Assembly: GCA_016297215.1 (NCBI GenBank)
Contig: JAEDGZ010000007.1
Span: forward strand, 1,312 to 65,311
Length of the DNA: 64,000 nucleotides
Source: Paludibacteraceae bacterium
GTDB lineage: Bacteria; Bacteroidota; Bacteroidia; Bacteroidales; Paludibacteraceae
Direction of reading: 5' to 3'
A model generated the notes under the pieces. The model ran no database searches and had not been told where the DNA came from. It saw only the letters and a program-made list of their open reading frames with translations. Every line of letters begins with the position of its first letter. Positions within the stretch are counted from its first letter, which is position 1. Made by a program: the position numbers and the translations under genes. Of this stretch, positions 1 through 64,000 are shown in pieces.

Positions 1-318
1 ATAGAACGGCGGGCATTCAGCAGCACGGGGTTGACCTCGATTATGCTTCCTCCGCAACTGAGCCTTATTGGCATTGAGGCGTTCTTGGACTGCACCCAAC
101 TATGTACTATATATAATAGCAGTCCGCTGAAACTCACAATCGGCAGCAAAAATAACGGATATGTAGCCTATTATGCCCAAAGCGTGATTGACGTAACTAC
201 CGGCGCAGGGGAGGTTATGCTGCCTCGTGAGGGGTGGCAGAAACGGTTGATAGACGGGGAGATGCGGATAGTAAGCCCCGCGGGGGTGTTTCGCATAGAC
301 GGGCAAAAAATAGAATAA
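1..318 (+). CDS. 3' end of a leucine-rich-repeat (BspA/LRR_5-like) surface protein, truncated by the window edge
   Basis: Frame 1 is open from nt 1 to the TAA at 316-318. The peptide ..LPPQLSLIGIEAFLDCTQL.. resembles the LRR unit of the 815-aa protein at 7731-10178. The tail GEMRIVSPAGVFRIDGQKIE looks like a T9SS-type C-terminal strand. Confidence 0.45.
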   Translation: MERRAFSSTGLTSIMLPPQLSLIGIEAFLDCTQLCTIYNSSPLKLTIGSKNNGYVAYYAQSVIDVTTGAGEVMLPREGWQKRLIDGEMRIVSPAGVFRIDGQKIE

Positions 319-340
319 CGAATTAGGAAAGAGATAGATT

Positions 341-3300
341 ATGAACTTTACGCATTTGCATGTACACTCGCACTATTCGATGCTGGACGGTATGTCGAAA
401 GTGCCGGAAATAGTAGAGAAATGCCTCCGCTGCGGGATGAACGCCGTGGCGCTGACCGACCACGGGAACATGTACGGCATCAAGGAGTTGCTGGACTATT
501 GCAAGAAAGTGAACGGCAGGCTGAAAGAGGCGGCGGGCGATGGCGCGTTCGTGCCCTTCAAGCCGATAGCGGGCTGCGAGTGTTACTGCGCGCGGCGCGG
601 GCGACACTCCATGACCGATGAGAAAGCCATGAACGGCGAGGGACGCGAGTATATCATCGACCGCTCCGGCTGGCACCTCATCCTGCTGGCGAAGAACAAA
701 GTGGGCTACCACAACCTCTGCCACATCGTGAGCGAGAGTTTCATGGACGATGCCTACAACTACACCGCGCGTATTGACCGCGAGTTGCTGGAGAAATACC
801 ACGAGGGGTTGATATGCTCGTCGGCATGCCTCGGCGGGGAGTTGCCGCAGAAAATCATGGCAGGCGACATGGCAGGCGCGGAGGAGACCATCGAGTGGTT
901 CAAGGGCGTGTTCGGCGAGGACTATTACATTGAGATTCAGCGTCATCAGACCGACAAGCCGCGAGCCGACCAAGTGGTGTATCAGCGGCAGAAAGAGGTG
1001 AACCCCATCCTGATAGACTTGGCGAAGAAGCACGGTGTGAAGGTGATTGCGACCAACGACGCGCACTTCGTGAACGAAGAGAACGGCGAGGCGCACGACC
1101 GTCTGATTTGTCTGAGCACGAACCACTACGTGGACGAAGAAGACCGCATGCACTACACCAAGCAGGAGTGGGTGAAGACGCCCGAGGAGATGGAAGCCAT
1201 CTTCGGCGACATCCCCGAGGCGCTGACGAACACGCAGGAGATAGTGGACAAGGTGGAGATTTACGACATCGACTCAGGTCCTATCATGCCTAACTTCCCC
1301 ATCCCCGAGGAGTTCGGCACCGAGGAGAGTTATCGCGAGAAGTTCACCCCCGAGGACCTGTTCAACGAGTTCACGCGCAACGAGCACGGCGAGGTGGTGT
1401 TGAGCCAAGAGGAGGCGGAGAAGAAGGTGAAGAAATTAGGCGGCTACGACAAACTCTACCGAATCAAGTTGGAGGCGGATTACCTTGCCTACCTTGCCTA
1501 CAAAGGGGCGCACGAGCGCTACGGCGAGGAGTTGACCGAGGAGCAGAAAGAGCGCATTCTCTTTGAGTTGCATATCATGAAGACGATGGGTTTCCCCGGG
1601 TACTTCCTGATAGTGATGGACTTCATCCGCGCGGCGCGCGAGGAGTTGGGCGTGAGCGTGGGTCCCGGGCGCGGTAGCGCGGCGGGCAGCGTGGTTGCCT
1701 ACTGTCTGCACATCACCGACCTTGACCCGCTGAAGTACGACCTGCTGTTCGAGCGTTTCCTCAACCCCGACCGTATCTCGCTGCCGGATATAGACACCGA
1801 CTTCGACGATGTGGGGCGTCCGAAGGTCATCGACTGGGTGACGGAGCGCTACGGCAAGACGCATGTGGCGCATATCGTAACCTACGGCAAGATGGCGACC
1901 AAGAGCGCGATAGCCGACGTGGGGCGCGTGCAGCGACTGCCGTTGGCGAAGGTGGCAGAACTGAAATCGTATATCCCCGACCGCAATTTTCCCGACAACA
2001 TCAAGGACGAGAAAGGCAAGAGCCCAAAAGTGAACTTGAAGAACTGCTACAAGTACGTGGACGAGTTGAAGCACGAGTTCGAGATGGGCGAGCCGAATGT
2101 GCGGGAGGTGCTGGAGTACGCCAAGCAGTTGGAGGACACCAATCGGCAGGTAGGTATCCACGCCTGCGGCATCATCATCGGCGCGGACGACCTGACGAAG
2201 TTCGCACCCCTCTCGAGCGTGTATGACCCGAAGTTGAAGAAGCGCGTGCTCGTAACCCAATACGACGGGCACGTGGTGGAGAGCGTGGGGCTTATCAAGA
2301 TGGACTTCCTCGGGCTTATCACGCTGAATATCATCAAGGAATGTATCAAGAATGTCAAGAAGCGCACGGGCGAGGTGGTGGACATTGACCATATCCCCAT
2401 CGACGACGCGCTGACCTACAAACTCTTCCAAGAAGGGCAGACGACGGGCGTCTTCCAGTTTGAGTCGGCAGGCATGCGCAAGTACATGAAGGAGTTGCAG
2501 CCGACGGTCATAGGCGACATCATCGCGATGAACGCGCTCTACCGCCCGGGACCGATGGACTACATCCCGCAGTTCATCCGCCGCAAGCAGGGCTTGGAGC
2601 CCGTTACCTACGACATCCCCGTGATGGAGAAATACCTGAAAGACACCTACGGCGTTACGGTCTATCAGGAACAGGTCATGCTCCTCTCGCGTCTGCTGGC
2701 GAACTTCACCCGCGGCGAGAGCGACAAACTGCGTAAGGCGATGGGTAAGAAGCAGATGGCGATACTGCAAGAGTTGAAGGGCAAGTTCATGGCAGGCGGC
2801 AAAGCCAACGGACACGATGAGAAGGTGTTGGAGAAGATTTGGAGCGACTGGGAGAAGTTCGCCTCGTATGCGTTCAACAAGTCGCACGCTGCCTGCTACT
2901 CGTGGGTAGCCTACCAGACGGCATACCTCAAAGCGCACTACCCCGCGGAGTTCCTCGCCGCCAACCTCACCGTATCGAAAGACAACATCAAGGAGGTAAC
3001 GAAGTTCATGGACGAGTGCAAGGAGATGCGCATACAGGTGCTGGAGCCCGATGTGAACGAGTCGGAGATGAACTTCACCGTCAACGACCAAGGCAACATC
3101 CGCTTCGGCTTGGGCGGCATCAAGGGCGTGGGCGAAGGTGCCGTGGAAGCCATCATCTCGGAGCGCGAGAAGAACGGTAAGTTCAAAGACATCTTCGACT
3201 TCCTCGAGCGTGTGAACCTGCAAGCCTGCAACCGCAAGACGGTGGAGAACCTCGCGCTGGCGGGGGCGTTCGACTGCTTCGACGGGCTCTACCGCGAGCA

Positions 3301-4291
3301 GTTGCTCGGGCTGAACAGCAAGGGCGAGAGCGTGCTGGAGACCCTGATGCGCTACGGCACCCTCTTCCAGCAAGATAAGCAGTTGCAGCAGAACTCGCTC
3401 TTCGGCGACATGGGCGACATGGGCGTGGCGGTGCAGCACCCCGAGATACCGCAGTCTCCGCGCTGGTCGGCTATCGAGCGGCTGAACATCGAGAAATCGC
3501 TCATTGGCATCTTCCTCTCCGCCCACCCGCTGGATGAGTACGAATACGAGGTGCGCGAGATGTGCGACATCACCGCCGCCGAACTGACCCTCTTCGACGG
3601 CTGGCGCACGCCCGAAGCCCGCGCCGCTGCCGCCAAGAATAGCGAAACCTCTGATAACTCCGAAGATTCCGAGAACTCCGATAACTCCGATTTCTCCGAT
3701 GACTCCGAAGAGAAACCCCGTATCACCCCCGAGGCCTTCCTCGCGAAGTACAAGAACAAAACGCTGCACTTCGGCGGTATCGTAACGAGCGCAGAGGTGG
3801 CGACTTCGAAGAAAGGGAATATCTACGGGCGCTATGTGGTGGAAGACTACACGGGTAGTTACCGGATGACCCTCTTCGGGGAGAACTACAAACGACTCTC
3901 GCCGATGTTGCAACCCAATGTGTATGTGTATATCACGGGCACCATCGCCCAGCGCGGTGCGGGCATGCGCTGGTTCAAAGAGCAGGCGGACGAACAGGCG
4001 GAGTTTGAACTGAATATCACCAACGTAGAGTTGCTCAATGAGGTGCAAGACCTCTATGGCAAGGGGCTGACGCTCCGTATCTCGCTGCCGAACTTGGACA
4101 ACGAGCTGATAGAGGAACTGAACGACCAATGCAAAGCCCACCCGGGCAAAGGGCAACTCCACATCCAGATAGCCGACCCCATACACAACTACCTCATCCA
4201 CATGACCTCCAAAAGCCGCTACATCCGCATCACCACCGACTTCTACCGCTGGCTCCAGATGCAAGAAAAGATACAAATAGTGAACGAATAA
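341..4291 (+). CDS. dnaE: DNA polymerase III alpha subunit
   Basis: 1316-aa ORF with an N-terminal PHP domain (MNFTHLHVHSHYSMLDG). Pol III alpha core motifs are present (GPGRGSAAGSVVAYCLHITDLDP, LPDIDTDF, NKSHAACYS), followed by a C-terminal OB fold. Confidence 0.97.
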   Translation: MNFTHLHVHSHYSMLDGMSKVPEIVEKCLRCGMNAVALTDHGNMYGIKELLDYCKKVNGRLKEAAGDGAFVPFKPIAGCECYCARRGRHSMTDEKAMNGEGREYIIDRSGWHLILLAKNKVGYHNLCHIVSESFMDDAYNYTARIDRELLEKYHEGLICSSACLGGELPQKIMAGDMAGAEETIEWFKGVFGEDYYIEIQRHQTDKPRADQVVYQRQKEVNPILIDLAKKHGVKVIATNDAHFVNEENGEAHDRLICLSTNHYVDEEDRMHYTKQEWVKTPEEMEAIFGDIPEALTNTQEIVDKVEIYDIDSGPIMPNFPIPEEFGTEESYREKFTPEDLFNEFTRNEHGEVVLSQEEAEKKVKKLGGYDKLYRIKLEADYLAYLAYKGAHERYGEELTEEQKERILFELHIMKTMGFPGYFLIVMDFIRAAREELGVSVGPGRGSAAGSVVAYCLHITDLDPLKYDLLFERFLNPDRISLPDIDTDFDDVGRPKVIDWVTERYGKTHVAHIVTYGKMATKSAIADVGRVQRLPLAKVAELKSYIPDRNFPDNIKDEKGKSPKVNLKNCYKYVDELKHEFEMGEPNVREVLEYAKQLEDTNRQVGIHACGIIIGADDLTKFAPLSSVYDPKLKKRVLVTQYDGHVVESVGLIKMDFLGLITLNIIKECIKNVKKRTGEVVDIDHIPIDDALTYKLFQEGQTTGVFQFESAGMRKYMKELQPTVIGDIIAMNALYRPGPMDYIPQFIRRKQGLEPVTYDIPVMEKYLKDTYGVTVYQEQVMLLSRLLANFTRGESDKLRKAMGKKQMAILQELKGKFMAGGKANGHDEKVLEKIWSDWEKFASYAFNKSHAACYSWVAYQTAYLKAHYPAEFLAANLTVSKDNIKEVTKFMDECKEMRIQVLEPDVNESEMNFTVNDQGNIRFGLGGIKGVGEGAVEAIISEREKNGKFKDIFDFLERVNLQACNRKTVENLALAGAFDCFDGLYREQLLGLNSKGESVLETLMRYGTLFQQDKQLQQNSLFGDMGDMGVAVQHPEIPQSPRWSAIERLNIEKSLIGIFLSAHPLDEYEYEVREMCDITAAELTLFDGWRTPEARAAAAKNSETSDNSEDSENSDNSDFSDDSEEKPRITPEAFLAKYKNKTLHFGGIVTSAEVATSKKGNIYGRYVVEDYTGSYRMTLFGENYKRLSPMLQPNVYVYITGTIAQRGAGMRWFKEQADEQAEFELNITNVELLNEVQDLYGKGLTLRISLPNLDNELIEELNDQCKAHPGKGQLHIQIADPIHNYLIHMTSKSRYIRITTDFYRWLQMQEKIQIVNE
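3653..3712 (+). repeat. 9-nt tandem array (GAnnAnTCC x6) in frame inside dnaE
   Basis: The DNA reads gataactcc gaagattcc gagaactcc gataactcc gatttctcc gatgactcc and encodes DNSEDSENSDNSDFSDDS. The unit is one mismatch from the reverse complement of the intergenic array cggagtaat at 49402-49426. Confidence 0.9.
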
Positions 4292-4304
4292 GAAACGATG
4301 ATGA

Positions 4305-4779
4305 CTTGAAACATATAATTGTGCGGCTTACTCTAACATATAATTATCGTGTAATTATTCATGTAATTAACATGAGTTCGATATAAGATTTTTAGTCTTG
4401 ATTTTCTTTTGATTTCTGAGCGTAGCGAAACAAATAGACAATCGCTCATCCTATTTTAGAAAGGATTTTTAGTAAGATTATGGACTATATTTTCTGATGT
4501 GTTTCCTTAAAATCACTGCAAAAAATAACGCAAAAATCTTTACTGATAATAGTAGTGAGTGATAATTTTATGCCCTTTCGCTTCGCTCAGAAATCCATAT
4601 AAAATCAAATAGAAAATCTTTTGGTAAAATATATCTTATACGTCGTATCTTATTTCGAACTCACGTTAACTATAAATCACAATGAAAAAATTAATGAATA
4701 ATTACACGGCAATTACATGTTAAAAAAGCAAATGATAGTTATATGTTAAGAAGTATAACACGATAGTTATATGTTCAAG
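4305..4779. repeat. Long AT-rich imperfect palindrome (foldback element) between dnaE and folC
   Basis: The left arm 4305-4387 (cttgaaacatataattgtgcgg..aacatataattatcgtgtaattattcatgtaattaacatgagttcgatataag) pairs with the right arm 4649-4779. Nested inner arms also pair: 4383-4428 (aagatttttagtcttgattttcttttgatttctgagcgtagcgaaa) with ~4576-4620, and atcgctcatcctatt with aatagtagtgagtgat. Confidence 0.85.
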
Positions 4780-4805
4780 TTCCATCGTTCTGCGAAGCGA
4801 GAACT

Positions 4806-6500
4806 ATGTCTTACGAACAAACCCTCCAATACCTCTACGCCTCACAGCCGGCGTTTCATATAGTGGGCAGTAGCGCCTACAAGCCCGGGCTGGAGAACAC
4901 GCGCCGTCTGATGGCGCACCTCGGCAACCCGCATGAGCGGTTTGCCTCTGTTCATATCGCCGGCACCAACGGCAAAGGCAGCACGTCCCACCTCATCGCC
5001 GCGAGCCTGCAATGTGCGGGATACCGCGTCGGGCTCTACACCAGTCCGCACCTTGTGGACTACCGCGAGCGTATCCGTATCAACGGCGCGATGATTCCCA
5101 AGGAGGAGGTGGTGCGCTTTGTGGAGGATAACCGCGCGTTCCTCGAGGAGGTCAAACCCTCTTTCTTCGAGACCACGATGGCGCTCGCGTTCTGGTATTT
5201 CGCCCAAGAGCAAGTGGACATCGCCGTGGTGGAATGCGGTTTGGGCGGCAGGCTCGACTCCACGAACATCATCACGCCCATCCTGTCGGTCATCACGAAC
5301 ATCGGCTTCGACCACACGGAGTTCTTGGGCGACACGCTGGCGAAGATAGCCTACGAGAAGTCGGGTATCATCAAGCCCGGCGTGCCTTGCGTCATCGGCG
5401 AGACCGACCCCGAGACCATGCCCGTCTTCCTCGCCAAAGCCAAGGAATGCGGTATCTTGGGCGAGGGTTTGGAGACCACCGACTGCCGTATCTGGTTTGC
5501 CGACCAATGCGGCTACCTGCGCCGCAAGCGCCAACGCGACATCCCCGACTGCCAACTCCACGGCATCTACCAAGAGAAGAACATCCAAACCGCCTACGTA
5601 GCCCTTAGCGCATTGCAACAGACCCTCTCTAACTCCCCCTTAAGAGCACCCCAAAAATCAAAGATTTTTCGGGGACCCCGCAAGGGGGAGAACCTAACTG
5701 GGGACGCCCCGACCGTGTCGCGGGCGGTAATAAACACGGAGCGAAGCGGAGTTCTTAACACGAAGTTCCCAACACGAAGTTCCCAACACAAAGTTCTTAA
5801 CACGAAGTCCATTGCCCTCGCTTTCTCCCAAGTCTGCACGCTGACGGGTCTTCGCGGGCGTTGGGAGACGGTGCGCGAGCACCCGCTCACCATCTGCGAC
5901 ACGGGGCACAACGCGCATGGTATCAAGTACGTGGCGGAGCAGTTGGAGCAGATGATGCCGCACTACCGCAATACGCGTATCATCTTCGGCATGGTGGCGG
6001 ATAAGGACATCAGCGAGGTGGTGAAACTCCTCCCCGCCAATGCCATCTACTACTTCACCCAACCCAACAACCACCGCGCCTTCCCCGCCGAGAAACTGAA
6101 GAGGATGTTTGAGGATGAAGGATTAAGGACACAGGATAAAAGACAAAATAGTATATCGGATGAAAGATTAAGGATAAAGGATGAAAGACTAAATAGTTCT
6201 GCAAACGAACTCCCCCGCCCCGCTTGCGGGGAGGGGGCAGGGGGCGGGGCAACCTCCGAGACGCAGGTAACTAATTTATCCCCCTCCCTTTTCGGGGTCC
6301 CCACAAGCAACGCGCAGTGGGGTGGCTTCAGGGAGGGACGGGGTGGGTCTTCTTTCCCCACCATAGACGAAGCCCTCGCCGCCGCCTTCGCGGAAGCCTC
6401 GCCCGACGACCTTATCTTCATCGGCGGCAGCAACTACGTAGTAGGTGCCGCCCTCCAATCTCCCTACCTCACTGCCCCGCTGACCTCACCGAAAGAGTAG
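4806..6500 (+). CDS. folC: Folylpolyglutamate synthase / dihydrofolate synthase, carrying two large repeat-derived inserts
   Basis: 564-aa ORF with the Mur-ligase P-loop HIAGTNGKGSTSH, VVECGLGGRLDSTN and NIGFDHTEFLG, plus C-domain GLRGRWE..DTGHNAHG and a terminal LIFIGGSNYVVG. It is roughly 120-140 aa longer than my expectation for FolC because of the inserts at about 5625-5825 and 6111-6360. Confidence 0.9.
   Translation: MSYEQTLQYLYASQPAFHIVGSSAYKPGLENTRRLMAHLGNPHERFASVHIAGTNGKGSTSHLIAASLQCAGYRVGLYTSPHLVDYRERIRINGAMIPKEEVVRFVEDNRAFLEEVKPSFFETTMALAFWYFAQEQVDIAVVECGLGGRLDSTNIITPILSVITNIGFDHTEFLGDTLAKIAYEKSGIIKPGVPCVIGETDPETMPVFLAKAKECGILGEGLETTDCRIWFADQCGYLRRKRQRDIPDCQLHGIYQEKNIQTAYVALSALQQTLSNSPLRAPQKSKIFRGPRKGENLTGDAPTVSRAVINTERSGVLNTKFPTRSSQHKVLNTKSIALAFSQVCTLTGLRGRWETVREHPLTICDTGHNAHGIKYVAEQLEQMMPHYRNTRIIFGMVADKDISEVVKLLPANAIYYFTQPNNHRAFPAEKLKRMFEDEGLRTQDKRQNSISDERLRIKDERLNSSANELPRPACGEGAGGGATSETQVTNLSPSLFGVPTSNAQWGGFREGRGGSSFPTIDEALAAAFAEASPDDLIFIGGSNYVVGAALQSPYLTAPLTSPKE
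5631..5690 (+). repeat. ~60-nt GC-hairpin element, copy 1 (inside folC)
   Basis: The sequence aactcccccttaagagcaccccaaaaatcaaagatttttcggggaccccgcaagggggag is near-identical to 47941-48003. The outer stem is ctccccct/agggggag and the centre is the palindrome cggggaccccg. Confidence 0.9.
5750..5810 (+). repeat. Alternating heptamer array (agttcyy aacacra) x4, inside folC
   Basis: The array reads agttctt aacacga agttccc aacacga agttccc aacacaa agttctt aacacga agtcc. The 14-nt period is not a multiple of 3, yet the folC frame stays open. Confidence 0.9.
6111..6193 (+). repeat. GGATRAA heptamer-type array inside folC
   Basis: The array reads gaggatgaaggattaaggacacaggataaaagac...ggatgaaagattaaggataaaggatgaaagac. 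The same word family occurs in intergenic leaders at 36892-36925 and 58890-58934. Confidence 0.85.
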
Positions 6501-6777
6501 TCCAAAAAACAACTTAAAAACAGTATGATTATTAAGATTATCTCTCAACACTAAACACTCTACTCTCAACGAGAAATCACCAACGAACTACCTAAGAACT
6601 ACCAAGGAACTACCCACCAACTCCCCACCACCAAAAATATACGATTATTAAGATTTACTAGGGCACGCGGGCATCTCCTCCGCGGTAAAGTGTCTGGGTA
6701 CGCAGGTTCTGTCCGGGTACGCCCCAGTTTATCCCGACAAGTCGGGAACCCGTCGGGGCTAAATAATCCTAAAAACC

Positions 6778-6855
6778 ACTATAACAGCTATACCAACTAT
6801 AACCTCTATAACAACTATAATAACTATAGAGCCTATAGCAACTATACCAACTACC
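6778..6855. repeat. 9-nt tandem array (actataaca-like x9) in the folC-downstream non-coding region
   Basis: The units are actataaca gctatacca actataacc tctataaca actataata actatagag cctatagca actatacca. They lie within a 6.5-7.05 kb stretch made almost entirely of low-complexity arrays; further examples are at 6543-6633 and the 11-mers at 6917-6949. Confidence 0.85.
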
Positions 6856-7088
6856 ATTCCAACAAACACCTTCCCCCACCATAGTAGGAAGGCGAAACTA
6901 AACCAGACAAAGAAAAGAGCAGACAAGGAGCAGACAAAGAGCAGAGAAGAAGCCGAGACCCACCCCCTCTCCGTCAGTAATTCCCCACCACGCCTCATCA
7001 AACAGAAACAAAGCACCCCCAAAACCTGTTTTTCAACCCAAAATGTCATTTTCTCGTCCTATAATTTGCACATATCGGGAAAAAGCAG

Positions 7089-7096
7089 TAATTTTG
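7089..7096 (+). promoter_or_regulatory. Bacteroidetes -7 box TAATTTTG
   Basis: This is an exact match to the TAnnTTTG consensus of sigma-AB promoters. The nearest downstream + strand CDS is 320 nt away. Confidence 0.35.
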
Positions 7097-7102
7097 CCCC
7101 GC

Positions 7103-7312
7103 AGTTGATTAGTTGGGAGTACATATTTTAATAAAAGCGTTATAAGCCGAACTTGATTTTCTGAAAACTGGACACTTTTAGAAAATTGCTCAAGCACAAG
7201 CCTATGCGCTCACGCCGCAAGGCGTGGGCTTTTGTGCATACATTTGAGCAATTTAGGTAGTCCAGAACCTCAGAAAATCAGATGAAGCGAAACGAAAGTT
7301 CACGCTTTTTTT
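7103..7312 (+). ncRNA. Candidate structured small RNA or long leader (hypothetical)
   Basis: The -7 box at 7089-7096 is followed by a ~125-nt imperfect hairpin: arms 7154-7205 and 7230-7280, apical hairpin cacgcc-gcaa-ggcgtg at 7211-7226. A terminator-like gcgaaac-gaaa-gttcacgc plus T7 follows at 7287-7312. No family was recognised. Confidence 0.2.
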
Positions 7313-7417
7313 GTATGTATATATCATAAACATTGTGGACAAATGTTTTAGACTAATTACTAATTGCGAGTGCCCATAGCAGCCAAAAGTTGTGCCCGAC
7401 ACGAAATAGGGTAAACA

Positions 7418-7717
7418 ATGATGTATAAACTTAGATACAATGAAGATGGCTTTGAGAATTTTGTTTCTCAATTAATCAACTCATCTTATCTTGAGCAGAT
7501 AGAGAGTGGCATCGCAAAATGTATGTTGGATAATGGTTACAATAAACTCAGTCCAAAACAAAAAAATGTTTTTAATAGGATGATAAACAAGTATTCAACT
7601 GAGTATTGCAAACAATGTGCTGCTCCTATTCCTTGGACAGAGATGTATGAAGCATACGAAAATGGCGGTTATTGCAGTGTTTGCGAGCACACTATACAAA
7701 AAATTATGAATCAATAA
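7418..7717 (+). CDS. Hypothetical small protein with a C-terminal CxxC..CxxC zinc-ribbon
   Basis: 99-aa ORF in an AT-rich islet with CKQC(x26)CSVC near the C-terminus. It ends 13 nt before the LRR gene. I recognised no homology. Confidence 0.45.
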   Translation: MMYKLRYNEDGFENFVSQLINSSYLEQIESGIAKCMLDNGYNKLSPKQKNVFNRMINKYSTEYCKQCAAPIPWTEMYEAYENGGYCSVCEHTIQKIMNQ

Positions 7718-7730
7718 ATATTTTAATATT

Positions 7731-10178
7731 ATGAAAACGAAAATTATTCTTTTGCTTGCGTCCATCAGCATCGTTAACAATGTTTTAGCTTTTGAATTCA
7801 AATTAGATGGTCTAATATATAGAGCTCTTTCTAATACGCAAACGTATGTTACAGTTTACGGAGACACAAAATGCTCTGTTATAACTATCCCAGAAACAGT
7901 TACATATAATGGAAGAGAATACAATGTTACTGCAATCGGAGCTGGTGCATTCAAAGATTTCTCTTCCCTTACATCCATCACTATTCCAAAAACTATAAAA
8001 TCAATCGGAGATGGTGCATTCAATGGTTGTACTAACCTCACTAAAACCAATTTTACAGGCGATATAGCAGATTGGTGTACCATACATTTTACGCCTTCCT
8101 ATGCGGCAAGCGAACACAAATCTAATCCTATCTACTACTCGCATAACCTTTACATCAACGATGTTGAAATAACAGATTTGGTAATTCCTGACTCAGTAAT
8201 ATGCATTGAAGAATGCGCCTTCTGCAAATGCAGTTCTCTCACTTCCGTTTTTATTTCCAACTCAGTAACGCGCATCGGAAGCCAGGCATTTAGAGATTGC
8301 TCATCGCTTTCCCATATTACCATTGGTAGTTCTGTGAAAAGCATTGAAGGTAACGCTTTTTTGGGCTGTACGGCCCTCACTAAAACCAATTATATAGGTG
8401 ACATAGCAAACTGGTGTGCCATACAATTTGGCTTGAGAGATTCTAATCCTATCTACTATTCACAAAATCTGTATATTAAAGATGTAGAGGTTAATGTTCT
8501 AATAATTCCTTCACCTGCAACATGCATTAAACAGTATGCTTTTGTAAATTGTTTATCTCTCTCCTCCGTCAACATTGCAAACTCTGTAATGACCATTGAA
8601 CGTTATGCGTTCGAAGGTTGCTCTTCTATCACCTCTGCTACAATTCCAAATTCCGTAATCAGTATTGGGGACGAAGCGTTTTACAATGTTCCGAATATCA
8701 TTTATAGTGGAACAGCCACTGGAACGCCATGGGGAGCTAGAAGTGTAAATGGATATGTTGAGAAGTATTTCGTATATGAAAGCGAAGCTAAAACCCAATT
8801 ATTGGCATGTAGTTCTGCAGCAAAAGGAAACATAACTATTGCCAACTCCGTAACAAACATTGGAAAATATGCATTCAATGATTGTGCATCAATCACTTCC
8901 ATCACTATTCCCAATTCTGTAATAAACATAGACGACTACGCATTTACAAACTGCCCGGGGCTCACATCCATCACCTTGCCAAACTCCGTAACAAACATTG
9001 GAGGTTGTATATTTGAGAACTGCTTAAATTTGAGTTCTGTAATAATCGGAGGTGATTCTATGATGAATATTAGTCCTTATGCTTTCGATTATTGCAAAGC
9101 CATAACATCCATTACATGGGATATCAAAAACCATAAAGGAGGATGGACTACAGGAGGTACTGTGTATGATAAAAATTATAAAGATTTTTCTCCTTTCTAT
9201 AAGATACGTGATCAAATTACTTCTTTTGTCTTTGGAAACAATGTAGAAGATATTCCTGCATGTCTTTGTTGCGGTTTAGATAGCCTTACTTCTGTTACAA
9301 TTTCTAACTCTGTAAAAAATATCGGATATGATGCTTTTTATGACTGTCGGAGTTTAACTTCTATTACACTGCCTAATTCCATAAAATATATTGGAACGGG
9401 AGCATTTGAGCACTGCGTAGAACTGAACTCCATTAACATCCCAAATTCGGTAACAGGGATAGCAAATTATGCTTTTAGTAGTTGTTATTCTCTCACATCT
9501 ATCAACATTGGTAACTCTGTAACATGGATTGGAGATTACGCTTTTGATGGTTGTTCTTCTCTTTCCGATGTCACCATCGGTGAGTCTATTAAAGTCATTG
9601 GATCATTTGCTTTTGCCGGTTGTTTTGCAATTACCAAAACTAATTACACCGGCGACATAGCAGATTGGTGTATGATACAATTTTCAAATAACATTAGTAA
9701 TCCTATCTATTATTCACATAATTTGTATATTAAAGATGTAGAAATAAATGATTTAGAAATTCCCAACTCTGTTAAGAAGATTGGTGAATATGCATTCTAT
9801 AATTGTTATAGCCTTAGAACTATAACCATCCCACATTCTGTAACAAGAATTATGAGTTCTGCTTTCTATTCGTGCAAAGCAATATCAGATGTATATTGCA
9901 AAGCAATGACCCCTCCTGAATGTGCTCCCTATTGTTTCGACTACATTCCTACAGACTGCAAACTTCATGTCCCTTTGGGAACTAAAACTGCTTACCAAAC
10001 TAAATATGGTTGGAAACAATTCTATCATATCTTTGAAGAAGACTTTACTAATTTGTTGCCTGAGACGCATGTATCTTCACCCTTCAGCACCACCATTCGA
10101 AAAGTACTCTACAATGGACAAATATTTATACAAAAAGGAAATAACAAGACTTACACTGTAACGGGAATAGAATTATAA
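7731..10178 (+). CDS. BspA-like leucine-rich-repeat surface protein, probable T9SS cargo
   Basis: 815 aa with signal peptide MKTKIILLLASISIVNNVLA. It has many LRR_5-type units (SLTSITIPNSVTxIGxxAFxxC). Three near-identical blocks NYTGDIADWCxIQF..SNPIYYSHNLYIxDVEI are present, and the C-terminal tail is KVLYNGQIFIQKGNNKTYTVTGIEL. Confidence 0.85.
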   Translation: MKTKIILLLASISIVNNVLAFEFKLDGLIYRALSNTQTYVTVYGDTKCSVITIPETVTYNGREYNVTAIGAGAFKDFSSLTSITIPKTIKSIGDGAFNGCTNLTKTNFTGDIADWCTIHFTPSYAASEHKSNPIYYSHNLYINDVEITDLVIPDSVICIEECAFCKCSSLTSVFISNSVTRIGSQAFRDCSSLSHITIGSSVKSIEGNAFLGCTALTKTNYIGDIANWCAIQFGLRDSNPIYYSQNLYIKDVEVNVLIIPSPATCIKQYAFVNCLSLSSVNIANSVMTIERYAFEGCSSITSATIPNSVISIGDEAFYNVPNIIYSGTATGTPWGARSVNGYVEKYFVYESEAKTQLLACSSAAKGNITIANSVTNIGKYAFNDCASITSITIPNSVINIDDYAFTNCPGLTSITLPNSVTNIGGCIFENCLNLSSVIIGGDSMMNISPYAFDYCKAITSITWDIKNHKGGWTTGGTVYDKNYKDFSPFYKIRDQITSFVFGNNVEDIPACLCCGLDSLTSVTISNSVKNIGYDAFYDCRSLTSITLPNSIKYIGTGAFEHCVELNSINIPNSVTGIANYAFSSCYSLTSINIGNSVTWIGDYAFDGCSSLSDVTIGESIKVIGSFAFAGCFAITKTNYTGDIADWCMIQFSNNISNPIYYSHNLYIKDVEINDLEIPNSVKKIGEYAFYNCYSLRTITIPHSVTRIMSSAFYSCKAISDVYCKAMTPPECAPYCFDYIPTDCKLHVPLGTKTAYQTKYGWKQFYHIFEEDFTNLLPETHVSSPFSTTIRKVLYNGQIFIQKGNNKTYTVTGIEL

Positions 10179-10221
10179 GTCATAACAGCAAATAAAGAAT
10201 CATATTCACAATTTCGAGAAT

Positions 10222-10260
10222 AAGTTGCCTAATATATTAAGTTAGGCAACTTGTTTTTTT
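10222..10260 (+). terminator. Rho-independent terminator of the LRR gene
   Basis: The stem aagttgcctaa / ttaggcaactt has a short loop and is followed by gttttttt. Confidence 0.8.
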
Positions 10261-10385
10261 CTTTTTAATTTATATGACCTTCTTCGTCCTGGCTGACAGC
10301 CACCATTAGATGCTTTTTTGGCATAATTTTTGGTTAGAGTGTGATGGTATAGCATAACGCAAGTATTACTCTAAAACATACACCT

Positions 10386-11276
10386 ATGACTCAACGCACG
10401 CATTTAATATCCGTCTTTAACGACACGAGGGATTGTATTCAGGGGAATGCGAGGTATCGGGCAGCGGTGGAGGAGGCGATAAGCAAACAGACCATAGTGC
10501 TTGAGAGTGAGCCTATTTCTGTTCCGTCCGCTACCTTCGACAGACCTGCTCGGGTAATCGTTACCCATAATCGCACACTGGAAGCAGCAGCACAATACAT
10601 AGAGCAAAATACCGCGGGCGACTTAGTCGGCAGAGAAGCCTCCCTACCCCGTGCATCTGCATCCCCTAAAGTCTGTGTGCTCAATTTTGCTTCCGCCACC
10701 AACCCGGGCGGCGGTGTGGAGCATGGGGCATCCGCCCAAGAGGAGTGTATCTGTCGGTGCTCCACGCTGTATCCCTGTCTGACAGCACCTGCTATGTCGG
10801 ATGGCTTCTACAAGCCGCATCAGCTATCCAAGAATCCGTTGCATAACGACGACATCATCTACACACCCAATGTGCTGGTGCTAAAAGATGATGATTACCA
10901 CATGCTCCCCAAGCCTTTCGCAGTGGATGTGATTACTTGTGCCGCGCCTAATCTCCGCCCGATTCCTGCTAATTTAGACAACGCAGACGGCAAGATACAG
11001 GCCACCATCTCTAACGAAGAACTTTATCGCTTGCACGTGCAGCGTGCCCGCAGAATAATGACTGTCGCCGCTAACCACCACGCAGAGATACTTATCTTGG
11101 GGGCGTTTGGTTGCGGCGCGTTCTGCAATAACCCCACCATCGTTGCCAAGGCGTATGACACGGTACTAACGGAATTTCTCTATCACTTCCACACCATCGA
11201 GTTTGCCGTGTATTGCACCTATTTCTCGCAGCAGAACTACCAAGCCTTCCATCAGATTATCCGCCAACACGCCTAA
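10386..11276 (+). CDS. TIGR02452/DUF2263 family protein (macrodomain-fold, microbial PARG-like)
   Basis: 296 aa with motifs VCVLNFASATNPGGGV, AQEECICRCS, VITCAAPN and ILGAFGCGAFCNNP, which are characteristic of this family. Confidence 0.75.
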   Translation: MTQRTHLISVFNDTRDCIQGNARYRAAVEEAISKQTIVLESEPISVPSATFDRPARVIVTHNRTLEAAAQYIEQNTAGDLVGREASLPRASASPKVCVLNFASATNPGGGVEHGASAQEECICRCSTLYPCLTAPAMSDGFYKPHQLSKNPLHNDDIIYTPNVLVLKDDDYHMLPKPFAVDVITCAAPNLRPIPANLDNADGKIQATISNEELYRLHVQRARRIMTVAANHHAEILILGAFGCGAFCNNPTIVAKAYDTVLTEFLYHFHTIEFAVYCTYFSQQNYQAFHQIIRQHA

Positions 11277-11277
11277 G

Positions 11278-11313
11278 AATTTACGATTTACGATTTACAA
11301 TTTACGATTTAGC
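11278..11313. repeat. Heptamer array (tttacga x4-5) immediately upstream of sanA
   Basis: The sequence aatttacgatttacgatttacaatttacgatttagc ends directly at the sanA ATG. Confidence 0.9.
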
Positions 11314-11958
11314 ATGCTAAAGAAACTACGAAGTGTCTGCAATAGCTTTCGCCCCACTACCATTTGCCTATGGGGAGTCCTATCGCTCGTTGCCATTGTG
11401 TTGGTTTGCAACATTGTGGTGCTGGCGGTAGCGGGCGGGCGATGCTATTCCCATGTAGAGGATGTGCCGCATTGCTGTTGTGGCATCCTGCTCGGTACGG
11501 GGCGGTCTGCGGCTCCAAGCCCTTATTACACCGCACGCGTCCAAGCAGCAACGGAACTACTGCGAAACAAGAAGATAGACACGCTGATTATCTCCGGCGA
11601 GAACCAATACGCCGACTACAACGAAGTGGATTCGATGGCAGCAGACATTCTTGCCGCCGTTCCCGATGCCATTTTAATATATGACTATCAAGGAGTTGAC
11701 ACCTACGCCTCGATGGTCAATGCCGCCAAGAGTTGCAGCTACGACAACACATACCTCATCATCTCCCAACGTTTCCACAATCAGCGGGCGGTGTTCTACG
11801 GCAGTTTGGTGTTCAGCGAGACCCCAGTAGCATTTAACGCCGCGGACACGCACAACCTATGGTGGCGTACGCGCAACCTCATTCGGGAATGCCTCGCCCG
11901 CACCAAAGCCGTACTCGTTGTCCCCTTTGAACTATTAGGCAATAAGGAGTGGGAATAA
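11314..11958 (+). CDS. sanA: SanA/ElyC (DUF218) family envelope protein
   Basis: The ORF track starts at 11203, but that extension overlaps the upstream gene and reads through the heptamer array. ATG 11314 gives MLKKLRS, a TM helix and the DUF218 core (ILLGTG..YYTARV..LIISGENQYADYNEV..ISQRFHNQRA). Confidence 0.8.
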   Translation: MLKKLRSVCNSFRPTTICLWGVLSLVAIVLVCNIVVLAVAGGRCYSHVEDVPHCCCGILLGTGRSAAPSPYYTARVQAATELLRNKKIDTLIISGENQYADYNEVDSMAADILAAVPDAILIYDYQGVDTYASMVNAAKSCSYDNTYLIISQRFHNQRAVFYGSLVFSETPVAFNAADTHNLWWRTRNLIRECLARTKAVLVVPFELLGNKEWE

Positions 11959-12095
11959 TTATGCTTACGGATATTGTTTGGCTTGATTTTTGTTATTCTC
12001 AGGCTAAACAGTGAATACTATGGTGCGGCTCCCGACGGTATCGGGATAAACTTCCGACCGTCCTCTCCACGAGTTACTAACAAAAACCCACAAAT

Positions 12096-12701
12096 ATGCG
12101 TAAATTAACCCTATTGGCAGCCCTCGGGAGCATGGTGCTGGTCGGCTGCACGAATCCTCAGAAGGAGGACACGACAATGAAAGAACAAACCGTTATCGAA
12201 AACATCTTAAGTCGCAAGTCGGTGCGCTATTTCACCGGCGACACTATCTCCCAGGCGCAGATAGAGACCCTGCTGCGCTGCGCCATGGCAGCCCCGTCGG
12301 CAATGAACAAACAGCCGTGGGCATTCATCGTAGTAACTGACCCCGCCCTGCTGCAGCGTATCGGCAGCGAGATGCCCAGCACCCGTTGCCAGAACCGCCC
12401 CGCCTGCGCCATCGTCCCCTGCGGCGACCTGGGCAAGGCGCTGGAGAGCCGACCCGACTTCTGGATTAACGACGTGTCGGCTGCCACGGAGAACCTGCTG
12501 CTCGCCGCACATGCCATGGGCTTGGGAGCAGTGTGGACGGGCATCCATCCCGACCCCGACCGCGTGGCGCAGTTGCAGGCGATTCTCCAACTGCCCGAAC
12601 ATATCGTCCCCCTCTGTGTAGTGCCCGTAGGCATCCCCGCAGAGTCTCCCGCCGTGAAAGAGAAATACACCGAGGAGAATATCCGCTATAATCGGTGGTA
12701 A
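12096..12701 (+). CDS. Nitroreductase family protein (start ambiguous: 12096 with lipoprotein signal, or 12177)
   Basis: The core SRKSVRYF...MAAPSAMNKQPW...LAAHAMGLGAVW is typical of the nitroreductase fold. The first 27 aa (MRKLTLLAALGSMVLVGC) form a lipobox. ATG 12177 (MKEQTVIENIL) would give a cytoplasmic enzyme. Confidence 0.8.
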   Translation: MRKLTLLAALGSMVLVGCTNPQKEDTTMKEQTVIENILSRKSVRYFTGDTISQAQIETLLRCAMAAPSAMNKQPWAFIVVTDPALLQRIGSEMPSTRCQNRPACAIVPCGDLGKALESRPDFWINDVSAATENLLLAAHAMGLGAVWTGIHPDPDRVAQLQAILQLPEHIVPLCVVPVGIPAESPAVKEKYTEENIRYNRW

Positions 12702-12780
12702 TGAGCAGTTCATAGTTCCGGAATAGCAGGCGAGGACACCTGCCCGGACAATTAACAGGCAAAGAGTGAACTCCATAAAA

Positions 12781-12820
12781 AAATAGGCTATCTAACTTGA
12801 CTTGTTAGACAGCCTATTTT
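12781..12820. terminator. Bidirectional terminator between convergent nitroreductase and dcp genes
   Basis: The stem aaataggctatctaac / gttagacagcctattt is flanked by A-run/T-run on both sides. Confidence 0.75.
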
Positions 12821-12841
12821 CTATGTGATATTAGTTATTCC

Positions 12842-14989
12842 CTACTTCACTTCCACTGCCTTGATGCCGTCGCGCTCCAGCAGAGCGTTGATGGTCGGCT
12901 CGCCGCCGCGGAACTTGCGGTAGAGGTCGGCTGCGGGCTCGGTACCCCCGCGCTCAAGGATATGCTTGCGGAAGAGAGCCGCCGCCTTCTTGTCGAAGAT
13001 AGTGCCGCTCTTCTGCTGCGCTGCCTTGAAGACGGAGAAAGCGTCAGCGTCCAGCAGTTCCGACCACTTATACGAGTAGTAGCCTGCGGCGTAACCACCG
13101 GAGAAGATATGCGTGAAAGCGGTCTCCATCTGCGTGCCGGGTACGTCGGGCAGCACCTGCACAGGGCGCATGGCGTCGTTACCGAACTTGATAACCGCCT
13201 CCTCGGTGGTGAGGTCGGCAGGCACTGCGAAAGGTGCGCTGAGCGTGTGCCATGCCATGTCGAGGTAGCCGAACGAGAGTTGGCGGACACAAGCATAGGC
13301 GGCATGGTAGGTCTGCGCGCGCTTAATCTTGTCTATCAACTCCTGCGGCATCGGCTCGCCCGTCTTGTAGTGCTTGGCAAAGGTGTCAAGGAATTCTTTC
13401 TCGCCGAGGAAGTTCTCGTTGAACTGCGAGGGTAGCTCCACGAAGTCGCGCGGCACGTTGGTGCCCGAGAGGGCGCTGTATTGGCAGCGGGTGAGCATGC
13501 CATGGAGCGCGTGCCCGAACTCGTGGAGGAAGGTCTCTACCTCGTCGTAGGTGAAGAGCGCAGGCTTGTCAGCGGTAGGACGAGTGAAGTTCATCACGTT
13601 CACGATATGCGGACGATGGTCTTTCTTGCCCTCCATCCATTGCCCTTGGAAGTCGTTCATCCATGCGCCGCCGCGCTTGCCGTCGCGCGGGTGGAAGTCA
13701 GCGTAATAGACCGCAAGGAACTTGCCTTTCTCGTCGAATACCTCGTAGGCGGTTACCTCGGGGTTATACACCTGAATAGCCTTGTTCTCTTTGAAGGTCA
13801 GCCCGTAGAGCCGTTTTGCCAAGCCGAACACACCCTGCTTCACCGCCTCCAACTCAAAGTAAGGACGGATATCATCGTCCGACACGCTGTATTTCTCTAT
13901 CTTGAGTTTCTTGGAGTAGTACGACCAGTCCCAGGGCTGAAGGGTAGCGTAGAACCCGTTGGCGGTGGCGAACTGCTGCAACTCCTCTACCTCCTGCTTA
14001 GCAGCAGGCATGTAACTCTCGCGCAGTTGGTCAAGCAGTTTATACACCTGCTCAGGCGTCTCCGCCATGGTCTTGTGGAGCGACTTCTCGGCGTAGTTCT
14101 GCTTGCCGAAGAGGTTCGCCAGCGCGAGGCGGGTATTGACGATGTCAATGATAATCTGTGTGTTATCGAACTCGCCGCCTATGCAACGGCTGTTGTAGGC
14201 AGTATAGAGTTCACGACGAATATCGCGGTTGTCAAGGTCTTCCATCACGGGGCGATAGGTTGTGGGCTTCAGGTCGAGCAACCAGCCTTCCTGTCCTTTC
14301 TTCTCTGCGTTGGCGCGCAGCAACGCCTTGGTGTCCTCGTTCAGTCCGCTGAGGTCTTCCTCGCGGGTGAGGAGCATCGTCCATGCGTTGGTGGCTTTCA
14401 GCACGTTCTGCCCGTAGGTGAGCGTCAGTTGGCTTAGGCGCGCCGTCAGTTCGCGGTAGGTCTGCTTGTCCTCCGGCGAGAGGTTGGCGCCGTTGTTGGC
14501 AAACGATTCGTAGATGTCGTCCAGCAGTTTCTGTTGCTCTTTGTTGAGTTTCAGTTGACTGCGCTGGTCGTACACCACCTTGATACGCTGAAACAAGCCT
14601 TCGTTCAGGCGGATGGTGGACGAGTAGTCAGACAACTTCGGCGAGAGTTCCATCTCAATCTGTTGCAACTGTTCGTTGGTCTCGCTGGAGGTCAGGTTGT
14701 AGAAGCAACCTGCCACGATGGTCAGCATCTCGCCCGATTTTTCATACGCCTCAATGGTGTTTTGGAAGGTGGGCGCAGCGGGGTTATTGACGATGGCATC
14801 GATGTCCGCCAGACCTTGCTTCATCGCCTCCTCGAAAGCAGGCATGTAGTGCTCGGCTTTGATTTCGTTGAAAGGATAGGTCCCGTGCGGGGTCTTCCAC
14901 TCCTTATAGCGGAAGAAAGGGTTGTCGGTAGCCGCACCGGCAACCAGCGTAGTAGCAGCAAGTGCCATAGTGATAAGCAGTTTTTTCAT
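12842..14989 (-). CDS. dcp: Peptidyl-dipeptidase Dcp (M3 family zinc metallopeptidase)
   Basis: 715 aa with signal peptide MKKLLITMALAATTLVAGA, the HEFGHALH zinc motif and M3-family length. Confidence 0.9.
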   Translation of the reverse strand: MKKLLITMALAATTLVAGAATDNPFFRYKEWKTPHGTYPFNEIKAEHYMPAFEEAMKQGLADIDAIVNNPAAPTFQNTIEAYEKSGEMLTIVAGCFYNLTSSETNEQLQQIEMELSPKLSDYSSTIRLNEGLFQRIKVVYDQRSQLKLNKEQQKLLDDIYESFANNGANLSPEDKQTYRELTARLSQLTLTYGQNVLKATNAWTMLLTREEDLSGLNEDTKALLRANAEKKGQEGWLLDLKPTTYRPVMEDLDNRDIRRELYTAYNSRCIGGEFDNTQIIIDIVNTRLALANLFGKQNYAEKSLHKTMAETPEQVYKLLDQLRESYMPAAKQEVEELQQFATANGFYATLQPWDWSYYSKKLKIEKYSVSDDDIRPYFELEAVKQGVFGLAKRLYGLTFKENKAIQVYNPEVTAYEVFDEKGKFLAVYYADFHPRDGKRGGAWMNDFQGQWMEGKKDHRPHIVNVMNFTRPTADKPALFTYDEVETFLHEFGHALHGMLTRCQYSALSGTNVPRDFVELPSQFNENFLGEKEFLDTFAKHYKTGEPMPQELIDKIKRAQTYHAAYACVRQLSFGYLDMAWHTLSAPFAVPADLTTEEAVIKFGNDAMRPVQVLPDVPGTQMETAFTHIFSGGYAAGYYSYKWSELLDADAFSVFKAAQQKSGTIFDKKAAALFRKHILERGGTEPAADLYRKFRGGEPTINALLERDGIKAVEVK

Positions 14990-15049
14990 ATTCGTTTCGT
15001 TTTCCTTTTTATTTTATAACTTCTAGGATTTCTAGTTTTTCTAGTTCTT

Positions 15050-16384
15050 CTATTTTCCTCTTAGCAGATTGATGTCCCCTGACAATTGATAAATACCTAT
15101 TATCGATTCGTCAGCCTTGTCCTTTGCTCGCTTGTAGGCGGCTTTGCTGCGATATTCTGCATTGGCTGCCGCATCGGTGCCGAGCGCACGAATCACGTAG
15201 AAATACGCTCCTTCGGCGGCAGGATGGTTGTTGATGGTACCGTCCCAGCCCTTGGCAGGGTCTTCCGACTCATAGACCAGTTTGCCCCAGCGGTTATAGA
15301 CCCAGATATGATACTCCTTGAGGGAGCGGTAGAGCACGCGAAACTCATCGTTCTTTCCGTCTCCGTTGGGAGTAAACACATTGGGCACCAGCAACATCGA
15401 CTCGCTCACGGCAATACTAATCTCCGTGCTGTCGCGCTGGCAGTCTTCGGGATTGTCGCCGCAAGGGCAGTGGTTATTGCTTACGTAACTCACTGCGCGG
15501 TAGTTGCCGGGCTCGGTGAAGGTGTAGCGTGTCTGCTCGTCGGTGCGCGAGACTATCAGTCGGGTGGCTTTGTAGATGCGCCATTCGTAATATTCCACCG
15601 TGGGCGTGGGGTTGGCTTTGAAGAGGATATCCAGCGGCGCGGAGCCCGTGAGCACCGAAGCATCGGTCGGTCGCTCCACCTCGTTGCACAACTCGCCCGC
15701 CGTACCGCGCACGGTGGTGACGGAGGTGGGCATACTGCGTACGGCAACAGGATTATCTATATGGGCTATTGCCGAATCCAAAGGCAAGCCCAACTGCTCC
15801 GCGATAGGCTCGTAGGTCAGCACGATATCCGTCGCCTTGCAGATAGCAGGCAGGCTGTAGATGCCTATTTTGAGCGGCTGCTCGTCCATGACGGCAACGG
15901 AGTCCTCCCATTGCAGGCTGCCGCTGTTCCAAGCAAGGTCGGTGTAGGTGATTTGGCACTCGCGCGCAAGGCTGCGCGTCTGTCCCGTGGGGGTGATATA
16001 CTGAATCTCAGGCAATGTGCCTTCCACACGCAGTTCTGTAGCGGTGCAGGAGGGCGTAACCGTGAGCAGGAGGTCTCGAGGTTGGTAAGTGGGATAGGAG
16101 AAGGCGTAGAAATACTCTTTCTCGCCGTTATAAATGATGTAGTAGCCGCCGTCATCGGGGTAAATCTCGTCCGTGTTGGTGGCTACGACGCTATTGTCGG
16201 CAATTCGATACCAGTCCGTTGGCGAGCCGTCAGCCGTAGCAAGATGTACCTCGCCGGCAAAGAGGAAGATAGTGTCGGTTTTTTGGTTTACTATTTGCGT
16301 AGCGCTACCTACGCACTTCACATGGAGTGCATAGGTAGCGCTATAACAAAGGGTTAGCAGTATGCTAATAAGGATTCTTCTCAT
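15050..16384 (-). CDS. T9SS type B sorting-domain (gliding-motility C-terminal domain) protein
   Basis: 444 aa with a signal peptide and the C-terminal LLVPNVFTPNGDGKNDEFRV..WGKLVYES..WDG motif. Its ATG overlaps the serA stop (ATGA at 16381-16384). Confidence 0.8.
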   Translation of the reverse strand: MRRILISILLTLCYSATYALHVKCVGSATQIVNQKTDTIFLFAGEVHLATADGSPTDWYRIADNSVVATNTDEIYPDDGGYYIIYNGEKEYFYAFSYPTYQPRDLLLTVTPSCTATELRVEGTLPEIQYITPTGQTRSLARECQITYTDLAWNSGSLQWEDSVAVMDEQPLKIGIYSLPAICKATDIVLTYEPIAEQLGLPLDSAIAHIDNPVAVRSMPTSVTTVRGTAGELCNEVERPTDASVLTGSAPLDILFKANPTPTVEYYEWRIYKATRLIVSRTDEQTRYTFTEPGNYRAVSYVSNNHCPCGDNPEDCQRDSTEISIAVSESMLLVPNVFTPNGDGKNDEFRVLYRSLKEYHIWVYNRWGKLVYESEDPAKGWDGTINNHPAAEGAYFYVIRALGTDAAANAEYRSKAAYKRAKDKADESIIGIYQLSGDINLLRGK

Positions 16385-17301
16385 TTGTTCACTTGGAAGC
16401 GTGTGTTGCCGTTTTCGATGAAGTCCACAATCTGCTTTGCGGCGGCAATACCCGCGTTGATATTCGCCTCTGCGGTCTGTGCGCCCATCTTCTTCGGGGT
16501 AGCGAAATAGCGTCCCTCGAATAGCGTGCGGAACTTCATGTCGGCAGAGGGCATGATGTCGGTGATATACTTCAGGTCGGTGCGCTCTTGCATGAGTTGA
16601 ATCAACTCGTCTTCGTGAATCACCTCTTTGCGTGCGGTGTTCACGAGGATACCGCCCTTCGGCATACGGTTCACGAGGTCGTGGTTGATGCTCTGCTTGG
16701 TCTCCGGCGTGGCGGGGATGTGCAGGCTCACGATATGGCAGGTGGTGTAGAGTTCCTCTGCGCTGTGCAGCGGCGTTACGCCGGCAGCCGTCATCGCCTC
16801 ATCGGGGCAGAAAGCATCATAGGCATACACCTCCATGCCGAAGCCTTGCGCGATACGAGCCACGTTGCGACCCACGTTGCCGAAGGCGTGAATACCCAAT
16901 TTCTTGCCCTTCAACTCGCTTCCGCTGGTGCCGTTGTAGAAGTTGCGCACAGCATACACCATCATGCCGAGTGCCAATTCGGCTACGGCGTTGGAGTTCT
17001 GCCCGGGGGTGTTCATCGCCACTACGCCGTGGCTCGTTGCAGCTGCCAAGTCGATATTGTCGTAGCCTGCGCCCGCGCGCACTACTATCTTCAACTGCTT
17101 CGCAGCGTCCAGCACTTCCGCGTCCACCACATCAGAGCGGATGATGAGTGCATCGGCGTCTGCCACAGCGTCCAGCAGTTGCTGTTTCTCTGTATATTTC
17201 TCGAGCAATACGAGGCTGTAGCCTGCTTGCTCCACTACCTCGCGAATGCCGTCCACAGCCACTTTCGCAAAGGGTTTCTCGGTTGCTACTAATACTTTCA
17301 T
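16381..17301 (-). CDS. serA: D-3-phosphoglycerate dehydrogenase (2-hydroxyacid dehydrogenase family)
   Basis: MKVLVATEKPF start at 17301; the ORF-track extension to 17376 is rejected. The NAD-binding site is GIHAFGNVG. It lies directly downstream of serC. Confidence 0.85.
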   Translation of the reverse strand: MKVLVATEKPFAKVAVDGIREVVEQAGYSLVLLEKYTEKQQLLDAVADADALIIRSDVVDAEVLDAAKQLKIVVRAGAGYDNIDLAAATSHGVVAMNTPGQNSNAVAELALGMMVYAVRNFYNGTSGSELKGKKLGIHAFGNVGRNVARIAQGFGMEVYAYDAFCPDEAMTAAGVTPLHSAEELYTTCHIVSLHIPATPETKQSINHDLVNRMPKGGILVNTARKEVIHEDELIQLMQERTDLKYITDIMPSADMKFRTLFEGRYFATPKKMGAQTAEANINAGIAAAKQIVDFIENGNTRFQVNK

Positions 17302-17376
17302 ACTGTTTACTAATGTTGTGTAAAAAACGGTTGTTCTCTTTTCCTCCCGCTTGGGGTTCTCATAGAAGCGTTCCAT

Positions 17377-18456
17377 TTACAACTTCGCCTCGTATGCCTT
17401 GATACAATCTACCAATGCCTGCACACCTTCTACGTCCATTGCGTTGTAGCAACTTGCGCGGAATCCGCCTACCAAGCGGTGTCCCTTGATACCTACCATG
17501 CCGCGCTCGCTGGCGAACTTAAAGAAGTCGTCTTTCAGTTCTTCGTACTCGGGCTTGGGCACGAAGCAGATATTCATGCGCGAGCGGTCTTCTTTGTCGA
17601 GGATGGTGGGCACAAACATCTTCGAGTGGTCAAGGCAATCGTAGAGCAGGTCTGCTTTCTGCTGATTGCGTTGGTCTATCCATGCTAAGCCGCCGTGTGC
17701 TTTGAGCCAACGGAGGTTGAGCAGCGCGGTGTAGATAGGCAATACAGGAGGCGTGTTGAACATCGAGCCGCCATCGATATGCGTCTGATAGTTGAGCATC
17801 GTCGGGATATAGCGCGACACCTTGCCTAAGGCAGACTCTTTCACAATCACGAACGTTACACCCGCGGGAGCGATGTTCTTCTGCGCACCGCCGTAAATCA
17901 CGTCAAACTGACTCGCGTCAATCGGGCGACTGAGGATATCAGAAGACATATCGGCAATCAAAGGCACATTCCCTTTCTTGGCGTAAATCTCTTGCAGTTT
18001 GCGCTCCGAGATCTCCGTACCGAAGATGGTGTTGTTGGTGGTGATATGGAAGTAGTCAGCATCCTGCGGAATCTCATAACCGCTGGGGATGGAGTTGGTG
18101 GACTCGCCTACCACCTCCACCTCGCCGAAGCCCTTTGCTTCTTTGATGGCTTTCTTCGACCATACACCCGTGTTCAGATACGCTGCTTTCTTCTCGAGGA
18201 AGTTATACGGAATCATGCAGAACTGCAGGCTGGCGCCGCCGCCGAGGAAGAGTACGCGATACCCTTCGGGCACGCCCAGCAACTCTTTGAAGAGCGCCTC
18301 TGCCTCGTCCACTACGGGCTGGAAATACTTCGCGCGGTGGCTGATTTCGAGGATAGAGAGCCCCTCTCCCTGAAAATCCAATACCGCCTCTGCGGTTTGC
18401 TTAATCACTTCTTGTGGCAGGATACTCGGTCCCGCATTAAAATTGTACTTTTTCAT
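17377..18456 (-). CDS. serC: Phosphoserine aminotransferase
   Basis: 359 aa. The N-terminus [27 protein letters not shown] and the PLP class V fold are typical of SerC. Confidence 0.93.
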
Positions 18457-18508
18457 AAATGAGTGTTTGTATTAGAAAAGGTTATTACTTCATGTCTGTG
18501 AACGTTAT

Positions 18509-18790
18509 AACTACTCTTTCCCTCTGGAACATATAATTATCGTGTAATTATTCGTACAATTTTGCAACGAAAAATTAATGGTTAATTACATGATAATTAT
18601 ATGTTAAAAGAACTACTCTTTCCCTCTGGAACATATAATTATCGTGTAATTATTCGTATAATTTTGCAACGAAAAATTAATGGTTAATTATACGATAATT
18701 ATATGTTAAAAGATAATGGCAATTAACGGAGAAAACTCAACGAAAAATTAATGGTTAATTACACGATAATTATATGTTAAAAGATAACAG
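18509..18790. repeat. Tandem array of AT-rich hairpin elements (2 full 102-bp units plus a partial third)
   Basis: Unit 18509-18610 is aactactctttccctctggaacatataattatcgtgtaattattcgtacaattttgcaacgaaaaattaatggttaattacatgataattatatgttaaaag. It is repeated at 18611-18712, and a third right arm lies at 18740-18782. Each unit folds (aacatataattatcgtgtaatta / taattacatgataattatatgtt). Confidence 0.9.
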
Positions 18791-18806
18791 CAATTAACGG
18801 AGAACG

Positions 18807-20723
18807 TTATCGCTTCGCCACCATCCCGTCTTTCCACTTGCTCTTCGTGGGCGGGAGCACCTCGCTGTCGGCTTGCGCCACGGCTTCTTTCACGGCTTTC
18901 TTCACCTTCTTCACCGCGGTCTTGGCGGCGCTCACTGCTGTCTCCACGAGGTCGGCATGCTCCATCCAGCATACCGCATCGCCTTTCGCCACGCGCGCGC
19001 CCTGCTGCTTATCCACCGCCACCAGTCGGCAGTGGTCAGGCGCCGTCAGCGGCTCTATGCCGTGCGCTGTCTCCAGATAGCATACCACCTCGCCGCGGCG
19101 GAAGAACGTGCCGAAGACGGGCGCTTGGCTCTCGCTGTTGAAGTCCAACTCCCACAGCACTTTACCGTTCCGGGTAGCCTCCACGGGCTCGGCGGACGGG
19201 TGCAGGATAGCGCGCTTGTCCGCAGCGGAGATGAACGTAACCTGCTGACCGCCTTTCGCCGCTTTCTCCATGCGCTCCAGCAGGTCTTTGTTGAACTGCT
19301 CTTTCGCCTGCCCGCTCTTGTACTCGCGGTATTGTTTCTCGTGCATCGCGAACTCGAACAACTCCTCGTCGTCTTGTCCGCGGTCCCAGCCGTTCTTCTC
19401 CATCTCTTCGATGAAGCGCGGCAACTCATCGGGGTAGAGCGCCTGCGGGTCGTCGGTGTAGAACTCGAAGCCTTTCTCTTTCGCCAACTCCACTATCTCC
19501 GGTGCCAACTCGCCCGGCAACTTACCCGACTTGCCTAAAATCATGCCCCACATCGCGGGGTCCATGCGCGTGAACGGTTTCTCGCCCATAGATTTCGAGA
19601 ACAGGTTCATCAGCGCAGCGTTCTTCACGTATTGCGAGAACGGCGTTACCAAGCACGGCGTGCCCAACATCGGCCATATCCGTTGCACCTCCTCGAACAA
19701 CTCCACCAGCAACTCGTCTTCCGACAGCGCTTTCTCCCCGCGTTTCACGAGGTTGGCGTTTATCGCCGCGTGCATACCTTTCAGGTCAGCCATCAGCGAG
19801 CCCATCATGCCGCCCGGCAGTCCGCAGCCCACCAGCAACGACGTCATCTTCGAGTTACGCGGGTCTATCCAGTAGCCCAAGAACTCATCGATGAACGACT
19901 GTGTCAGGCTCCGCGCCTCCATATAGGCTTTCATGTTGATATCCTTCACGAGGAATCCCGCGTCTTTGAGCATCGCCTGAATGGTAATCACGTCGGGGTG
20001 CACCATGCCCCAACTCAGCGGCTCCATCGCCACGTCCAGCACGTCGCCGCCGGCTTTCGCCACCTCCAGCATCGACGCCACCGAGAAGTCCGGACCCGTG
20101 TGCCCGTGGTATTGGATGATGATGTCGGGATGTTTCTCCTTGATGGCTGCCACTATCGTGCCCAGCATCGCAGGGCGCCCGATGCCCGCCATGTCTTTCA
20201 GGCAAATCTCCTGCGCGCCGCCTTCTATCAACTGCTCGGCGAGGTTGATGTAGTACTCCGCCGTATGCACTTTCGAGTAGGTGATACACATCGTCGCCTG
20301 CGCGGTCATGCCTGCCTCTTTCGCCCATTTAATCGAGGGGATGATGTTCCGCGGGTCGTTCAGTCCGCAGAAGATACGGGTGATGTCCACTCCCTGTGCG
20401 TGCTTCACTTTGTACATCAGTTGTCGCACGTCGGCGGGCACGGGGTTCATGCGCAGTGCGTTCAGTCCGCGGTCCAGCATGTGCGTCTTGATACCGGCTT
20501 CGTGGAAGAACTTCGTGAAGGTGCGCACGGCTTGGTTGGGGTTCTCGCCATAGAGCAGGTTCACCTGCTCGCTCGCGCCGCCGTTCGTCTCCACGCGATC
20601 GAAGCAACCCATGTCGATGATCACGGGTGCAATCTTTGCTAACTGGTCTTTGCGCGGCACATACTTACCGCTCGACTGCCACATGTCGCGATAGACAAGG
20701 CTAAACTGAATCTCCTTTTTCAT
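18807..20723 (-). CDS. Carboxyltransferase of the oxaloacetate decarboxylase alpha / transcarboxylase 5S / PycB family, with a degenerate biotinyl-like C-terminal domain
   Basis: 638 aa. The N-terminal HMGL-like TIM barrel has (VETNGGA, CLKDMAGIG, QYHGHTGP). The C-terminal barrel-sandwich-like segment GEVVCYLETAHGIEPLTAP..GDAVCWME has ETAHG where EAMKM is expected. Confidence 0.8.
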   Translation of the reverse strand: MKKEIQFSLVYRDMWQSSGKYVPRKDQLAKIAPVIIDMGCFDRVETNGGASEQVNLLYGENPNQAVRTFTKFFHEAGIKTHMLDRGLNALRMNPVPADVRQLMYKVKHAQGVDITRIFCGLNDPRNIIPSIKWAKEAGMTAQATMCITYSKVHTAEYYINLAEQLIEGGAQEICLKDMAGIGRPAMLGTIVAAIKEKHPDIIIQYHGHTGPDFSVASMLEVAKAGGDVLDVAMEPLSWGMVHPDVITIQAMLKDAGFLVKDINMKAYMEARSLTQSFIDEFLGYWIDPRNSKMTSLLVGCGLPGGMMGSLMADLKGMHAAINANLVKRGEKALSEDELLVELFEEVQRIWPMLGTPCLVTPFSQYVKNAALMNLFSKSMGEKPFTRMDPAMWGMILGKSGKLPGELAPEIVELAKEKGFEFYTDDPQALYPDELPRFIEEMEKNGWDRGQDDEELFEFAMHEKQYREYKSGQAKEQFNKDLLERMEKAAKGGQQVTFISAADKRAILHPSAEPVEATRNGKVLWELDFNSESQAPVFGTFFRRGEVVCYLETAHGIEPLTAPDHCRLVAVDKQQGARVAKGDAVCWMEHADLVETAVSAAKTAVKKVKKAVKEAVAQADSEVLPPTKSKWKDGMVAKR

Positions 20724-20754
20724 ATTGTAATAGTGTATAGTTCTAAATCCGCCG

Positions 20755-20762
20755 CAAAGTTA
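20755..20762 (-). promoter_or_regulatory. -7 box TAACTTTG upstream of the carboxyltransferase gene
   Basis: The reverse complement of caaagtta matches TAnnTTTG, 32 nt upstream of the ATG at 20723. Confidence 0.5.
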
Positions 20763-20866
20763 CAACTTTTTTCTGACATAAGCAAAGAAAACGGGAAATT
20801 ATTTTCGACCCTGTTTCGTAAGCCATTCCCCCGCCTGCTAAGAACCTGAAACCTGAAACTATGAAT

Positions 20867-20901
20867 AAAAAATGTGTTGAACTGCCGGTACAGTTCAACA
20901 C
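20867..20901 (-). terminator. Rho-independent terminator (minus strand), member of a duplicated terminator module
   Basis: The stem gtgttgaactg / cagttcaacac is followed on the minus strand by tttttt. A near-identical ~45-nt module lies at 25499-25540. Confidence 0.8.
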
Positions 20902-20932
20902 ATATCGTGTACAAACCCTATCGTATGTACTT

Positions 20933-23101
20933 CTATTGTTGCTTTTGCCCCAAAAGGGTATAAGTTCCCTGTTCGGTTACAATCAGGATATGCCCGTCTT
21001 GCAGTTGCAGACGCGCGTTGCCGCTCGCAGCCTCGGTGGAGCCTATTGCGGTCGCTTCCTGCACCAAAACCGCCATCGGAATATACACATCGGCAGCCCC
21101 GCGAGAGCGCAGGCGCAGATAAGCCTCGTGCACGCCTATCTCTTCCGATTGGAATCCTATACCCAATACGCCGCCTTCGACGGGCAGAGAGTTCGGCGTG
21201 ATGGTGAAGTTGCTCGGGTTGCTGCCGCCTATGGCAATGCTAATCGGCTCTGTCAGGTTCTTTCCTTCCACGTTGAGTGCAATGGCTTCTATCTGCTCCG
21301 GTTGGGTGGTCAGTCGGATGAGGGTGGAGTCGGCGGTGATAGCAGGCAGGTCCGTGCGCCCCCACGACACCTCGTCTATCAGGTAGGTAGCGCTTCCCGT
21401 CTGCCCGCTGTTGCCCGTGAAGCGGAATGCCATGAAGAACACATCGGGGATGTACGCCTGACCGGCAAGGTTGATATGTATGTCTTGCCAGTCGCCTGCC
21501 TCGTCCGCGGTCTGCGGCATAGGTATCTCCAAGTCTTGGAAGAACACATCCTTAGGCACGGTCGCATCGATAAAGAACACGCTGAGGGCAGCCGATTGCC
21601 CCTCGTACAAGTAGTCTCCGCGCACGCGGAAAGTGAATATCTGCTCGGCGGCGTTCTTATAGTCGAGCGCAGGCGTTACGAGCCACATCTCCCACGGCAG
21701 CGAGTCTTTCTCTTGGTAGATATACGCAGTGGCTTTCGCGCAGCGTTCTACCACCGTCCCGTCTTCCTTATCCTCATAGCCCCACCACGGTCTGTCGCCT
21801 TTCTTTACCACATTCTGCCAGTCTGCCAGCGTGAGCGGTTTGTTGTGGGTGATGTTGTCAAAAGGCTCGTTCAGCAGGGCATACGGCTTGCTCATGTCCC
21901 ATTTGAACTCCTTGCTCCATTCCTCGGCAGGGTCTGTCGGCGTGGCAGTGGTGGTACCCGTGAGCCTCATCTGCTGTTTCTGCACGCCCGGGCTGGACCA
22001 ATAGACGGTTGCCGAATAGGTGCCTGCTTTGGTCGGGTGGAAGGTGATACGGGTCTGCGCCTCCATGTTCTTCGGCAGCAGGGTGGAGGAGACGGTGAAA
22101 GCAGGATACTCGTCATCGTTGAGGATGGTGACGGTGATGTCTTCCGTGCAGTTGAGGCTATGCACCATCACGCTATCCACTGCGTATCCGCCTACCGTGG
22201 TGCTGAACGCGGGCAGGCTGGTGGGGCTGATGGTCAGTTCGGGTTGCTGCGTCGGGTCGCTGGCAGAGCCGCTGAGCGACAGGCTGACGAAGTCTTGCGT
22301 CGCCTCCGGACTATCCACCAAGAGCATGCCTTTGTGCACCCCTGCCGCAGTGGGCTTGTACCATAGTTTCACCTGCTCCTCGGCAGCAGTTACCTGCGTC
22401 TTCTCCAATACGAACATATCGGCGTTGGCGCCCGTGATACTCAGCGAAATAGGCTGCGTCAGGTTGCCCTGACGGATGGTCAGCGTCGCCATCAGTTTCT
22501 CTTCGTTCACCTGTGCGGTAACGGCGTTTATCTTCTCGGGGAAGACGGTGAACCAAGGTGTGCTGTTCTCTGTGCGCTTCAGGCTGAACCCGTCGAAAAT
22601 CACCTTGACCCCTTTCTTCACCATCACGCTCACGCTCAGGTAGGTACCATCCTGCGGCTTGGTGGTGCTTACTTTCAGTTCTTGCCATCCTGTGCCGATG
22701 GGCAGTTCCTGATTGAGTGCGGCGCTGTCGTGCACCCCTTCCGTCGGGCGGGCGTAGAGCCATGCGCTGTTGAGTGCCAAATCGCCGGCTTGGGCTTCCA
22801 GCACCTTGTAGTGGATGGTCAATTCAAACTCCTGCCCTATTACATCTGTGCGGAGGTCCACATCTTGTTGCAGCGACCGCTTCTGCGTTACATTGACGGT
22901 GCGGAGGGCTTGGACTCCGTCGTACACATCGGTGGTCTCGATAGCAATCTCTGCGCCGAAAGACCAGTCATCAAACTGTGTCCCAAAGAGGAAGTTGGTG
23001 GATGCACTCTCAAAATCGCCGTTCGCGATAAGGTTCTCTTCGGCGAACACAGTGCCCATACCTGTTAGGATGGCGCACAAGATACTCCAAAAGCGTTTCA
23101 T
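20933..23101 (-). CDS. Secreted protein of unknown function, probable T9SS cargo
   Basis: 722 aa with signal peptide MKRFWSILCAILTGMGTVFA and Ig-like repeat content. The C-terminal tail is ..ARLQLQDGHILIVTEQGTYTLLGQK. Confidence 0.7.
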   Translation of the reverse strand: MKRFWSILCAILTGMGTVFAEENLIANGDFESASTNFLFGTQFDDWSFGAEIAIETTDVYDGVQALRTVNVTQKRSLQQDVDLRTDVIGQEFELTIHYKVLEAQAGDLALNSAWLYARPTEGVHDSAALNQELPIGTGWQELKVSTTKPQDGTYLSVSVMVKKGVKVIFDGFSLKRTENSTPWFTVFPEKINAVTAQVNEEKLMATLTIRQGNLTQPISLSITGANADMFVLEKTQVTAAEEQVKLWYKPTAAGVHKGMLLVDSPEATQDFVSLSLSGSASDPTQQPELTISPTSLPAFSTTVGGYAVDSVMVHSLNCTEDITVTILNDDEYPAFTVSSTLLPKNMEAQTRITFHPTKAGTYSATVYWSSPGVQKQQMRLTGTTTATPTDPAEEWSKEFKWDMSKPYALLNEPFDNITHNKPLTLADWQNVVKKGDRPWWGYEDKEDGTVVERCAKATAYIYQEKDSLPWEMWLVTPALDYKNAAEQIFTFRVRGDYLYEGQSAALSVFFIDATVPKDVFFQDLEIPMPQTADEAGDWQDIHINLAGQAYIPDVFFMAFRFTGNSGQTGSATYLIDEVSWGRTDLPAITADSTLIRLTTQPEQIEAIALNVEGKNLTEPISIAIGGSNPSNFTITPNSLPVEGGVLGIGFQSEEIGVHEAYLRLRSRGAADVYIPMAVLVQEATAIGSTEAASGNARLQLQDGHILIVTEQGTYTLLGQKQQ

Positions 23102-23131
23102 GATAGGTGTTTAATTATAGGTTATTCGTCT

Positions 23132-23170
23132 AAAAAGGCTGTCTAAGTCCTTGCGGAATTAGGCAGCCTT
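23132..23170 (-). terminator. Rho-independent terminator after the 23187-25052 gene
   Basis: The stem aaggctgtctaa / ttaggcagcctt is followed on the minus strand by a T-run. Confidence 0.7.
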
Positions 23171-23186
23171 TCTATGGATGGTGCTA

Positions 23187-25052
23187 TTATCGTATTACCT
23201 TATAGGTACTATTGCCTTTGCGGATGATGTTCACACCCGATTGCAGACCGCTGACACGCTGTCCCATGATGGTGTAAACCTCCATAGACTCTTTTGCCTC
23301 TACGGCTTCCATGCCTGCGCCTATATCTACCGTCTCAATATCCTCTGCGTTACGCGGGCGAATCACAGTGCCTGACGAGGAGGAAGAGATACCCGTTACG
23401 TTAGCCGCCTCGGGCTTCGCAGTGCCAATCAGCGGGTTGCCTGCCAAGAGGTTGATGTTGGCGGTTGCTTCACCTTGCGTAATCTTGCTACTGCCTTGTG
23501 CAAAGTTCTCTACGGTACGGTCAAGTTCAACACCCTTCACTACCACGAGTTCCAGCAGATAGTCTGCTGCATTGGCTTTCAACTCCGCCAAGGTAACTTC
23601 TTGTGGTGTTACTGTGTTGTCGCGGCTAACGACTTTTACTTTGCTGTCCATAGCCAAGAAAGGTTGAATGCCCCATGCTAATTCTCCGTTGTATGCTAAG
23701 ATGTTGCTTACTTTGTCGCCTAATGTAACGCCAATCCAATATGGTGCATCAATGTTGACAGCCCCCGTAGCATCCTCTATGGTAAAGAAGGTGGTGCCTT
23801 CCTCCATATTGGATTCAATGAAAGTAACGACTGCCTCGCCGGTGAACTTTACAACTACATCCCAACCATATCCTTCTGCACCTTTGGCTTTCATCGTAGC
23901 CACATCCGCGCAACGTGTCAATACCTTGGCTGCCCAGTTGACGGTTACCGTTTCGGTCAAGTCGCCGCTGGTCAGTTTGATGGTATCGGAACTGCCCTCC
24001 TCGGGAGAAGCAGTGGTCGGTGTCAGGGTAACGATGATTTCCTTGCCATCTGCCAAGTCGGCATCATCTTTTGCAATAGTGGTTGCAGAGAGGGTCAGTT
24101 CGGGAGAGGTGCAGGTTAAAGTGATGTCCTCGGTGAGGTTCTCTGCCATCACGGTAAGGGTGTCGGTATAGGTCTCGCCGGTGAAAGTGCAATAGTAGGT
24201 AGGATCCATGAAGGTTATCTCCTCATCGGCAACAATCACAGGCTCTGCGGGCTTCGGGTCATCGCCCCCGCCTTCGCTCGTCTCAAACAAATCCGCCCAC
24301 TCGGTAGCCACCTTAATCTCATCTACAAACACTCTACCCGGGGTATTGCTACCCTTGCGCAAGTTTACAGAGGCTATATACGATATGTCTGCTTTGGCGT
24401 TGGCTTTTGTTTGGTCGCAGGATATGGTCGGCGTAGCAGTGGTGCTGGTCGGGTCAATATACAATCGCACTACGTCATTTGTTGCACCTTCTACAAATTC
24501 GTATTCCAATACGATTAGATGGCTCGTCTTGGGTGAGAAAACAGCATTTGTCCATACTGTCGTTTCGGTATTCTTGGATATACCTAACTTGTAACCTGTA
24601 TAGGACTCATCAGTTTTGATAGTCTGGATATTCAAACGAGCATACATATTGGAATTGCTTGCATCGCCAAATGCCATAAAATAATCAGCATTTGTATTTC
24701 GCTTTAGCGAATCTACATTGATGATAGCGGCGGCATATATTTTGCCGGTTTGTACTCCATTAGCGGTGCTTGCAAACTGACGGAGGTCATCAGCACCATT
24801 ACCTACCAATTCGGCTTTGTTGCCTGTGCCGGTGGTTACATATCCTGCATACGACAAACTGCCCTCTGCTACTTGAATGTAGCCTGTCCCACTGAAAGAG
24901 TACCAATCTTTAGTGTTGTTCGTGGAAGCATCAGATGTGCCAACATTTAGTGTACCAACATTCCGATTGAATGTTTCGTGGAACTTCAACTCGGCATGAC
25001 TTGATAGGGTGAATGCCATTAAGGCACACAAAACAGTAAATACCTTTTTCAT
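23187..25052 (-). CDS. Secreted protein of unknown function, T9SS C-terminal sorting domain
   Basis: The start is taken at MKKVFTVLCALMAFTLSSHA (25052); the ORF-track extension to 25175 lies upstream of the -7 box. The C-terminal tail is MEVYTIMGQRVSGLQSGVNIIRKGNSTYKVIR. Confidence 0.75.
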   Translation of the reverse strand: MKKVFTVLCALMAFTLSSHAELKFHETFNRNVGTLNVGTSDASTNNTKDWYSFSGTGYIQVAEGSLSYAGYVTTGTGNKAELVGNGADDLRQFASTANGVQTGKIYAAAIINVDSLKRNTNADYFMAFGDASNSNMYARLNIQTIKTDESYTGYKLGISKNTETTVWTNAVFSPKTSHLIVLEYEFVEGATNDVVRLYIDPTSTTATPTISCDQTKANAKADISYIASVNLRKGSNTPGRVFVDEIKVATEWADLFETSEGGGDDPKPAEPVIVADEEITFMDPTYYCTFTGETYTDTLTVMAENLTEDITLTCTSPELTLSATTIAKDDADLADGKEIIVTLTPTTASPEEGSSDTIKLTSGDLTETVTVNWAAKVLTRCADVATMKAKGAEGYGWDVVVKFTGEAVVTFIESNMEEGTTFFTIEDATGAVNIDAPYWIGVTLGDKVSNILAYNGELAWGIQPFLAMDSKVKVVSRDNTVTPQEVTLAELKANAADYLLELVVVKGVELDRTVENFAQGSSKITQGEATANINLLAGNPLIGTAKPEAANVTGISSSSSGTVIRPRNAEDIETVDIGAGMEAVEAKESMEVYTIMGQRVSGLQSGVNIIRKGNSTYKVIR

Positions 25053-25103
25053 AATAATAGGAATTAAATGATTAATAAAAATGTTATTTTCTTGAATTTT
25101 TGG

Positions 25104-25111
25104 CAAAGGTA
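25104..25111 (-). promoter_or_regulatory. -7 box TACCTTTG
   Basis: The reverse complement of caaaggta lies 52 nt upstream of ATG 25052. Confidence 0.5.
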
Positions 25112-25259
25112 TTTGTTTTCTTTTACATACGCAAATTTTTGAGCAAAAATCTTGCAAAAAAGTGTGATTTTGCATATTATTAAGCTTTATTTAAGTGCAA
25201 AAGTGCGGAAGTAGCGTTTGTTTTTTGTTATGTATATGCTTTCAGAATGTTATTGTAAT

Positions 25260-25581
25260 GTGAACTCGAAATAAGATTTATACACAAAAATAAACAATAA
25301 TACTTGACAAAAACGAACAAAAACTCTTTTACTCAACAAATATTTTCAAATATTGTTCAAATAGGTTTTCTATAACATATAATTGTCATATAATTAATCA
25401 TCAATTCATTACCAAAAATCAAATTAGTCTTTGACTGCTGAAGTAACTCGCTTATATCGAGCTCACGTAATGTAGTACAACTTGTATATCATTACCATAA
25501 AAAATGTGTTGAACTGTCGGTGCAGTTCAACACATATCGTGTCAAGCATTCTTGAAACATGTAATTGTCGTTGCATTAATC
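25260..25581. repeat. Mosaic copy of the AT-rich foldback element family
   Basis: Segment 25260-25279 (gtgaactcgaaataagattt) is inverted relative to 25451-25467 (cttatatcgagctcacg). Segment 25374-25401 is aacatataattgtcatataattaatcat. Segment 25551-25581 (cttgaaacatgtaattgtcgttgcattaatc) matches the start of the 4305 element. Confidence 0.75.
25499..25533 (-). terminator. Rho-independent terminator of ddh (duplicate of the 20867 module)
   Basis: The stem gtgttgaactg / cagttcaacac is followed on the minus strand by tttttt. Confidence 0.8.
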
Positions 25582-25585
25582 TTTC

Positions 25586-26491
25586 TTACACCAATGCCTT
25601 GATGTTCTCTTCGGTGGTGCCGGGGAGGAGGTCGATGGGCGCGAGTTCTATCATCGTGAAGCAACCGCACTGCCCGCGTTGCTGCATGCGCACTGCGGCG
25701 CGGGCACAAGCCACGAGAATCTGACCGGTGAGCGCGGGGTTGTTGATGGTCATGTTGAACTCGAAATTCTGGTTGTGCATATTCGCCGACACGCCGTTGC
25801 GCACGAGGTGCACGCCATGCGCCACGTTGTTGAGCGCCTCCACCGAGGGCACCTCTATCACATGCGTCTCGTCGTGGGCGAAGTAATCATCGCGCAGCAG
25901 GTTGTGCTCCACGGTGTGGAAGTCCGCACCGTCCTCCAACTCTACATACACCATGCGGCGGTGGATACCCGTGCCCAACGGGATGGTCATCGACAGCGCG
26001 TTCTTCACTCCTTTGATACTCTTCGCCGCCACGGTGTGCCCCATGGAGCGCCCGGGACCGAAGTTGGTGTAGGTCAGCCCCTGCGGCGCCATTGCCAGCA
26101 GCAACGCGCGTACCACGGAGTCGCTCCCCGGGTCCCATCCCGCGGCGATGATGCTCACCGACTGCTGTTCGCGAGTCAGCGGCAGCAACTGCGCACGGTA
26201 GTCCAAAATCTGCCCGTGTATATCAAACGAATCGACCGTGCATATTCCTCTCGCAGCCAACTGCTTGGCAAACGCCGGCACCTCGCGCGTGGGCGTACAA
26301 AGCACGCACACATCGGCATCCAACAATTGTTGAACGGAGGATTGCCGGGTGCTGCCTGGAGACAGCACCTCCATGATTATCGAATCGGTATGGTGAAACA
26401 CTCCCGCGAGGGTCATATCTTCGGCAGCAAGCACCGCCTGCTCCACGGCTTTGCCGATATTGCCGTAACCAATAATTGCAACCTTTGTCAT
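25586..26491 (-). CDS. ddh: meso-Diaminopimelate D-dehydrogenase
   Basis: 301 aa with Rossmann start MTKVAIIGYGNIGK. Length and the internal GWDPGSDS-type segment fit the Ddh found in Bacteroidales. Confidence 0.75.
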   Translation of the reverse strand: MTKVAIIGYGNIGKAVEQAVLAAEDMTLAGVFHHTDSIIMEVLSPGSTRQSSVQQLLDADVCVLCTPTREVPAFAKQLAARGICTVDSFDIHGQILDYRAQLLPLTREQQSVSIIAAGWDPGSDSVVRALLLAMAPQGLTYTNFGPGRSMGHTVAAKSIKGVKNALSMTIPLGTGIHRRMVYVELEDGADFHTVEHNLLRDDYFAHDETHVIEVPSVEALNNVAHGVHLVRNGVSANMHNQNFEFNMTINNPALTGQILVACARAAVRMQQRGQCGCFTMIELAPIDLLPGTTEENIKALV

Positions 26492-26520
26492 AATGTAGTT
26501 TCAAGTTTCAAATTCGGCTG

Positions 26521-26528
26521 CAAAAGTA
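26521..26528 (-). promoter_or_regulatory. -7 box TACTTTTG upstream of ddh
   Basis: The reverse complement of caaaagta lies 30 nt upstream of ATG 26491. Confidence 0.5.
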
Positions 26529-26703
26529 CTGCTTTTTTTCGAGATATGCAAATATTTTTGACCGATTCGCTGAACGATTGAGCTATCGGGGATGCCCCGA
26601 CCAATCGCGGGCGGAAAGTTTGGAACAAACTGCCTTGGTATGTGTTGCAAACTCCCTCGCCTCCCTTTTAGAGGGGAGGAGGTGGTGGGTGTGTGGGGGA
26701 GGG

Positions 26704-26747
26704 TAAAAATAAATGAGGAGCGAGGAAAACGTTCCTCACTCCTCATT
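26704..26747 (-). terminator. Rho-independent terminator of the giant GLUG gene
   Basis: The stem aatgaggagcgagg / cctcactcctcatt is followed on the minus strand by tttatttttac. Confidence 0.75.
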
Positions 26748-26769
26748 ACTAATTGCAAGTCCTTACAAA

Positions 26770-29700
26770 TTATTTAACGATAACTGTTTGTGCGGCATCC
26801 GAGGTTATTACAACGTAAACCCCTTGCAGCGAGCCATTTAGGCGCGTTACGTCGCGGCCGAGCAGGTCGTAGATGCGGAACTCGCCGTCGCACACGATGC
26901 GACCATTAGCTGCATATATTTGCGATGCCGTTACCGCTTCCATCGCAGTGGGGGTATTATTAAGTCGTGTAATCGTCAAGTCGTAACTTCCGGGAGCATA
27001 ATTTACTGCCACATAATAGGTAGTTGCAGCCTCTAAATCGTAGGTCGGCGAAGTTGTAATGTCCGTGTAGTCGCTCTCGGTCTTGGTTGTATTGACATAC
27101 AGATTGCCCGCTGTCAGTTGCGTGCTGCTGAATTGATACGAACCGGTTTCGGTGGGCGTAAACTCATACCATGTAATAGGATTATTTGATGCGGTAATCG
27201 TTTGAGTACCTACTGCCAGTATGCCATACGTATTGGTATAAACCGCATCTCTATAATATACCGGCAATCCGCCAAGGACAGGGTAAAGGTCTGTGCCGAT
27301 GTTCTGCCCCCAGATTGAACCGTCATAAGTGGTATTGCTATATATATAGCCCTGTGAAAGGAGGTAAGCCACCTCGCCGCTCTTGAACTGCTCTGTGGTT
27401 TTGCCGAGGACATTATCTGAAACAGCGTTTTCATTGACAATAGTATCAACAGCACTTCCATTATAAACAGTGTTATCATAATAGCAATTTGCTATTAAAT
27501 AGCCATTGGCTCCGCATATACCGCCGGCATGAGATTCACCGTTGACTTTGCCGGCATTATAGCTGTTGGCAATTAACGCACCGTTAGATGCACAAACACC
27601 GCCTACAAAAGAATTACCGCTGACAGAACCTCTATTATAGCAATTGATAATAAACGCACCGTTAGATGCACAAACACCGCTGACGTAAGATGCACCGTTG
27701 ACTGTACCTGTGTTATAGCAGTTTGTGATTGAACCTTCGACATTACTTCCGCACACACCACTGACAAACATATTTCCATTAAGATAGGAATCGACAATGC
27801 CGACATTCTTTATTTTACCATTGTTCGAGCCGAACAAACCGACAAAATCTGTATTATTTTCATTGAAATACAATCCACTTACGATGTGATTCTGTCCGTC
27901 GAATGTACCTGAATATCTATTTGAACTATTACCGACAGGCGTCCAGTTTCTGAAGTTTTCACCATTTGCTACTTCTCCTGTTTCATTGTCAAATTGGAGT
28001 GAAGTAAGAAGATTGCTGTTTACGGTAATATTCTTTGTAAGCTCTGCGTTTATTCCAGAATTTCCGCTATTAACCTGCTGTGCAAACCAATAAAGATTGC
28101 CTGCGTTGGCGATTTCGTAAATACCGCTTGTGGTCTTTTGTTCTGCAGGCTGATAGCCGTTGCACTTGGTGCAGAAGCCGTTTTCGTTATAGTCGTGCTC
28201 GGCATAAACGGTTTCGGCGTACGTGTTGGCATAGGTGTAAGTCGGTTCGCCGGGATTACCGACACAACCGGGATATGTTGCATTGCAATACACGGTGCCT
28301 CGATTCGTCAGCACGGGGTGTTTGTCTCCTGTTTCAGGCGTAAGGTCTTGATACCATGCCTGCGTGCCGTCGGTTACGCTGTCGTTCAGCAGATAGCAGA
28401 CCTCGCCGCTCTCCACCTGTGCCTGTGTTACCTGTGTCATGCCGGAGGTCACAGTGGTACCTATTTTGTTGACGAAATAACATCCTGTTGTCGAAACAGT
28501 ACCGCCTTTGCGGCTGACAATGTCGCAGTCGGTATCTTGAATGTCGAACGTGGCACTGATGTATGAGCCGCTTACATTGGTTGTGGTTCTGGTGTAGCCG
28601 ACAAATCCGCCGCAGCAGCTTGTGTTCTTTCCTTTTATGGCACCTGTAAATCCACAGTCTTGGATGTACATCGTTCCGGCTTCACATGTTCCGAGGATGC
28701 CACCGTGTGTGCCGTCGCCCACTACGGAAGAGTTGATGGTAACATCCGATATACATTTCTTTATGTATGCGGAGCCTGTACCGTACTTGCATGCGGCAAT
28801 ACCACTTGTAAAGGACAAGTCGGTATTTATGACACCTTTCACTGTGAGATTCTCGATGGTGCATGAGCCAATATATCCGAACGGCGTTGCGTTTTCGCTA
28901 CCACTTTGGTTGACTGTCAGGGTGTGTCCCTGTCCGTCAAATGTGCCTTCAAAGAGATTGGTTGTAGAATGTCCTCCGATAGAGATGAATTGGTGGCTAC
29001 CGAAGTCCACGTCTTTTGTCAGCACAGCCTTGGCTTGTCTGTTCTGCGTTATGCCGGCTTGAGTGCCATTGACAAGTCCAGCGAACCAGTTGTACTGTCC
29101 GGCATTGCTGATTTCGTAAACACCATTGGTTTCGTTATAATGTGCTGCCTCAAAACATCCACGGCTGCAGAACCCATTTTCATCCATGTCGTGCGTTTCG
29201 TGCACCACATCAGTGACAGCAGTATTGGAACAAACTTTTCCCACGATGACGCCTGCACATATAATGTTGGCTCCATATACGGTGTTTCCTTCCGCAGCCT
29301 TGAGCACAGGATATTTGTCGCCTGTTTCCTGTGTGAGGTTCTGATACCACGTCTGCGTGCCGTCTGTCTTGCCATTATTGAGCAGATAGCACACCTCGCC
29401 GTTGGCAAACTGAGCATCTGTCATCTTGGTGATGCCATCGAGGTAATTGCCGAGGTTGTTGAGGTAGTAGCAGTTTGTTACCGTTACCGTTCCACCCATT
29501 CGGCTTACAATGTTGCAGCCTGCAGACGAAATGCCGAAGGTGGCGGACACATAGGAGTTGCTGATAATTGACGTTTTGTTTGTATATCCAATGAAGCCAC
29601 CGCACTTGTTGGTCGTGCTACCATTGATGGCTCCCGTGAAGGCGCAGTTGTTGATATTCAGCGTTCCATTATCCACCACGCCAATGATGCCGCCATGTGT

Positions 29701-32394
29701 GCCGTCGCCGTCTATGGAAGAGTTGATGATAACATCCGATATACATTTCTGGATGTGCGCAGTGCCTGTCCCGTATTTGTGCATGGCAAAGCCAGCCGCA
29801 TACTTCTCTGAGGTGTTGATGGTACCCGTCACGGTCAGGTTCTTGATAGTGCATGAGCCGATGTTTCCGAACAATGCCACTTCTTTGGAACCGGTCTGGT
29901 TCACCTTGATGGTATGTCCATTGCCATCGAATGTGCCGGCATAGAGTATGGATGAACTCTTACCGATAGCCGTAAAGTTGGTGGTGCCGAAGTCAATATC
30001 GTTCACGAGTTTGGCGCTGGCAGCCATGTTTTGTTTTGTGCCATCGGTTAGTGTGCCGTTTACAAGCCCAGCAAACCACAAAAGGTTGCCTACGTTGCCG
30101 ATTTCGTAAACAGCGTCCCCATCACTATCTGTTGCCGGTTGATAGCCGTTGCACTTTGTGCAGAAACCGTTTTCGTTATAGTCATGCTCAGCATAAACCG
30201 TTTTATCTGTATTTGAGTAACCCGTTTTCGATTCGCCCGGATTGTCTTTACAGCCTGCATAAACAGTAATCAGGTAAACCTTTTCGCCGCCAAGGACAGG
30301 GTAATCTTGCTTGCCTGTACTGGAAAGGGTCTGTCCCCAGACTGAGCCGTCATAGGTTACAGCACTTTCACCCTCACCAACTATGCAGCCCTGCGAAAGG
30401 AGGTAAGCCACCTCGCCGCTCTTGAACTGTTCTGAAGTTTTGCCGAGGACATTTGAAGAAACAGTGCTATTATTACTGCCAACAGCATTTCCGCTATAAA
30501 CTGTACTGTCAAAATAGCAGTTTGTGATTGTACCGGAGTTGCTATATCCGCACACGCCGCCGACAGAACTACTACCGCTTACCGCACCTGTATTGTAACA
30601 GTTACTTATGGCACCGGAGTTGCTAAATCCGCACACGCCGCCGACATAACGACTACCACTTACCGCACCTGTATTGTAACAATTACTTATGGTAACGTGG
30701 ACGCCATATCCGCACACGCCACCGACATTTTCTTTACCTTTGAAATAAGAATCAACAACGCCCGCATTGGAAATTTTGCCGTTTTCACCTACATATCCGA
30801 AGAGACCGACATAATTTGTTTGTGAATCATTAAAATACAAACCTCTGACCGTATGGTTTTGCCCGTCAAATATTCCTTGGTAATAACCAGATCTGTTTCC
30901 GATAGGCGTCCAGCTTCTGAAACTGCTTACATCGCTTGCAAGCGTACCATCCGCATTCAAAACGCCGGTGTTTACGGTGATATCAGCAGTAAGCACTGCT
31001 TTTGCGGTACGGTTTTGTGCTGTACCGTCAATCAGTATGCCGTTTACAAGGGCGGCAAACCAATAAAGTTGTCCGGCGTTACCGATTTCGTAAACTTCAT
31101 CTTTTGTTCCGTCACCATTGATGTCATATTTATCGGTTGTCAGTATTGCGGGCTGATAACCACCGCACTTTGTGCAGAAGCCGTGCTCGTCGAAGCTGTG
31201 TTCAATACTTACTGCCCCTGTGTTGGAGAATTGGCTCATACAAGGTATGCCGGCATACACTGTGTTGCTGCCATTTGACTTCAAGACAGGAGATTTGTCG
31301 CCTGTTTCCGGCGTAAGGTCCTGATACCAAGCCTGTGTGCCGTCGGTCTTGCCTTTGTTCAGCAGATAGCAGACCTCGCCGCTCTTGAACTGCTCTGAAG
31401 TTTTGCCGAGGACATTTTCAGAAACAGTGCCATCTTCATTATAGCCTACAGCATTTCCGCTATAAATAGTGCTGTCATAATAGCAGTTTGAAATTTTGGT
31501 GCTTCTGTTGTATCCGCACACGCCGCCGACATATTTATTATTACCGCTTACTGCACCTATATTGTAACAGTTACTTATGGCTGCGACGTAGCAAGATCCA
31601 CACACGCCGCCGACATAATTACTACCGCTTACCGCACCTGTATTGTAACAGTTACCTATGGTACCGTATTCGTTATATCCACACACACCGCCGACATAAT
31701 TTCCATTAGTGCTTACCGCACCTGTATTGTAACAGTTACTTATGGCACCGTAGGCGCTAAATCCGCACACGCCGCCGACATAATATCCATTACCGCTTAC
31801 CGCACCTGTATTGTAACAGTTACTTATGGCACTGTAGGCGCTAAATCCGCACACGCCGCCGACATGTTGATTTCCATTGAAATAAGAATCAACAACGCCC
31901 ACATTGGAAATTTTGCCGTTTTTACCTACATATCCGAAGAGACCGACATAGTTTGTTTTTGAATCATTAAAATACAAGCCGCTGACGGTATGGTTTTGCC
32001 CGTCAAATGTTCCTGTGTAAACACCAGATGTGTTTCCGATAGGCGTCCAGCTTCTGAAATTGCTTACATCGCTTGCAAGCGTACCATCCGCATTCAAAAC
32101 GCCGGTGTTTACGGAGATATCAGCAGTAAGCACTGCTTTTGCGGTAGTTTTTTGTGCTGTGCCGTCGGTTAGTGTGCCGTTTACAAGGGCGGCAAACCAA
32201 TAAAGCTGTCCTGCGTTGCCGATTTCGTAAACAGCGTCACCATCACTATCTGTTGCAGGTTGATAGGAGCCATCACTGCCGAAACCGTTGGTGTAAGTTA
32301 CCTCTTGTGCCCATGCCGTAGAGGGTAACACCATTGCCGCCACGAGCAGAAGCATCGCAGCGAGCCACCTTAGTTTTTTAGTTTTCATTGTCAT
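26770..32394 (-). CDS. Giant GLUG-motif repeat protein (adhesin-like), T9SS cargo
   Basis: About 1874 aa from MTMKTKKLRWLAAMLLLVAAMVLPSTAWA; the start is 32394 or 32388. It has many GLFG..ISNCYNTGAVSG..YVGGVCG units, repeated GFCTKC(G/N)GYQPA modules and a C-terminal tail FRIYDLLGRDVTRLNGSLQGVYVVI. Confidence 0.85.
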   Translation of the reverse strand: MTMKTKKLRWLAAMLLLVAAMVLPSTAWAQEVTYTNGFGSDGSYQPATDSDGDAVYEIGNAGQLYWFAALVNGTLTDGTAQKTTAKAVLTADISVNTGVLNADGTLASDVSNFRSWTPIGNTSGVYTGTFDGQNHTVSGLYFNDSKTNYVGLFGYVGKNGKISNVGVVDSYFNGNQHVGGVCGFSAYSAISNCYNTGAVSGNGYYVGGVCGFSAYGAISNCYNTGAVSTNGNYVGGVCGYNEYGTIGNCYNTGAVSGSNYVGGVCGSCYVAAISNCYNIGAVSGNNKYVGGVCGYNRSTKISNCYYDSTIYSGNAVGYNEDGTVSENVLGKTSEQFKSGEVCYLLNKGKTDGTQAWYQDLTPETGDKSPVLKSNGSNTVYAGIPCMSQFSNTGAVSIEHSFDEHGFCTKCGGYQPAILTTDKYDINGDGTKDEVYEIGNAGQLYWFAALVNGILIDGTAQNRTAKAVLTADITVNTGVLNADGTLASDVSSFRSWTPIGNRSGYYQGIFDGQNHTVRGLYFNDSQTNYVGLFGYVGENGKISNAGVVDSYFKGKENVGGVCGYGVHVTISNCYNTGAVSGSRYVGGVCGFSNSGAISNCYNTGAVSGSSSVGGVCGYSNSGTITNCYFDSTVYSGNAVGSNNSTVSSNVLGKTSEQFKSGEVAYLLSQGCIVGEGESAVTYDGSVWGQTLSSTGKQDYPVLGGEKVYLITVYAGCKDNPGESKTGYSNTDKTVYAEHDYNENGFCTKCNGYQPATDSDGDAVYEIGNVGNLLWFAGLVNGTLTDGTKQNMAASAKLVNDIDFGTTNFTAIGKSSSILYAGTFDGNGHTIKVNQTGSKEVALFGNIGSCTIKNLTVTGTINTSEKYAAGFAMHKYGTGTAHIQKCISDVIINSSIDGDGTHGGIIGVVDNGTLNINNCAFTGAINGSTTNKCGGFIGYTNKTSIISNSYVSATFGISSAGCNIVSRMGGTVTVTNCYYLNNLGNYLDGITKMTDAQFANGEVCYLLNNGKTDGTQTWYQNLTQETGDKYPVLKAAEGNTVYGANIICAGVIVGKVCSNTAVTDVVHETHDMDENGFCSRGCFEAAHYNETNGVYEISNAGQYNWFAGLVNGTQAGITQNRQAKAVLTKDVDFGSHQFISIGGHSTTNLFEGTFDGQGHTLTVNQSGSENATPFGYIGSCTIENLTVKGVINTDLSFTSGIAACKYGTGSAYIKKCISDVTINSSVVGDGTHGGILGTCEAGTMYIQDCGFTGAIKGKNTSCCGGFVGYTRTTTNVSGSYISATFDIQDTDCDIVSRKGGTVSTTGCYFVNKIGTTVTSGMTQVTQAQVESGEVCYLLNDSVTDGTQAWYQDLTPETGDKHPVLTNRGTVYCNATYPGCVGNPGEPTYTYANTYAETVYAEHDYNENGFCTKCNGYQPAEQKTTSGIYEIANAGNLYWFAQQVNSGNSGINAELTKNITVNSNLLTSLQFDNETGEVANGENFRNWTPVGNSSNRYSGTFDGQNHIVSGLYFNENNTDFVGLFGSNNGKIKNVGIVDSYLNGNMFVSGVCGSNVEGSITNCYNTGTVNGASYVSGVCASNGAFIINCYNRGSVSGNSFVGGVCASNGALIANSYNAGKVNGESHAGGICGANGYLIANCYYDNTVYNGSAVDTIVNENAVSDNVLGKTTEQFKSGEVAYLLSQGYIYSNTTYDGSIWGQNIGTDLYPVLGGLPVYYRDAVYTNTYGILAVGTQTITASNNPITWYEFTPTETGSYQFSSTQLTAGNLYVNTTKTESDYTDITTSPTYDLEAATTYYVAVNYAPGSYDLTITRLNNTPTAMEAVTASQIYAANGRIVCDGEFRIYDLLGRDVTRLNGSLQGVYVVITSDAAQTVIVK

Positions 32395-32427
32395 ATATAT
32401 ATTTTTGTTATTGTTTATTTTGCGCTG

Positions 32428-32435
32428 CAAAGGTA
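32428..32435 (-). promoter_or_regulatory. -7 box TACCTTTG upstream of the GLUG gene
   Basis: The reverse complement of caaaggta lies 34 nt upstream of ATG 32394. Confidence 0.5.
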
Positions 32436-32777
32436 CAATTTTTCTTTCAAATATGCAAAAAATATACAAGTTTTTTTTTTCAACATTTTTGGGGCATTTA
32501 TATAGGACTTGACTCCAAACACTTACGGGGCGACATAACTAAATGATGTTAATTTATCACCTTTGCGGCTGTTGCCGAGCGTACCATCCCGCCCCCTGTC
32601 CTCGATGTCCACCGGACATCGCTTCACCCCTCCTTTCAGGAGAGGCGGGGGAGTTTGGCTGCGCACACCGAACTCTCAACTCTCAAAACTGAACCCTCAA
32701 CTATGGGGAGGGGTAAAAGAGCTTGACACTCTTTTTTGCAGCGGAGGTTTTCTTCATTTTGTTCGATATAGGCAGCT

Positions 32778-32835
32778 AAATCACCTACTAATCACCTACT
32801 AATCTCCTACTAATCACCTACTAATCTCCTACGAT
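32778..32835. repeat. 11-nt tandem array (aatcacctact x5)
   Basis: The units are aatcacctact aatcacctact aatctcctact aatcacctact aatctcctacg. They are related to aatcactaact x5 at 40071-40124. Confidence 0.9.
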
Positions 32836-32883
32836 TATCTGCTCAACGGAAAGGAGGTGTATTTATCACCTTGGTCATAAGAG

Positions 32884-32929
32884 CCACACAGAGGGTGTGT
32901 CATGCTATTTTGACACACCCTCTGTGTGG
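32884..32929. repeat. Perfect 19-bp stem hairpin
   Basis: The hairpin is ccacacagagggtgtgtca-tgctattt-tgacacaccctctgtgtgg. Neither side has a flanking T-run. Confidence 0.9.
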
Positions 32930-32962
32930 TTGTACACACCGGACACTCAACACTCAACTATA

Positions 32963-33127
32963 GCAGGCGGGGACGCCTGCGCATCCGGACAGGTATCAGC
33001 AGGCAGACAGAATATGGTGCGGCATGGAGACCGCACCTCCTTGGAAGCCCCGACTGGTCGGGACGTACCCGGACATTTCTACCGCGGGCGAGACGCCCGC
33101 GTCCCCAGGGGACGCCTGCGCACCCGG
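32963..33127 (+). repeat. Cluster of GC-rich REP-like hairpins
   Basis: The cluster contains gcaggcggggacgcctgcgcatccggac (32963-32990) and ggtgcggcatggagaccgcacctccttgg (33016-33044). It also contains ccccgactggtcgggac and gcgggcgagacgcccgcgtccccaggggacgcctgcgcacccgg (33084-33127). Confidence 0.9.
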
Positions 33128-33131
33128 TTGC

Positions 33132-34049
33132 TTATTGCAGTTCTTCGGGCAGGACGGGCATGGAACCGTGCTGCGTGCAGACGAAGGCGGAGACCGCCAC
33201 GGCTTTTTGGTGCGCCTCGGGGATGGAGCGACCGAGCAGGAGTTGCGCAACGAAGGTGCCGGTGAAACTATCACCTGCGCCTACGGTGTCTGCCACCTCT
33301 ACCTTCGGGGTGGGTTGGAACGAACATGCGTCAAGCGTGATGACATACGAGCCGTTGGTGCCGCAGGTGAGAATCAACATCTGCAGGTCGTACAACTCAA
33401 TCAACGCGCGGCAAACGCGCAGAGTCTGCTCTTTGTCCTCTGCGATGAGACGGTTGGTCTCCGTCTCTACACCGAGCAACATAGGTGCCACTATCTGCAA
33501 CTCCTCATCATTGATTTTGAGGATGTTGCAGCGTTTGAGCGAGCCGATAATCACCTCGCGGTTGTACCACTGTTGGCGGAGGTTGATGTCGAACACCTTC
33601 ATGCAATCGGCAGGCGCGGCATCAAGGATAGTCTGTATGGTCTTGCGGCTCACCTCCGAGCGTTGTGCCAACGAGCCGAAGCAGATGACTCGCGCCTGAC
33701 GGGCAACCGACATAATCTCGTCGGTGAGGGGGACGTTGTCCCACGCTACGCCCAAGCAAATCTCATATTGCGGCACGCCCTGCTCGTTGAGCGTTACCTG
33801 CACCGTACCTGTGGGGAAATCCACCTTGGGCAGACAATAGTGTAAGCCTACGCTATCCAAGATGTCGGTTACCTCTTTGCCCAAATCGTCGTTGCCGATG
33901 GCAGAGATAGCGCAACCTTGGATGGATTCTCCGTTCTTTGAGAAGAACTGAGAAGCGTGAAAAACGAAGTTTGCAGGCGCACCACCTAATTTGCGCCCTG
34001 TGGGGAGGCAGTCGAAAAGTACCTCTCCGAGACCTATGATGTATTGCAT
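33132..34049 (-). CDS. Fructokinase (PfkB family sugar kinase)
   Basis: 305 aa with an N-terminal GEVLFD, C-terminal DTVGAGDSFTG and the PfkB fold. Its position is equivalent to BT1757 in the B. thetaiotaomicron fructan PUL. Confidence 0.85.
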   Translation of the reverse strand: MQYIIGLGEVLFDCLPTGRKLGGAPANFVFHASQFFSKNGESIQGCAISAIGNDDLGKEVTDILDSVGLHYCLPKVDFPTGTVQVTLNEQGVPQYEICLGVAWDNVPLTDEIMSVARQARVICFGSLAQRSEVSRKTIQTILDAAPADCMKVFDINLRQQWYNREVIIGSLKRCNILKINDEELQIVAPMLLGVETETNRLIAEDKEQTLRVCRALIELYDLQMLILTCGTNGSYVITLDACSFQPTPKVEVADTVGAGDSFTGTFVAQLLLGRSIPEAHQKAVAVSAFVCTQHGSMPVLPEELQ

Positions 34050-34059
34050 AGTGAATTAG

Positions 34060-35220
34060 TTATTTCTTGATTTTCAATGTGAAGCCGGCGAGGTAGAGGG
34101 CGCCTATACCCATCACGAGGACGGCACCGAGGGTGCCCATTGCATCGGACATGAAGCCCATGGCAAGCGGGAAGATGGTGCCGCCGAAGAGACCCATAAT
34201 CATCAAGCCGGAAATCTCATTCTTGTGGTCGGGGTCGTGCTGGAGCGCCTGCGCAAAAGTGATGGAGAAGATGTTGGAGTTGCCAAATCCCACCAGCGCA
34301 ATGCCCACATAGAGCAACCACTTCACATCTGCCACCGCAAGGATAATCATCGCCGCAATAATCATCCCCACCGAGATGGCGAAGAACACTTTCTCCGGCA
34401 CTTTGCGCAGGATAGCCGAGCCCGAGAGGCAGCCGAGGGTACGGAAGATGAAGTAGAGCGAGGTGGCGAAGCCCGCCTCAGCCAGCGTCATCCCGAGGCG
34501 CTCGATAAGGATTTTGGGAGCAGTGGTGTTGGTGCCGACATCGATACCCACGTGGCACATGATACTCAAGAAGCAAAGCAGGATGAAGGGTTTGCCGAGC
34601 AGGCGGAAACAGTCCACCACGTTGCTACCTTTTGCCACAGGCTCTTCGTGGATAGTGGTCAGCGACAAGCATACAATAGCCACCACGCCGATGATACCAT
34701 AGACAGGGAAGAGCACGCGCCATCCCAAGCCCGCGGAGGGCAGCACCTGCGTAGCACCCCACATGGCGATATAGGGCGCCAAGAAAGAGGCGATGGCTTT
34801 CACGAACTGACCGAACGTGAGCGTTGCCGACAGGTTGCCCGTTACGATATTCGACACCAGCGGATTGAGCGAAGTCTGCATGAGGGCATTGCCGATACCC
34901 AAGAGCGAGAACGCTACCAACATCAGGGGATAAGAATTGCCGAAGATGGGCAGGATAAGCGAAAGCACCGTAACAACGATAGATAGCAGCACGGTGCGCT
35001 TTCTGCCGATTTTGTTCATCAACATGCCCGTGGGCACCGAGAAGATAAGGAACCAGAAGAAGACCAGCGAAGGCATGATGTTCGCCTGCGAGTCGGTCAA
35101 CCCGAGGTCTTGCTGCACATAGTTACTGGCAATGCCGACCAAATCGACAAAGCCCATGGTGAAGAAGCAGAGCATCACTACTGCGAGTGCGCCGAAAGAA
35201 GTTTTGTTGGAAGAAGACAT
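34060..35220 (-). CDS. MFS sugar transporter (glucose/galactose/fructose importer type)
   Basis: 386 aa and about 12 TM, of the FucP/GluP-like family. It lies between the fructokinase and GH32 genes with gaps of 10 and 4 nt. Confidence 0.85.
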   Translation of the reverse strand: MSSSNKTSFGALAVVMLCFFTMGFVDLVGIASNYVQQDLGLTDSQANIMPSLVFFWFLIFSVPTGMLMNKIGRKRTVLLSIVVTVLSLILPIFGNSYPLMLVAFSLLGIGNALMQTSLNPLVSNIVTGNLSATLTFGQFVKAIASFLAPYIAMWGATQVLPSAGLGWRVLFPVYGIIGVVAIVCLSLTTIHEEPVAKGSNVVDCFRLLGKPFILLCFLSIMCHVGIDVGTNTTAPKILIERLGMTLAEAGFATSLYFIFRTLGCLSGSAILRKVPEKVFFAISVGMIIAAMIILAVADVKWLLYVGIALVGFGNSNIFSITFAQALQHDPDHKNEISGLMIMGLFGGTIFPLAMGFMSDAMGTLGAVLVMGIGALYLAGFTLKIKK

Positions 35221-35224
35221 GGTA

Positions 35225-36889
35225 CTATTTATTTAATGTTAATGTACTTTGTGGGAAGACGAGGGAGGTGAGGCATACCTCGCCGTTATTGCCAAAGACC
35301 TCCACGGAGCAGCGGTCGATAAAGATTCGCAGGGAGGTTAGTTTGCGTTGCACGGGTGCCGTAGCCGGTACGGGGAAGTCTGCGGAGAAGTCCACTACCC
35401 CACTCTTTGAGCGGTCCACCGTCAAGGTCATCGCCTTGGGGTCGTAGGTAATCAGGAACTCTTCGCCCTGCTCGTTGCTGAGGGTAACCACTGTGGGCTT
35501 CTTTTGCGACTTGATTTTCACCACTTGGTCGAGACCCTTGCCGTCGTATTCCGGCGCAGGGCGCGAACCGAGGTAGTGTTCTCCCTTGACGGTATAGAGG
35601 AAGAGGTCGCGTGCGATGGTGTTCGCAGAACGGAATTGGCGGGTGGGCACTTGGTTGGCATACTGCCAATTGCTCATCCATCCGATGACGGTACGTCGTC
35701 CGTCGGGGACATCGCTGAAGGAGACGGTAGCATAATGGTCTTTGCCATAGTCCATCCAGCGCGTGTCGGTGTGGCGACAGGTGAAGGTCTTGCCATCCCA
35801 TTGTCCGACGAAGTACTGCGCCGCAGAGCCGCCCGCAGGTCCGCCCGGGTTGATGTTGCAGATAAGTACCCAATAGGTGTTGCCCTGCTCGTCTTTGAGG
35901 GGGAAGAGGTCGGGACATTCCCATACTCCTGAGTGGCATCCGTAGTCGCTGCCGAAGGAGGATAGATAGCGCCAGTGCTTCAGGTCATCGGAGGCATAGA
36001 AACGCATCTCCTGCCCACAGGCGAGCACGAGGTTCCACTCCCGCGTGTCTTCGTTCCAGAAGAAGTTCGGGTCGCGGAAGTCGGGTATTGCCTCGGTGAT
36101 GATAGGGTTGCCGCTGTACTTGGTGAAGGTCTGCCCGTTGTCGGTGCTATACGCCAAGGACTGGCATTGCCCCATCAGTTCTGCGGAGGTGTACATCGCC
36201 ACCACCGCACCTTTCCCGAAGCCCGCCGTACCCTCGTGGTCGATGACGGAAGAGCCGGAGAAGATTGTTCCTATCACATCGGGTTGCAGCGCCATCGGTT
36301 GGTGCTCCCAATGGATGAGGTCGGTGGAGGTGGAGTGTCCCCAACTCATGTTCTGCCACAGCGAGCAATACGGATTGTACTGGTAGTAGAGGTGCCAAAC
36401 GCCATCGCGGTAGAACATACCGTTGGGGTCATTCATCCAGCCGTAGAGGGGCGTGTGGTGGTACTCGGGGCGATAGGGGTCTCGGTTGACGGTGTCGAAA
36501 GTGTCGGACAGCGTTATCTCGCTCCATGCGATGTAGTCCATGGGCGATAGTTCGCGCTGACGCTCTCCGTCCGGCTGGTTCCACACATGTACAGCGAGAA
36601 GGAGTTGGTCGCGCCGAAACTCGGTCAAGTCCATGGGCACGAAGTAATCCACTTTGCCTTTGGCTGCCAAGCGCAAGATGTTGGTGCGGACAATTTGCCC
36701 GTTCTCAATCACCTGCATGCGGTACTCGGGGGCTGCTTCCTCAATAGGAATCAACAGGTAGCGTTCGTCGCCGCTGACACGGATAAGCATGTCGCGCACG
36801 CCGGAGCGGGAGAACTGCACCTCGCCCGCCATAGCAACCGCACAGATAAGCAGGCAGGCAGCTATCAAAAAGTTCTTTACGTTCTTCAT
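35225..36889 (-). CDS. Glycoside hydrolase family 32 (exo-beta-fructosidase type)
   Basis: The start is at MKNVKNFLIAACLLICAVAMA (36889); the ORF-track extension to 37075 is rejected. GH32 signatures present are WMNDPNG, FRDP and ECPD. Confidence 0.9.
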   Translation of the reverse strand: MKNVKNFLIAACLLICAVAMAGEVQFSRSGVRDMLIRVSGDERYLLIPIEEAAPEYRMQVIENGQIVRTNILRLAAKGKVDYFVPMDLTEFRRDQLLLAVHVWNQPDGERQRELSPMDYIAWSEITLSDTFDTVNRDPYRPEYHHTPLYGWMNDPNGMFYRDGVWHLYYQYNPYCSLWQNMSWGHSTSTDLIHWEHQPMALQPDVIGTIFSGSSVIDHEGTAGFGKGAVVAMYTSAELMGQCQSLAYSTDNGQTFTKYSGNPIITEAIPDFRDPNFFWNEDTREWNLVLACGQEMRFYASDDLKHWRYLSSFGSDYGCHSGVWECPDLFPLKDEQGNTYWVLICNINPGGPAGGSAAQYFVGQWDGKTFTCRHTDTRWMDYGKDHYATVSFSDVPDGRRTVIGWMSNWQYANQVPTRQFRSANTIARDLFLYTVKGEHYLGSRPAPEYDGKGLDQVVKIKSQKKPTVVTLSNEQGEEFLITYDPKAMTLTVDRSKSGVVDFSADFPVPATAPVQRKLTSLRIFIDRCSVEVFGNNGEVCLTSLVFPQSTLTLNK

Positions 36890-36891
36890 AA

Positions 36892-36925
36892 AGGATTTTA
36901 GATAAAGGATTAAGGATGAAAGACT
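36892..36925. repeat. GGATDAA heptamer array in the GH32-GH32 intercistronic gap
   Basis: The sequence aggattttagataaaggattaaggatgaaagactc directly abuts the ATG at 36889. Confidence 0.85.
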
Positions 36926-36972
36926 CATATGTTTCGTCTCATTTCCAAATGGTCTCCAAGTCGGTTCGTTGT

Positions 36973-38625
36973 TTATTGTTGATACGAAACGACTTCCGAC
37001 ACGCTCAGAGTGCCCGAATAGCAGTTGATACTCCAACAGTTGCGGGCAATGCCATAGACACGGTTGGTGTAGCAAACATTATCGTTTACATACATCACCA
37101 AGACGGAGTTGTCGGTGTAGATATCTATGCGGTACGTGTTGTCAGAGGGGGTTGGGAAAGTGTAGCCGTCGATGTTGGCAATAAAGCCTTTGCCGTTTTC
37201 TCCCTCTTGCTCGAAGTTGATTTTGCGGCGGGTCTCGCTCTCCGGATTGAGCACTAAAGAATAGTACACGCCTGAGTCAGCCTCGCATACCGCGGAAGTG
37301 CCGCGACAAAGAGAGATACCAAACCTGTCGCTCGCGCCTTCGGTTCTCACCGTGAGGCGGATATGGTTGTGGTAGCCCAAGCGATTGAAGAGGAGATTGC
37401 TGCCCTCTTGCAGGACATACTTGCCGTCGGTTTCTTGCACCTCGCCTTGCCGACGCATCACCACCACCTTCTGCTCTTGGGCGTATTTCTGCCGAATAGC
37501 GTCCACCTCTCCGAGCGATAGGCTACCATCGGGATGCTGCACCACGCGGTGCGCCACCATGCTGCCTGCCCATTCGGGTGCTTGTTCACCCACATTGGCA
37601 TTGTCTTTTCCGCTACGGGTAGGACACCATCCCCAGAGATAGCGGTTCTGTCCATCGCTTGCCGTCTTGCCTGCATACAAGCCGCGGCTATCCAAGAAGC
37701 CCTCATGGTCATCGGGCCAAATACCTGCATCGTTTTTCGTGGTTGCTTTGAGTTCTTCGAGGGTACGCCCTTTGAAATACTGCACCCGACGCACCGCACT
37801 GTGGATCTCGCTATAGACGAGATACCACCATTCGCCCATTTGGAACACATCGGGGCACTCGTAGAAACGGTCCCACATCATGGTCATGAAGACCCCTTGG
37901 TGTGTCCAGTCGGTGAGGTTAGCCGATGTGAACTCCGCCAACACGCCTTTGCCATTGGCGGTGGTGGAGACGAGCATATGGTAAATGCCGTCATCGGTAC
38001 GGAAGATACAGGGGTCGCGGAAGTCGTTGGACGAATAGCCGTAGTCGCGCCCACGCAAAAGGAAGGTGCGGCTCTTGGTCCAAGTCTTGAAATCGGAGGA
38101 AACCGCCATCTGTACTATCTCGCGGCTATCCTCTGCTTGCAACAATTCGTAGCGATGACCTGTATAGAAACAGTAGTACAGTCCCTGCTCCTCGCTATAT
38201 ACGAAGCAGCCTGTACCCACGGCAGCATCCTGCTCGTTGATACCGCCGCAAGGGATGATTTCGTCCAGGGAGGTATAGTGCGCCACGTCTGCCGTCTCCA
38301 CGCCCCAAATAGGATGGTAAGTGCCTACGGGGTTGGGACGGAAATCTTGCAGGTAGCCAATCTTAAAGGTCTTGCTCTGAGGGTCGTAGAGCGGCATCAC
38401 ATCCCCCACATAGCCTGCATAGGGACGGTAATAGGTATCTGACTTCGGCTCATCGGAGGAAGCAAAGAGATAGGTAGTATGCTCCCAGTCGCGTTCGGGC
38501 ACGGGGACGATACGCTGCTCGCTGCATGCAGAAAGCAGGAGAAGGAGGAAAAAGGGACCAAAAAAGCCTACCCCAGCCCTCCCTAAAGGGAGGGAGAGAT
38601 TAGTTAGAAATTGTGCGGTTTTCAT
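36973..38625 (-). CDS. Glycoside hydrolase family 32, lipoprotein (surface endo-fructanase candidate)
   Basis: 550 aa with lipobox LLLLLSAC and GH32-type FRDPCIF and YECPDVF. The first block is divergent (MPLYDP instead of WMNDPNG). Its position is analogous to BT1760. Confidence 0.8.
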   Translation of the reverse strand: MKTAQFLTNLSLPLGRAGVGFFGPFFLLLLLSACSEQRIVPVPERDWEHTTYLFASSDEPKSDTYYRPYAGYVGDVMPLYDPQSKTFKIGYLQDFRPNPVGTYHPIWGVETADVAHYTSLDEIIPCGGINEQDAAVGTGCFVYSEEQGLYYCFYTGHRYELLQAEDSREIVQMAVSSDFKTWTKSRTFLLRGRDYGYSSNDFRDPCIFRTDDGIYHMLVSTTANGKGVLAEFTSANLTDWTHQGVFMTMMWDRFYECPDVFQMGEWWYLVYSEIHSAVRRVQYFKGRTLEELKATTKNDAGIWPDDHEGFLDSRGLYAGKTASDGQNRYLWGWCPTRSGKDNANVGEQAPEWAGSMVAHRVVQHPDGSLSLGEVDAIRQKYAQEQKVVVMRRQGEVQETDGKYVLQEGSNLLFNRLGYHNHIRLTVRTEGASDRFGISLCRGTSAVCEADSGVYYSLVLNPESETRRKINFEQEGENGKGFIANIDGYTFPTPSDNTYRIDIYTDNSVLVMYVNDNVCYTNRVYGIARNCWSINCYSGTLSVSEVVSYQQ

Positions 38626-40045
38626 AAGTGGTCAGTGGTTGGTGGTTAGTGGTCAGATAGTTGATGGCGTTCAGGGTCATTTGGTCGATGTTGCTATGGT
38701 AACCGGTATAGACTCCGTCGATGGAATACCAGTCGAAGCAGCCGGAGCCAATACAGAGGATGGCGGGCTTGTCTGCGGTGTGAGCATACTCCCATACGAC
38801 AACGGCACCGTCGCCTCCGCGGGCTATCGCCTTGGCTTGTGCGAGTTGCTCGAAGTCGGTAAGCGTAGGATATCCTCCCCAGTCGTCGCCTATGTGCCAC
38901 TGGGCAGTGGAGTTGGTGATACGGTAGCCCGCGTCGCAAGTGTAGATAGTGGCAGGGTCGGTGCCTTTGGCTAAGTCGACAAAGAGCGGATGATTAGCGT
39001 CCACGGCGAAGAAACTCCACGGCTCGTTGGTGGTCTCGGGTTTGTCTTCATTTCCTCCCCAGCAGTTGTTGGGGAAGCGGTCGGTGGGGTTGTTGCCGTT
39101 GAGGCTGAGATAGCCCGGCAGATAGGTAGCGTAGCGCGAGAGGAGCAATGTGCCTCCGTTGTCTATGTACTTTTGGAACGCAGCCACTGCTGCTACGGCT
39201 TCCTGGGCAGCATTCTCGAAAGCCGCCTTGCCGTCCACGCCGCCATCTCGATGGAAATGCCACCAAATAACCTTGCAGGCGGATAGTTCCACCTTGCCGC
39301 CGGCAAAATCCGTCAAAGAGCAATACTGCGCTTGCTCTATCTCGGAGAGCATCCAATCGCAGGCACGGCGCTCCTCGGGCAGCAACTGCTCTATCGTGGC
39401 GGCAGTGCCCACAAACAGTGCGGCGGGTGCATCCATCTTATCCACATGTACGGTATAGACATTGGTGAGCGTTTGGTTGGATACCGTATAGGTTACCGGT
39501 TTCGAGAAATCCGCCGGCACACCGCTCTCGGGCGAAACTACGGCACCATCGGACACCTTGATAACGGGTGTCATCGCTGTGATATTCTCGGAAGAGGGTA
39601 CATAGACACGTATGGTTTTGTCCTCTTGGTTGATACCACCCACATATCGACTATTCAGCACGAAAGAGGTAATCTGTGCCTTTGCGAAACGCACCATGAG
39701 CGTCCATTCCTGATAGACATCTCCGTTGGTAACCACGATAGCCCTATTCGTGAGCAGGTTGAGACTATCTCCAACGTTCACATCTGCCGTTGCGCCCGCG
39801 CTGACAGACAGTTGGGAAAGCACCATAGCGGACACCACATAGCCCTCCGGCACATAGACCGTTACCGTGCGGGCGGGAACATCTATGGTGCCCGCATATT
39901 GTTCATCCAGCACCAGCGACTCTATCCGGCAGTCGCCAACGATATCCAGATTGCCCGCCAAATGTCCTTTGCAGCCGGCGAACAGCAGGACAGAGACCAA
40001 GCATACCGTTATAACTTGACAATTTGACAATTTACAATTTCTCAT
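38600..40045 (-). CDS. DUF4960-like surface glycan-binding lipoprotein of the fructan PUL
   Basis: 481 aa with lipobox VLLFAGC and N-terminal Ig-like repeats. It lies directly downstream of susD, as the SGBP does in fructan PULs. Its last 26 nt overlap the next ORF. Confidence 0.65.
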   Translation of the reverse strand: MRNCKLSNCQVITVCLVSVLLFAGCKGHLAGNLDIVGDCRIESLVLDEQYAGTIDVPARTVTVYVPEGYVVSAMVLSQLSVSAGATADVNVGDSLNLLTNRAIVVTNGDVYQEWTLMVRFAKAQITSFVLNSRYVGGINQEDKTIRVYVPSSENITAMTPVIKVSDGAVVSPESGVPADFSKPVTYTVSNQTLTNVYTVHVDKMDAPAALFVGTAATIEQLLPEERRACDWMLSEIEQAQYCSLTDFAGGKVELSACKVIWWHFHRDGGVDGKAAFENAAQEAVAAVAAFQKYIDNGGTLLLSRYATYLPGYLSLNGNNPTDRFPNNCWGGNEDKPETTNEPWSFFAVDANHPLFVDLAKGTDPATIYTCDAGYRITNSTAQWHIGDDWGGYPTLTDFEQLAQAKAIARGGDGAVVVWEYAHTADKPAILCIGSGCFDWYSIDGVYTGYHSNIDQMTLNAINYLTTNHQPLTTYENRTISN

Positions 40046-40124
40046 ATTTTTCTTTGTTATCTGATATAGGAATCACTAACTAATCACTAACTAATCACTA
40101 ACTAATCGCTAACTAATCACTAAC
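40016..40124. repeat. Two adjacent microsatellite arrays at the susD/DUF4960 junction
   Basis: Array ttgacaat ttgacaat ttacaat ttctcat (40016-40043) encodes the first residues MRNCKLSNCQ. Array aatcactaact x5 lies at 40071-40124. Confidence 0.9.
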
Positions 40125-40147
40125 TTTTGACGGCTTATAGTCGCGTG

Positions 40148-41884
40148 TCACCATCCGCCGATGTTTTGCGTATAGTGCCCGTTGGATGCAGCAATCTGCG
40201 AATAGGGTATGGGCAGGTACTCGTCTTTGTTTTTCGTGAAATGCGCTCCGGCGTAGATAGCGCAGTTAGCAGCCTCGGTAGCGTAGTAGTTGTTGAGGAT
40301 AATGTCTGCTTCTCCCCAGCGCACGAGGTCGAAGAAACGCTCCGACTCCATCCCCATCTCCAAGCGGCGCTCTGTCTTCACCAGAGCCAAGGTTTCCTCT
40401 TGGCTGTATGTGCCTGTGTATTGCCCCACACTCATCTTCACCCCATAAGCCGTTTCATACCCTGCGAGGATACCCGTCTGAGCACTCTGCAAAGCACGCG
40501 AGCGCAGACGATTGACCAAGCCCACCGCCTCGGCGGCACCGCCTTCGTTCAATTGTACCAACGCTTCCGCACGCTCCAGCAACACATCCGCGTAGCGGAA
40601 CACGATACGGTTCATCGGGCTGCCCCACCACGAGCCTTTTATCAGGTACTCTGAGTCGGGGTCCACATTGTGCTTGAGCGAGATATTGTAACCATAGAGT
40701 CCGTTGGAGCGGCTCCATACGTTGGTCTTCGCCATCATATAGTTCGGATTGAACTCGTAGGGCAGCCCCGGCATGCCCACCGTGAGGAAGAGTCGCGGGT
40801 CAGCATAGTCGGTGGTCATGTCGTAGTTGGTAGTGTTGGTGTTCCCCGTCAGAGCAACAGGCAAGCCGGCAGCAGTGGTGCGATAGGCATTCACAAGGTT
40901 TTGACTGGGCTTGTAGAAATCGCAGCCGCCGTCGGTAACCCCCGGGATATTGGGCACGCAAAGACCGTAACTCCAATTGAGGTTGCCAAAGGTTGTGCCA
41001 TCGTCCATCGAATACTGGATAGCCCAGATACTCTCTACGCCGTTCTCATACTGCGGCTCAGGGCGGAAATTATTGTGGAAGTCCGGCTCCAAGCCATAGC
41101 CTGCGTACCATTGTTCATCGGAATAATAGAGCACCTTTTTGAGGTCTTCCTTGTCTGTACTCGTAACGGCATGGGACATGGGGTCGTCTTGGCGGTAGGC
41201 TTTGTAGAGATACACCTTGGTGAGAAAAGCAGCCGCAGCGGCTTTGTTGGCACGCCCTTGCTCGGGCTGCACCTGAGGCAGATGGGCAAAAGCGTACTCC
41301 AAATCGCGTATGATAAGCCCCCACCCTTCGTCATTGGTATAGGTAGTGTTGCTCAGCGCGTTGTATTCATCGGGAGACAGGTTCGCGTCCACCACAAACG
41401 GTATGTTCTTATACAAGCGTTTGAGCAGGAAATGACCATACGCACGCAGGAAATACATCTCGGCGAGGCGCGTATCACGCAGCGTGTAGGTACTATCCAT
41501 AGGCTCCAATACGGCAATAGCGGTGTTCACACGCGAGATACAATTATACAAGCGCACCCACATATCGTTGATGTTCCAGTTGGTGGTCAGCACTCCCTGC
41601 TGGATTTCCAACTGGTGAAATACATCGCCATCGGAGGTGCCGTTACCACCTTTGTAGGCGTCGTCGGAGCGTACATCGAAATTCCACATAGAGAAAGAGG
41701 AGTTGATGTCCTCCGCGGACATGAAGATAGCATAAGCCGATATGACCAACTCGTCGATGCGCTCGGGGTCGTTCACCTGCGTATCGGAAAGCGTACCTTG
41801 CGGCATTTGGCTATTGAGGAAGTCGCAACCTGTCAGCGACAGACCCGCCAACACAATGAAAGATATAATGATATGCTTTTTCAT
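40148..41884 (-). CDS. SusD/RagB family nutrient-binding outer-membrane lipoprotein
   Basis: 578 aa with lipobox LSLTGC and SusD-like TPR-type content. It starts 17 nt after the susC stop. Confidence 0.9.
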   Translation of the reverse strand: MKKHIIISFIVLAGLSLTGCDFLNSQMPQGTLSDTQVNDPERIDELVISAYAIFMSAEDINSSFSMWNFDVRSDDAYKGGNGTSDGDVFHQLEIQQGVLTTNWNINDMWVRLYNCISRVNTAIAVLEPMDSTYTLRDTRLAEMYFLRAYGHFLLKRLYKNIPFVVDANLSPDEYNALSNTTYTNDEGWGLIIRDLEYAFAHLPQVQPEQGRANKAAAAAFLTKVYLYKAYRQDDPMSHAVTSTDKEDLKKVLYYSDEQWYAGYGLEPDFHNNFRPEPQYENGVESIWAIQYSMDDGTTFGNLNWSYGLCVPNIPGVTDGGCDFYKPSQNLVNAYRTTAAGLPVALTGNTNTTNYDMTTDYADPRLFLTVGMPGLPYEFNPNYMMAKTNVWSRSNGLYGYNISLKHNVDPDSEYLIKGSWWGSPMNRIVFRYADVLLERAEALVQLNEGGAAEAVGLVNRLRSRALQSAQTGILAGYETAYGVKMSVGQYTGTYSQEETLALVKTERRLEMGMESERFFDLVRWGEADIILNNYYATEAANCAIYAGAHFTKNKDEYLPIPYSQIAASNGHYTQNIGGW

Positions 41885-41900
41885 ATTACCTATTACTTAA

Positions 41901-44900
41901 TCAGAAGTTCAACGATGTGCCTACGGTGATATTCAGTGCATTGGGATAGCCGTAGTTCGGGTTTTCAGGGTCAACGCCCGTGAACGAGCGGGAATGGATA
42001 GTGAACACGTTTTGCGCCGACACGAAGAAGCGCCAACGCTCCATGTGCAGTTTCTGCAAGGCTTTCTCCGGCAGGTTGTAGCCCAACTGGATATTCTTTA
42101 GTTTAAGATAACTACCGTCTTCCACCCAATAGGAAGATACGCGCTTCTCGTTGTTGTTATCGGCAATGGATAGCGCGGGAATATCCGAATCGGGATTGGT
42201 GGGGCTCCACGCATCCAGCAGGCGCGTTCCTTTGTTCAGATTGCTGATATTCAGACCGGACCAGAGGTCGGTCTCTTTCTTCAAGTCGGAGATGATATCC
42301 ACGCCCTGCACTCCTTGGAAGAAAAGCGTCAGGTCGAAGCTAAAATACTGCAAATAGATATTCAAGCCGTAGGAGATAGCGGGCACGGGGTTGTAAATCC
42401 AATCTTGGTCTGCCTCCGTAATCTTGCCATCGCCGTTCAGGTCTTTCCACATGATTCGTCCCAATCCCGCTCCCGTCTGCTCGGCATGGTTTTCGATATC
42501 ATCTTGCGAGCGGAAGATGCCTTCTGCCACATAGCCCACCTGTGCGCCCATCGGATGCCCCACTACCGACTTCACGCCATTGCCACCAAACGTACCGTTG
42601 GCAGCCACCGTCTCCGGCAGTTTGGTAATCATATTGTCGTAGTGCGACAGGTTGGCGTTGATATCCCATCGGAAGCCGTTGGTCTCGCCCCTGGTACCCA
42701 ACATCAGTTCCTCACCGATATTGCGCATAGAGCCGGCATTCACCCACTGGCTTGCCCCCTCACCCATAGCGGCAATACCCGCCATGTAGAGCAATATATC
42801 ATCTGTATTCTTGTAGAACCAATCGAAACTACCATACAACTTCTGCCCCCAAAGCGAGAAGTCGATACCGGCATTGGTCTGTGTGGTGGTCTCCCACTTG
42901 AGGTCGTCGTTGCCAATCTGCGTGCGTTTCATACCCGATGGCAAGGTGCTGCCACCGTTGGTGCCGGCTATGTCGTAACTCGTACCATAACTCTGTCCGC
43001 CGCTCTCGTTCACACCATAGCCGCTGACGTAGATGGTATAACGCGCCAAGTTGGAAATCTCTTGGTTACCCGTCTGCCCCCACGAGACACGAATCTTCAA
43101 GTCATCGAGCACGTGCTTGGTGGACTGCATCCAACGCTCTTCGCTCAGACGCCAGCCCAGCGAGACGGCAGGGAAAGTAGCAAACTGGTTATTCCGACCA
43201 AATCGGCTGGAGCCATCGCGGCGCACCGTGAGCGACGCCATATAGCGATTGTCATAAGAGTAGTTGGCTTTTGCGAAATAGGACAGCAGCGAGTAGCCCT
43301 CCGAGGAGCCGTATGCCTGCGCCTTGCCCGTACCCGCATCGGGCCACATATAATCGGGTGTGAGCAAGATATAGTCTTGTTTGTAGCCCGAGAAATACTC
43401 TGACTGCTCGCGGTTCAACTCCACGCCCACCATCACATCGCCGCGGTGCTTCTTCACATCGAAGTTATAGGTCGCTACGGCATTCCACATCCAGCGCATC
43501 CAGTGCTCCTGCTTGGCTTCCACCGCATTGGTCTCGGTAGCGACGTTGCCTTCCGTAACGGGATAGGTGAAGATACGCTGCTTCTTCTGCGAGTAGTCGA
43601 TACCTGCCGTTGTACGGATATGCAGCCCCTTATACGCCTCCACATCCACAAACGCGTTTCCGAACAGACGCCAATAGGTGTAGCGGTTGTCGGCATTGCG
43701 CTGCAAGCGCGCCACGGGGTTCTCTCTATCGGGGTAACCTCCCACGGGACCCGCGTATTCGCCATCCTTGGTATAGACCGGCAGCGAGGGATTGAACTGC
43801 AAGGCATTCTGCAAGATGCCCCCGGGTGCCTGCACCTCCGAGGTGCGGGACAAGGTGAAGTTCTCGCCGATGGTTACCCTGTCGTTGAGGAAAGAATAGT
43901 CGGAATTAGCACGCGCAGAGAATCGGTCGAAATCCGACTCCTTGATGACACCCATGTTCTTGTAGTAGTCCACCGAGAAGAAACTGCGTCCGTGCTTGCC
44001 GCCTTGGCTCACGGAGAGGTTATACTGCTGCACGATACCCGTGCGCGTGATTTGGTCGAACCAATCGGTGTCCGCTGCAGGGGTAGTGCCTGCGTCATCC
44101 AAATACTTGCGCATCTGCATACCTTTCAGCACAGGGTAGCCATTGGCGTCATAGCCCCATTGGTAAGCATAGCCCAAGCCGTTGGTGTTCGGGTCGAGCC
44201 CGTCATTCACATACGCCTGCCACAAGCATTGTCCGAACTGCTCGCTGTTGAGCACCGACATTCGATTCACATATTGGCTCGCCGTTACGCTGGCATCGAA
44301 GGTTACCTTCACCTTACCCTCCTCACCTTTCTTCGTGGTGATGATGATAACCCCATTTGCCGCACGCGAACCGTAAATAGAGGCAGAGGCAGCATCTTTC
44401 AGCACCTGGATAGACTCTATGTCGTTGCCGTTGAGTTCGTGCATGCCGCCTTTGGTGGGCACACCGTCAATGATATAGAGCGGATCGTTGTTGTTGAGCG
44501 TGCCGATACCACGAATACGCACGGTGGCGCTACCCGAAGGAGACCCGTCGGCAGAGATGTTCACACCTGCAATCTTGCCCTGCATGGCTTTCATCGGGTT
44601 GTTCTCGTTCTGCTTCTTCAGGTCGCCCACACTCACCACGCTCACCGCACCCGTCAAGTCTGCCTTGCGTTGCGCGGTATAGCCAGTAACGACCAACTCC
44701 TCCAACTGCTCCGTGTTCTCCGACATCAGTATTTCCATATTGGATTGGGCAGGCAAGGCTAAATCCTTGTAACCGATATAACTAACTAACAGAGTCGCAC
44801 TTTCTTGTACCTCCAGCACGAAGTTACCGTCAAAGTCGGTAACCGTACCGTTTTGCGTGCCCTGCTCCAATATGGAAACGCCGATGAGCGGTTCGCGAGA

Positions 44901-45005
44901 GGTTTCATCCGACACATTGCCTTGAATGGTCATAACCTCTGCGCACAACGTTAATATAGAGCAAACTATTAACGCGGCAACGGTCAATAATCGATGTTTC
45001 GGCAT
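41901..45005 (-). CDS. SusC/RagA family TonB-dependent receptor
   Basis: 1034 aa with an N-terminal carboxypeptidase-regulatory-like domain (IQGNVSDETSREPLIGVSI). A plug (TonB box region VVTGY) and a C-terminal beta-barrel ending in ..TVGTSLNF follow. Confidence 0.93.
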   Translation of the reverse strand: MPKHRLLTVAALIVCSILTLCAEVMTIQGNVSDETSREPLIGVSILEQGTQNGTVTDFDGNFVLEVQESATLLVSYIGYKDLALPAQSNMEILMSENTEQLEELVVTGYTAQRKADLTGAVSVVSVGDLKKQNENNPMKAMQGKIAGVNISADGSPSGSATVRIRGIGTLNNNDPLYIIDGVPTKGGMHELNGNDIESIQVLKDAASASIYGSRAANGVIIITTKKGEEGKVKVTFDASVTASQYVNRMSVLNSEQFGQCLWQAYVNDGLDPNTNGLGYAYQWGYDANGYPVLKGMQMRKYLDDAGTTPAADTDWFDQITRTGIVQQYNLSVSQGGKHGRSFFSVDYYKNMGVIKESDFDRFSARANSDYSFLNDRVTIGENFTLSRTSEVQAPGGILQNALQFNPSLPVYTKDGEYAGPVGGYPDRENPVARLQRNADNRYTYWRLFGNAFVDVEAYKGLHIRTTAGIDYSQKKQRIFTYPVTEGNVATETNAVEAKQEHWMRWMWNAVATYNFDVKKHRGDVMVGVELNREQSEYFSGYKQDYILLTPDYMWPDAGTGKAQAYGSSEGYSLLSYFAKANYSYDNRYMASLTVRRDGSSRFGRNNQFATFPAVSLGWRLSEERWMQSTKHVLDDLKIRVSWGQTGNQEISNLARYTIYVSGYGVNESGGQSYGTSYDIAGTNGGSTLPSGMKRTQIGNDDLKWETTTQTNAGIDFSLWGQKLYGSFDWFYKNTDDILLYMAGIAAMGEGASQWVNAGSMRNIGEELMLGTRGETNGFRWDINANLSHYDNMITKLPETVAANGTFGGNGVKSVVGHPMGAQVGYVAEGIFRSQDDIENHAEQTGAGLGRIMWKDLNGDGKITEADQDWIYNPVPAISYGLNIYLQYFSFDLTLFFQGVQGVDIISDLKKETDLWSGLNISNLNKGTRLLDAWSPTNPDSDIPALSIADNNNEKRVSSYWVEDGSYLKLKNIQLGYNLPEKALQKLHMERWRFFVSAQNVFTIHSRSFTGVDPENPNYGYPNALNITVGTSLNF

Positions 45006-45107
45006 TAGAATTTGAGTTTTTAATAACTTATGCAGTTAGCATGGTACTTACAACCAACTTTGCCAACTACATAAGTTACAAATTGATAATGATTGTTACA
45101 AAGACTA

Positions 45108-46037
45108 TTACTTATTGGTAACCATTACTTTTTTACCATTCACAATATATAGCCCATTGCTATTTATCGTCTCTACACGACGACCCAACAAATCATAGAT
45201 ACCTTCTACCAAAGGAGATACCTTATCCAGGCTTTGATAAGAAGTAGCCGTATTCTGCTTCTGTACAAGCACAATGTCGGTCATGTTAAAGGCTTCCTGC
45301 TCTTCTTTATTGCCTTGAATCATCAGGCGGTCAGAACTAACATCGTTGATAACCGTCAACGGATTCACCTTTGTCAAGTCCAATTCAACGAAATTCTGAC
45401 CACCCTCTGACTTATACTGCAAAGCATAATCTTCAGCCGGATCAATCGGACCTATTTTAGCAATAACACCGTCTTCTTTCCAGTTTGCCAACAAGTTCAG
45501 TACAAAACCATTCTCCGGTCCTTCGTGAAAAATACGCATAGAAGCGTATTTGCTCAAATCTTCTGCAGTCAAAGCCTCTTTGAAAAGTTCAAGCGTATTC
45601 CAAGTATCCACCCAGAAATAGCCCGTCCAGATAGTCTCGCCCATTTTCATGTTGCCTGCTTTGCCATCCAATATCTCTATCATTTTGATACCGAACGACG
45701 CACCGCAAAGTTCCATACCATACAATTTGCAGGTATCCAACATGGCTTGCGTCATAAAGCACTCATACGATTCTGCTCCAGCAATGTTGCTAAATCGACT
45801 GCCAGGTAATTTTTGACCATTCGATTTCAACTCAATCACATCCGTAGCATTATTCAACGTTAGTTTCAACAAGTTTCCCTGTTGGCAGGATGCAAAATAC
45901 TCCTTGGAAATGGTGAAAGTTTTTGCCCAAGTTACGACCGTGTCTGTCTGACCTTCTGCGGGAGTCCAAATAGTCTCGGCAGTTACCATTGCACAACTCA
46001 TTAAAGCAGTTGCAAGCATTAAGAATACTTTTTTCAT
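45108..46037 (-). CDS. Hypothetical secreted protein with a T9SS C-terminal sorting domain, embedded in the fructan PUL
   Basis: 309 aa with signal peptide MKKVFLMLATALMSCAMVTA and C-terminal tail EGIYDLLGRRVETINSNGLYIVNGKKVMV. It is visibly more AT-rich than its neighbours. Confidence 0.7.
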   Translation of the reverse strand: MKKVFLMLATALMSCAMVTAETIWTPAEGQTDTVVTWAKTFTISKEYFASCQQGNLLKLTLNNATDVIELKSNGQKLPGSRFSNIAGAESYECFMTQAMLDTCKLYGMELCGASFGIKMIEILDGKAGNMKMGETIWTGYFWVDTWNTLELFKEALTAEDLSKYASMRIFHEGPENGFVLNLLANWKEDGVIAKIGPIDPAEDYALQYKSEGGQNFVELDLTKVNPLTVINDVSSDRLMIQGNKEEQEAFNMTDIVLVQKQNTATSYQSLDKVSPLVEGIYDLLGRRVETINSNGLYIVNGKKVMVTNK

Positions 46038-46121
46038 GACTTTAAAATTTTAAGTGTTAGAAATTCTATTTTACATTCTCGGGCATAGATAGTACTCTAT
46101 TCCCATCCTGTTTTTCGGCAG

Positions 46122-46129
46122 CAAAAGTA
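46122..46129 (-). promoter_or_regulatory. -7 box TACTTTTG upstream of the PUL structural genes
   Basis: The reverse complement of caaaagta lies 85 nt upstream of ATG 46037. Confidence 0.45.
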
Positions 46130-46184
46130 GTGCATTTTTTGCATACAGACTATAACAAATGTTGCAACATATAGCACATTTGCT

Positions 46185-46223
46185 TCAAAATAAAAAGAAA
46201 CATCGCACGATGCAATGTTTCTT
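46185..46223 (-). terminator. Rho-independent terminator of the PUL regulator gene
   Basis: The stem gaaacatcgca / tgcaatgtttc is followed on the minus strand by tttttatttt. Confidence 0.7.
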
Positions 46224-46333
46224 GTACTGTCTGCAACATTTGTTGTGATTCGTATGTACTTCGTAGTTTTCGTACTTTATCGTACTTTTCGTAATCTACG
46301 TAAACTACGAAAACTACGTTTGCCAAACGAAAA

Positions 46334-48034
46334 TTACTTCCCTCTTGTGGCGGGGGTAGTGCCGAAGAACTCGCGGTAGCACTTCGAGAAATAAGACGGA
46401 GAGGTGAAACCCACGGAATAAGCGACCTGCTGGATAGTCAGGTCGGTATTGAGCAACATCTGCTTTGCCTTACGCAAACGAATATGGCGTATTAACTCCA
46501 CGGGAGAGACTCCCATCAAGGATTTGGTTTTTCGGAAGAGTTGTGCGCGGCTCATGCTCAACTCGTCGCTCAGCGCTTCTACATTGAACTCGGAATCATC
46601 CAAGTGGCGCTCTATCGTATTCTGCAGTTGCTCCACGAAGCGTTCGTCCACCGACTGTTCGGATTTCGTGCGCTCCAGCGCCGCGGTCATGTCCTCCAAC
46701 TGCTTTTGTTGCTGCGCCACTATGCGCGCACTCTCTTCCCGCTCGCGCTGCACACGCAACGAGTACTGATAGACCCGAAAGAGCACCACCGCCAAGACCA
46801 CGAGCAGCAGCAAGAAAGAGACTAACAAGATTAGGGCAATACGCTGGGCGCGTGCTGTATCCCACAAGCGTTTGAAACGACTTTCCAATTCATTGGAGAC
46901 TGCCACCTGTCGGTCTATCTCCTCGGCAATCTGCTGCAAGGGGAGTGCCGCATCGCGGTCTATCAACAGCGTCGGCAGACGCACGATACGCTCATAGGGT
47001 TCGCCATGCAGTATCTTCACCGCCGTCTGTATCACCAAATCGCCGCGACTGGGATAGGTAGCAGTCATGTCTATCTCGCCTTTGAGCAACGCCTCCACGC
47101 CACCGCCCTTGCCGACGATGCCGTCCACGCCCATTATTTTGGGGGCATCTAAATCTCCCTTAAAGGGAGACTTAGAGGTGGCGGCATCGGTTTGCTTACT
47201 GTTAGAGGCTAAAATATTCCCCCTTCCCATGCGGTTTTTGCAGGCTTCGTAAGCACCTATTGCCATCGGGTCGTTCTGCGCTATAATGGCGTCTATTTGC
47301 GGGTAGAGAGATAATAACGAGTCGGTCACCACTCTGGCATTCTCGCGGAACCATGCTCCGCAGGCAGCCCCCACTATCTGCACCTCGGGGTGTTCTTGCA
47401 GGCTGTCCATCATGCCTTTGTGCCGCCACACCATCGGCGTGGAGCCGGGCAAGCCTTGTATTTCCAAGACGCGCAAGGGACGTCCTTCGGGTACGATAGA
47501 GAGCAACCACTGCGCCATGAGTTGCCCCACTGCGTAGTTGTCCCCACCGATGAAAGCCGTCCATTTCTCGCCCGATACCTGCCTGTCCGCCACTATCACG
47601 GGAATCCCCGCGTCGTAGGCGCGGCTCACGGCAGGCTTCACCTCTTCCGCCTCATTGGGAGATACAATGAGCAAATCGACTCGCTCTGCTATGAAAGAGT
47701 CGATTTGCTGACACTGAATCTCACTGTTGTCGCTCGCCTGACGAATATGCAGGGTTAAGTCGGGATGGAATATCAGTTCCTGCTCCATCTCCTTGTGCAT
47801 ACGCATACGCCACGCGTCATCCGAACATTGGCTCACGCCAATGATATACTGCGGAGACGGCTTCGGCGCAGAGCACCCCATCAGGCATGCTACGAGGCAG
47901 GCACAAAGAAGACCCACCCCTGCCCTACATGACCCCCTCCAACTCCCCCTACGAGAGCACCAAAAAAAACAGAGATTTTTCGGGGACCCCGCAAGGGGGA
48001 GAGAAAAATATACTCGTTTAGCGGTTGAGAGCAT
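46334..48034 (-). CDS. Membrane-anchored periplasmic sugar-binding / AraC-HTH one-component regulator (start uncertain: 48034 or 48100)
   Basis: A type I periplasmic binding domain (IGVSQCSDDAW..LIVSPNE..VIVADR..IIAQNDPMA) is followed by one TM helix (IALILLVSFLLLLVVLAVVLF). About 45 aa of coiled coil and an AraC HTH (..QVAYSVGFTSPSYFSKCYREFFG) complete it. No HisKA, HATPase or receiver motifs are present. Confidence 0.8.
   Translation of the reverse strand: MLSTAKRVYFSLPLAGSPKNLCFFWCSRRGSWRGSCRAGVGLLCACLVACLMGCSAPKPSPQYIIGVSQCSDDAWRMRMHKEMEQELIFHPDLTLHIRQASDNSEIQCQQIDSFIAERVDLLIVSPNEAEEVKPAVSRAYDAGIPVIVADRQVSGEKWTAFIGGDNYAVGQLMAQWLLSIVPEGRPLRVLEIQGLPGSTPMVWRHKGMMDSLQEHPEVQIVGAACGAWFRENARVVTDSLLSLYPQIDAIIAQNDPMAIGAYEACKNRMGRGNILASNSKQTDAATSKSPFKGDLDAPKIMGVDGIVGKGGGVEALLKGEIDMTATYPSRGDLVIQTAVKILHGEPYERIVRLPTLLIDRDAALPLQQIAEEIDRQVAVSNELESRFKRLWDTARAQRIALILLVSFLLLLVVLAVVLFRVYQYSLRVQREREESARIVAQQQKQLEDMTAALERTKSEQSVDERFVEQLQNTIERHLDDSEFNVEALSDELSMSRAQLFRKTKSLMGVSPVELIRHIRLRKAKQMLLNTDLTIQQVAYSVGFTSPSYFSKCYREFFGTTPATRGK
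47941..48003 (+). repeat. ~60-nt GC-hairpin element, copy 2
   Basis: The sequence aactccccctacgagagcaccaaaaaaaacagagatttttcggggaccccgcaagggggagag has the same orientation as copy 1 at 5631-5690. Confidence 0.9.
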
Positions 48035-48058
48035 TTGAAACTTGAAACTTTTTACAAA

Positions 48059-48085
48059 GCGGGCGAGACGCCCGCGCACCCGGAC
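48059..48085 (+). repeat. REP-like hairpin
   Basis: The sequence is gcgggcgagacgcccgcgcacccggac. Confidence 0.9.
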
Positions 48086-48099
48086 AAAAGACCTTACCA

Positions 48100-49371
48100 T
48101 TATTCCGTCGGGATGTCTTTATTGACGTTCTTGCTGCCTACCAGTGCATACCAGAGGATATACGCAAGCCCTGCCACCGGCACGATATACGAGAACAGGT
48201 AGGAAGTGTGGTCTGCCAAAAGGTTCTGGAAGAAAGGCAGGATACCGCCGCCGCATACCAGCGCCATGAAGATACCGCTCGCTGCCGGCGTGTATTTACC
48301 CAAGCCCTCGGCGGAGAGGTTGAAGATACTACCCCACATCACGCTCGTACACAGACCGCAGCAGAACATCATAATCATGCTAATAGGCAATTCCATACCC
48401 TTGAAGGTAATCACCCACGTCTCGGGGAAGAACATCACGCAGAGCAACAGCACGATACCTACACCTGCCGCCACCGACAGCATCGCCTTGCTGCTCACCT
48501 TGCCGCCAACAACGCCACCCAAGAGACGACCGCACATCATCATCAGCCAGTAGAAGCCAATCACCGTACCCGCGATAGCAGGACCTACGGCAGGGGTGCC
48601 GGACATATAGAGGTTAGCCGTGTTGGGAATACCTACCTCCACACCTACATAGCAGAAGATAGCCACCGCACCCAGCACGAAATGGCGGAACGACAGCGGA
48701 CTGTACTTATCCGCATTCTTATCCTCTTTAAGCGCGGCAGCCCTGCGTTGCTCAGGAGTTTCGATATGCGGCTCGGGAATCTTGGTGAGGGCAATAATAA
48801 CAAACGCCACCAAGAAGATAGCCATAGCAATCAACATCGCAGGTGCCGCATCGCCTACGCTGGCTTTCGCTGCCTCGCCACCGATGAGGTAACCCAAGAG
48901 GATAGGTGCGATAGTGCCGCCGATGGAGTTCATAGACCCACCGAACTGCACCAGTTGGTTACCGCGCTTGCCGCCACCGCCAAGGGTATTGAGCATGGGG
49001 TTCACCACCACGTTGAGCAAGCACATACTCATACCGGCAATGAAAGCACCCAACACATACACACCGAAACTCTCCGCAGGCCCGCTCAACCACTGGATAC
49101 CTACGCCCACAAAACCTACGGCTGCCGCCAGCAGGGAGGTGAATTTATAGCCTTTGCGTTTGAGGATGACACCCGCGGGCACACCCAAGACGGCGTACGC
49201 AATGAAGTTAGCCAAGGTACCCAGTTGCGACATGGCGTTGCTGGCTCCAAACTGATTTTTCACAATGACGCCCATCGAACCCGCAAAGTTCGTAACAAAG
49301 GCTATCATAAAGAAAAGGAGGAACATCACCGCGATGGGGAGGATGTTGCGATTAGTTGATTGTTTTGTCAT
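48100..49371 (-). CDS. MFS sugar:H+ symporter (FucP / glucose-galactose transporter family)
   Basis: 423 aa and 12 TM, with N-terminus MTKQSTNRNILPIAVMFLLFFMIAFVTNF typical of FucP-like permeases. Confidence 0.85.
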   Translation of the reverse strand: MTKQSTNRNILPIAVMFLLFFMIAFVTNFAGSMGVIVKNQFGASNAMSQLGTLANFIAYAVLGVPAGVILKRKGYKFTSLLAAAVGFVGVGIQWLSGPAESFGVYVLGAFIAGMSMCLLNVVVNPMLNTLGGGGKRGNQLVQFGGSMNSIGGTIAPILLGYLIGGEAAKASVGDAAPAMLIAMAIFLVAFVIIALTKIPEPHIETPEQRRAAALKEDKNADKYSPLSFRHFVLGAVAIFCYVGVEVGIPNTANLYMSGTPAVGPAIAGTVIGFYWLMMMCGRLLGGVVGGKVSSKAMLSVAAGVGIVLLLCVMFFPETWVITFKGMELPISMIMMFCCGLCTSVMWGSIFNLSAEGLGKYTPAASGIFMALVCGGGILPFFQNLLADHTSYLFSYIVPVAGLAYILWYALVGSKNVNKDIPTE

Positions 49372-49401
49372 GATATTTAGTTATTTTAATGTTAATGATT
49401 T

Positions 49402-49426
49402 ATCGGAGTAATCGGAGTAATCGGAG
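49402..49426. repeat. 9-nt tandem array (cggagtaat x2.7) upstream of the MFS gene
   Basis: The sequence is atcggagtaatcggagtaatcggag. Confidence 0.85.
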
Positions 49427-49477
49427 GGCGCAAACTTCCCCACTTGCTGAGACCTGACACATGAAACTTCTAACACC

Positions 49478-49502
49478 GCAGGCGAGACGCCTGCGTCCCC
49501 AG
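49478..49502 (+). repeat. REP-like hairpin
   Basis: The sequence gcaggcgagacgcctgcgtccccag is identical to 53562-53586 and 63048-63072. Confidence 0.95.
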
Positions 49503-49509
49503 TGATTTC

Positions 49510-51513
49510 TCACAGTCGCTCTTGGAGAAACCGCATAAACCGCCGATGAAGATGTGCGTAGTTGTTGCCTCGTTTCAGGAAGTGGTTGTCGTAGGGGTAG
49601 AGTTGCAGGTCAAACTGCTTGCCGGCTTCTACTAAGGCGTTGATATACTGCATACTGTGCTCTGGGTGTACGTTGTCGTCCGCCAAGCCGTGCACCAGCA
49701 GGAGGTTGCCTCTCAGGTCTTTCGCGCGGGGCAGCAGGCTGCTCTCGACATAGCCGAACTCGTTCACCTGCGGGCGGCGCATATAGCGCTCGGTGTAAGC
49801 GGCGTCGTACAGTTGCCAGTCGGTTACGGGTGCCACGGCGATGCCGCACTTGAACGGACTGTCTGCGCAAGACATCGTGCGCAGCGTCTGGTAGCCACCG
49901 TAACTCCATCCCCAGAGGCAGAGCCTGTCTTTGTCCACGTAGGGGAGGGACTGCATGTAGTGCGCCGCCGCTATCTGGTCTTCTGCCTCCACCTTGCCCA
50001 ACTGCATGTAGGACGCATTGCGGAAGGCGCGTCCGCGGCAGTCGGTCCCGCGCGGGTCGAAGCATGCCACCACGTAGCCTTGCTCCGCGAGGTAGTACTC
50101 CCAGCGTTTGCGCCAACGGTTGAGCACCATCTGGCTCGCAGGACCGCTGTACTGCACCATCACCACGGGGTATTTCTTTTGTGCGTCGAAGCCCGCGGGC
50201 TTGATGATATAGCCGTTGAGCCCGCCGTCCGTCTTCACGAACTCCGCCTCGGGCAAGCCTGCCGCCTGCCAAGCCGCAGCCACCGCGGCGTTGTCTTTCA
50301 CCACCTCCTTGCGCTGCACCGCCGCCGTCTTGGGGTTGACGGTATATAAGGTGTACTGTGGAGGAGTCGTCAGCGATTGGTAGCAGTCCAACATGCGGCG
50401 GTAGTCCGCCGAGAAACGCAGGCTGTGCATACCGTCGTCGGGTGTGAGCGGTGTGGTGGTGCCTTTCTTCAGGTTCAGCGCCATGCCCTGTCGCGTGAGC
50501 GGCGTGGTCGCTTGACAATAGTAGAGCATACCGTTCTGCTCGTCGTAGCCGTAGATTTCGGTCAGGTCAATGCCGTCTGCCGTCAGTTGGCGGAGCATCT
50601 TCCCCTGCGCAGAGTAGAGATAAGCACTGCGCCAACCATTGCGCTCCGAGAGCACGATGAAGCGGTTGTCCGACAGCCATTGCCACTCGTCAAAGAGTTG
50701 GAAATCAATGAGGTAGTCCTTCGACTCCTCCTTGTAGAGCGGGCTCACCACGGTCGATTTGGGGTTGCAGGAGAGCAGTTCCTGCCTGTTCTGGTCGCGG
50801 TTGAGTTTCAACACCAGCAATTGCGCCGGCTGGTCTTTGACGATGTTTGTCCAGCGCAAGCGCGGCAGGTAGCATTCTTCATCGCCGGTATGTGTGGGAA
50901 TGGTGCGTATGGCTTTGGTAGCAATGTCATAGACGCAGAGCGTGGCACGGGGGATGGTCTTGCCCGCGCGCGCATAGCGTATAGTAAGGTCCGGCAAGAC
51001 GCAACTATCCACCGCCGACTGGTCCAAGCGGATGAACGCCAACTGCTTGGAGTCGGGCGAGAAAGCGAAGAGACAAGTGGTGGAGAACTCCTCCTCGTAG
51101 AGCCAATCGGCTACGCCGTTGATGATATTCGGGTTCTCGTCGTTGGTTACCGCCACCTCCGTGCCGAAGTCCAACTTGTGGAGATAGAGGTTGTTGCCCT
51201 TGGCGAAAGCGACGTAGCGTCCGTTGGGCGACATGACGGCATCGCGTACCGCACAGTCCGTCAGCGGCTTACGCGTTTGTTTAAGTGTATCAAGGATAGT
51301 GTAATCCGCCAAGAAAGAGCGGCGGAAGAGGGATTGCTGATTGGCGTATTCGAGGCGGTAGCGCCCTGCGGGAACATTGCCAAGAAGGCTGTCCATCTGC
51401 ACCTCGGAGAGGGTCTCTGCGTCGTACTTGCCGCCTAAAATATCATCGAGTGTATCCGCTTGCACCAAGAAAGGCGCAACAAAAAACAAAATCAGTATCA
51501 AGCAATGCTTCAT
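49510..51513 (-). CDS. Dipeptidyl-peptidase IV (S9B prolyl oligopeptidase family)
   Basis: 667 aa with a signal peptide, an N-terminal beta-propeller (DPPIV_N-like ADWLYEEEF) and the catalytic GWSYGG. Confidence 0.88.
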   Translation of the reverse strand: MKHCLILILFFVAPFLVQADTLDDILGGKYDAETLSEVQMDSLLGNVPAGRYRLEYANQQSLFRRSFLADYTILDTLKQTRKPLTDCAVRDAVMSPNGRYVAFAKGNNLYLHKLDFGTEVAVTNDENPNIINGVADWLYEEEFSTTCLFAFSPDSKQLAFIRLDQSAVDSCVLPDLTIRYARAGKTIPRATLCVYDIATKAIRTIPTHTGDEECYLPRLRWTNIVKDQPAQLLVLKLNRDQNRQELLSCNPKSTVVSPLYKEESKDYLIDFQLFDEWQWLSDNRFIVLSERNGWRSAYLYSAQGKMLRQLTADGIDLTEIYGYDEQNGMLYYCQATTPLTRQGMALNLKKGTTTPLTPDDGMHSLRFSADYRRMLDCYQSLTTPPQYTLYTVNPKTAAVQRKEVVKDNAAVAAAWQAAGLPEAEFVKTDGGLNGYIIKPAGFDAQKKYPVVMVQYSGPASQMVLNRWRKRWEYYLAEQGYVVACFDPRGTDCRGRAFRNASYMQLGKVEAEDQIAAAHYMQSLPYVDKDRLCLWGWSYGGYQTLRTMSCADSPFKCGIAVAPVTDWQLYDAAYTERYMRRPQVNEFGYVESSLLPRAKDLRGNLLLVHGLADDNVHPEHSMQYINALVEAGKQFDLQLYPYDNHFLKRGNNYAHLHRRFMRFLQERL

Positions 51514-51559
51514 AACGTATTTTCGTTTGGGTTTTGTTCGTTTTTTTTCATTTTCGGCG

Positions 51560-51567
51560 CAAAATTA
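51560..51567 (-). promoter_or_regulatory. -7 box TAATTTTG upstream of the DPP-IV gene
   Basis: The reverse complement of caaaatta lies 47 nt upstream of ATG 51513. Confidence 0.5.
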
Positions 51568-51651
51568 CGCTTTTTTTTCGGTTTATGCAAATTCTTTACC
51601 TTTATTTTTGATTTACCCTCCCTAAAATTTGGTCAGCCATTATTTTTTTAC

Positions 51652-51659
51652 TACCTTTG
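51652..51659 (+). promoter_or_regulatory. -7 box TACCTTTG upstream of the SDR gene
   Basis: This is an exact TAnnTTTG match, 113 nt upstream of ATG 51772. Confidence 0.5.
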
Positions 51660-51680
51660 CACTCGCAAAGAGAAACTACA

Positions 51681-51762
51681 ATTGAGTTTAGTGTGGAGAG
51701 TTTAGAGTTGAGCGATGATTAAACTCTTAACACTCAACTCTCAATACTCAACTCTCAACTCA
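51681..51762. repeat. Inverted pair of heptamer arrays (gagttga / tctcaac type)
   Basis: Segment 51681-51714 (attgagtttagtgtggagagtttagagttgagcg) is roughly the reverse complement of 51722-51762 (aactcttaacactcaactctcaatactcaactctcaactc). Confidence 0.8.
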
Positions 51763-51771
51763 AAAACAACC

Positions 51772-52524
51772 ATGATTACTTTTATCACAGGTGCATCGTC
51801 GGGCATAGGCGCGGCGTGCGCAAAGAAGTTCGCCCAAGGGGGCTATGACCTGATTCTGAACGCTCGTAACGTGGAGCGGCTGGAAGCGTTACAAAAAGAG
51901 ATAGAGACCTCCTATGGCAGGCGGGTGTTGCTGTTGCCCTTCGATGTCCGCGACCGTCAGGCAGCGCGCATGGCGGTCAATAACCTGCCCACGGAATGGC
52001 AGGATATAGACGTGCTCATCAACAACGCAGGGCTCGCGCTCGGGCTCGACAAAGAGTACGAAGGCAACGAAACCGACTACGACACGATGATAGAGACCAA
52101 CATCACCGCCCTCTTGATGATGACGCGGCTCGTAGTGCCCGCCATGGTCAAGCGCGGCAAGGGGCATATCATCAACATTGGCTCCGTGGCTGGCGATGCT
52201 GCCTACCCGGGTGGCTCCGTCTATTGCGCCACCAAAGCAGCGGTGAAGACCCTGTCGGACGGCTTGCGTATGGACCTCGCGCCCACGCCCCTGCGCGTTA
52301 CGAACATCAAACCCGGGCTCGTAGAGACCAACTTCAGCGTTACCCGTTTCCACGGCGACAAAGAGCGGGCAGACAATGTCTATAAGGGCATCAAGCCGCT
52401 GACGGGAGAGGACATAGCCGACGTGGCGCTATATGCGGCAAGCGCACCCGCACACGTGCAAGTGGCAGAGGTGCTGGTGCTCGCCACCCACCAAGCCTCC
52501 GGCAGCGTGGTACATCGGGAATGA
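51772..52524 (+). CDS. SDR family NAD(P)-dependent oxidoreductase (YdfG/serine 3-dehydrogenase-like)
   Basis: The start is at MITFITGASSGIG (51772); the ORF-track extension reads through the heptamer array. The YxxxK motif is (YCATKAAV) and the length is typical. Confidence 0.85.
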   Translation: MITFITGASSGIGAACAKKFAQGGYDLILNARNVERLEALQKEIETSYGRRVLLLPFDVRDRQAARMAVNNLPTEWQDIDVLINNAGLALGLDKEYEGNETDYDTMIETNITALLMMTRLVVPAMVKRGKGHIINIGSVAGDAAYPGGSVYCATKAAVKTLSDGLRMDLAPTPLRVTNIKPGLVETNFSVTRFHGDKERADNVYKGIKPLTGEDIADVALYAASAPAHVQVAEVLVLATHQASGSVVHRE

Positions 52525-52537
52525 TGAATTATGAATT

Positions 52538-53995
52538 ATGAGCGCTCATGCTCTGAATGCTCCGAATATTCTGATTACTCCGACAATCTTCAAATTTTCA
52601 AATTGCTTCATGCGTTCCGGTAGCAACAGACAATACACTCGAGAGGTGCGAGCAGACGACAGCACCTATATCCGCGTGGCAGGCACCTGCCTCGAGGAGA
52701 ATCATGCGTTCATCACCCTCGCCCGCCATTTCCGCAGCAAAGGGCTGCCCGTGCCCGAAATCTATGAGGTAAGCAACGATGAGATGGTCTATACTCAAGA
52801 GGACTTGGGCGACACCCTGCTCTTCGACTACATCCGCCACGGGCGCGAGACGGGCTGTTTCTCCGAGGAGGAGAAAAGCATGCTCCGCCGCGTCATTCGC
52901 CTGCTGCCGCATGTACAGACAGAGGGCACCGAGGGACTTGACTGGAGCGTATGTTACCCTGTCCCCGCTTTCGACCGCCAGTCCATCTTCTGGGACTTGA
53001 ACTATTTCAAGTACTGCTACCTGAAAGCCACGCAGCAGGACTTCTCCGAGCCTGCATTAGAGGCGGACTTCAATCGGCTGGCGGACACGTTGCTCGCCTT
53101 CCCATGCACGGGATTCATGTACCGCGATTTCCAGTCTCGCAACGTGATGGTGCGCGACAGAGTGCCCTATCTCATTGATTTCCAAGGCGGAAGACGTGGT
53201 CCCTTGCTCTATGACCTTGTCTCCTTCCTCTGGCAAGCCAAAGCGAACTTCCCCGCCGCGCTCCGCCAAGAACTAATAGCGGAATACGAAGACGAACTGC
53301 ACCACATACCCGAGGCAGGGCGATATATCTCCCTGCCGATTGGGGAGGCACACGTGGGGGTATTCGTCCTCTTCCGCACTTTGCAGGTGCTGGGAGCCTA
53401 CGGCTTCCGCGGCTATTTCGAGCGCAAGCCCCATTTCTTGCAGTCTATCCCCTTTGCCCTGCGCAATGCCGCGGAGTTGCTGCGCGAGCAGCCTGCGCTG
53501 GCGAGTGCGTATCCTGAGATAAGCCGTGTGCTGCTTGCAGTGGGAGAGTCGGTGCTTGACCGCAGGCGAGACGCCTGCGTCCCCAGTGAGGGCAACACGC
53601 CGCTCACCGTTACCGTCTGCTCGTTCTCCTTCAAGAAAGGCATCCCGGAGGATAAGTCGGGCAACGGCGGCGGCTATGTCTTCGACTGCCGCTCCACCCA
53701 CAACCCGGGCAAGTACGAGCAGTACAAACACCTGACGGGCAAAGACCAACCCGTGATAGATTTCTTGGAGCAGGACGGCGAGATACTGACATTCTTGGAA
53801 AGCGTCTATCGCCTCATTGACCACCATGTAGAGCGTTTTCTGGAGCGCGGGTTTTCCCACTTGCAAATCGCTTTCGGATGCACAGGCGGGCAACACCGCT
53901 CCGTCTATTCCGCCGAAGCCGCGGCGCGCCATCTGCGTGAGCGATTTCCGAACATCCATATCGAACTCTTCCATCGCGAGCAACCCCACCTATGA
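52538..53995 (+). CDS. amgK: Anomeric MurNAc/GlcNAc kinase (AmgK-like APH-fold) fused to a RapZ C-terminal domain
   Basis: The N-terminal part has APH/AmgK motifs (GSNRQY, YRDFQSRNVMV, LIDFQGGRRGPLLYDLVSFL). The C-terminal ~130 aa match the RapZ/YvcJ C-domain (FDCRSTHNPG...FGCTGGQHRSVY). The start may be 52610 (MRSGSNRQY). Confidence 0.75.
   Translation: MSAHALNAPNILITPTIFKFSNCFMRSGSNRQYTREVRADDSTYIRVAGTCLEENHAFITLARHFRSKGLPVPEIYEVSNDEMVYTQEDLGDTLLFDYIRHGRETGCFSEEEKSMLRRVIRLLPHVQTEGTEGLDWSVCYPVPAFDRQSIFWDLNYFKYCYLKATQQDFSEPALEADFNRLADTLLAFPCTGFMYRDFQSRNVMVRDRVPYLIDFQGGRRGPLLYDLVSFLWQAKANFPAALRQELIAEYEDELHHIPEAGRYISLPIGEAHVGVFVLFRTLQVLGAYGFRGYFERKPHFLQSIPFALRNAAELLREQPALASAYPEISRVLLAVGESVLDRRRDACVPSEGNTPLTVTVCSFSFKKGIPEDKSGNGGGYVFDCRSTHNPGKYEQYKHLTGKDQPVIDFLEQDGEILTFLESVYRLIDHHVERFLERGFSHLQIAFGCTGGQHRSVYSAEAAARHLRERFPNIHIELFHREQPHL
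53562..53586 (+). repeat. REP-like hairpin inside the amgK-rapZ_C ORF (domain linker)
   Basis: The sequence gcaggcgagacgcctgcgtccccag is translated in frame as RRDACVPS. Confidence 0.95.
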
Positions 53996-54762
53996 ACGCC
54001 ATGATTTTCGCCGCAGGGCTCGGCACCCGTCTCAAGCCCTTCACCGACAGCCATCCCAAAGCCCTCCTACCCCTCGCATGCAAGACCCTGCTCCAATGGC
54101 AGATAGAGCAACTGCATGCTGCCGGCATCACTGACATCGTGGTCAATGTGCACCACCATGCCGAGCAGATAATCGACTACCTGCAAAGGCAGGATTTCGG
54201 CTGCCATATCCGTATCAGCGATGAGCGCGCTGCATTGCTCGACACCGGCGGCGGCTTGCGCAAAGCCATGCACGAAGCCGCAGCAGACACGGACGACACC
54301 CCGTGGCTGGTATGCAACGTGGACATACTGAGCAACATCCGCCTGCCGCAGTTTATCCAAAGCCATCGTCCAAAAGACCTTGCCACGCTCGTGGTGAGTC
54401 AACGGCAGACGCAGCGCTACCTCCTCTTCGATGCCGACCAACTTCTCAAAGGATGGACGAACATCACAACGGGGGAACTCCGCCCACAAACACTCCCCTC
54501 CGAAACTGCGGTGCAATACGCCCTACTCGCTTTCTCCGGCATGCAGATCGTCTCCCCGCGGCTGTTACCCTATATGGATGAGGTAGCAAAAGAAAAGGGC
54601 GATAAGTTTTCGCTTATCGACCTTTATCTATCTATCTGCGAGCACCATCCCGAAGAGGTACTGCGCGCTTATATCCCTGCCGACTACCGCATGATGGACG
54701 TAGGCAAAACCGCCCAACTGAAAGACGCAGAGCGCTTCGCCGAGCAATTAACCGTCCGATGA
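53992..54762 (+). CDS. murU: MurNAc-alpha-1-phosphate uridylyltransferase-like nucleotidyltransferase
   Basis: 256 aa with the sugar-nucleotidyltransferase N-terminus MIFAAGLGTRLKPFTDSHPKALLPL. An ATGA overlap links it to amgK. Confidence 0.7.
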   Translation: MNAMIFAAGLGTRLKPFTDSHPKALLPLACKTLLQWQIEQLHAAGITDIVVNVHHHAEQIIDYLQRQDFGCHIRISDERAALLDTGGGLRKAMHEAAADTDDTPWLVCNVDILSNIRLPQFIQSHRPKDLATLVVSQRQTQRYLLFDADQLLKGWTNITTGELRPQTLPSETAVQYALLAFSGMQIVSPRLLPYMDEVAKEKGDKFSLIDLYLSICEHHPEEVLRAYIPADYRMMDVGKTAQLKDAERFAEQLTVR

Positions 54763-54790
54763 CCACCCGATACATTCAGCCAAATAAACC

Positions 54791-55261
54791 ATGAGAATTA
54801 AGTTATTAGTCGTTGGCAAAACCACCGATAGCCGCATCGTTTCACTGATAGAAGATTATCAAAATCGCCTAAGACACTATGTGCCTTTCTCGTTGGAGGT
54901 GCTGCCGGAGTTGCGAAATGCCAAGTCGCTGAGCGAAGAGCAGCAGAAGACGGCGGAGGGCGAGATGATTCTCAAAACCGTATCTGCTGCCGAAGAAATG
55001 ATATTGCTGGATGAGCACGGCAAGGAGTTTCGGTCAGTGGAGTTCAGCGAGTATTTGCAGAAGAAGATGTCTGCGGGGCGGGATATCGTGTTTGTAGTGG
55101 GCGGTCCATACGGTTTCTCGGAGGCAGTCTATGCACGCGCCAACAGCAAAATCTCCTTGAGCAAGATGACCTTCTCCCATCAGATGGTGCGCCTATTCTT
55201 TGTAGAGCAGATATACCGCGCCATGACCATCCTCCGCCATGAACCCTACCACCACGAATAG
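54791..55261 (+). CDS. rlmH: 23S rRNA (pseudouridine1915-N3)-methyltransferase
   Basis: 156 aa, SPOUT fold, with C-terminal LSKMTFSHQMVRLFFVEQIYRAMTI..EPYHH typical of RlmH. Confidence 0.9.
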   Translation: MRIKLLVVGKTTDSRIVSLIEDYQNRLRHYVPFSLEVLPELRNAKSLSEEQQKTAEGEMILKTVSAAEEMILLDEHGKEFRSVEFSEYLQKKMSAGRDIVFVVGGPYGFSEAVYARANSKISLSKMTFSHQMVRLFFVEQIYRAMTILRHEPYHHE

Positions 55262-55278
55262 GGCTCTACTATCTCTAC

Positions 55279-55359
55279 AAACATATAATTATCGTTAATT
55301 ATTCATATAATTTACACACCGATGCTCCTCAATAACTGCAATTATGGCAAATTACATGT
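55279..55359. repeat. AT-rich hairpin element (ACATATAATTATCG family) downstream of rlmH
   Basis: The sequence aacatataattatcgttaattattcat ... aataactgcaattatggcaaattacatgt forms imperfect inverted arms. Confidence 0.75.
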
Positions 55360-55420
55360 CAGAACGTAGTTTTTTTTTGAAAAAAATGCCAGAAAATTTG
55401 GTTATTTAAAAAAAAAGCCG

Positions 55421-55428
55421 TACCTTTG
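55421..55428 (+). promoter_or_regulatory. -7 box TACCTTTG for tRNA-Leu
   Basis: This is an exact TAnnTTTG match, 22 nt upstream of the tRNA 5' end. Confidence 0.6.
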
Positions 55429-55450
55429 CACCCGCTTTCAATGAGAGCAG

Positions 55451-55532
55451 GCCCAGATGGCGGAATCGGTAGACGCGCTGGTCTCAAACACCAGTGGAGC
55501 AATCCGTGCCGGTTCGACCCCGGCTCTGGGTA
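55451..55532 (+). tRNA. tRNA-Leu (anticodon CAA)
   Basis: The acceptor is gcccaga/tctgggt and the anticodon stem is ctggt/accag with loop ctCAAac. It has a long variable arm, a T arm gccgg-ttcgacc-ccggc and discriminator A. No CCA is encoded. Confidence 0.92.
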
Positions 55533-55656
55533 CTCAAGGGCGGTTCATACCGCCCTAATGTTTAACAATAGGGTCAAGCGGAAGACTTAAAAATGACGCT
55601 ATCCAACTCTAAATCTCGTAAATCGGGAGAGAGTAACTGAAAAGGAGGTGTATGCA

Positions 55657-55851
55657 ATGATCGTAGTACCGGTGAAAGAAGGCGAGAACATTGAGCGCGC
55701 GATTAAGAAATTCAAACGCAAATTCGACAAGACAGGTGTCATCAAGGAGTTGCGCCGTCGTCAACAGTTCAACAAGCCGTCGGAGGTAAAGCGTGTGAAA
55801 ATGGCGCATGCTAAGTACGTACAATCGCTCCACGCACACGATGATATGTAA
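55657..55851 (+). CDS. rpsU: 30S ribosomal protein S21
   Basis: MIVVPVKEGENIERAIKKFKRKFDKTGV is the canonical S21 N-terminus. The ORF track begins 9 nt earlier at a GTG. Confidence 0.92.
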   Translation: MIVVPVKEGENIERAIKKFKRKFDKTGVIKELRRRQQFNKPSEVKRVKMAHAKYVQSLHAHDDM

Positions 55852-55935
55852 TTTAATTATGAATTAAGAATTATGAATTATGAGGGCGTATGCTCTATAA
55901 ATAATTGAAATTCTAATTCAAAAATTACGTATAGA

Positions 55936-55971
55936 AAAATGCTGCTTAACAATGAGTTAGGCAGCATTTTT
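55936..55971 (+). terminator. Rho-independent terminator after rpsU (convergent with recG)
   Basis: The stem aatgctgcttaac / ttaggcagcatt is followed by tttgtttt. Confidence 0.75.
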
Positions 55972-55974
55972 GTT

Positions 55975-58065
55975 TTAGGATATATCCGACCAGTTTTGGG
56001 CGGTGATACGCAGGCGGTTGAATTGGTCTTTGTAGATTTGGTTGCGTTGGTCGGTGAGCGTGGGGTCTTGGTCGAGGAGGTCGGATGCGGCTTGGCGTGC
56101 CAATTCAAGCAGTTGCCCGTCGGATGTGAGGGAAGCAATATGCAGGTCAAAAGGCAATCCGGACTGTTGCGTACCCTCCAAATCGCCCGGACCGCGCAGT
56201 TGCAAGTCTGCCTCCGCAATACGGAAACCATCGTTGGTAGCCACCATGATATCCATCCGCTGCCGCGTCTCTTTGGTCAGTTCTACCTTCGTAAGCAGGA
56301 TGCAATAACTCTGCTCTGCGCCTCGCCCAACTCTACCCCGCAACTGGTGGAGTTGGCTCAGCCCGAATCGCTCTGCGTTCTCGATAATCATCACCGTGGC
56401 ATTCGGCACATTCACGCCCACCTCAATGACGGTGGTCGCTACTAGTATCTGTGTCTCCCCCTTGACGAAACGCTGCATCTGTTCGTCCTTGTCCTTCGCC
56501 TTCATCTGCCCGTGTACCATCGAGAGACGGTAATTAGGAAACGTATCGCAGAGTTCGTTGTAGCCGTTTTGCAAGTCTTGCATATCCAGTTTCTCGTTCT
56601 CTTTGATGAGCGGGAAAACGATATAGACCTGCCGCCCTGCCTCTATCTGTTTGGAGATAAACTGATTGACAGACGCTTTGCGTTGGATGGAATAGTGCAG
56701 CGTATGCACAGGCTTGCGTCCGGGGGGCAGTTCGTCTATCACGCTCACGCGCAGGTCGCCATAGACGGTCATCGCCAGCGTGCGGGGGATAGGCGTAGCG
56801 GTCATCACCAGCACATGCGGCGGACAGACGTTCTTGCTCCATAGCTTGGCACGCTGTGCCACTCCGAAACGGTGTTGCTCATCCACCACTACCAATCCTA
56901 AATTACCCCACTGTACATTATCCTCCAGCAACGCATGCGTACCGATAAGGATATCTATCTCCCCGTTCTGCAAGGAGGGGAGCAGCGTGGCACGCTCTTT
57001 CTTGGACGTGGAGCCGGTAAGGAGCGCGATACGCACCTCAGGGACGGCGGCAAGGAAGGAGGATAATGTGGCAAAATGCTGATTGGCAAGTATCTCCGTA
57101 GGCGCCATGATACAGGTCTGGAAACCGTTGTCCACGGCGAGCAGGCAACACAAGAGCGCCACGAGCGTCTTCCCGCTCCCTACATCGCCCTGCAAGAGAC
57201 GATTCATCTGCCTGCCGGATTTGAGGTCGCTCTGAATCTCGCGGATAACCCGCTTCTGTGCATTAGTTAGTTCAAAGGGGAGGGAACGGTAGAGAGCATT
57301 GAAGGTCTTGCCGACGATAGGCATAGCATAACCTTGGTTCTGCTCCCGCCGCTTCATCTGCCTAAGTATCTGCAACTGGATATAGAACAGTTCCTCGAAC
57401 TTCAGCCGCTCGCGCGCCCGCTGCATAGACTGGGTATCCTTCGGGAAATGGACGTTGAGGAGGGCTTGGGTCAGCGACATGAGATGATACTGCTGCAAGA
57501 GGTCGCTGCCCATGGTGTCTTGCACGCCCTCGGCGGTAAGGTCGGGGATGAGATGGGAGATGATGGTGCGCATCGCCTTGGAGTTCAGCCCCTTCTTCTT
57601 CATCGTCTCCGAGGTGTTGTAGTAAGGCTCTAAGCCTTTCGTCATCTCGGGCGTAACTTTCTCCCATGGAGTCAACTCGGGGTGCACAAAGTTGAACAGG
57701 TGATTGAAGCGCGAGGGCTTGCCAAAGAGCAGGTATTTCACACCCTTTTGCAGTTTGACATATTGAATACCCTTGAACCAAACCAACTCGATGATATGGC
57801 TCCCGTCCGAGAACGTGGCGCTCAGACGCGCTCCCTTCCCCGTACCGATGGTGTGCCACTCGGTTACTTCTCCCACTATCTGCACATAGGTTTCTTCATC
57901 TTCTATCTCGGCTATCTTGTAGAAGCGGCTGCGGTCAATATACTTGTAGGGATACTGCCGCAACATATCCAGCGCCGTGGTTACCCCCAGCTCTTTACGA
58001 AGAGTGTCGGCACGATTCGTACCGACACCCTTGCAATATGCTATGTCTCGTTGAGAGAGCAACAA
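55975..58065 (-). CDS. recG: ATP-dependent DNA helicase RecG
   Basis: 696 aa with a wedge domain, helicase motifs (GDVGSGKT, DEQHRFG) and a C-terminal TRG region. The only in-frame start before the conserved N-terminus is TTG at 58065. Confidence 0.93.
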   Translation of the reverse strand: MLLSQRDIAYCKGVGTNRADTLRKELGVTTALDMLRQYPYKYIDRSRFYKIAEIEDEETYVQIVGEVTEWHTIGTGKGARLSATFSDGSHIIELVWFKGIQYVKLQKGVKYLLFGKPSRFNHLFNFVHPELTPWEKVTPEMTKGLEPYYNTSETMKKKGLNSKAMRTIISHLIPDLTAEGVQDTMGSDLLQQYHLMSLTQALLNVHFPKDTQSMQRARERLKFEELFYIQLQILRQMKRREQNQGYAMPIVGKTFNALYRSLPFELTNAQKRVIREIQSDLKSGRQMNRLLQGDVGSGKTLVALLCCLLAVDNGFQTCIMAPTEILANQHFATLSSFLAAVPEVRIALLTGSTSKKERATLLPSLQNGEIDILIGTHALLEDNVQWGNLGLVVVDEQHRFGVAQRAKLWSKNVCPPHVLVMTATPIPRTLAMTVYGDLRVSVIDELPPGRKPVHTLHYSIQRKASVNQFISKQIEAGRQVYIVFPLIKENEKLDMQDLQNGYNELCDTFPNYRLSMVHGQMKAKDKDEQMQRFVKGETQILVATTVIEVGVNVPNATVMIIENAERFGLSQLHQLRGRVGRGAEQSYCILLTKVELTKETRQRMDIMVATNDGFRIAEADLQLRGPGDLEGTQQSGLPFDLHIASLTSDGQLLELARQAASDLLDQDPTLTDQRNQIYKDQFNRLRITAQNWSDIS

Positions 58066-58180
58066 TGCTAATTAAGAATTATGAATTAAGAATTAAGAGG
58101 GCATTGGTGGTTCTATAAACTACGAGACCATCGTTCTTGTTTATTTAGGAACTGCCCGCCTCAATCTCATTTAAGCCTTA

Positions 58181-58861
58181 TTATTGCAGACGGAAGTTAA
58201 CAGGTACGGTGTATTTCACGCGTACAGCCTTACCACGCTGCTTACCGGGTTTCCATTTAGGCATGGACTTGATGACACGCACCGCCTCTTTGTCAAGCGA
58301 AGCATCGCCACCCGAGCGCACAACCTCTACATCCACAATCGAACCGTCCTTGTTCACCACAAACTGGCAGATAACACGACCTTGGATACCGTTCTCTTGT
58401 GCGATAACAGGATACTTCACGTTCTCGCTCAGGTATTTGAAGAGTGCTTGCTGCCCGCCCGGGAACTCCGGCATCGTCTCTACGACCACGAACACCACTT
58501 CTTCCTCTTCTTCCTCCACGGGAGCCTCTACCGGTGCGGCAATCACTACCTCCACGTCTTTATCGTCTTCCGTATTGATTTCGATAGACTCGGTCTCCAC
58601 ATCGTCTTCCACCACGTTGAGCACCTCTACCTCCTGTACGGGGGGCGGTGGGGGCGGAGGAGTGGTTTCCTGAGTGGTCTGCTGGATTTCTACTTCCTCC
58701 TCGAAAGTGAACTCCGTATCTGCCACCTCATACTTCGTTACTTCTTTCTCCGTCCACTCCAACGCTACATAACAAAGGCTCAAGACGAAGACAAAACCCA
58801 TCAAGACATAGACTACTTTCTTGTCTTCCAGACTGGCTTTTTGTGACTTTTTGAGTTGCAT
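58181..58861 (-). CDS. tonB: Energy transducer TonB
   Basis: 226 aa with an N-terminal TM and a Pro/Glu-rich spacer (TPPPPPPPVQEVEV). The C-terminal TonB domain has (FPGGQQALFKYL..YPVIAQENGIQGRV). Confidence 0.88.
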   Translation of the reverse strand: MQLKKSQKASLEDKKVVYVLMGFVFVLSLCYVALEWTEKEVTKYEVADTEFTFEEEVEIQQTTQETTPPPPPPPVQEVEVLNVVEDDVETESIEINTEDDKDVEVVIAAPVEAPVEEEEEEVVFVVVETMPEFPGGQQALFKYLSENVKYPVIAQENGIQGRVICQFVVNKDGSIVDVEVVRSGGDASLDKEAVRVIKSMPKWKPGKQRGKAVRVKYTVPVNFRLQ

Positions 58862-59123
58862 ATTGTGTTAGTTATTAGATTTTACTTTTGGATGAAAGAC
58901 CGCTCGCTGAAGGATAAAAGATGAAAGACGGATTAGCATCGGCTCTGATTAATGTTCATCATAACGAATAGCATTCTTACCTTACATCCCATATTCTCGA
59001 AGCTAGGGGAGGCCTAACTCAAAATCGGATGCAAATTTACTGCTTTTTTCTGAATAATACAAACATTTCATGCTTTTTTTGTGATTTTTTCTTGTTTTCG
59101 TTGGAAAATCCGCAAAAAAGCAC

Positions 59124-59131
59124 TACCTTTG
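59124..59131 (+). promoter_or_regulatory. -7 box TACCTTTG just upstream of the flippase gene
   Basis: This is an exact TAnnTTTG match, but only 10 nt from ATG 59141. The mRNA would be nearly leaderless. Confidence 0.3.
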
Positions 59132-59140
59132 CAAACGGAA

Positions 59141-60418
59141 ATGAAGGAACGAATACGGAAAATAGCCCGCTCGGAGTTGGTACGTAACTCTGCTAAATTG
59201 CTTTCTGCAAATGTAATTGCACAAGCGATAGGGCTCTTGGTCTATCCCATCCTGACCCGTCTCTACAGCCCCGAAGATTTCGGACTATTAAACCTGTTTC
59301 TAAGCATCGGCGGGGTGCTGGTGCTTCTTTCTACCGCAGAGTATCAGTATGCCATCGTTCTTCCGAAAAAAGATGAGGAAGCGCGTGGATTGGTGCATAT
59401 ATGCGGTTTCCTGCTTCTCATCACTACGGGCATAGTGCTCTTGAGTGTACCCTTTTCCAAACCTATTGCTCGCTTATTTAATACGCCAGAATTAGCCAAC
59501 TGGTATTGGTTAATGCCGCTGTTTGTGTTTGTGATGGGGCTATGGAATATATTAAATTACTGGTATATACGGCGGAAACAATTTGGAGCCATATCTCGCT
59601 ATCAGATTTCTCAGTCGGTATTATCGTCTCTAACGAAGATAGCAATGGGATGCATAAAGAATATCCATTGTGGATTAATTATTGGAAGTTTATTTGGTCC
59701 GCTGTTACCAATGGTCGTTAACCTATATCATGCAACAGCAGATAAGTTGCTACGCCATTTACAGCCTAAAAAGAATTATCGGACACTGATGTCTCAGTAC
59801 AAAAATTTTCCTTTATTCTCCTTTCCCCGAGCTTTGTTAAACCAGTTGGGCAGTAACATGCCCACCTTGTTGTTAACGCCATTCTTTGGCTTAACAGAAA
59901 TCGGTTTTTTTAGTATGAGTATCACTCTTGGGTTTCGTCCTATTAATATGCTTTGTAGTTCTATCTACCAAGTAATGTATCAACGTTTAGCAGAAAGGGT
60001 GATAAACAAGGATAGTATTTGGAAACTATTAGCCAAATATATTATCAGAACAGGTTCTATTTCTATATTGTTTTTTCTGATCTTATTTTTTATATTACCA
60101 GACATAGTAACTTTCTTATTAGGCGAAGAATGGCTAACTACCAGCAAATATATTCAACTCATGTTGCCTTGGTTATTGATGGTCATTTTAGTTTCTACCA
60201 CAAGCTACATAACTGACATATTTCAGCGTCAAAGAGGATATATGATTTTTGAGATTATTTATGTATTAAGTCGTTTAGCAGCACTAATTATCGGAATAAT
60301 CTATGATTCTATGTATATATCCATCAGTTTATTTTGTATTGTCAGCAGCATTATTCTTTTACTTGAATTTATCTGGTTTGCACATATAATATACACATAT
60401 GAAGAATCTATCAAATAG
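59141..60418 (+). CDS. Wzx-like oligosaccharide/polysaccharide flippase (MOP superfamily)
   Basis: About 425 aa from MKERIRKIARSELVRNSAKLLSANVIAQAIGLLVYPILTRLYSPEDFG, with multiple TM helices. The gene is AT-rich. Confidence 0.8.
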   Translation: MKERIRKIARSELVRNSAKLLSANVIAQAIGLLVYPILTRLYSPEDFGLLNLFLSIGGVLVLLSTAEYQYAIVLPKKDEEARGLVHICGFLLLITTGIVLLSVPFSKPIARLFNTPELANWYWLMPLFVFVMGLWNILNYWYIRRKQFGAISRYQISQSVLSSLTKIAMGCIKNIHCGLIIGSLFGPLLPMVVNLYHATADKLLRHLQPKKNYRTLMSQYKNFPLFSFPRALLNQLGSNMPTLLLTPFFGLTEIGFFSMSITLGFRPINMLCSSIYQVMYQRLAERVINKDSIWKLLAKYIIRTGSISILFFLILFFILPDIVTFLLGEEWLTTSKYIQLMLPWLLMVILVSTTSYITDIFQRQRGYMIFEIIYVLSRLAALIIGIIYDSMYISISLFCIVSSIILLLEFIWFAHIIYTYEESIK

Positions 60419-61976
60419 TAAATTTTGCTTGTCTTGTTATAATAATAGTTGGGTTCATACGGAGTTTGTTTCTGCAACAGGATATGCCTTTGTTGGCAGT
60501 AATAAATTATTGAATGCAAAAGAACTAACTATCTTTTTTAATGTTGCAAGTGAGGCAGAATGGGTAAAGAAATTGCAAGAATGCAATGGGATATTTGCAG
60601 TCGTTTGTCATAATAAATTTTTCAGCGCAGCAGCAATAGATTCTACTCGTCTTCATCCAATATATTATCGATTACTAAATGAACATATAGTGCTAACGGA
60701 TAGTCCCTATACCCTAATTCAGAAGGGAGATACAGAAGACTCCGAGTCAGTATGCTTCTATACCACGTCAGGGGCGACATTTGAGGGAAAGACCCTAATA
60801 CAAAACATACTACAGATCAGACCCAATCATTATCTACTATGTAATGGAGAGCAGAAAGGATACTATTCATACAAAACATCTCTTAGTGAGATTCATATGC
60901 CCACCTATACCGAAATGGAAACAATGTTGGATAATGTATTCCAACGGCTAAATCAAAAAATAGGTAATCATCAAGTGGTGATACCATTAAGCGGTGGATA
61001 TGATTCAAGATTGATATTATGTATGTTGAAACGGTTGGGGTGCCAAGATGTGTTATGCTATACAGTAGGCAGAGAAGGTAATCAGGAAAGTCATATTGCT
61101 CAAAAAGTTGCTTTACAATTAGGCTATAAATGGTACAATATAGATAGCACCCAAGAAAGTCTGCGAAGGCTTATAGACCCGACATCCTTAACATTTCAAC
61201 ACTACTACACGTTTTTAGGGGGATTGTGTAACTTTGTATGGCTTTTTGATTATGTTGCCATCACCTATTTACAGCAGCAAAGGCTTCTCAAAGAAGATGC
61301 CATTTTCATTCCCGGGCATGCTGCCGATTTTAATGCAGGTTCACACTTAAGGAAAGCTTGTATACACCAACGGGATACTATTTCCTATCTCACATCAGGA
61401 CTTTTGTATGACAATTTTGAATATCAAGGGCAGGAATATGTGCGCCCCACAATATATAACTATTTTTCTGTAAATAAAAAAGTTCATATTGCCGATTGGT
61501 CGCTTTTCCAAGCTTTTATATTTCAAAACCGTTTGCCGCACAATATACTCAATTCTGCGCGAATATATGAATATATGGGCTACGAAATAGCATTGCCTTT
61601 TTGGGATAGAGAATTTATTGAAATGTTTCGTAAGATGCCATACCAAGGACTGGAAAACAAGTCTTTCTATACCGATTATGTCCAAGCACAAGTATTTCAG
61701 CCAATGCAAGTAGACTATATCTCCCCTTCACATTCTGCGTTCTACTACTATCATATGAAAATAAAGAAACGCATAAAATCCATTTTACCAACAAATCTTG
61801 CACATTGTTTCGTACATTTGCAAGATTCATTGGGGGAAAGAGAGTTATCTCAACCTCTATTAGAGGAATTGGTGCATAAGAAAGTCTATCGGACGCAAAA
61901 AGAAGTCCTTTGTGTCAATCAAATTATGAAAGATTGGTATTTAATGAAAGTGCGAGAATACCTGCAACAAGTTTAG
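60399..61976 (+). CDS. Asparagine synthetase B-like ATP-pyrophosphatase lacking the N-terminal catalytic Cys
   Basis: 525 aa with the PP-loop VVIPLSGGYDSRL. The N-terminal Ntn-like region (NGIFAVVCHN..IDSTRLHPIYY) is present, but the protein starts MKNLSN with no Cys2. It overlaps the flippase by 20 nt. Confidence 0.7.
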   Translation: MKNLSNSKFCLSCYNNSWVHTEFVSATGYAFVGSNKLLNAKELTIFFNVASEAEWVKKLQECNGIFAVVCHNKFFSAAAIDSTRLHPIYYRLLNEHIVLTDSPYTLIQKGDTEDSESVCFYTTSGATFEGKTLIQNILQIRPNHYLLCNGEQKGYYSYKTSLSEIHMPTYTEMETMLDNVFQRLNQKIGNHQVVIPLSGGYDSRLILCMLKRLGCQDVLCYTVGREGNQESHIAQKVALQLGYKWYNIDSTQESLRRLIDPTSLTFQHYYTFLGGLCNFVWLFDYVAITYLQQQRLLKEDAIFIPGHAADFNAGSHLRKACIHQRDTISYLTSGLLYDNFEYQGQEYVRPTIYNYFSVNKKVHIADWSLFQAFIFQNRLPHNILNSARIYEYMGYEIALPFWDREFIEMFRKMPYQGLENKSFYTDYVQAQVFQPMQVDYISPSHSAFYYYHMKIKKRIKSILPTNLAHCFVHLQDSLGERELSQPLLEELVHKKVYRTQKEVLCVNQIMKDWYLMKVREYLQQV

Positions 61977-61987
61977 CTGAGAAACAA

Positions 61988-62953
61988 TTAAGAAATACGG
62001 TATCTTAGGTTGCGGAGGTGGTTGAAGAATAGCGCAAGACGGAAGATTGGGTGGTAGTACTTCTCTATGCTATAGTACTTATAAGGCTCTGAGCCGAACT
62101 GTTTATAATGGTTGGCGATGGAGCGCACCATGGAGCCTTCGAAATCAAAATGGACTTGTTTCTCGCGGGCAAGTTTGATGGATTCCAATACCAGCAGTGC
62201 ACCGGCGCCGGAGTTCTTAAACTCCAACGAGTAGCAGGGGATGAGGTAATACATCAGTTTGTTGTCCCATGCGAGGAAGGCGGCGGCGTGGGTGTGGTTG
62301 TCGGCATCTTTGATGGCGATGATAGCGCACTGGTTAAGTCGATGGAGTTTGCGCTCGAGGACGAGGAAGAACTCGCGAGAATAGGTAATCGCCTTGCGCT
62401 GCTCCGCCATGCATGTGGTGTGGAAGCGGTAGAAGTCCTCGGGGGACATGCTGTAGTCGGCATGCAGGGAGAGGGCTTTCTGGAGTTGGCGTTTCTTGTT
62501 TTTGGAGAAGCGCCCGATGAGGGCGTTGAGGTCGCTGAGGTCGTTGATGCGGTAGGTGATACGCTCGCGTGCTTTGAATCCCAACGCCTGCATAGGCTCC
62601 ACGCAGAGCGACTTAGGGGCGTACTGCTGGTAGTAGTAAGCAAGGTGAAGGCTGTCTAACTGCTCGGCGAGCATACGGCAGATCTCCGCCACCTGCCACT
62701 GGTCTTCCGTATATTGCGACGCCACCCAGATGCCGCCTATCTGCGTCTGCTGCGGCATGACGATATAGCGCATCCACAGGCGTTTGCGAATGAGATAGGG
62801 CATGGCACCCATGATCTCGCCTTGGTCGTTCTCCGCCAAGAGGACATCCCACTCTTTGCCCGCGCATACCGCCTCCATCCACCACGGTTGCATGGTGAGA
62901 GGGAGGTATTCTTGGGCGGCAGCCCACTCGGTATATCGCTGTTTGTTGGTCAT
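61988..62953 (-). CDS. FemAB/CelD-like GNAT (Acetyltransf_6-type) protein
   Basis: The start is taken at MTNKQRYTEWAA (62953); the 10-codon extension is encoded by a ttgacaat-type array. Length and the C-terminal SGAGALLVLESIKLAREKQVHFDFEGS fit FemAB-like GNATs. Confidence 0.5.
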   Translation of the reverse strand: MTNKQRYTEWAAAQEYLPLTMQPWWMEAVCAGKEWDVLLAENDQGEIMGAMPYLIRKRLWMRYIVMPQQTQIGGIWVASQYTEDQWQVAEICRMLAEQLDSLHLAYYYQQYAPKSLCVEPMQALGFKARERITYRINDLSDLNALIGRFSKNKKRQLQKALSLHADYSMSPEDFYRFHTTCMAEQRKAITYSREFFLVLERKLHRLNQCAIIAIKDADNHTHAAAFLAWDNKLMYYLIPCYSLEFKNSGAGALLVLESIKLAREKQVHFDFEGSMVRSIANHYKQFGSEPYKYYSIEKYYHPIFRLALFFNHLRNLRYRIS

Positions 62954-63047
62954 GGGGAAATTTGACAATTTACTATTTGACAAATAACACCGCCGTATTA
63001 CACTTTTTGCTCACAAAAACAAACTATAATCACGTTTCTAACTTTCC

Positions 63048-63126
63048 GCAGGCGAGACGCCTGCGTCCCCAGTAGTTCGTTATCTGCTTTATCTTATGGT
63101 GCAGCCTGGAGACCGCACCTCCTTGG
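63048..63126 (+). repeat. REP-like hairpin pair
   Basis: The pair is gcaggcgagacgcctgcgtccccag (63048-63072) and ggtgcagcctggagaccgcacctccttgg (63098-63126). The same two modules occur in the 32963-33127 cluster. Confidence 0.9.
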
Positions 63127-63129
63127 TTG

Positions 63130-63555
63130 TTAGAAGACGTCTGCTTCGGGAGCGTCGAGGTTGTCGGTGGCGGGAGACTCTTCGGGGAGGGGCTCATCGT
63201 TGCGCTTGGTCTGGTACTCCTGCGGGCGGTAGAGGATCTGCACGTTCTCGGCAATGACCTCAGTCTTGCGGCGGACTTGCCCGTCCTTCTCCCACGAGCG
63301 GGTTTGGAGTTTGCCCTCGATGTATAGTTTCATGCCCTTGCGGACGTATTTCTCCGCCCACTCGGCGAGGTTTCGCCAAAGGACGATGGCGTGCCAGTCG
63401 GTGCGGTCTGGCACTTGGGTGCCGTTCTGCATGACATAGCCGCGTTCGGTGGTGGCAAGATTGAAGTTAGCGATGGCAACGCCGCGGTCAAGATAGCGTA
63501 CTTCGGGGTCGGAACCTACGTTGCCAATGAGAATGACTTTGTTTACGGATGACAT
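63130..63555 (-). CDS. ssb: Single-stranded DNA-binding protein
   Basis: 141 aa with MSSVNKVILIGNVGSDPEVRY and an OB fold. The acidic C-terminal tip is ..DAPEADVF. Confidence 0.93.
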   Translation of the reverse strand: MSSVNKVILIGNVGSDPEVRYLDRGVAIANFNLATTERGYVMQNGTQVPDRTDWHAIVLWRNLAEWAEKYVRKGMKLYIEGKLQTRSWEKDGQVRRKTEVIAENVQILYRPQEYQTKRNDEPLPEESPATDNLDAPEADVF

Positions 63556-63610
63556 AGTTAAATATGAATTAAGAATTAAGAATTAAGGGACGCTGTCTGT
63601 CATAAATAAA
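63556..63610 (+). repeat. GAATTAW heptamer array plus conserved tail, in the ssb leader
   Basis: The sequence is aaatatgaattaagaattaagaattaagggacgctgtctgtcataaataaa. Sister copies lie at 52521-52550, 55850-55900 and 58068-58118. Confidence 0.85.
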
Positions 63611-63646
63611 GGCAGACGCGTCTTGCTTTCCACTTGAAAAACCGCG

Positions 63647-63654
63647 CAAAGTTA
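63647..63654 (-). promoter_or_regulatory. -7 box TAACTTTG upstream of ssb
   Basis: The reverse complement of caaagtta lies 92 nt upstream of ATG 63555. Confidence 0.45.
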
Positions 63655-63854
63655 CGAAAAGTTTTTGATATATGCAATAGAAGATGTATTTTTTGCGTGG
63701 GAAATCGCCTTTTTCCACAAAAACCGCCGATAATCCCTTCGAGAACATGCAAGAAGATTTTTAATGTAAGTTCGGAAGTAAGGTGCTAATACACGAAAAC
63801 GACTGCGTTTTTTCTCAACAAAAATTGTTTTGGGTGGTTTGTGTCAAACCATCC

Positions 63855-63918
63855 GCAGGCGAGATGTCTGCGTCCCCGGTACTTTGTTTTAGCAGGCGGG
63901 GACGCCTACGCACCCGGG
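63855..63918 (+). repeat. Two REP-like hairpins
   Basis: The two copies are gcaggcgagatgtctgcgtccccgg (63855-63879) and gcaggcggggacgcctacgcacccggg (63892-63918). Confidence 0.9.
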
Positions 63919-64000
63919 CATAGCATTGCTACCTCTCTGCTCTTTGGTGTGTATAATCAAACAGGTCATCTCTCTCCTTGCCGTCTTGCATGTAAAAAAG

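Follow-up and report, generated by a model that had tools for sequence, protein, structure and literature searches.

The 64,000-nucleotide stretch of DNA analyzed here (the window; contig C13, positions 1312 to 65311) carries members of a family of GC-rich hairpins dispersed throughout the genome. We interpret these hairpins as REP elements, i.e. short hairpin-forming units of DNA that are not autonomous and are served by the single REP-associated tyrosine transposase (RAYT, an HUH/Y1 enzyme) of this genome, and assign this reading a probability of roughly 0.78. The genome comprises 1.92 Mb in 45 contigs with approximately 52% GC, and the DNA and RNA sequencing runs that contained window sequence were pig-gut metagenomes. 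The initial annotation had described a REP-like hairpin family, a description supported by the identification of the RAYT, the units that flank it, the rank of their core 16-mer and the phyletic co-distribution of repeats and enzyme.

Anatomy and copies of the hairpin family

A strict regular expression identified 248 sites genome-wide. Unit counts were based on Hamming scans (up to 6 mismatches) with shuffled controls, in which signal was already separated from noise. These scans revealed approximately 176 type A, 122 type B and 100 type C units, compared with approximately zero units of these types in shuffled genomes, and the family total of about 400 (398) corresponds to one unit per 4.8 kb. 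The consensus of type A was (tttt)A-GCAGGCG-RGGA-CGCCTGC-GCACCCGGACA, that of type B was CC-GCRGGCG-AGA-CGCCYGC-GTCCCCAGTG, and that of type C, with a loop of N8, was GGTGCGG-CCTGGAGA-CCGCACC-TCCTT. Type E (approximately 9 copies) combined the stem CCCCGAC..GTCGGGG with the head and tail of type A, and hybrid units were identified in which a type B stem and loop was joined to a type A tail.

Units were 27-31 nt in length, with an information content of zero outside approximately 30 nt, and were built from a GC-rich stem of 7 bp, a loop of purines (AGA or RGGA) and an extension of 8-11 nt. This extension was conserved as GYACCCGGACA or GTCCCCAGTG and was present on one side of the hairpin only. 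The predicted folding energy of the hairpin as single-stranded DNA was -8.5 to -10.6 kcal/mol. In size and copy number the units are those of REPs, being imperfect palindromes of 20-40 nt with more than 100 copies per genome. The GTAG tetranucleotide was absent from the 5' hairpin foot of the units; its position is taken by the one-sided extension, which reads CACTGGGGAC or TGTCCGGGTGC on the other strand, as in the REP convention. This extension presumably resembles the Pseudomonas REP head GTAGGAGC. Alignment of the units revealed no terminal inverted repeats and no conservation beyond approximately 30 nt, which speaks against CRISPR-like and MITE (TIR/TSD) readings.

Within the window, the pattern GGCG-N2-6-CGCCYGC was found 13 times compared with 0.55 expected, a number reached in 0 of 100 shuffles. 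Sequence reading and scanning placed all eight copies listed in the initial annotation on the + strand. The focal 165 nt was denser than described there, and consists of a head-to-tail mosaic of five + strand modules that includes a type E unit and half of a type A unit as well. The mosaic begins with a type A unit carrying one mismatch to the consensus (A-GCAGGCG-GGGA-CGCCTGC-GCATCCGGACA, 32962-32991), followed by a type C module identified by reading and scan (GGTGCGG-CATGGAGA-CCGCACC-TCCTT, 33016-33042), a type E variant with the imperfect stem CCCCGAC-TG-GTCGGGG and the head AG and tail GTACCCGGACA as in type A (33046-33075), and a type B unit of the G-C stem variant (CC-GCGGGCG-AGA-CGCCCGC-GTCCCCAGG, 33082-33110). 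It ends with the 3' half of a type A unit (GGGGACGCCTGCGCACCCGG, 33108-33127) fused to the B tail, a recurrent compound. Elsewhere on the + strand we identified a hybrid with the stem and loop GCGGGCG-AGA-CGCCCGC and the A-type tail GCACCCGGACA (48057-48086), a type B unit of exact consensus between MFS and DPP-IV genes (49476-49504), and a type B unit downstream of ssb (63046-63074). The second module reported at 33016 and 63098 corresponds to type C. The latter copy (63098-63124, +) lies immediately after the ssb stop codon, and an additional, previously unlisted copy with a compensated stem change (GGTGCTG..CAGCACC) was located inside or at the start of a DAPDH-like ORF (26348-26374, +). 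Two suspected degenerate reverse copies were recognizable on the - strand within folC, one as a B-like relic with a remnant of the B tail (5698-5727) and the other as two degenerate A-tail relics (6693-6730).

Other repeats were associated with these units. A small hairpin, CAGTTTG-TTC-CAAACTG, forms a fifth mosaic module with 16 sites in this genome (e.g. C4:61820-61840) and lies directly 5' of several type B units with the A-T stem. The end of module C, CACCTCCTT, is identical to the anti-Shine-Dalgarno end of 16S rRNA (window positions 33016-33042, 63098-63124 and 26348-26374); read on the other strand, the module is AAGGAGGTG followed by the hairpin. In tandem spacers, module C was antisense to genes in a ratio of 18:8, so that mRNAs more often carry the SD-like form. 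Its copy number was 84-100 here versus 264 in the sister species G034. The commonest 16-mers of the genome overall derive from tandem 11-mer and 7-mer arrays (TAACTAATCAC..., GAATTAT...; e.g. window 32775-32832 and 40071-40124), which often adjoin REP units and even occur inside genes; the AmgK gene of G034 contains TTTTCAAA repeats in frame.

The RAYT gene, its flanks and its distribution

The search for a cognate RAYT proposed in the initial annotation gave a positive result, with one gene that is bracketed by type A units and co-distributed with the repeats. A single Y1_Tnp match was present in the genome (C43:8228-8914, - strand), and the RAYT gene itself occupies C43:8228-8827 (-), outside the window. 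The protein scored 36 bits against Pfam Y1_Tnp (cut-off 23). Its best NCBIfam model by a wide margin was REP_Tyr_transpos (72.6 bits, below the curated cut-off of 80), and the NCBIfam IS200 model scored 22 bits. The closest solved relative was E. coli TnpA_REP (4ER8), to which the HUH motif (PNHVHVL) and the tyrosine context (RYIDRNPTKAG) aligned; both were invariant in five relatives, and the RAYT combines HUH with a single catalytic Tyr in a Y-x-x-x-N-P context. The start of its orthologue suggests a predicted product of 199 aa beginning MSFTTPHKPY.

Type A units bracket the RAYT gene, with two in inverted arrangement 3' of it and five in tandem, at a period of 47 nt, 5' of it. The type A core 16-mer GCAGGCGGGGACGCCT was present in 106 copies, was the commonest non-tandem 16-mer of the genome and ranked first in both RAYT flanks; the abundance of the flanking 16-mer is the criterion that Bertels et al. 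applied to RAYTs (PMC5581495). For type A the locus is therefore a REPtron, a single-copy RAYT flanked by copies of its own REP.

Comparison with described systems revealed both likenesses and differences. As in the E. coli REP/BIME system with TnpA_REP (YafM; 4ER8; Ton-Hoang et al. 2012, PMC3333891), a single-copy HUH/Y1 gene is flanked by its own GC-rich imperfect palindromes, of which hundreds are dispersed, with a short conserved tag on one side of the hairpin foot, subtypes with covarying stems, and mosaics with other motifs. The differences from E. coli are that the tag is CTGGGGAC or CCGGGTGC rather than GTAG, that units are mostly singlets or head-to-tail and not REP/iREP pairs as a rule, that about one quarter are intragenic, and that the RAYT is only distantly related to TnpA_REP (E 1e-4) and has an N-terminal extension of approximately 100 aa. 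Pseudomonas REPIN-RAYT systems (Bertels and Rainey 2011, PMC3116915; Bertels 2017, PMC5581495) likewise have one vertically inherited RAYT per genome, co-inheritance of REP type and RAYT, and a flanking 16-mer among the commonest of the genome (106 copies here versus 57-140 for Groups 2 and 3, PMC5581495). The Bacteroidetes TnpA_REP subclasses 2.4 and 2.6 (Quentin et al. 2018, PMC6006769) are similar in having RAYT-like genes flanked by repeated secondary structures and in their NH[V]H and Y-I-x-x-N-P motifs. However, the motifs of the present RAYT (NHVH, YIDRNP) show no exact match to the published signatures, relatives at 40-53% identity come from many different phyla, and the REP is a canonical small hairpin rather than one of the 'atypical' structures of subclass 2.6.

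We searched 61 genomes, representing 37 species of the genus (including the present one, G000) and 24 other families of the order. Types A, B and C and a RAYT orthologue were found together only in G000 and G034 (2/37 species of the genus and 0/24 other families), so REP types and RAYT co-occur phylogenetically. G034 contained 123 type A, 82 type B and 264 type C copies, and two other congeners contained one B copy each. The RAYT orthologue, also flanked by A units, shared 88% amino-acid identity and was present in G034 only. Conserved coding DNA differed by approximately 5-7% between the two species and the RAYT by 6.5%, a match which indicates that the system was inherited from their common ancestor. 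Recent transfer of the RAYT between G000 and G034 was rejected, as its 93.5% DNA identity is that of the neighboring housekeeping DNA.

Individual units differed between the two species. The focal cluster was absent from the orthologous G034 spacer, where only the gene-proximal half unit was retained, and the B unit that occupies the same codon position of the amgK linker in both species runs forward in G000 and in the reverse direction in G034 (L008:2520-2550 versus L009:2520-2560). Repeat composition thus turns over between species that are approximately 93% identical in DNA. The G034 amgK linker also retains a degenerate forward tail, and the unit appears as if the hairpin had flipped in place or been turned into a longer perfect palindrome, perhaps by template switching. 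Two further type A units of G034 (L003:1492-1545 and L104:1378-1430) are split between GGGGACGC and CTGCGCACCCGG by inserts of the same kind, 23 nt in length (ccgataaatcgg.atgcaagc), a pattern suggestive of a small element nested in the unit or of a favored cutting position within the hairpin.

Only type A was found in the RAYT flanks of both G000 and G034; types B and C flank no RAYT in this genome, and type C lacks both the AGA loop and the tail. Types B and C might accordingly be relics or clients of another enzyme, either a second RAYT that has since been lost or a transposase of unrelated type, with the present RAYT serving only type A. We regard this as unlikely, although a B-like REP does flank a different RAYT elsewhere and the loop of type C differs and is joined to no clade-type tail. 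The genome, which is 96% complete, contains one Y1 gene only, A/B hybrids exist, and A, B and C share an identical phyletic pattern and form composites with fixed spacings. A second Y1/RAYT-like domain in G034 (38% identity; L022:782-4678, - strand, contig C112 of G034) was rejected as the enzyme of types B and C; it is embedded in a 1298-aa ORF and has no units beside it. In G048 (L005) a RAYT-like domain similarly continues into a long ORF, one that resembles a restriction-enzyme subunit by eye. We favor the reading that the RAYT identified here mobilizes the units and that type B, and with less confidence type C, may use it too.

RAYTs outside the two species bear on this point. In the congener G017, the RAYT with 49% identity is flanked by the B-like REP GCGGGCG-AGC-CGCCCGC-GTCCCAGG. 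More than 580 RAYT relatives at 40-53% identity were identified in many phyla, and RAYTs of this clade in Labrys okinawensis (an alphaproteobacterium), a Victivallales MAG and a Binatia MAG are flanked by GCGGNCN-AGA-NGNCCGC-GCNCCCRGG, of which dispersed copies numbered 164, 69 and 46, respectively. Across great distances the stem thus varies around a constant AGA loop and GYNCCCRG extension. In Labrys, one stem type occurs with both an A-like tail (GCACCCGG) and a B-like tail (GCTCCCAGG), which argues that one enzyme clade tolerates both tails and against a separate enzyme for type B. The 164 REPs of the Labrys chromosome (G063) are mostly inverted doublets approximately 60 nt apart, and their loop-closing pair covaries (GCGGACG..CGTCCGC versus GCGGACA..TGTCCGC).

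Stem pairing and relation to genes and transcripts

Compensatory A..T to G..C changes on both arms had been noted in the window copies, and such changes were confirmed genome-wide, with 49 double versus 10 single-arm states at the variable pair. In this genome, however, double changes were nearly confined to this one stem pair (44 B units and 5 A units), and the G-C variant was linked to a different 5' flank, which marks it as a subfamily and implies few events. Among 61 distinct B rows, double-change cells numbered 22 compared with 10.3 ± 2.6 in shuffles, above every shuffle; this did not hold for the number of covarying pairs in the same rows (2). Covariation was strong between subfamilies and phyla. 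In a comparison of subfamily consensus sequences from four phyla, in rows hand-chosen by the analyst, 4 of 7 stem pairs changed on both sides and none on one side only, and 100% of cells were paired (0/500 shuffles). Taken together, these sequence comparisons provide good support for a requirement for a paired stem. Palindrome-templated mutation, i.e. template switching at quasi-palindromes, can also produce 'compensatory' changes without selection and could have contributed here.

The degenerate type B copy at 63853-63881 (+) had been described as keeping wobble pairs on the + strand only. Its two C-to-T changes in the 3' arm do give G.T pairs on that strand, but the idea of strand-specific G.U wobble was rejected. 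The neighboring type A copy (63891-63920, +) contains one C.A mismatch in its stem, a wobble only on the other strand, and single-arm G.T pairs numbered 26 compared with 34 A.C pairs genome-wide. As G.T was not in excess of A.C, there is no sign of selection on RNA from one strand.

We also analyzed the location of units with respect to genes. By our own rough gene calls, intergenic DNA accounts for approximately 12% of the genome yet holds most units. The density of type A per kb of spacer was 0.58 in divergent, 0.57 in tandem and 0.62 in convergent spacers. In tandem spacers the tail end of the unit faces the nearer gene; for antisense units the median distance to the stop of the upstream gene was 22-37 nt, and sense units were closer to the start of the downstream gene. 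The same gene calls placed 92 of 398 units (approximately 23%), in both orientations, within ORFs with coding signal on both sides. The units are free of stop codons in all six frames, and the preferred reading frames of intragenic units were TGDAGVSPA, AGETPASPV and RRRDACVPS. One example from the window is the type B unit at 53560-53588 (+), whose in-frame translation (..DRRRDACVPSEG..) forms part of an AmgK-like protein, in the variable linker that joins the kinase domain to RapZ_C. Rickettsia palindromic elements and intragenic REPs (Di Nocera 2013, PMC3733652) are comparable short palindromic repeats read in frame, typically in variable loops or linkers. Rickettsia palindromic elements differ in their length, approximately 100-150 bp, and in belonging to the CGTC-tagged group, which has no known transposase, whereas a cognate RAYT is present here.

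A different explanation is that the hairpins act mainly at the RNA level, as terminators or as stabilizers of mRNA 3' ends kept by selection on transcripts, with an incidental association to the RAYT. REPs of E. coli stabilize upstream mRNA. Many units are near stop codons, including the antisense units of tandem spacers at the distances given above. Units were present at very high summed depth in pig-gut metatranscriptome assemblies, and those downstream of ssb (63130-63555, - strand) occur in metatranscriptome contigs that continue from the gene and read through both the C and the B unit, in unitigs that cannot map 3' ends. Nevertheless, we consider this explanation improbable. No T run was found 3' of the hairpin on either strand, and thus no U tract; density was equal across spacer types, including divergent spacers; and the many intragenic units occur in both orientations, with an orientation independent of gene strand. 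The units therefore do not have the make-up of intrinsic terminators. G.T wobbles were not above A.C, and RNA-level selection would leave the restriction to two RAYT-bearing species unexplained. A primary terminator role is thus unlikely, and a secondary effect on mRNA 3' ends may exist.

In the mechanism that we favor instead, modeled on E. coli TnpA_REP and IS608 (PMC3333891, PMC6006769, PMC5027513), the RAYT would recognize the folded hairpin and its extension on single-stranded DNA, cut the unit and rejoin it elsewhere. Cutting and rejoining would spread the copies and reshuffle them into head-to-tail mosaics of A, B, E and the co-travelling C, and a stem that must pair as DNA would account for the compensated changes. 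We examined Logan contigs of pig-gut DNA for a within-species pair of empty and filled sites; no clean pair was found among these contigs, in which unitigs break at repeats and joints were mostly other copies. An exact-protein look-up of the neighboring PfkB gave one short contig that ends before the focal spacer.

Orientation of units and GC skew

Adjacent units (up to 150 nt apart) were head-to-tail in 89 of 97 cases and inverted in 8, and the fixed spacings C-3 nt-A, C-2 nt-B and A-5/6 nt-B were recurrent. The replicating unit of Pseudomonas REPINs is an inverted doublet; with 8/97 adjacent pairs inverted, two inverted REPs are not the unit here. The initial annotation had noted a single orientation, which held for the window, where all 7 independent clusters were +, and did not extend to the genome as a whole. 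Both orientations occurred genome-wide in a regionally coherent manner, with successive clusters co-oriented 187:65 (P = 7e-15) and, when more than 10 kb apart, 26:11. Random orientation together with no excess of compensatory changes had been named as the result that would speak against the finding; we observed neither, given the ratio of 187:65 and the 49 versus 10 stem states. Among the units listed for G034, successive clusters were co-oriented 42:13 overall and 6:6 at distances of at least 10 kb.

To relate orientation to skew, we calculated skew exclusively from coding sequence and masked each unit together with 300 nt on either side. Orientation was associated with GC skew at ±5 kb (OR 4.3), each of modules A, B and C being significant alone, and with GC3 skew (OR 4.0, P = 1e-8). 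There was no significant association with GC12 skew, which tracks gene strand (OR 1.5), and the odds ratio for gene strand itself was 0.95. Block permutation that preserved autocorrelation gave P ≤ 2e-4 for the link between orientation and skew. The strand that reads hairpin then tail was enriched on the G3-rich strand. The link held at ±5-10 kb and faded by ±40 kb. In the window itself all units were + though skew there was mostly negative. GC skew, including GC3, was patchy at a scale of 10-40 kb and often opposite to gene direction (contigs C28, C43 and C10), which suggests many inversions or a mosaic assembly in the MAG.

These data tentatively point to unit direction that follows GC3 skew as the genomic footprint of strand-specific, RAYT-driven REP insertion at the replication fork, a reading that we hold at less than even odds. 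Single-stranded DNA asymmetrically exposed at replication forks would lead to strand-specific insertions, and these in turn to neighbors that share a direction and to a direction that follows GC3 skew. The model invoked is that of IS608 and ISDra2 (IS200/IS605; Ton-Hoang 2010; Lavatine 2016, PMC5027513), in which a Y1 HUH enzyme likewise acts on single-stranded DNA hairpins, orientation follows the direction of replication, and excision and insertion use the lagging-strand template (PMC5027513). Unlike the 30-nt non-autonomous units described here, those elements are autonomous and encode their own transposase. For E. coli TnpA_REP, a link to replication was proposed only (Ton-Hoang et al. 2012, PMC3333891), and our literature searches identified no reports of REP orientation bias relative to replication. 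In a MAG of 45 contigs with a patchy skew landscape, replication direction is inferred only, and a replication origin of the polarity is accordingly presumed. Should the enzyme bind the tag-5' strand, as the E. coli analogy would suggest, the polarity appears to run counter to what IS608 in its simple form would predict. The tag-5' strand was enriched on the C3-rich side and is not the expected lagging-strand template. We extended the polarity check to chromosomes of distant relatives; Labrys REPs are inverted doublets and copies in the Binatia MAG lie mostly beside the RAYT, so that no polarity was readable.

Co-orientation and the skew link might instead arise from local processes, namely copy-and-paste or gene conversion between neighbors, growth of tandem mosaics, and inversion of segments. 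Coherence was strongest within 10 kb and was lost at 10 kb or more in G034 (6:6), the skew correlation decays with window size, and tandem arrays of fixed period occur, such as the 47-nt array beside the RAYT. Against this, clusters more than 10 kb apart were still co-oriented in G000 (26:11), and the GC3 link was obtained from coding DNA with the units masked, a link that local copying alone would not yield and that all three modules showed separately. On balance we judge a purely local origin somewhat unlikely.

REP/RAYT systems, Bacteroidetes RAYT subclasses and intragenic REPs have been published previously (PMC2817692, PMC6006769, PMC3733652). The present system is notable for units arranged as head-to-tail singlets, for a polarity tied to GC3 skew and for a loop and tail conserved across phyla. 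REP/RAYT systems have been studied almost wholly in Proteobacteria, where symmetric inverted pairs hide any strand preference; the asymmetric head-to-tail singlets of the present system make the history of insertion direction readable. Expansion of the system was confined to two sister species within a genus of gut Bacteroidales. That RAYTs of the clade are accompanied by this hairpin, loop and tail in four phyla suggests which features the enzyme recognizes. For annotation, the family accounts for the abundance of GC-rich hairpins in these MAGs and for their unusual peptide inserts of low complexity. It also offers a tractable natural system in which to ask whether REP spread is coupled to replication and how 30-nt stop-free hairpins, approximately 90 of which are read in frame, remodel proteins. 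If the polarity holds true in a closed genome, it would represent the footprint of the fork strand-specificity proposed in 2012 for E. coli TnpA_REP (PMC3333891).

Follow-up and report, generated by a model that had tools for sequence, protein, structure and literature searches.

The window, that is, the whole 64-kb stretch of DNA analysed here, contains a fructan PUL on the minus strand. The PUL proper (33132–45005), as assigned by Pfam and NCBIfam, comprises genes for SusC (41901–45005), SusD (40148–41884), a DUF4960 SGBP (38600–40045), a BT1760-like GH32 (36973–38625), another GH32 (35225–37075), an MFS (34060–35220), and a PfkB-type sugar kinase (33132–34049). The original prediction described the gene order as fructokinase, MFS, GH32, GH32, SGBP, SusD, SusC and regulator; this order is correct, with a PfkB-type kinase and all genes on the minus strand, except that an additional ORF between the regulator and SusC was missed. 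The additional ORF (45108–46037, minus strand) is the first gene after the putative promoter and encodes a 309-aa secreted or lipoprotein-like protein with no Pfam or NCBIfam match. Of 80 related fructan PULs (the best 80 of 115 matches), 25 contain a homologue of it, usually after the BT1760-like GH32. Its AF2 model, computed without an alignment, has a pLDDT of 36, too low for interpretation. An Rfam scan of 44900–48300 returned nothing significant.

The regulator gene lies in a maximal ORF of 588 codons (46334–48100, minus strand; stop codon at 46334–46336). An HMM domain scan, proposed together with the original prediction, identifies Peripla_BP_4 at aa 93–364 (7e-41) and HTH_18 at aa 510–584 (4e-23), with HTH_AraC also matched, and detects no HisKA, HATPase_c, or Response_reg in the ORF at E ≤ 0.01. 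[quoted passage not shown] The TM helix corresponds to a family-conserved hydrophobic stretch within a helix predicted for aa 382–478, and is the only one left after removal of the signal peptide. The C-terminal domain aligns with the DNA-binding domain of hybrid two-component systems (HTCSs), matches HTCS chain 12aw, and contains the bipartite helix-turn-helix of about 100 residues that defines the AraC/XylS family. The arrangement of an HTCS sensor, a single TM helix, a short coiled coil, and an AraC output was therefore found as originally described. Input and output domains thus reside on one polypeptide without phosphotransfer modules, as in one-component regulators. We refer to homologues with this architecture as short forms and to full-length HTCSs as long forms.

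The original prediction also held that the regulator has no kinase, phosphotransfer, or receiver domain, and all searches agree. With the HK and REC segments of P0091, the closest full-length relative, as queries, tblastn gave 0 matches across the whole 64-kb window, the domain scan and tblastn found no HTCS within the window, and neither Pfam nor tblastn found a receiver with a phospho-acceptor Asp and an S/CHIP motif in the regulator. Furthermore, there is no space for a hidden HK or REC domain, because only 46 residues separate the TM helix from F488, the first anchor residue of the DNA-binding domain. A hidden HK or REC, whether in the ORF (Pfam, E ≤ 0.01) or elsewhere in the window (tblastn), is thereby ruled out.

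Translation of the regulator probably starts downstream of the first codon of the ORF, at the ATG of M23 (48034) or the GTG of V62 (47917), because homologues align only from about aa 60 and dN/dS is 0.5–0.67 over aa 1–61; codons 1 to ~60 are probably untranslated. The hydrophobic core of a signal peptide ends in a lipobox, LMGC (47873–47926, minus strand), identified by conservation of its cysteine, Cys76 (47873–47875). This cysteine precedes the sensor domain, is invariant across the short-form alignment (13 sequences), and is also aligned in the three long forms shown. Given this lipobox signal, the sensor domain lies on the outer side of the cytoplasmic membrane. The late start, the lipobox cysteine, and the 309-aa ORF are three points absent from the original prediction.

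The sensor domain matches the fructose-binding domain of BT1754 (2x7x) with an E-value of 1.5e-63 by sequence, and its AF2 model, with a pLDDT mostly above 90, can be superimposed on 2x7x with a TM-score of 0.92 and an rmsd of 2.2 Å (Foldseek). The motifs DDAWR, ADR, RH, W, QND, and GVD do not vary among the aligned short forms and are for the most part the same in 2x7x; judging by the fold, they probably correspond to the canonical sugar-contact positions of ribose-binding-protein-type domains. Fructose is the expected ligand of the periplasmic domain. The domain also carries a lineage-specific, low-complexity insertion (47135–47233, minus strand; aa 290–322), defined by homologue alignment and pLDDT, which is absent from BT1754 and most homologues and is predicted to be disordered, with a pLDDT below 50 at model residues 243–257.

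Between the regulator and the 309-aa ORF, there is a candidate operator (46142–46256, minus strand), in which TGCAACATTTGT (46155–46166, minus strand) adjoins a AAATGTGCTAT block (46171–46183) and is accompanied by an inverted copy (46232–46243, plus strand). The 64-kb window contains only two perfect matches to TGCAACAWWTGT, both of them in the candidate operator. Downstream of the regulator, 51 of 76 related loci contain the motif TGCAACA, compared with 1.4 expected, and the operator-like block is conserved at loci whose regulators share only 64% identity and recurs at a long-form locus (L081). The operator block is followed, about 22 nt further downstream, by TACTTTTG (46122–46129, minus strand), which reads as a Bacteroidota-type −7 promoter box for the PUL operon. 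The same element, TAnnTTTG, which fits the consensus of the Bacteroidota −7 box, occurs at the equivalent place in related loci.

The regulator lies directly upstream of fructan-PUL genes in 57 of the 62 loci with at least 4 kb of downstream sequence (among the best 80 of 115 matches), and in 38 loci the gene that follows, within 600 bp, encodes SusC. In relatives, including the nearest long form, the same slot at the head of the PUL is taken by a full-length HTCS. Among the best 80 of 115 related loci, none has an HK within 10 kb of the short form and only one has a REC; a split system with an HK or REC next door is thus absent within 10 kb in 79 of 80 loci.

Of the 115 GTDB species genomes matched in the survey of Bacteroidales called for in the original prediction, at least 80 encode the short form, the best 80 matches all being short, and these hosts are almost all Paludibacteraceae or uncultured Bacteroidales. 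Identity to the regulator ranges from 93% down to about 40%, with an intact reading frame throughout, and the lengths of homologues are distributed bimodally, with no intermediates in the first search. The dN/dS of the regulator, excluding aa 1–61, is 0.08–0.19 overall. Purifying selection is strongest in the linker (0.02–0.12) and is also strong in the sugar-binding domain, stalk, and TM helix (0.08–0.22). Current annotation gives the short-form genes no name beyond 'substrate-binding domain-containing protein'.

Alignment to long forms indicates that the regulator is a descendant of a BT1754-type fructose-sensing HTCS and arose through an in-frame deletion of about 390–400 residues. The deletion begins just before the H-box and removes HisKA from the H-box on, HATPase_c, the receiver, and the receiver-to-DNA-binding linker. 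Among the 150 closest family representatives, roughly one in three is a short form, and junction mapping distinguishes at least six different deletions. A first tree was uninformative, since the sampled long forms constituted one tight clade; a wider tree and junction mapping show polyphyly, ruling out a single origin of all short forms. A parsimony count gives about 30 changes, a number inflated by neighbor-joining noise at 35–50% identity, and we limit the claim to junction-distinct events. Prevotellaceae contain intermediates that lack only the ATPase domain. These BT1754 relatives of about 720–760 aa, exemplified by Segatella baroniae and Prevotella sp. P3-122, belong to the same family and follow the same trend of phosphorelay loss, but retain a HisKA-like helix pair, a receiver with Asp, and the S/CHIP motif, all of which are missing from the regulator in the window. 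A motif search found no recognisable H-box in 9 of the 11 such forms examined. They, too, are annotated only as 'substrate-binding domain-containing protein'.

According to the same alignment, the 46-residue linker is a remainder of the ancestral kinase, corresponding to its signalling helix plus the opening turns of DHp helix 1. Its length is exactly 46 in 108 sequences, its residues E453, R454, Q464, L468, and L475 are invariant or nearly so, and its strongest hydrophobic periodicity is 3.5, with a heptad register that continues into the first helix of the DNA-binding domain. AF2 predicts one unbroken helix of 97 residues (aa 382–478) crossing the membrane, followed by a low-confidence hinge (aa 474–482) between the coiled coil and the DNA-binding domain, which suggests that the coupling may not be rigid. 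Other linker lengths occur inside the same clade (36, 39, 50, or 27–29 residues, with a conserved proline in the 36-residue class), and independent short lineages have linkers of 33–146 residues, some of which are plainly disordered. Such variation argues against a strict helical-phase mechanism and at most for control through proximity or dimerisation. A rigid, continuous helix from the TM segment to the DNA-binding domain is thus consistent with the heptad register, but less so with the AF2 hinge and the differences in linker length between subclades. In HTCSs, two residues of the DNA-binding domain contact the receiver domain (PMC11253607); the corresponding positions are relaxed in short forms, where D falls from 78% to 44% and K from 96% to 74%.

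We propose, with a probability of roughly 0.6, that the regulator, derived from an HTCS by in-frame deletion, is a one-component transcription factor anchored in the membrane that activates the adjacent fructan PUL, and that the fructose signal passes through the stalk, TM helix, and coiled coil to a tethered pair of AraC domains. In this mechanism, the lipid-anchored periplasmic domain would bind fructose freed from fructan, and closure of the sugar-binding domain would alter the packing of the homodimer. The continuous stalk-TM-coiled-coil helix would carry the packing change across the membrane, so that the two tethered AraC domains would be brought or turned into an arrangement fitting the TGCAACA-type sites that immediately precede the PUL promoter. 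The AraC pair on these sites would then activate transcription of the PUL, and phosphoryl transfer would play no part. We infer that the regulator dimerises, that the ligand controls its DNA binding, and that it activates rather than represses; direct transmembrane signalling appears to be the most economical reading. The original prediction called such signalling ToxR-like, which holds for the principle of a membrane-tethered one-component regulator, whereas the topology is reversed and the DNA-binding domain is of the AraC type, not a winged helix. The parent HTCS was located on DNA while attached to its periplasmic domain, by ChIP with an antibody to that domain (PMC3404733), and tethered pairs of AraC domains activate, according to work cited in PMC11253607.

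The lack of a receiver also raises the possibility that the AraC dimer is always on DNA and sets a basal or licensing level, while fructan induction proceeds through global carbon regulators, sRNAs, or transport. Gao et al. argue that HTCSs depend on the receiver for silencing of the dimer-tethered DNA-binding domain and consider that a dimer-tethered AraC domain without a receiver might be constitutively active (PMC11253607); the long disordered linkers of several independent short lineages, which could hardly pass a conformational signal, and the AF2 hinge ahead of the DNA-binding domain point in the same direction. We nevertheless regard constitutive activity as unlikely, given the strong purifying selection on the sugar-binding domain, stalk, TM helix, and linker, and the invariance of the canonical sugar-contact residues, which a ligand-blind anchor would not need. 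Even less credible is a non-functional remnant of an HTCS that has lost its middle. The gene is clearly derived from an HTCS by internal deletion, as the alignment indicates, and some other short representatives are singletons and possibly recent deletion variants; yet the low dN/dS, the intact frame in at least 80 species-level genomes down to about 40% identity, and the conserved position and operator-like sites contradict the truncated remnant that the original prediction had named as a possible refutation. The pseudogene reading conflicts with selection and conservation and is, in our estimate, very improbable.

Regulated proteolysis controls other membrane-tethered regulators. By this precedent, sugar binding could trigger a cut in or near the membrane, with the freed fragment of linker and DNA-binding domain being the active species; the single-pass topology and the flexible hinge would be compatible with such a cut. 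This is improbable, as no protease gene is conserved beside the regulator at 80 loci (the best 80 of 115), the strict conservation of linker length is not expected of a mere tether, and the parent HTCS occupies DNA with its periplasmic domain still attached (PMC3404733). We assign a similarly low likelihood to a partner-dependent module, in which the short form would heterodimerise with a full-length BT1754-type paralogue, as a modulator or dominant negative, or would take its signal in trans from an unlinked kinase or receiver protein. A full-length paralogue may lie elsewhere in the genome. The sensor, stalk, and TM helix are homologous to their long-form counterparts, a long-form and a short-form gene lie 10 kb apart in one related genome (L080), each heading its own PUL, and one MAG contains two short paralogues (L065, L066). 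Against such a partnership, the 10-kb neighborhoods of the 80 loci are devoid of HKs and, with one exception, of RECs, the window has no HTCS, and in most genomes the short form is accompanied by a PUL and operator-like sites of its own.

Direct signalling of the kind we propose can be compared with known systems. The regulator shares the arrangement of sensor, lipobox, stalk, and TM helix and the AraC output with BT1754, the fructose-sensing HTCS of Bacteroides thetaiotaomicron (sensor PDB 2X7X), as well as the place at the head of a fructan PUL, and TGCAACA-type sites occur at a long-form locus too. Unlike BT1754, it lacks a phosphorelay, and there is no receiver to inhibit its DNA-binding domain. 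The same logic and topology are seen in SusR of the Bacteroides starch PUL, which has an N-terminal periplasmic sugar sensor, a membrane span, and a C-terminal cytoplasmic DNA-binding domain, and activates the adjacent PUL without phosphotransfer (PMC3878776). The sensor and DNA-binding domains of SusR are unrelated to those of the regulator, in which Pfam shows PBP and AraC families only. ToxR and CadC are likewise single-pass, membrane-tethered one-component regulators that convert a periplasmic signal into DNA binding without phosphorylation, but have an N-terminal cytoplasmic winged-helix (OmpR-type) domain and a C-terminal periplasmic sensor; the regulator has the reverse order, an AraC-type domain, and no homology to them. 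By analogy, a single-pass tether without phosphotransfer domains could work as ToxR and CadC do. We found no description of a kinase-less short form in the searchable literature.

In gut Bacteroidota, glycan use is controlled chiefly by HTCSs, which are defined by a complete phosphorelay fused in one chain. The existence of a large, conserved, and repeatedly evolved group of relatives without kinase and receiver suggests that there is a different way of coupling the sensor-TM module to the AraC domain, and the short forms offer direct access to transmembrane signalling in the HTCS family. More tentatively, at a little less than even odds, the phosphorelay may be dispensable in the fructose-sensing branch and may have been lost on many separate occasions (at least six deletions with distinct junctions, perhaps 30 or more, in addition to the ATPase-less intermediates), with Paludibacteraceae having settled on a fixed 46-residue coiled coil that passes sugar binding directly to a tethered AraC dimer. 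If so, the short form would be a natural minimal transmembrane switch from sugar to transcription and a natural experiment on the contribution of the kinase and receiver domains to HTCSs. The compact architecture might also be engineered into a sugar biosensor. For PUL biology, surveys of regulators keyed to HTCS domains overlook the protein that regulates fructan use in a whole family of gut and rumen bacteria.

The regulator ORF (46334–48100, minus strand) is translated without interruption into 588 residues. [quoted passage not shown] NCBIfam assigns the protein to no curated family, its matches being no more than partial similarities to sugar-binding proteins and AraC regulators. When the kinase and receiver segments of the closest full-length relative serve as tblastn queries, the entire 64-kb window gives no match. 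The sensor is closely related to the periplasmic domain of BT1754 in its fructose-bound structure (PDB 2x7x, E value 1.5e-63); superposing the AlphaFold model of the regulator (mean pLDDT 85) on that structure gives a TM-score of 0.92 and an RMSD of 2.2 Å. Downstream, also on the minus strand, lie genes for a 309-aa protein, SusC, SusD, a DUF4960 levan-type surface binding protein, a BT1760-like GH32, a second GH32, an MFS transporter, and a PfkB-type kinase. The domain scan, the tblastn search, and the 2x7x match, together with these genes, therefore bear out the predicted sensor and AraC output lacking kinase, phosphotransfer, and receiver domains, as well as the fructan-PUL gene order, which follows from Pfam and NCBIfam assignments and to which the 309-aa ORF adjoining the regulator is an addition.

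Sixty-two related loci extend at least 4 kb downstream of the regulator; 57 of them have fructan-PUL genes within 9 kb, 51 have a GH32, and in 38 SusC is the next same-strand gene within 600 bp. The closest full-length form, P0091, occupies the same slot, ahead of SusC-SusD-SGBP-GH32-MFS-PfkB. Judged by position and DNA sites, the regulator is the regulator gene of the PUL. The 309-aa protein (45108–46037, minus strand), whose gene is first downstream of the PUL promoter, carries an N-terminal signal or lipoprotein-like sequence and has no Pfam or NCBIfam match. Homologues at 28–49% identity are present in 25 of the 80 related fructan PULs, where they mostly follow the BT1760-like GH32 gene; the B. 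thetaiotaomicron fructan PUL is not known to have a counterpart, and the single-sequence AF2 model (pLDDT 36) is too low in confidence for use. The neighboring GluP-type MFS transporter gene (48100–49371, minus strand) ends one base inside the maximal regulator ORF, with a stop/ATG overlap. Its conservation at 89–97% identity is confined to three of the closest relatives (L002, L006, L007); elsewhere it is about 45% identical or absent. Elsewhere in the window, 6000–10200 and 60000–62000 have a much lower G+C content (0.35–0.43 versus about 0.52–0.57 in the rest), the former stretch encoding an 815-aa BspA-type leucine-rich-repeat protein (7731–10178), and a 1899-aa ORF with GLUG motifs spans 26770–32469.

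The sequence TACTTTTG at 46122–46129 (minus strand) reads as the Bacteroidota-type −7 box of the PUL. Between this box and the regulator stop codon, a candidate operator, TGCAACAWWTGT, occurs at 46155–46166 (minus strand) and 46232–46243 (plus strand), its only perfect matches in the 64-kb window. TGCAACA is present within 300 nt after the regulator in 51/76 loci, versus 1.4 expected. In loci with regulators only 64% identical, this operator block consists of two repeats 21 bp apart, the spacing reported for HTCS operators (PMC3878776). Sites of the same TGCAACA type also precede SusC at the long-form locus L081, which suggests that DNA recognition was kept when the phosphorelay was lost. A 13-nt inverted repeat at 46195–46223 (AAGAAACATCGCA / TGCAATGTTTCTT), followed by a coding-strand T-run, looks like the terminator of the regulator gene; GAAACAT, a k-mer within its arms, is enriched downstream of the regulator in 40/76 related loci, so the repeat may double as a binding site. 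Directly 3′ of the regulator stop codon, 46249–46337 holds a degenerate array of 9–10-nt units (TACGAAAAC / TACGTAGTT types) with several imperfect direct and inverted repeats; the array has no Rfam match, and similar arrays occur in the closest relatives (L001, L002, L005).

Alignment with short and long relatives delimits the parts of the regulator, all encoded on the minus strand. The signal peptide ends at the lipobox cysteine C76, a residue that all 13 sequences of the short-form alignment share and that lines up in the long forms shown. About the first 60 codons of the ORF probably do not code for protein, since homologues start later and dN/dS there is 0.5–0.67. A low-complexity, predicted disordered, lineage-specific insertion (aa 290–322, window 47135–47233) lies in the second lobe of the sugar-binding domain; it is missing from BT1754 and most homologues, and is longer and Asn/Gly-rich in the relative P0005. 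A periplasmic stalk helix and a single TM helix (aa 421–441) lead into a 46-residue linker (aa 442–487) and the C-terminal AraC domain. AlphaFold predicts one unbroken helix through stalk, membrane, and linker (aa 382–478), and a low-confidence hinge (aa 474–482) before the DNA-binding domain. Full-length proteins contain a block, absent here, that starts immediately ahead of the kinase H-box and stops immediately ahead of the first DNA-binding-domain helix. The linker motif LERTK aligns with KEATKAK, which precedes FFTNVSH in long forms. In 108 sequences, exactly 46 residues separate the TM helix from the DNA-binding domain; in other subclades the separation is fixed at 36, 39, 50, or 27–29 residues. 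In the 46-residue class, hydrophobic periodicity is strongest at 3.5, the a/d register continues into the first DNA-binding-domain helix, and the polar residues E453, R454, and Q464 are invariant or nearly so.

A first homology search returned 98 short proteins of 398–592 aa (93% down to 44% identity) with sensor and HTH domains only and 22 full-length HTCS of 918–953 aa, with no intermediate lengths among the matches. The proposed survey of carriers, sampling one genome per GTDB species, found relatives in 115 genomes, of which the best 80 encode short forms without exception; gut and rumen MAGs of Paludibacteraceae or uncultured Bacteroidales account for nearly all of these. Comparison with six close relatives gives dN/dS values of 0.08–0.19 for the gene and 0.02–0.12 for the linker. 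This purifying selection and the conservation of short forms across species genomes reject a truncated remnant, which the original prediction had named as its possible undoing. In L080, a goat-rumen Paludibacteraceae MAG locus (1–20000), a full-length HTCS heads the PUL most like that of the window (SusC and SusD 70% identical), and a short-form regulator directly follows, heading a second, divergent SusC/SusD/GH32 PUL. The MAG Sheep_1_mag_28 carries two short paralogues (L065, L066), one PUL each.

A wider search of 1.84 billion 50%-identity representatives yielded 530 relatives at E<1e-30; the best 150 comprise 92 full HTCS, about 53 short forms, and 8 forms of 720–800 aa with HisKA, receiver, and AraC domains and no HATPase_c. 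Short forms are dispersed among long ones in neighbor-joining trees, with 30–37 parsimony changes across bootstraps versus 48 for shuffled labels, a count inflated by noise in trees of 35–50% identical sequences. The nearest relative of many short representatives is a long form, and their linkers (33–146 residues) are unrelated. Pairwise junction mapping reveals clearly different deletions between short lineages: exactly at the H-box in P0201 versus P0232 (residues 404–794 missing); from the TM helix into the receiver in P0138, leaving a GADAYITKPF relic; after a retained DHp, its His now Tyr, in P0243, which heads a minimal fructan PUL; and from the TM helix to behind the receiver in P0265. 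Several short lineages are populous (159, 212, and 296 members). Furthermore, ATPase-less BT1754 relatives of 720–760 aa (P0144, P0164, P0188, P0199, P0226, P0231, P0241, P0345–P0349) are abundant, with as many as 831 members per cluster, and are also present in cultured Segatella baroniae and Prevotella sp. P3-122. A motif search finds no recognizable H-box in 9/11 examined, and the receiver Asp and S/CHIP motifs are kept in 10/11. P0393, a Prevotella variant of 603 aa (40 cluster members) in which an additional PF04237 domain joins the sugar-binding and AraC domains, is another architecture of the family.

BT1754 binds monomeric fructose and is required for PUL induction. HTCS are detected on target DNA in ChIP that uses a periplasmic-domain antibody (PMC3404733), so they bind DNA while membrane-tethered. 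Gao, Wu and Stock reported that an S/CHIP-D-K contact with the receiver keeps the HTCS AraC domain inactive, and argued that a dimer-tethered AraC domain would otherwise be active (PMC11253607). From long to short forms, the two contact residues in the DNA-binding domain fall from 78% to 44% (D) and from 96% to 74% (K), a relaxation that fits loss of the receiver contact. Direct signaling is therefore the most likely mechanism: fructose-driven closure of the sensor would alter the dimer, the stalk, TM helix, and coiled coil would transmit the change, and the two AraC domains would then be positioned on tandem sites, activating the PUL. The analyses establish the architecture, its descent from an HTCS, selection, synteny, and the DNA sites; that fructose is the ligand, that the protein dimerizes, that ligand controls it, and which sign the regulation has are inferred. 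Of the ToxR-like signaling originally predicted, the single-chain architecture without a phosphorelay stands, and sugar-to-DNA coupling would follow the proposed steps.

The AlphaFold hinge, linker remodelling inside the clade, and disordered linkers in other lineages point to control by proximity or dimerization rather than by strict helical phase; the same features keep alive a constitutive activator. A long-form paralogue may lie elsewhere in this genome, beyond the window; both forms coexist in L080, each with its own PUL. Dependence on a long-form partner is less likely, as is proteolytic release of the linker-plus-DNA-binding fragment. Direct signaling resembles the way of working of ToxR and CadC, and SusR, which shares the topology of the regulator, is a closer likeness; neither likeness involves homology.

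Three of six defining HTCS features (HisKA, HATPase_c, and receiver) are missing, so the regulator is an HTCS derivative and does not belong under the HTCS label. Comparative work on Bacteroides attributes the full domain set to all HTCS (PMC3878776), full-text searches of openly available literature found no description of the short architecture, and the only database names for short forms are "substrate-binding domain-containing protein" and two COG labels. The value of the finding lies more in a conserved clade and in recurrent phosphorelay loss than in the single gene.

Follow-up and report, generated by a model that had tools for sequence, protein, structure and literature searches.

RapZ has been studied almost solely as the enterobacterial RNase E adaptor, and AmgK and MurU form the anabolic MurNAc recycling pair of Pseudomonas putida and P. 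aeruginosa that also occurs in Caulobacter, Legionella and Tannerella forsythia. [quoted passage not shown] This raises the question of what a RapZ domain does when it is attached to a sugar kinase. Our literature search found no paper on the combination of an AmgK-like kinase with RapZ_C.

A kinase and RapZ_C in one protein

An earlier note on this DNA had placed both domains in one open reading frame. Pfam confirmed this, finding an APH domain (PF01636, residues 30-253 of the 485-aa frame, E 9e-14) and RapZ_C (PF22740, 117 bits against a gathering cut-off of 27, E 7.5e-34, profile positions 1-119 of 121). An AlphaFold2 model of the protein had a mean pLDDT of 89.5 and a pTM of 0.69. The second ATG of the frame, at 52610 (MRSGSNRQY...), is the start in all 40 aligned homologues and in a public annotation of the same sequence (P0002, 461 aa). 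Judged by these starts, the protein probably begins at 52610, and the 24 codons between 52538 and that start are therefore probably not translated. Promoter and terminator scans of the locus gave no signal exceeding shuffled expectation. The features of the locus are collected in Table 1.

Table 1. Positions in the window of the genes, domains and motifs discussed in the text.
Feature	Position	Strand	Remark
Kinase-RapZ_C ORF, first-ATG form	52538..53995	+	485 aa; one open frame
In-frame upstream extension, 24 codons, probably 5' leader, not coding	52538..52609	+	A/T-rich
Kinase-RapZ_C CDS, conserved-start form	52610..53995	+	461 aa plus stop
APH-fold AmgK-like kinase domain and C-terminal helical extension, aa 1-322	52610..53575	+	Pfam, NCBIfam, fold match
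Catalytic loop YRDFQSRN	53120..53143	+	R172, D173, N178 invariant in 40 homologues
IDFQ metal-binding motif	53174..53185	+	D190 invariant in homologues
25-nt REP-like hairpin inside the variable linker between the domains, read in frame as RRRDACVPS	53562..53586	+	
RapZ C-terminal domain (PF22740)	53603..53980	+	residues 356-481 of 485-aa ORF
Invariant GNGGG loop	53660..53674	+	5-residue insertion vs E. coli RapZ
GCTGGQHRS anion-binding loop (putative, by RapZ equivalence)	53876..53902	+	invariant in 40/40 homologues
MurU-like sugar-1-phosphate nucleotidyltransferase (predicted)	53992..54762	+	ATG overlaps kinase stop (ATGA)

We examined the distribution of the domain in a sample of 301 genomes from the phylum Bacteroidota. 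RapZ_C was present in 43, all of which also contained an orthologue of the kinase; RapZ_C without this orthologue occurred in none of the genomes of the sampled phylum. The two were fused in 37 of the 43 and encoded by adjacent split genes in the same order in five, and in the single unlinked case (G261) they lay on different contigs. In split loci the kinase still came first and the transferase last, with RapZ_C, about 135 aa long and starting at its own ATG, between them. The co-occurrence in 43 of 43 genomes and the order kept after splitting bear out the functional tie with the kinase/transferase pair that had been proposed. No canonical RapZ was found in the 43 genomes. Two of the 301 (G029 and G217) contained the kinase and no RapZ_C, so some lineages can do without the domain.

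More than 8000 database proteins have the PF22740 plus PF01636 architecture. The full-length matches among those listed came from Bacteroides, Phocaeicola, Parabacteroides, Tannerella sp., Muribaculaceae, Prevotellaceae and Paludibacter, with Tannerella represented among the matches listed by Tannerella sp. MAGs only; three of four other sampled Bacteroidales families had no fusion. Among homologues, mean pairwise identity fell from 0.68 in RapZ_C to 0.61 in the kinase and 0.30 in the linker, and 37 columns of the 132-residue RapZ_C domain, pocket included, are invariant. The two-domain protein is genuine, and it is both strongly conserved and frequent in the phylum; the earlier view of the fusion as a local oddity gives way to that of a common form of the gene across Bacteroidota. 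The current annotation name for such fused proteins is "phosphotransferase" and nothing more.

The expected MurU-like partner lies directly downstream of the kinase gene, and their stop and start codons overlap (cta-TGA / ATG-a). Translational coupling of kinase and transferase is suggested by this 4-nt overlap, which was found in the closest relatives only (L002-L008); in other Bacteroidales the spacer is typically 12-90 nt. A MurU-like gene was directly downstream in approximately 140 of 155 Bacteroidales loci.

The RapZ_C pocket and what it may do

The identification of the C-terminal part as RapZ_C holds at the level of both the Pfam threshold and a fold match to the solved RapZ C-terminal domain (CTD). 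A PDB sequence search matched the E. coli RapZ CTD (5o5s) at E 1e-16. An AlphaFold2 model of the isolated domain (pLDDT 90.6) aligned with 5o5s in Foldseek with TM 0.81/0.87, an rmsd of 2.0 Å and 36-37% identity. Foldseek found no significant non-RapZ relative of this domain (next non-RapZ match E 0.1), and a profile search against the PDB at E<=10 found RapZ alone. Kinship with phosphofructokinase or Cys phosphatases was also considered and is unsupported by the PDB profile and fold searches. Both hallmark motifs of RapZ that the earlier note had read in the sequence are present, as FDCRSTHNPG (FDCR 53681-53692, NPG 53702-53710) and GCTGGQHRSV. The P-loop (Walker A/B) domain of RapZ, PF03668, had no match anywhere in the genome and RapZ_C occurred there only once, which bears out the idea that an APH-fold kinase takes the place of the P-loop domain and answers the question of a separate rapZ. 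Consistent with this, the full-length RapZ/YvcJ family NF003828 matched at profile positions 152-277 only, with 102 bits against a cut-off of 244.

In RapZ, sulphate or malonate is held by H190, T248, G249, H252 and R253, with C247 nearby, and this is the proposed GlcN6P site (PMC9841335). The equivalents of C247, T248, G249, H252 and R253 are kept in the GCTGGQHRS loop, which in the AlphaFold2 model sits between strand 417-424 and helix 430-445. The equivalent of H190 is Gly, the invariant Gly of NPG in the homologues. The domain has in common with the E. coli RapZ CTD (5o5s, 5o5o, 8b0i; RNase E adaptor and GlcN6P sensor) the fold, the C-T-G-G-x-H-R-S residues of the pocket and K170/R184, but it contains the GNGGG insertion and has lost several basic residues of the RNA path. 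Whereas E. coli RapZ has a P-loop NTPase partner domain, H190 and a polybasic tail, the window protein has an APH kinase, Gly and no such tail.

We favour, with moderate confidence, the reading that kinase, RapZ_C and transferase make up a salvage unit of three modules, where RapZ_C would bind a phosphorylated sugar and either control the kinase or assist it. The kinase would phosphorylate C1 of a gut-derived N-acetyl amino sugar, most likely MurNAc and possibly GlcNAc, and the transferase would convert the sugar-1-phosphate to a UDP-sugar feeding peptidoglycan synthesis alongside MurA, which is present in this genome. The pocket of RapZ_C would take a phosphorylated sugar or a nucleotide sugar; one candidate is GlcN6P, the ligand proposed for E. 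coli RapZ, and the others are the product of the kinase and the final UDP-sugar. Once bound, this ligand might tune or assist the kinase, either by allostery or oligomerisation or by way of hand-over to the transferase. From sequence alone, a binding or regulatory role, a catalytic role and a purely structural role of RapZ_C are inseparable. Here the RapZ C-terminal domain has parted from the P-loop half and from features of RNA binding, and fusion, gene order and phyletic pattern tie it to a putative two-enzyme sugar-salvage route. The phylum that has the kinase-RapZ_C unit is large and includes the main gut Bacteroidales, and the unit is a simple system for learning what the RapZ domain does outside RNA control.

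It is possible, though unlikely in our estimate, that RapZ_C is itself an enzyme, a MupP analogue whose Cys-x5-Arg-Ser loop does phosphoryl transfer on an amino-sugar phosphate. As a sugar-6-phosphate phosphatase or by transfer between the 6-P and 1-P positions, it would supply or process the kinase substrate. The loop, C424-TGGQH-R430-S431, is of the Cys-phosphatase type by motif resemblance only; C424 and R430 never vary among the homologues, and they stand in the C-x5-R-S spacing on a modelled strand-loop-helix element. A set of invariant polar residues (D348, N352, D359, C360, R361, N365, D379, R409, R413, H429, H455 and E457) resembles an active site rather more than a patch that merely binds. 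In E. coli RapZ, the C247S variant is inactive, the thiol "may fulfil a specialised catalytic function", and a CTD crystal with GlcN6P showed "a chemically transformed product" (PMC9841335). However, Foldseek found no significant likeness to Cys-phosphatase folds (DUSP10 and KAP at E 0.5-1.1, TM 0.19-0.27), and no activity is reported for the domain.

The supply of substrate also argues against catalysis. AnmK, MurQ and NamZ are the usual suppliers and consumers of MurNAc and MurNAc-6P, and none of the three was found in this genome; AnmK was likewise absent from all eight sampled Bacteroidales. Because AnmK and MurQ are absent, there is no known route to MurNAc-6P in this genome, so a catalytic loop would need a substrate other than MurNAc-6P from a known route. 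If RapZ_C replaced MupP, the fusion would be expected to track AnmK. We rejected this, since the fusion does not follow AnmK: AnmK occurred in approximately 34 of the 43 RapZ_C genomes, with nine lacking it, compared to 203 of 301 overall. A broader form of the catalytic idea, which we regard as speculative and improbable, is that the RapZ_C fold belongs by origin to the machinery of amino-sugar metabolism and is no device for binding RNA, the Cys-x5-Arg-Ser loop performing or gating phosphoryl transfer in the kinase/RapZ_C/transferase unit, and that the enterobacterial RNase-adaptor role is a late re-use of the pocket.

RapZ_C could instead be mainly a structural adaptor that mediates di- or tetramerisation of the kinase, docking of the MurU-like protein and channelling, or both, with no signalling pocket. 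RapZ CTDs are symmetric dimers within the tetramer (PMC9841335), the order kinase, RapZ_C, transferase is strict even when the genes are split, and the kinase stop overlaps the transferase start at this locus. Yet a pure scaffold has no need of invariant anion-pocket residues or of the GNGGG loop, and the separate contigs of G261 also speak against it. We consider this reading doubtful compared with the salvage unit in which the pocket binds a ligand.

The kinase-transferase pair and its sugar

The kinase part has the features of an APH-fold enzyme, with an intact catalytic Asp/Asn loop and metal-binding Asp in invariant motifs. Its nearest solved structure is 3csv (phmmer E 6e-13 in a PDB sequence search; Foldseek E 6e-14, TMt 0.76, 24% identity), a putative aminoglycoside phosphotransferase from Silicibacter sp. 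TM1040 determined by structural genomics. The folds are alike, but 3csv consists of one domain only (322-333 aa), without RapZ_C, and its function is uncharacterised, whereas the window kinase carries RapZ_C. The top NCBIfam family for the kinase part was AmgK (NF045759), with 48 bits against a cut-off of 550, and a second AmgK equivalog (NF045698) gave 29 bits against 500. Although far under both cut-offs, this is the sole AmgK-family match in the genome. The transferase matched NTP_transferase (PF00483, E 1e-16), and its top NCBIfam family was MurU (NF045761, 109 bits against a cut-off of 250, E 3e-31), which led the other NCBIfam families by a clear margin. Its N-terminus reads MNAMIFAAGLGTRL; the motif looked for at this end of MurU proteins is GxGTR.

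As in the known AmgK/MurU pair, an APH-fold kinase is followed by a small sugar-1-phosphate nucleotidyltransferase and the catalytic motifs are intact; the locus differs in the extra 130-aa RapZ_C and in scores far under the equivalog cut-offs. The Pseudomonas pair is fed by the route from anhMurNAc through MurNAc-6P and MupP, whereas this genome has no AnmK, and thus the pair described here is not fed by that route. The earlier description of an AmgK-type kinase stands in so far as AmgK is the closest characterised family. It does not follow that the enzyme is a genuine AmgK with MurNAc as its substrate, given the scores under the equivalog cut-offs and the absence of AnmK, MurQ and NamZ. AmgK and MurU are best-match labels only for kinase and transferase, and MurNAc is a substrate that we infer.

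Since both proteins score so low against these families, the pair may activate another sugar. The sugar, whether GlcNAc, GalNAc or a further hexose or hexosamine, would in this explanation end up in a surface glycan, with RapZ_C at work in the same pathway. The three missing MurNAc enzymes fit such a pathway, as does the presence of kinases for unrelated substrates among the closest solved folds. Nevertheless, AmgK and MurU are still the top families. Published surveys count Bacteroides among the holders of AmgK/MurU (PMC8054146), and heterologous T. forsythia AmgK and MurU converted MurNAc probes in E. coli (PMC10941766; PMC13691567). In four Tannerella sp. genomes, the fused form was the sole AmgK-like gene. 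On balance, we think it rather improbable that the pair handles a sugar other than MurNAc for a surface glycan.

The finding in Tannerella sp. also bears on a laboratory tool. The "Tannerella AmgK/MurU" cassette is in wide use for peptidoglycan labelling with MurNAc probes. Because the only AmgK-like gene in the four genomes is fused, the "Tannerella AmgK" of the literature tools is probably of the fused type, and the labelling cassette probably contains a RapZ_C domain that has so far gone unexamined. We considered Tanf_08375 as the T. forsythia AmgK and rejected it, as this gene is MurT.

RNA-path residues and the linker repeat

We also weighed a role of the enterobacterial type, in which RapZ_C would present a small RNA to a ribonuclease and so control amino-sugar synthesis. 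The fold is the same, the same pocket touches the RNA backbone in RapZ (PMC9841335), and alignment mapped onto E. coli RapZ showed that the equivalents of K170, R184 and R196 are retained. However, of the seven basic residues along the RNA path, four have given way to others (K194, R211, R238 and K251 to Q, Q, F and Q), in addition to the Gly at the position of H190. The window protein ends in ...HREQPHL with no polybasic tail, and HREQ is at or near the C-terminus in most homologues. These replacements, the missing tail and the genome's lack of a P-loop domain suggest that RapZ_C is not directed at RNA, and the strict linkage with kinase and transferase points to metabolism. An RNA-presenting role is therefore very improbable, and in the salvage unit that we favour RapZ_C would have no RNase adaptor role.

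The interdomain linker contains a 25-nt repeat with exact copies at 49478 and 63048 and near copies at 33084 and 63855, where none is expected by chance. In four public metagenome runs its word depth was approximately 860-4300, compared to approximately 4-17 in the flanks. No Logan contig spans the repeat, owing to its high copy number, and two flanking contigs overlap exactly inside it. The possibility had been raised that two genes were joined here by assembly. Between 53560 and 53590 the frame is intact, with no stop or frameshift, and contigs from the four runs contained no indels. Independent assemblies encode intact, fused proteins of 461-485 aa with 94-97% identity. Thus, although de Bruijn contigs of the likely source run break at this high-copy repeat and the two parts are in different frames in a same-genus genome, there is a negligible chance that assembly or annotation created the fusion, and such an artefact is contradicted by the fused independent assemblies, by the indel-free metagenome contigs, by flanks that are consecutive parts of one conserved protein and by thousands of fused homologues that lack the repeat.

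The kinase-RapZ_C gene and its neighborhood

The window contains a gene encoding an AmgK-like APH-fold kinase that carries a RapZ C-terminal domain (RapZ_C). The earlier note had placed both domains in one frame, and Pfam bears this out, assigning residues 30-253 of the 485-aa frame to APH (PF01636, E 9e-14) and residues 356-481 to RapZ_C (PF22740, E 7.5e-34). The RapZ_C match reaches 117 bits, where the gathering threshold is 27 bits, and both RapZ hallmark motifs quoted earlier were located. PDB sequence searches matched the tail to 5o5s, the C-terminal domain of E. coli RapZ (E 1e-16), and the body to an APH-like protein (3csv, E 6e-13). The protein belongs to the RapZ_C domain family and lies outside the RapZ family. 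Databases label such proteins only 'phosphotransferase'.

The names AmgK and MurU correspond to the best-scoring NCBIfam families, but both proteins fall well under the equivalog cut-offs. The kinase is AmgK-like, yet under the curated thresholds, with 48 bits (cut-off 550) and 29 bits (cut-off 500) against the AmgK equivalogs; according to our controls, NF045698 is the Caulobacter-type AmgK model. The transferase, an NTP-transferase by Pfam (PF00483, E 1e-16), has MurU NF045761 as its best family (109 bits, E 3e-31; cut-off 250).

The frame is open from 52538, where the gene had been thought to begin, but conservation begins only at the second ATG. All 40 aligned homologues begin near SGSNR, and the window sequence is publicly annotated as a 461-aa protein, suggesting that translation probably starts at 52610. 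The upstream stretch looks like a leader. Gene callers differ on near-identical proteins: P0001 is 485 aa and P0002, the public annotation, is 461 aa. Residue numbers of this protein below refer to the 461-aa form.

An AlphaFold2 model of this form, built from a 40-sequence alignment, had a mean pLDDT of 89.5 and pTM of 0.69. Low confidence was confined to linker residues 321-328, a pattern consistent with two well-defined domains that are not fixed in orientation to each other. The closest fold to the whole model was 3csv (E 6e-14, TMt 0.76). Modelled alone (pLDDT 90.6, pTM 0.87), the C-domain aligned with the RapZ CTD at TM 0.81-0.87, rmsd 1.8-2.0 Å and 36-37% identity; all further matches in the fold search had E > 0.1.

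We observed the architecture, linkage and conservation of the unit directly. A MurU-like gene is directly downstream at about 140 of the 155 Bacteroidales loci fetched. The proposed translational coupling is plausible in the window, where start and stop overlap by 4 nt, but the overlap is found only in the closest relatives, and outside these the spacer is typically 12-90 nt. The upstream dehydrogenase gene keeps its position only in the closest relatives; thus, neither flanking gene (dehydrogenase or RlmH-type) is part of the conserved unit.

Features of the kinase-RapZ_C locus, with the split loci found in other genomes
Feature	Position	Strand	Remarks
Short-chain dehydrogenase	51715-52524		upstream flank
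Upstream in-frame extension	52538-52609	+	24 residues from first ATG; in no homologue; A/T-rich
Kinase-RapZ_C open frame	52538..53995	+	485 aa from first ATG
GC-rich REP-like hairpin repeat, 25 nt	53562-53586		in interdomain linker; GCAGGCGAGACGCCTGCGTCCCCAG
FDCR...NPG motif	53681-53710	+	in RapZ_C
GCTGGQHRS motif	53876-53902	+	in RapZ_C
MurU-like transferase	53992..54762	+	ATG overlaps kinase TGA (...cTA TGA... / ATG AAC...)
RlmH-type SPOUT methyltransferase	54791-55261		downstream flank
Split loci	L160, L164 (genus g11); L162 (genome G101)		kinase / free-standing RapZ_C / MurU-like gene

Metabolic setting and possible role of RapZ_C

The closest known system is the AmgK/MurU bypass, which has been demonstrated in Pseudomonas and T. 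forsythia. It has also been demonstrated in Caulobacter (PMC13046382) and in Legionella (PMC11957156). AmgK and MurU from T. forsythia expressed in E. coli convert MurNAc probes (PMC10941766; PMC13691567), and a published survey places Bacteroides among the holders of the route (PMC8054146). A RapZ domain is unmentioned in the searchable literature on this route, and our literature search found no study of the fusion. The sole AmgK-like gene in four Tannerella sp. genomes is a 478-512 aa open frame at the fused locus, suggesting by analogy that T. forsythia AmgK probably also carries RapZ_C.

The window's genome encodes MurA and can therefore make UDP-MurNAc de novo. AnmK was not found in this genome, its genus, its family or any of the 8 sampled Bacteroidales, and whole-genome searches found neither MurQ nor NamZ. 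Because these are missing, the Pseudomonas scheme (AnmK, then MupP, AmgK, MurU) is not applicable as such, and gene content suggests that the kinase must use a free sugar, imported or released by other means. The same kind of supply, with MurNAc import, has been proposed for T. forsythia (PMC7670621). AnmK is common outside Bacteroidales (203 of 301 phylum genomes) and its presence is independent of the fusion, as about 34 of 43 RapZ_C genomes have it.

We give an even chance to a three-module salvage unit, in which the substrate, what RapZ_C binds and how this affects the kinase are our inferences. With MurNAc as its probable substrate, the kinase would yield the 1-phosphate of an N-acetyl amino sugar, which the transferase would turn into a UDP-sugar. 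RapZ_C may use its conserved pocket to bind a sugar phosphate or a nucleotide sugar, thereby tuning or assisting the kinase. What the RapZ C-terminal domain does can be tested directly here, in a simple enzymatic setting.

Among 40 homologues, mean pairwise identity was 0.68 in RapZ_C, 0.61 in the kinase and 0.30 in the linker. Invariant positions include R172, D173, N178 and D190 in the kinase, and S338, F339, G344, P346, D348, F358-D-C-R361, N365-P-G367, R409, R413, G423-C-T-G-G427, H429-R-S-V-Y433, H455 and E457 in RapZ_C, where an invariant GNGGG loop adds 5 residues that E. coli RapZ lacks. In RapZ, a sulphate/malonate pocket of H190, T248, G249, H252 and R253, with C247 nearby, is the proposed GlcN6P site, and 'a chemically transformed product' was described for a RapZ CTD crystal with GlcN6P (PMC9841335). 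Mapping the PDB-search alignment onto the residues of that study showed that C247, T248, G249, H252 and R253 are retained and that H190 is replaced by Gly.

The C-x5-R-S spacing on a strand-loop-helix of RapZ_C resembles the P-loop of Cys-phosphatases, a relationship that our fold search of RapZ_C did not support (E 0.5-1, TM 0.19-0.27). The attractive case for RapZ_C as the MurNAc-6P phosphatase in this route is weakened because the window's lineage has no known enzyme that makes MurNAc-6P. We consider a catalytic RapZ_C unlikely. A scaffold or channelling role ranks next and is also improbable. A different sugar pathway, to which we assign the same low likelihood, concerns the substrate and not the role of RapZ_C, and so may overlap with the other readings. 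RNA binding by RapZ_C is highly improbable: equivalents of RNA-path residues K170, R184 and R196 are still basic, but in the window protein K194, R211, R238 and K251 give way to Q, Q, F and Q, and the polybasic tail of RapZ is missing. Together with the kept pocket residues, this suggests that RapZ_C of the fusion retains the anion pocket and has lost much of RapZ's RNA-binding equipment.

The linker repeat

Read in frame, the 25-nt linker repeat encodes RRRDACVPS. It recurs exactly at 49478-49502 and 63048-63072 and nearly so at 33084-33108 and 63855-63879; 0 copies are expected by chance. In four public gut metagenome runs its word depth was about 860-4300 versus about 4-17 in the flanks; thus, this REP-like element is very abundant, and short-read contigs break at it. 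Metagenome contigs flanking the repeat overlap exactly within it, and no insertions or deletions at the repeat were reported in the contigs from these runs. The earlier note had raised a stop or frameshift near 53560-53590 as a sign of misassembly; the repeat reads in frame and the fusion stands.

Homologues are more decisive against an artefact than these contigs. More than 8000 database proteins share PF01636 and PF22740, and other, independently assembled sequences at 94-97% identity encode intact proteins of 461-485 aa. Hundreds of species genomes have full-length matches that lack the repeat, including Bacteroides, Phocaeicola, Parabacteroides, Tannerella sp., Muribaculaceae, Prevotellaceae, Paludibacter and Dysgonomonadaceae. 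The linker is the variable part, short (...L-K-QF-D...) in most Bacteroidales and longer and low-complexity in Paludibacteraceae. That the fusion is an assembly or annotation artefact is vanishingly improbable. It is genuine, and as a variant of a known pathway it is both widespread and strongly conserved; it occurs beyond the window and is already visible in automatic domain annotation.

Fused and split forms

The window's genome (1.92 Mb, 45 contigs), whose closest relatives carry the label Paludibacteraceae, contains one RapZ_C, that of the window, and a whole-genome search for the RapZ N-terminal P-loop domain, and hence for a separate full-length rapZ, found none. The B. thetaiotaomicron control gave the same pattern. 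In an evenly drawn sample of 301 phylum genomes, RapZ_C was present in 43 and a close kinase-domain orthologue (E < 1e-40) in 45, including all 43 with RapZ_C. None of these 43 has a RapZ_C frame of canonical-RapZ size. The domains are fused in a single frame of 475-530 aa in 37 of the 43 and are adjacent split genes in four, namely three species of one genus and G101. All three sampled species of genus g11 have the split form. In the split order, the kinase ends in a stop, and after a short spacer come a RapZ_C gene of about 135 aa, begun by a separate ATG, and then the transferase.

In G075, from the window's genus, the kinase frame at locus L161 (G075:C10, about 3290-3330) ends in ...YPYIYAISNDLLLLL and a stop. 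A separate ATG (MLLVTIYSFSFKRG...) in a different frame opens RapZ_C, which overlaps the 3' end of the kinase, and the linker is almost wholly absent. Either the two genes are truly split and overlap, or the assembly is wrong by 1 nt. In G261, the kinase orthologue is on one contig and RapZ_C, as a frame of 136 aa, on another (C5 and C30). In G029 and G217, kinase orthologues occur as frames of 332 and 366 aa, and RapZ_C is absent from both genomes. Both parts are missing in three of four other Bacteroidales families sampled, which fits the published absence of AmgK in P. gingivalis (PMC7670621).

In the heavily sampled family f21, the phylum sample contained no RapZ_C and only remote AmgK-like kinases (22-32% identity, mostly frames of about 335-406 aa). 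These kinases are a possible domain-less counterpart, of use as a natural control.
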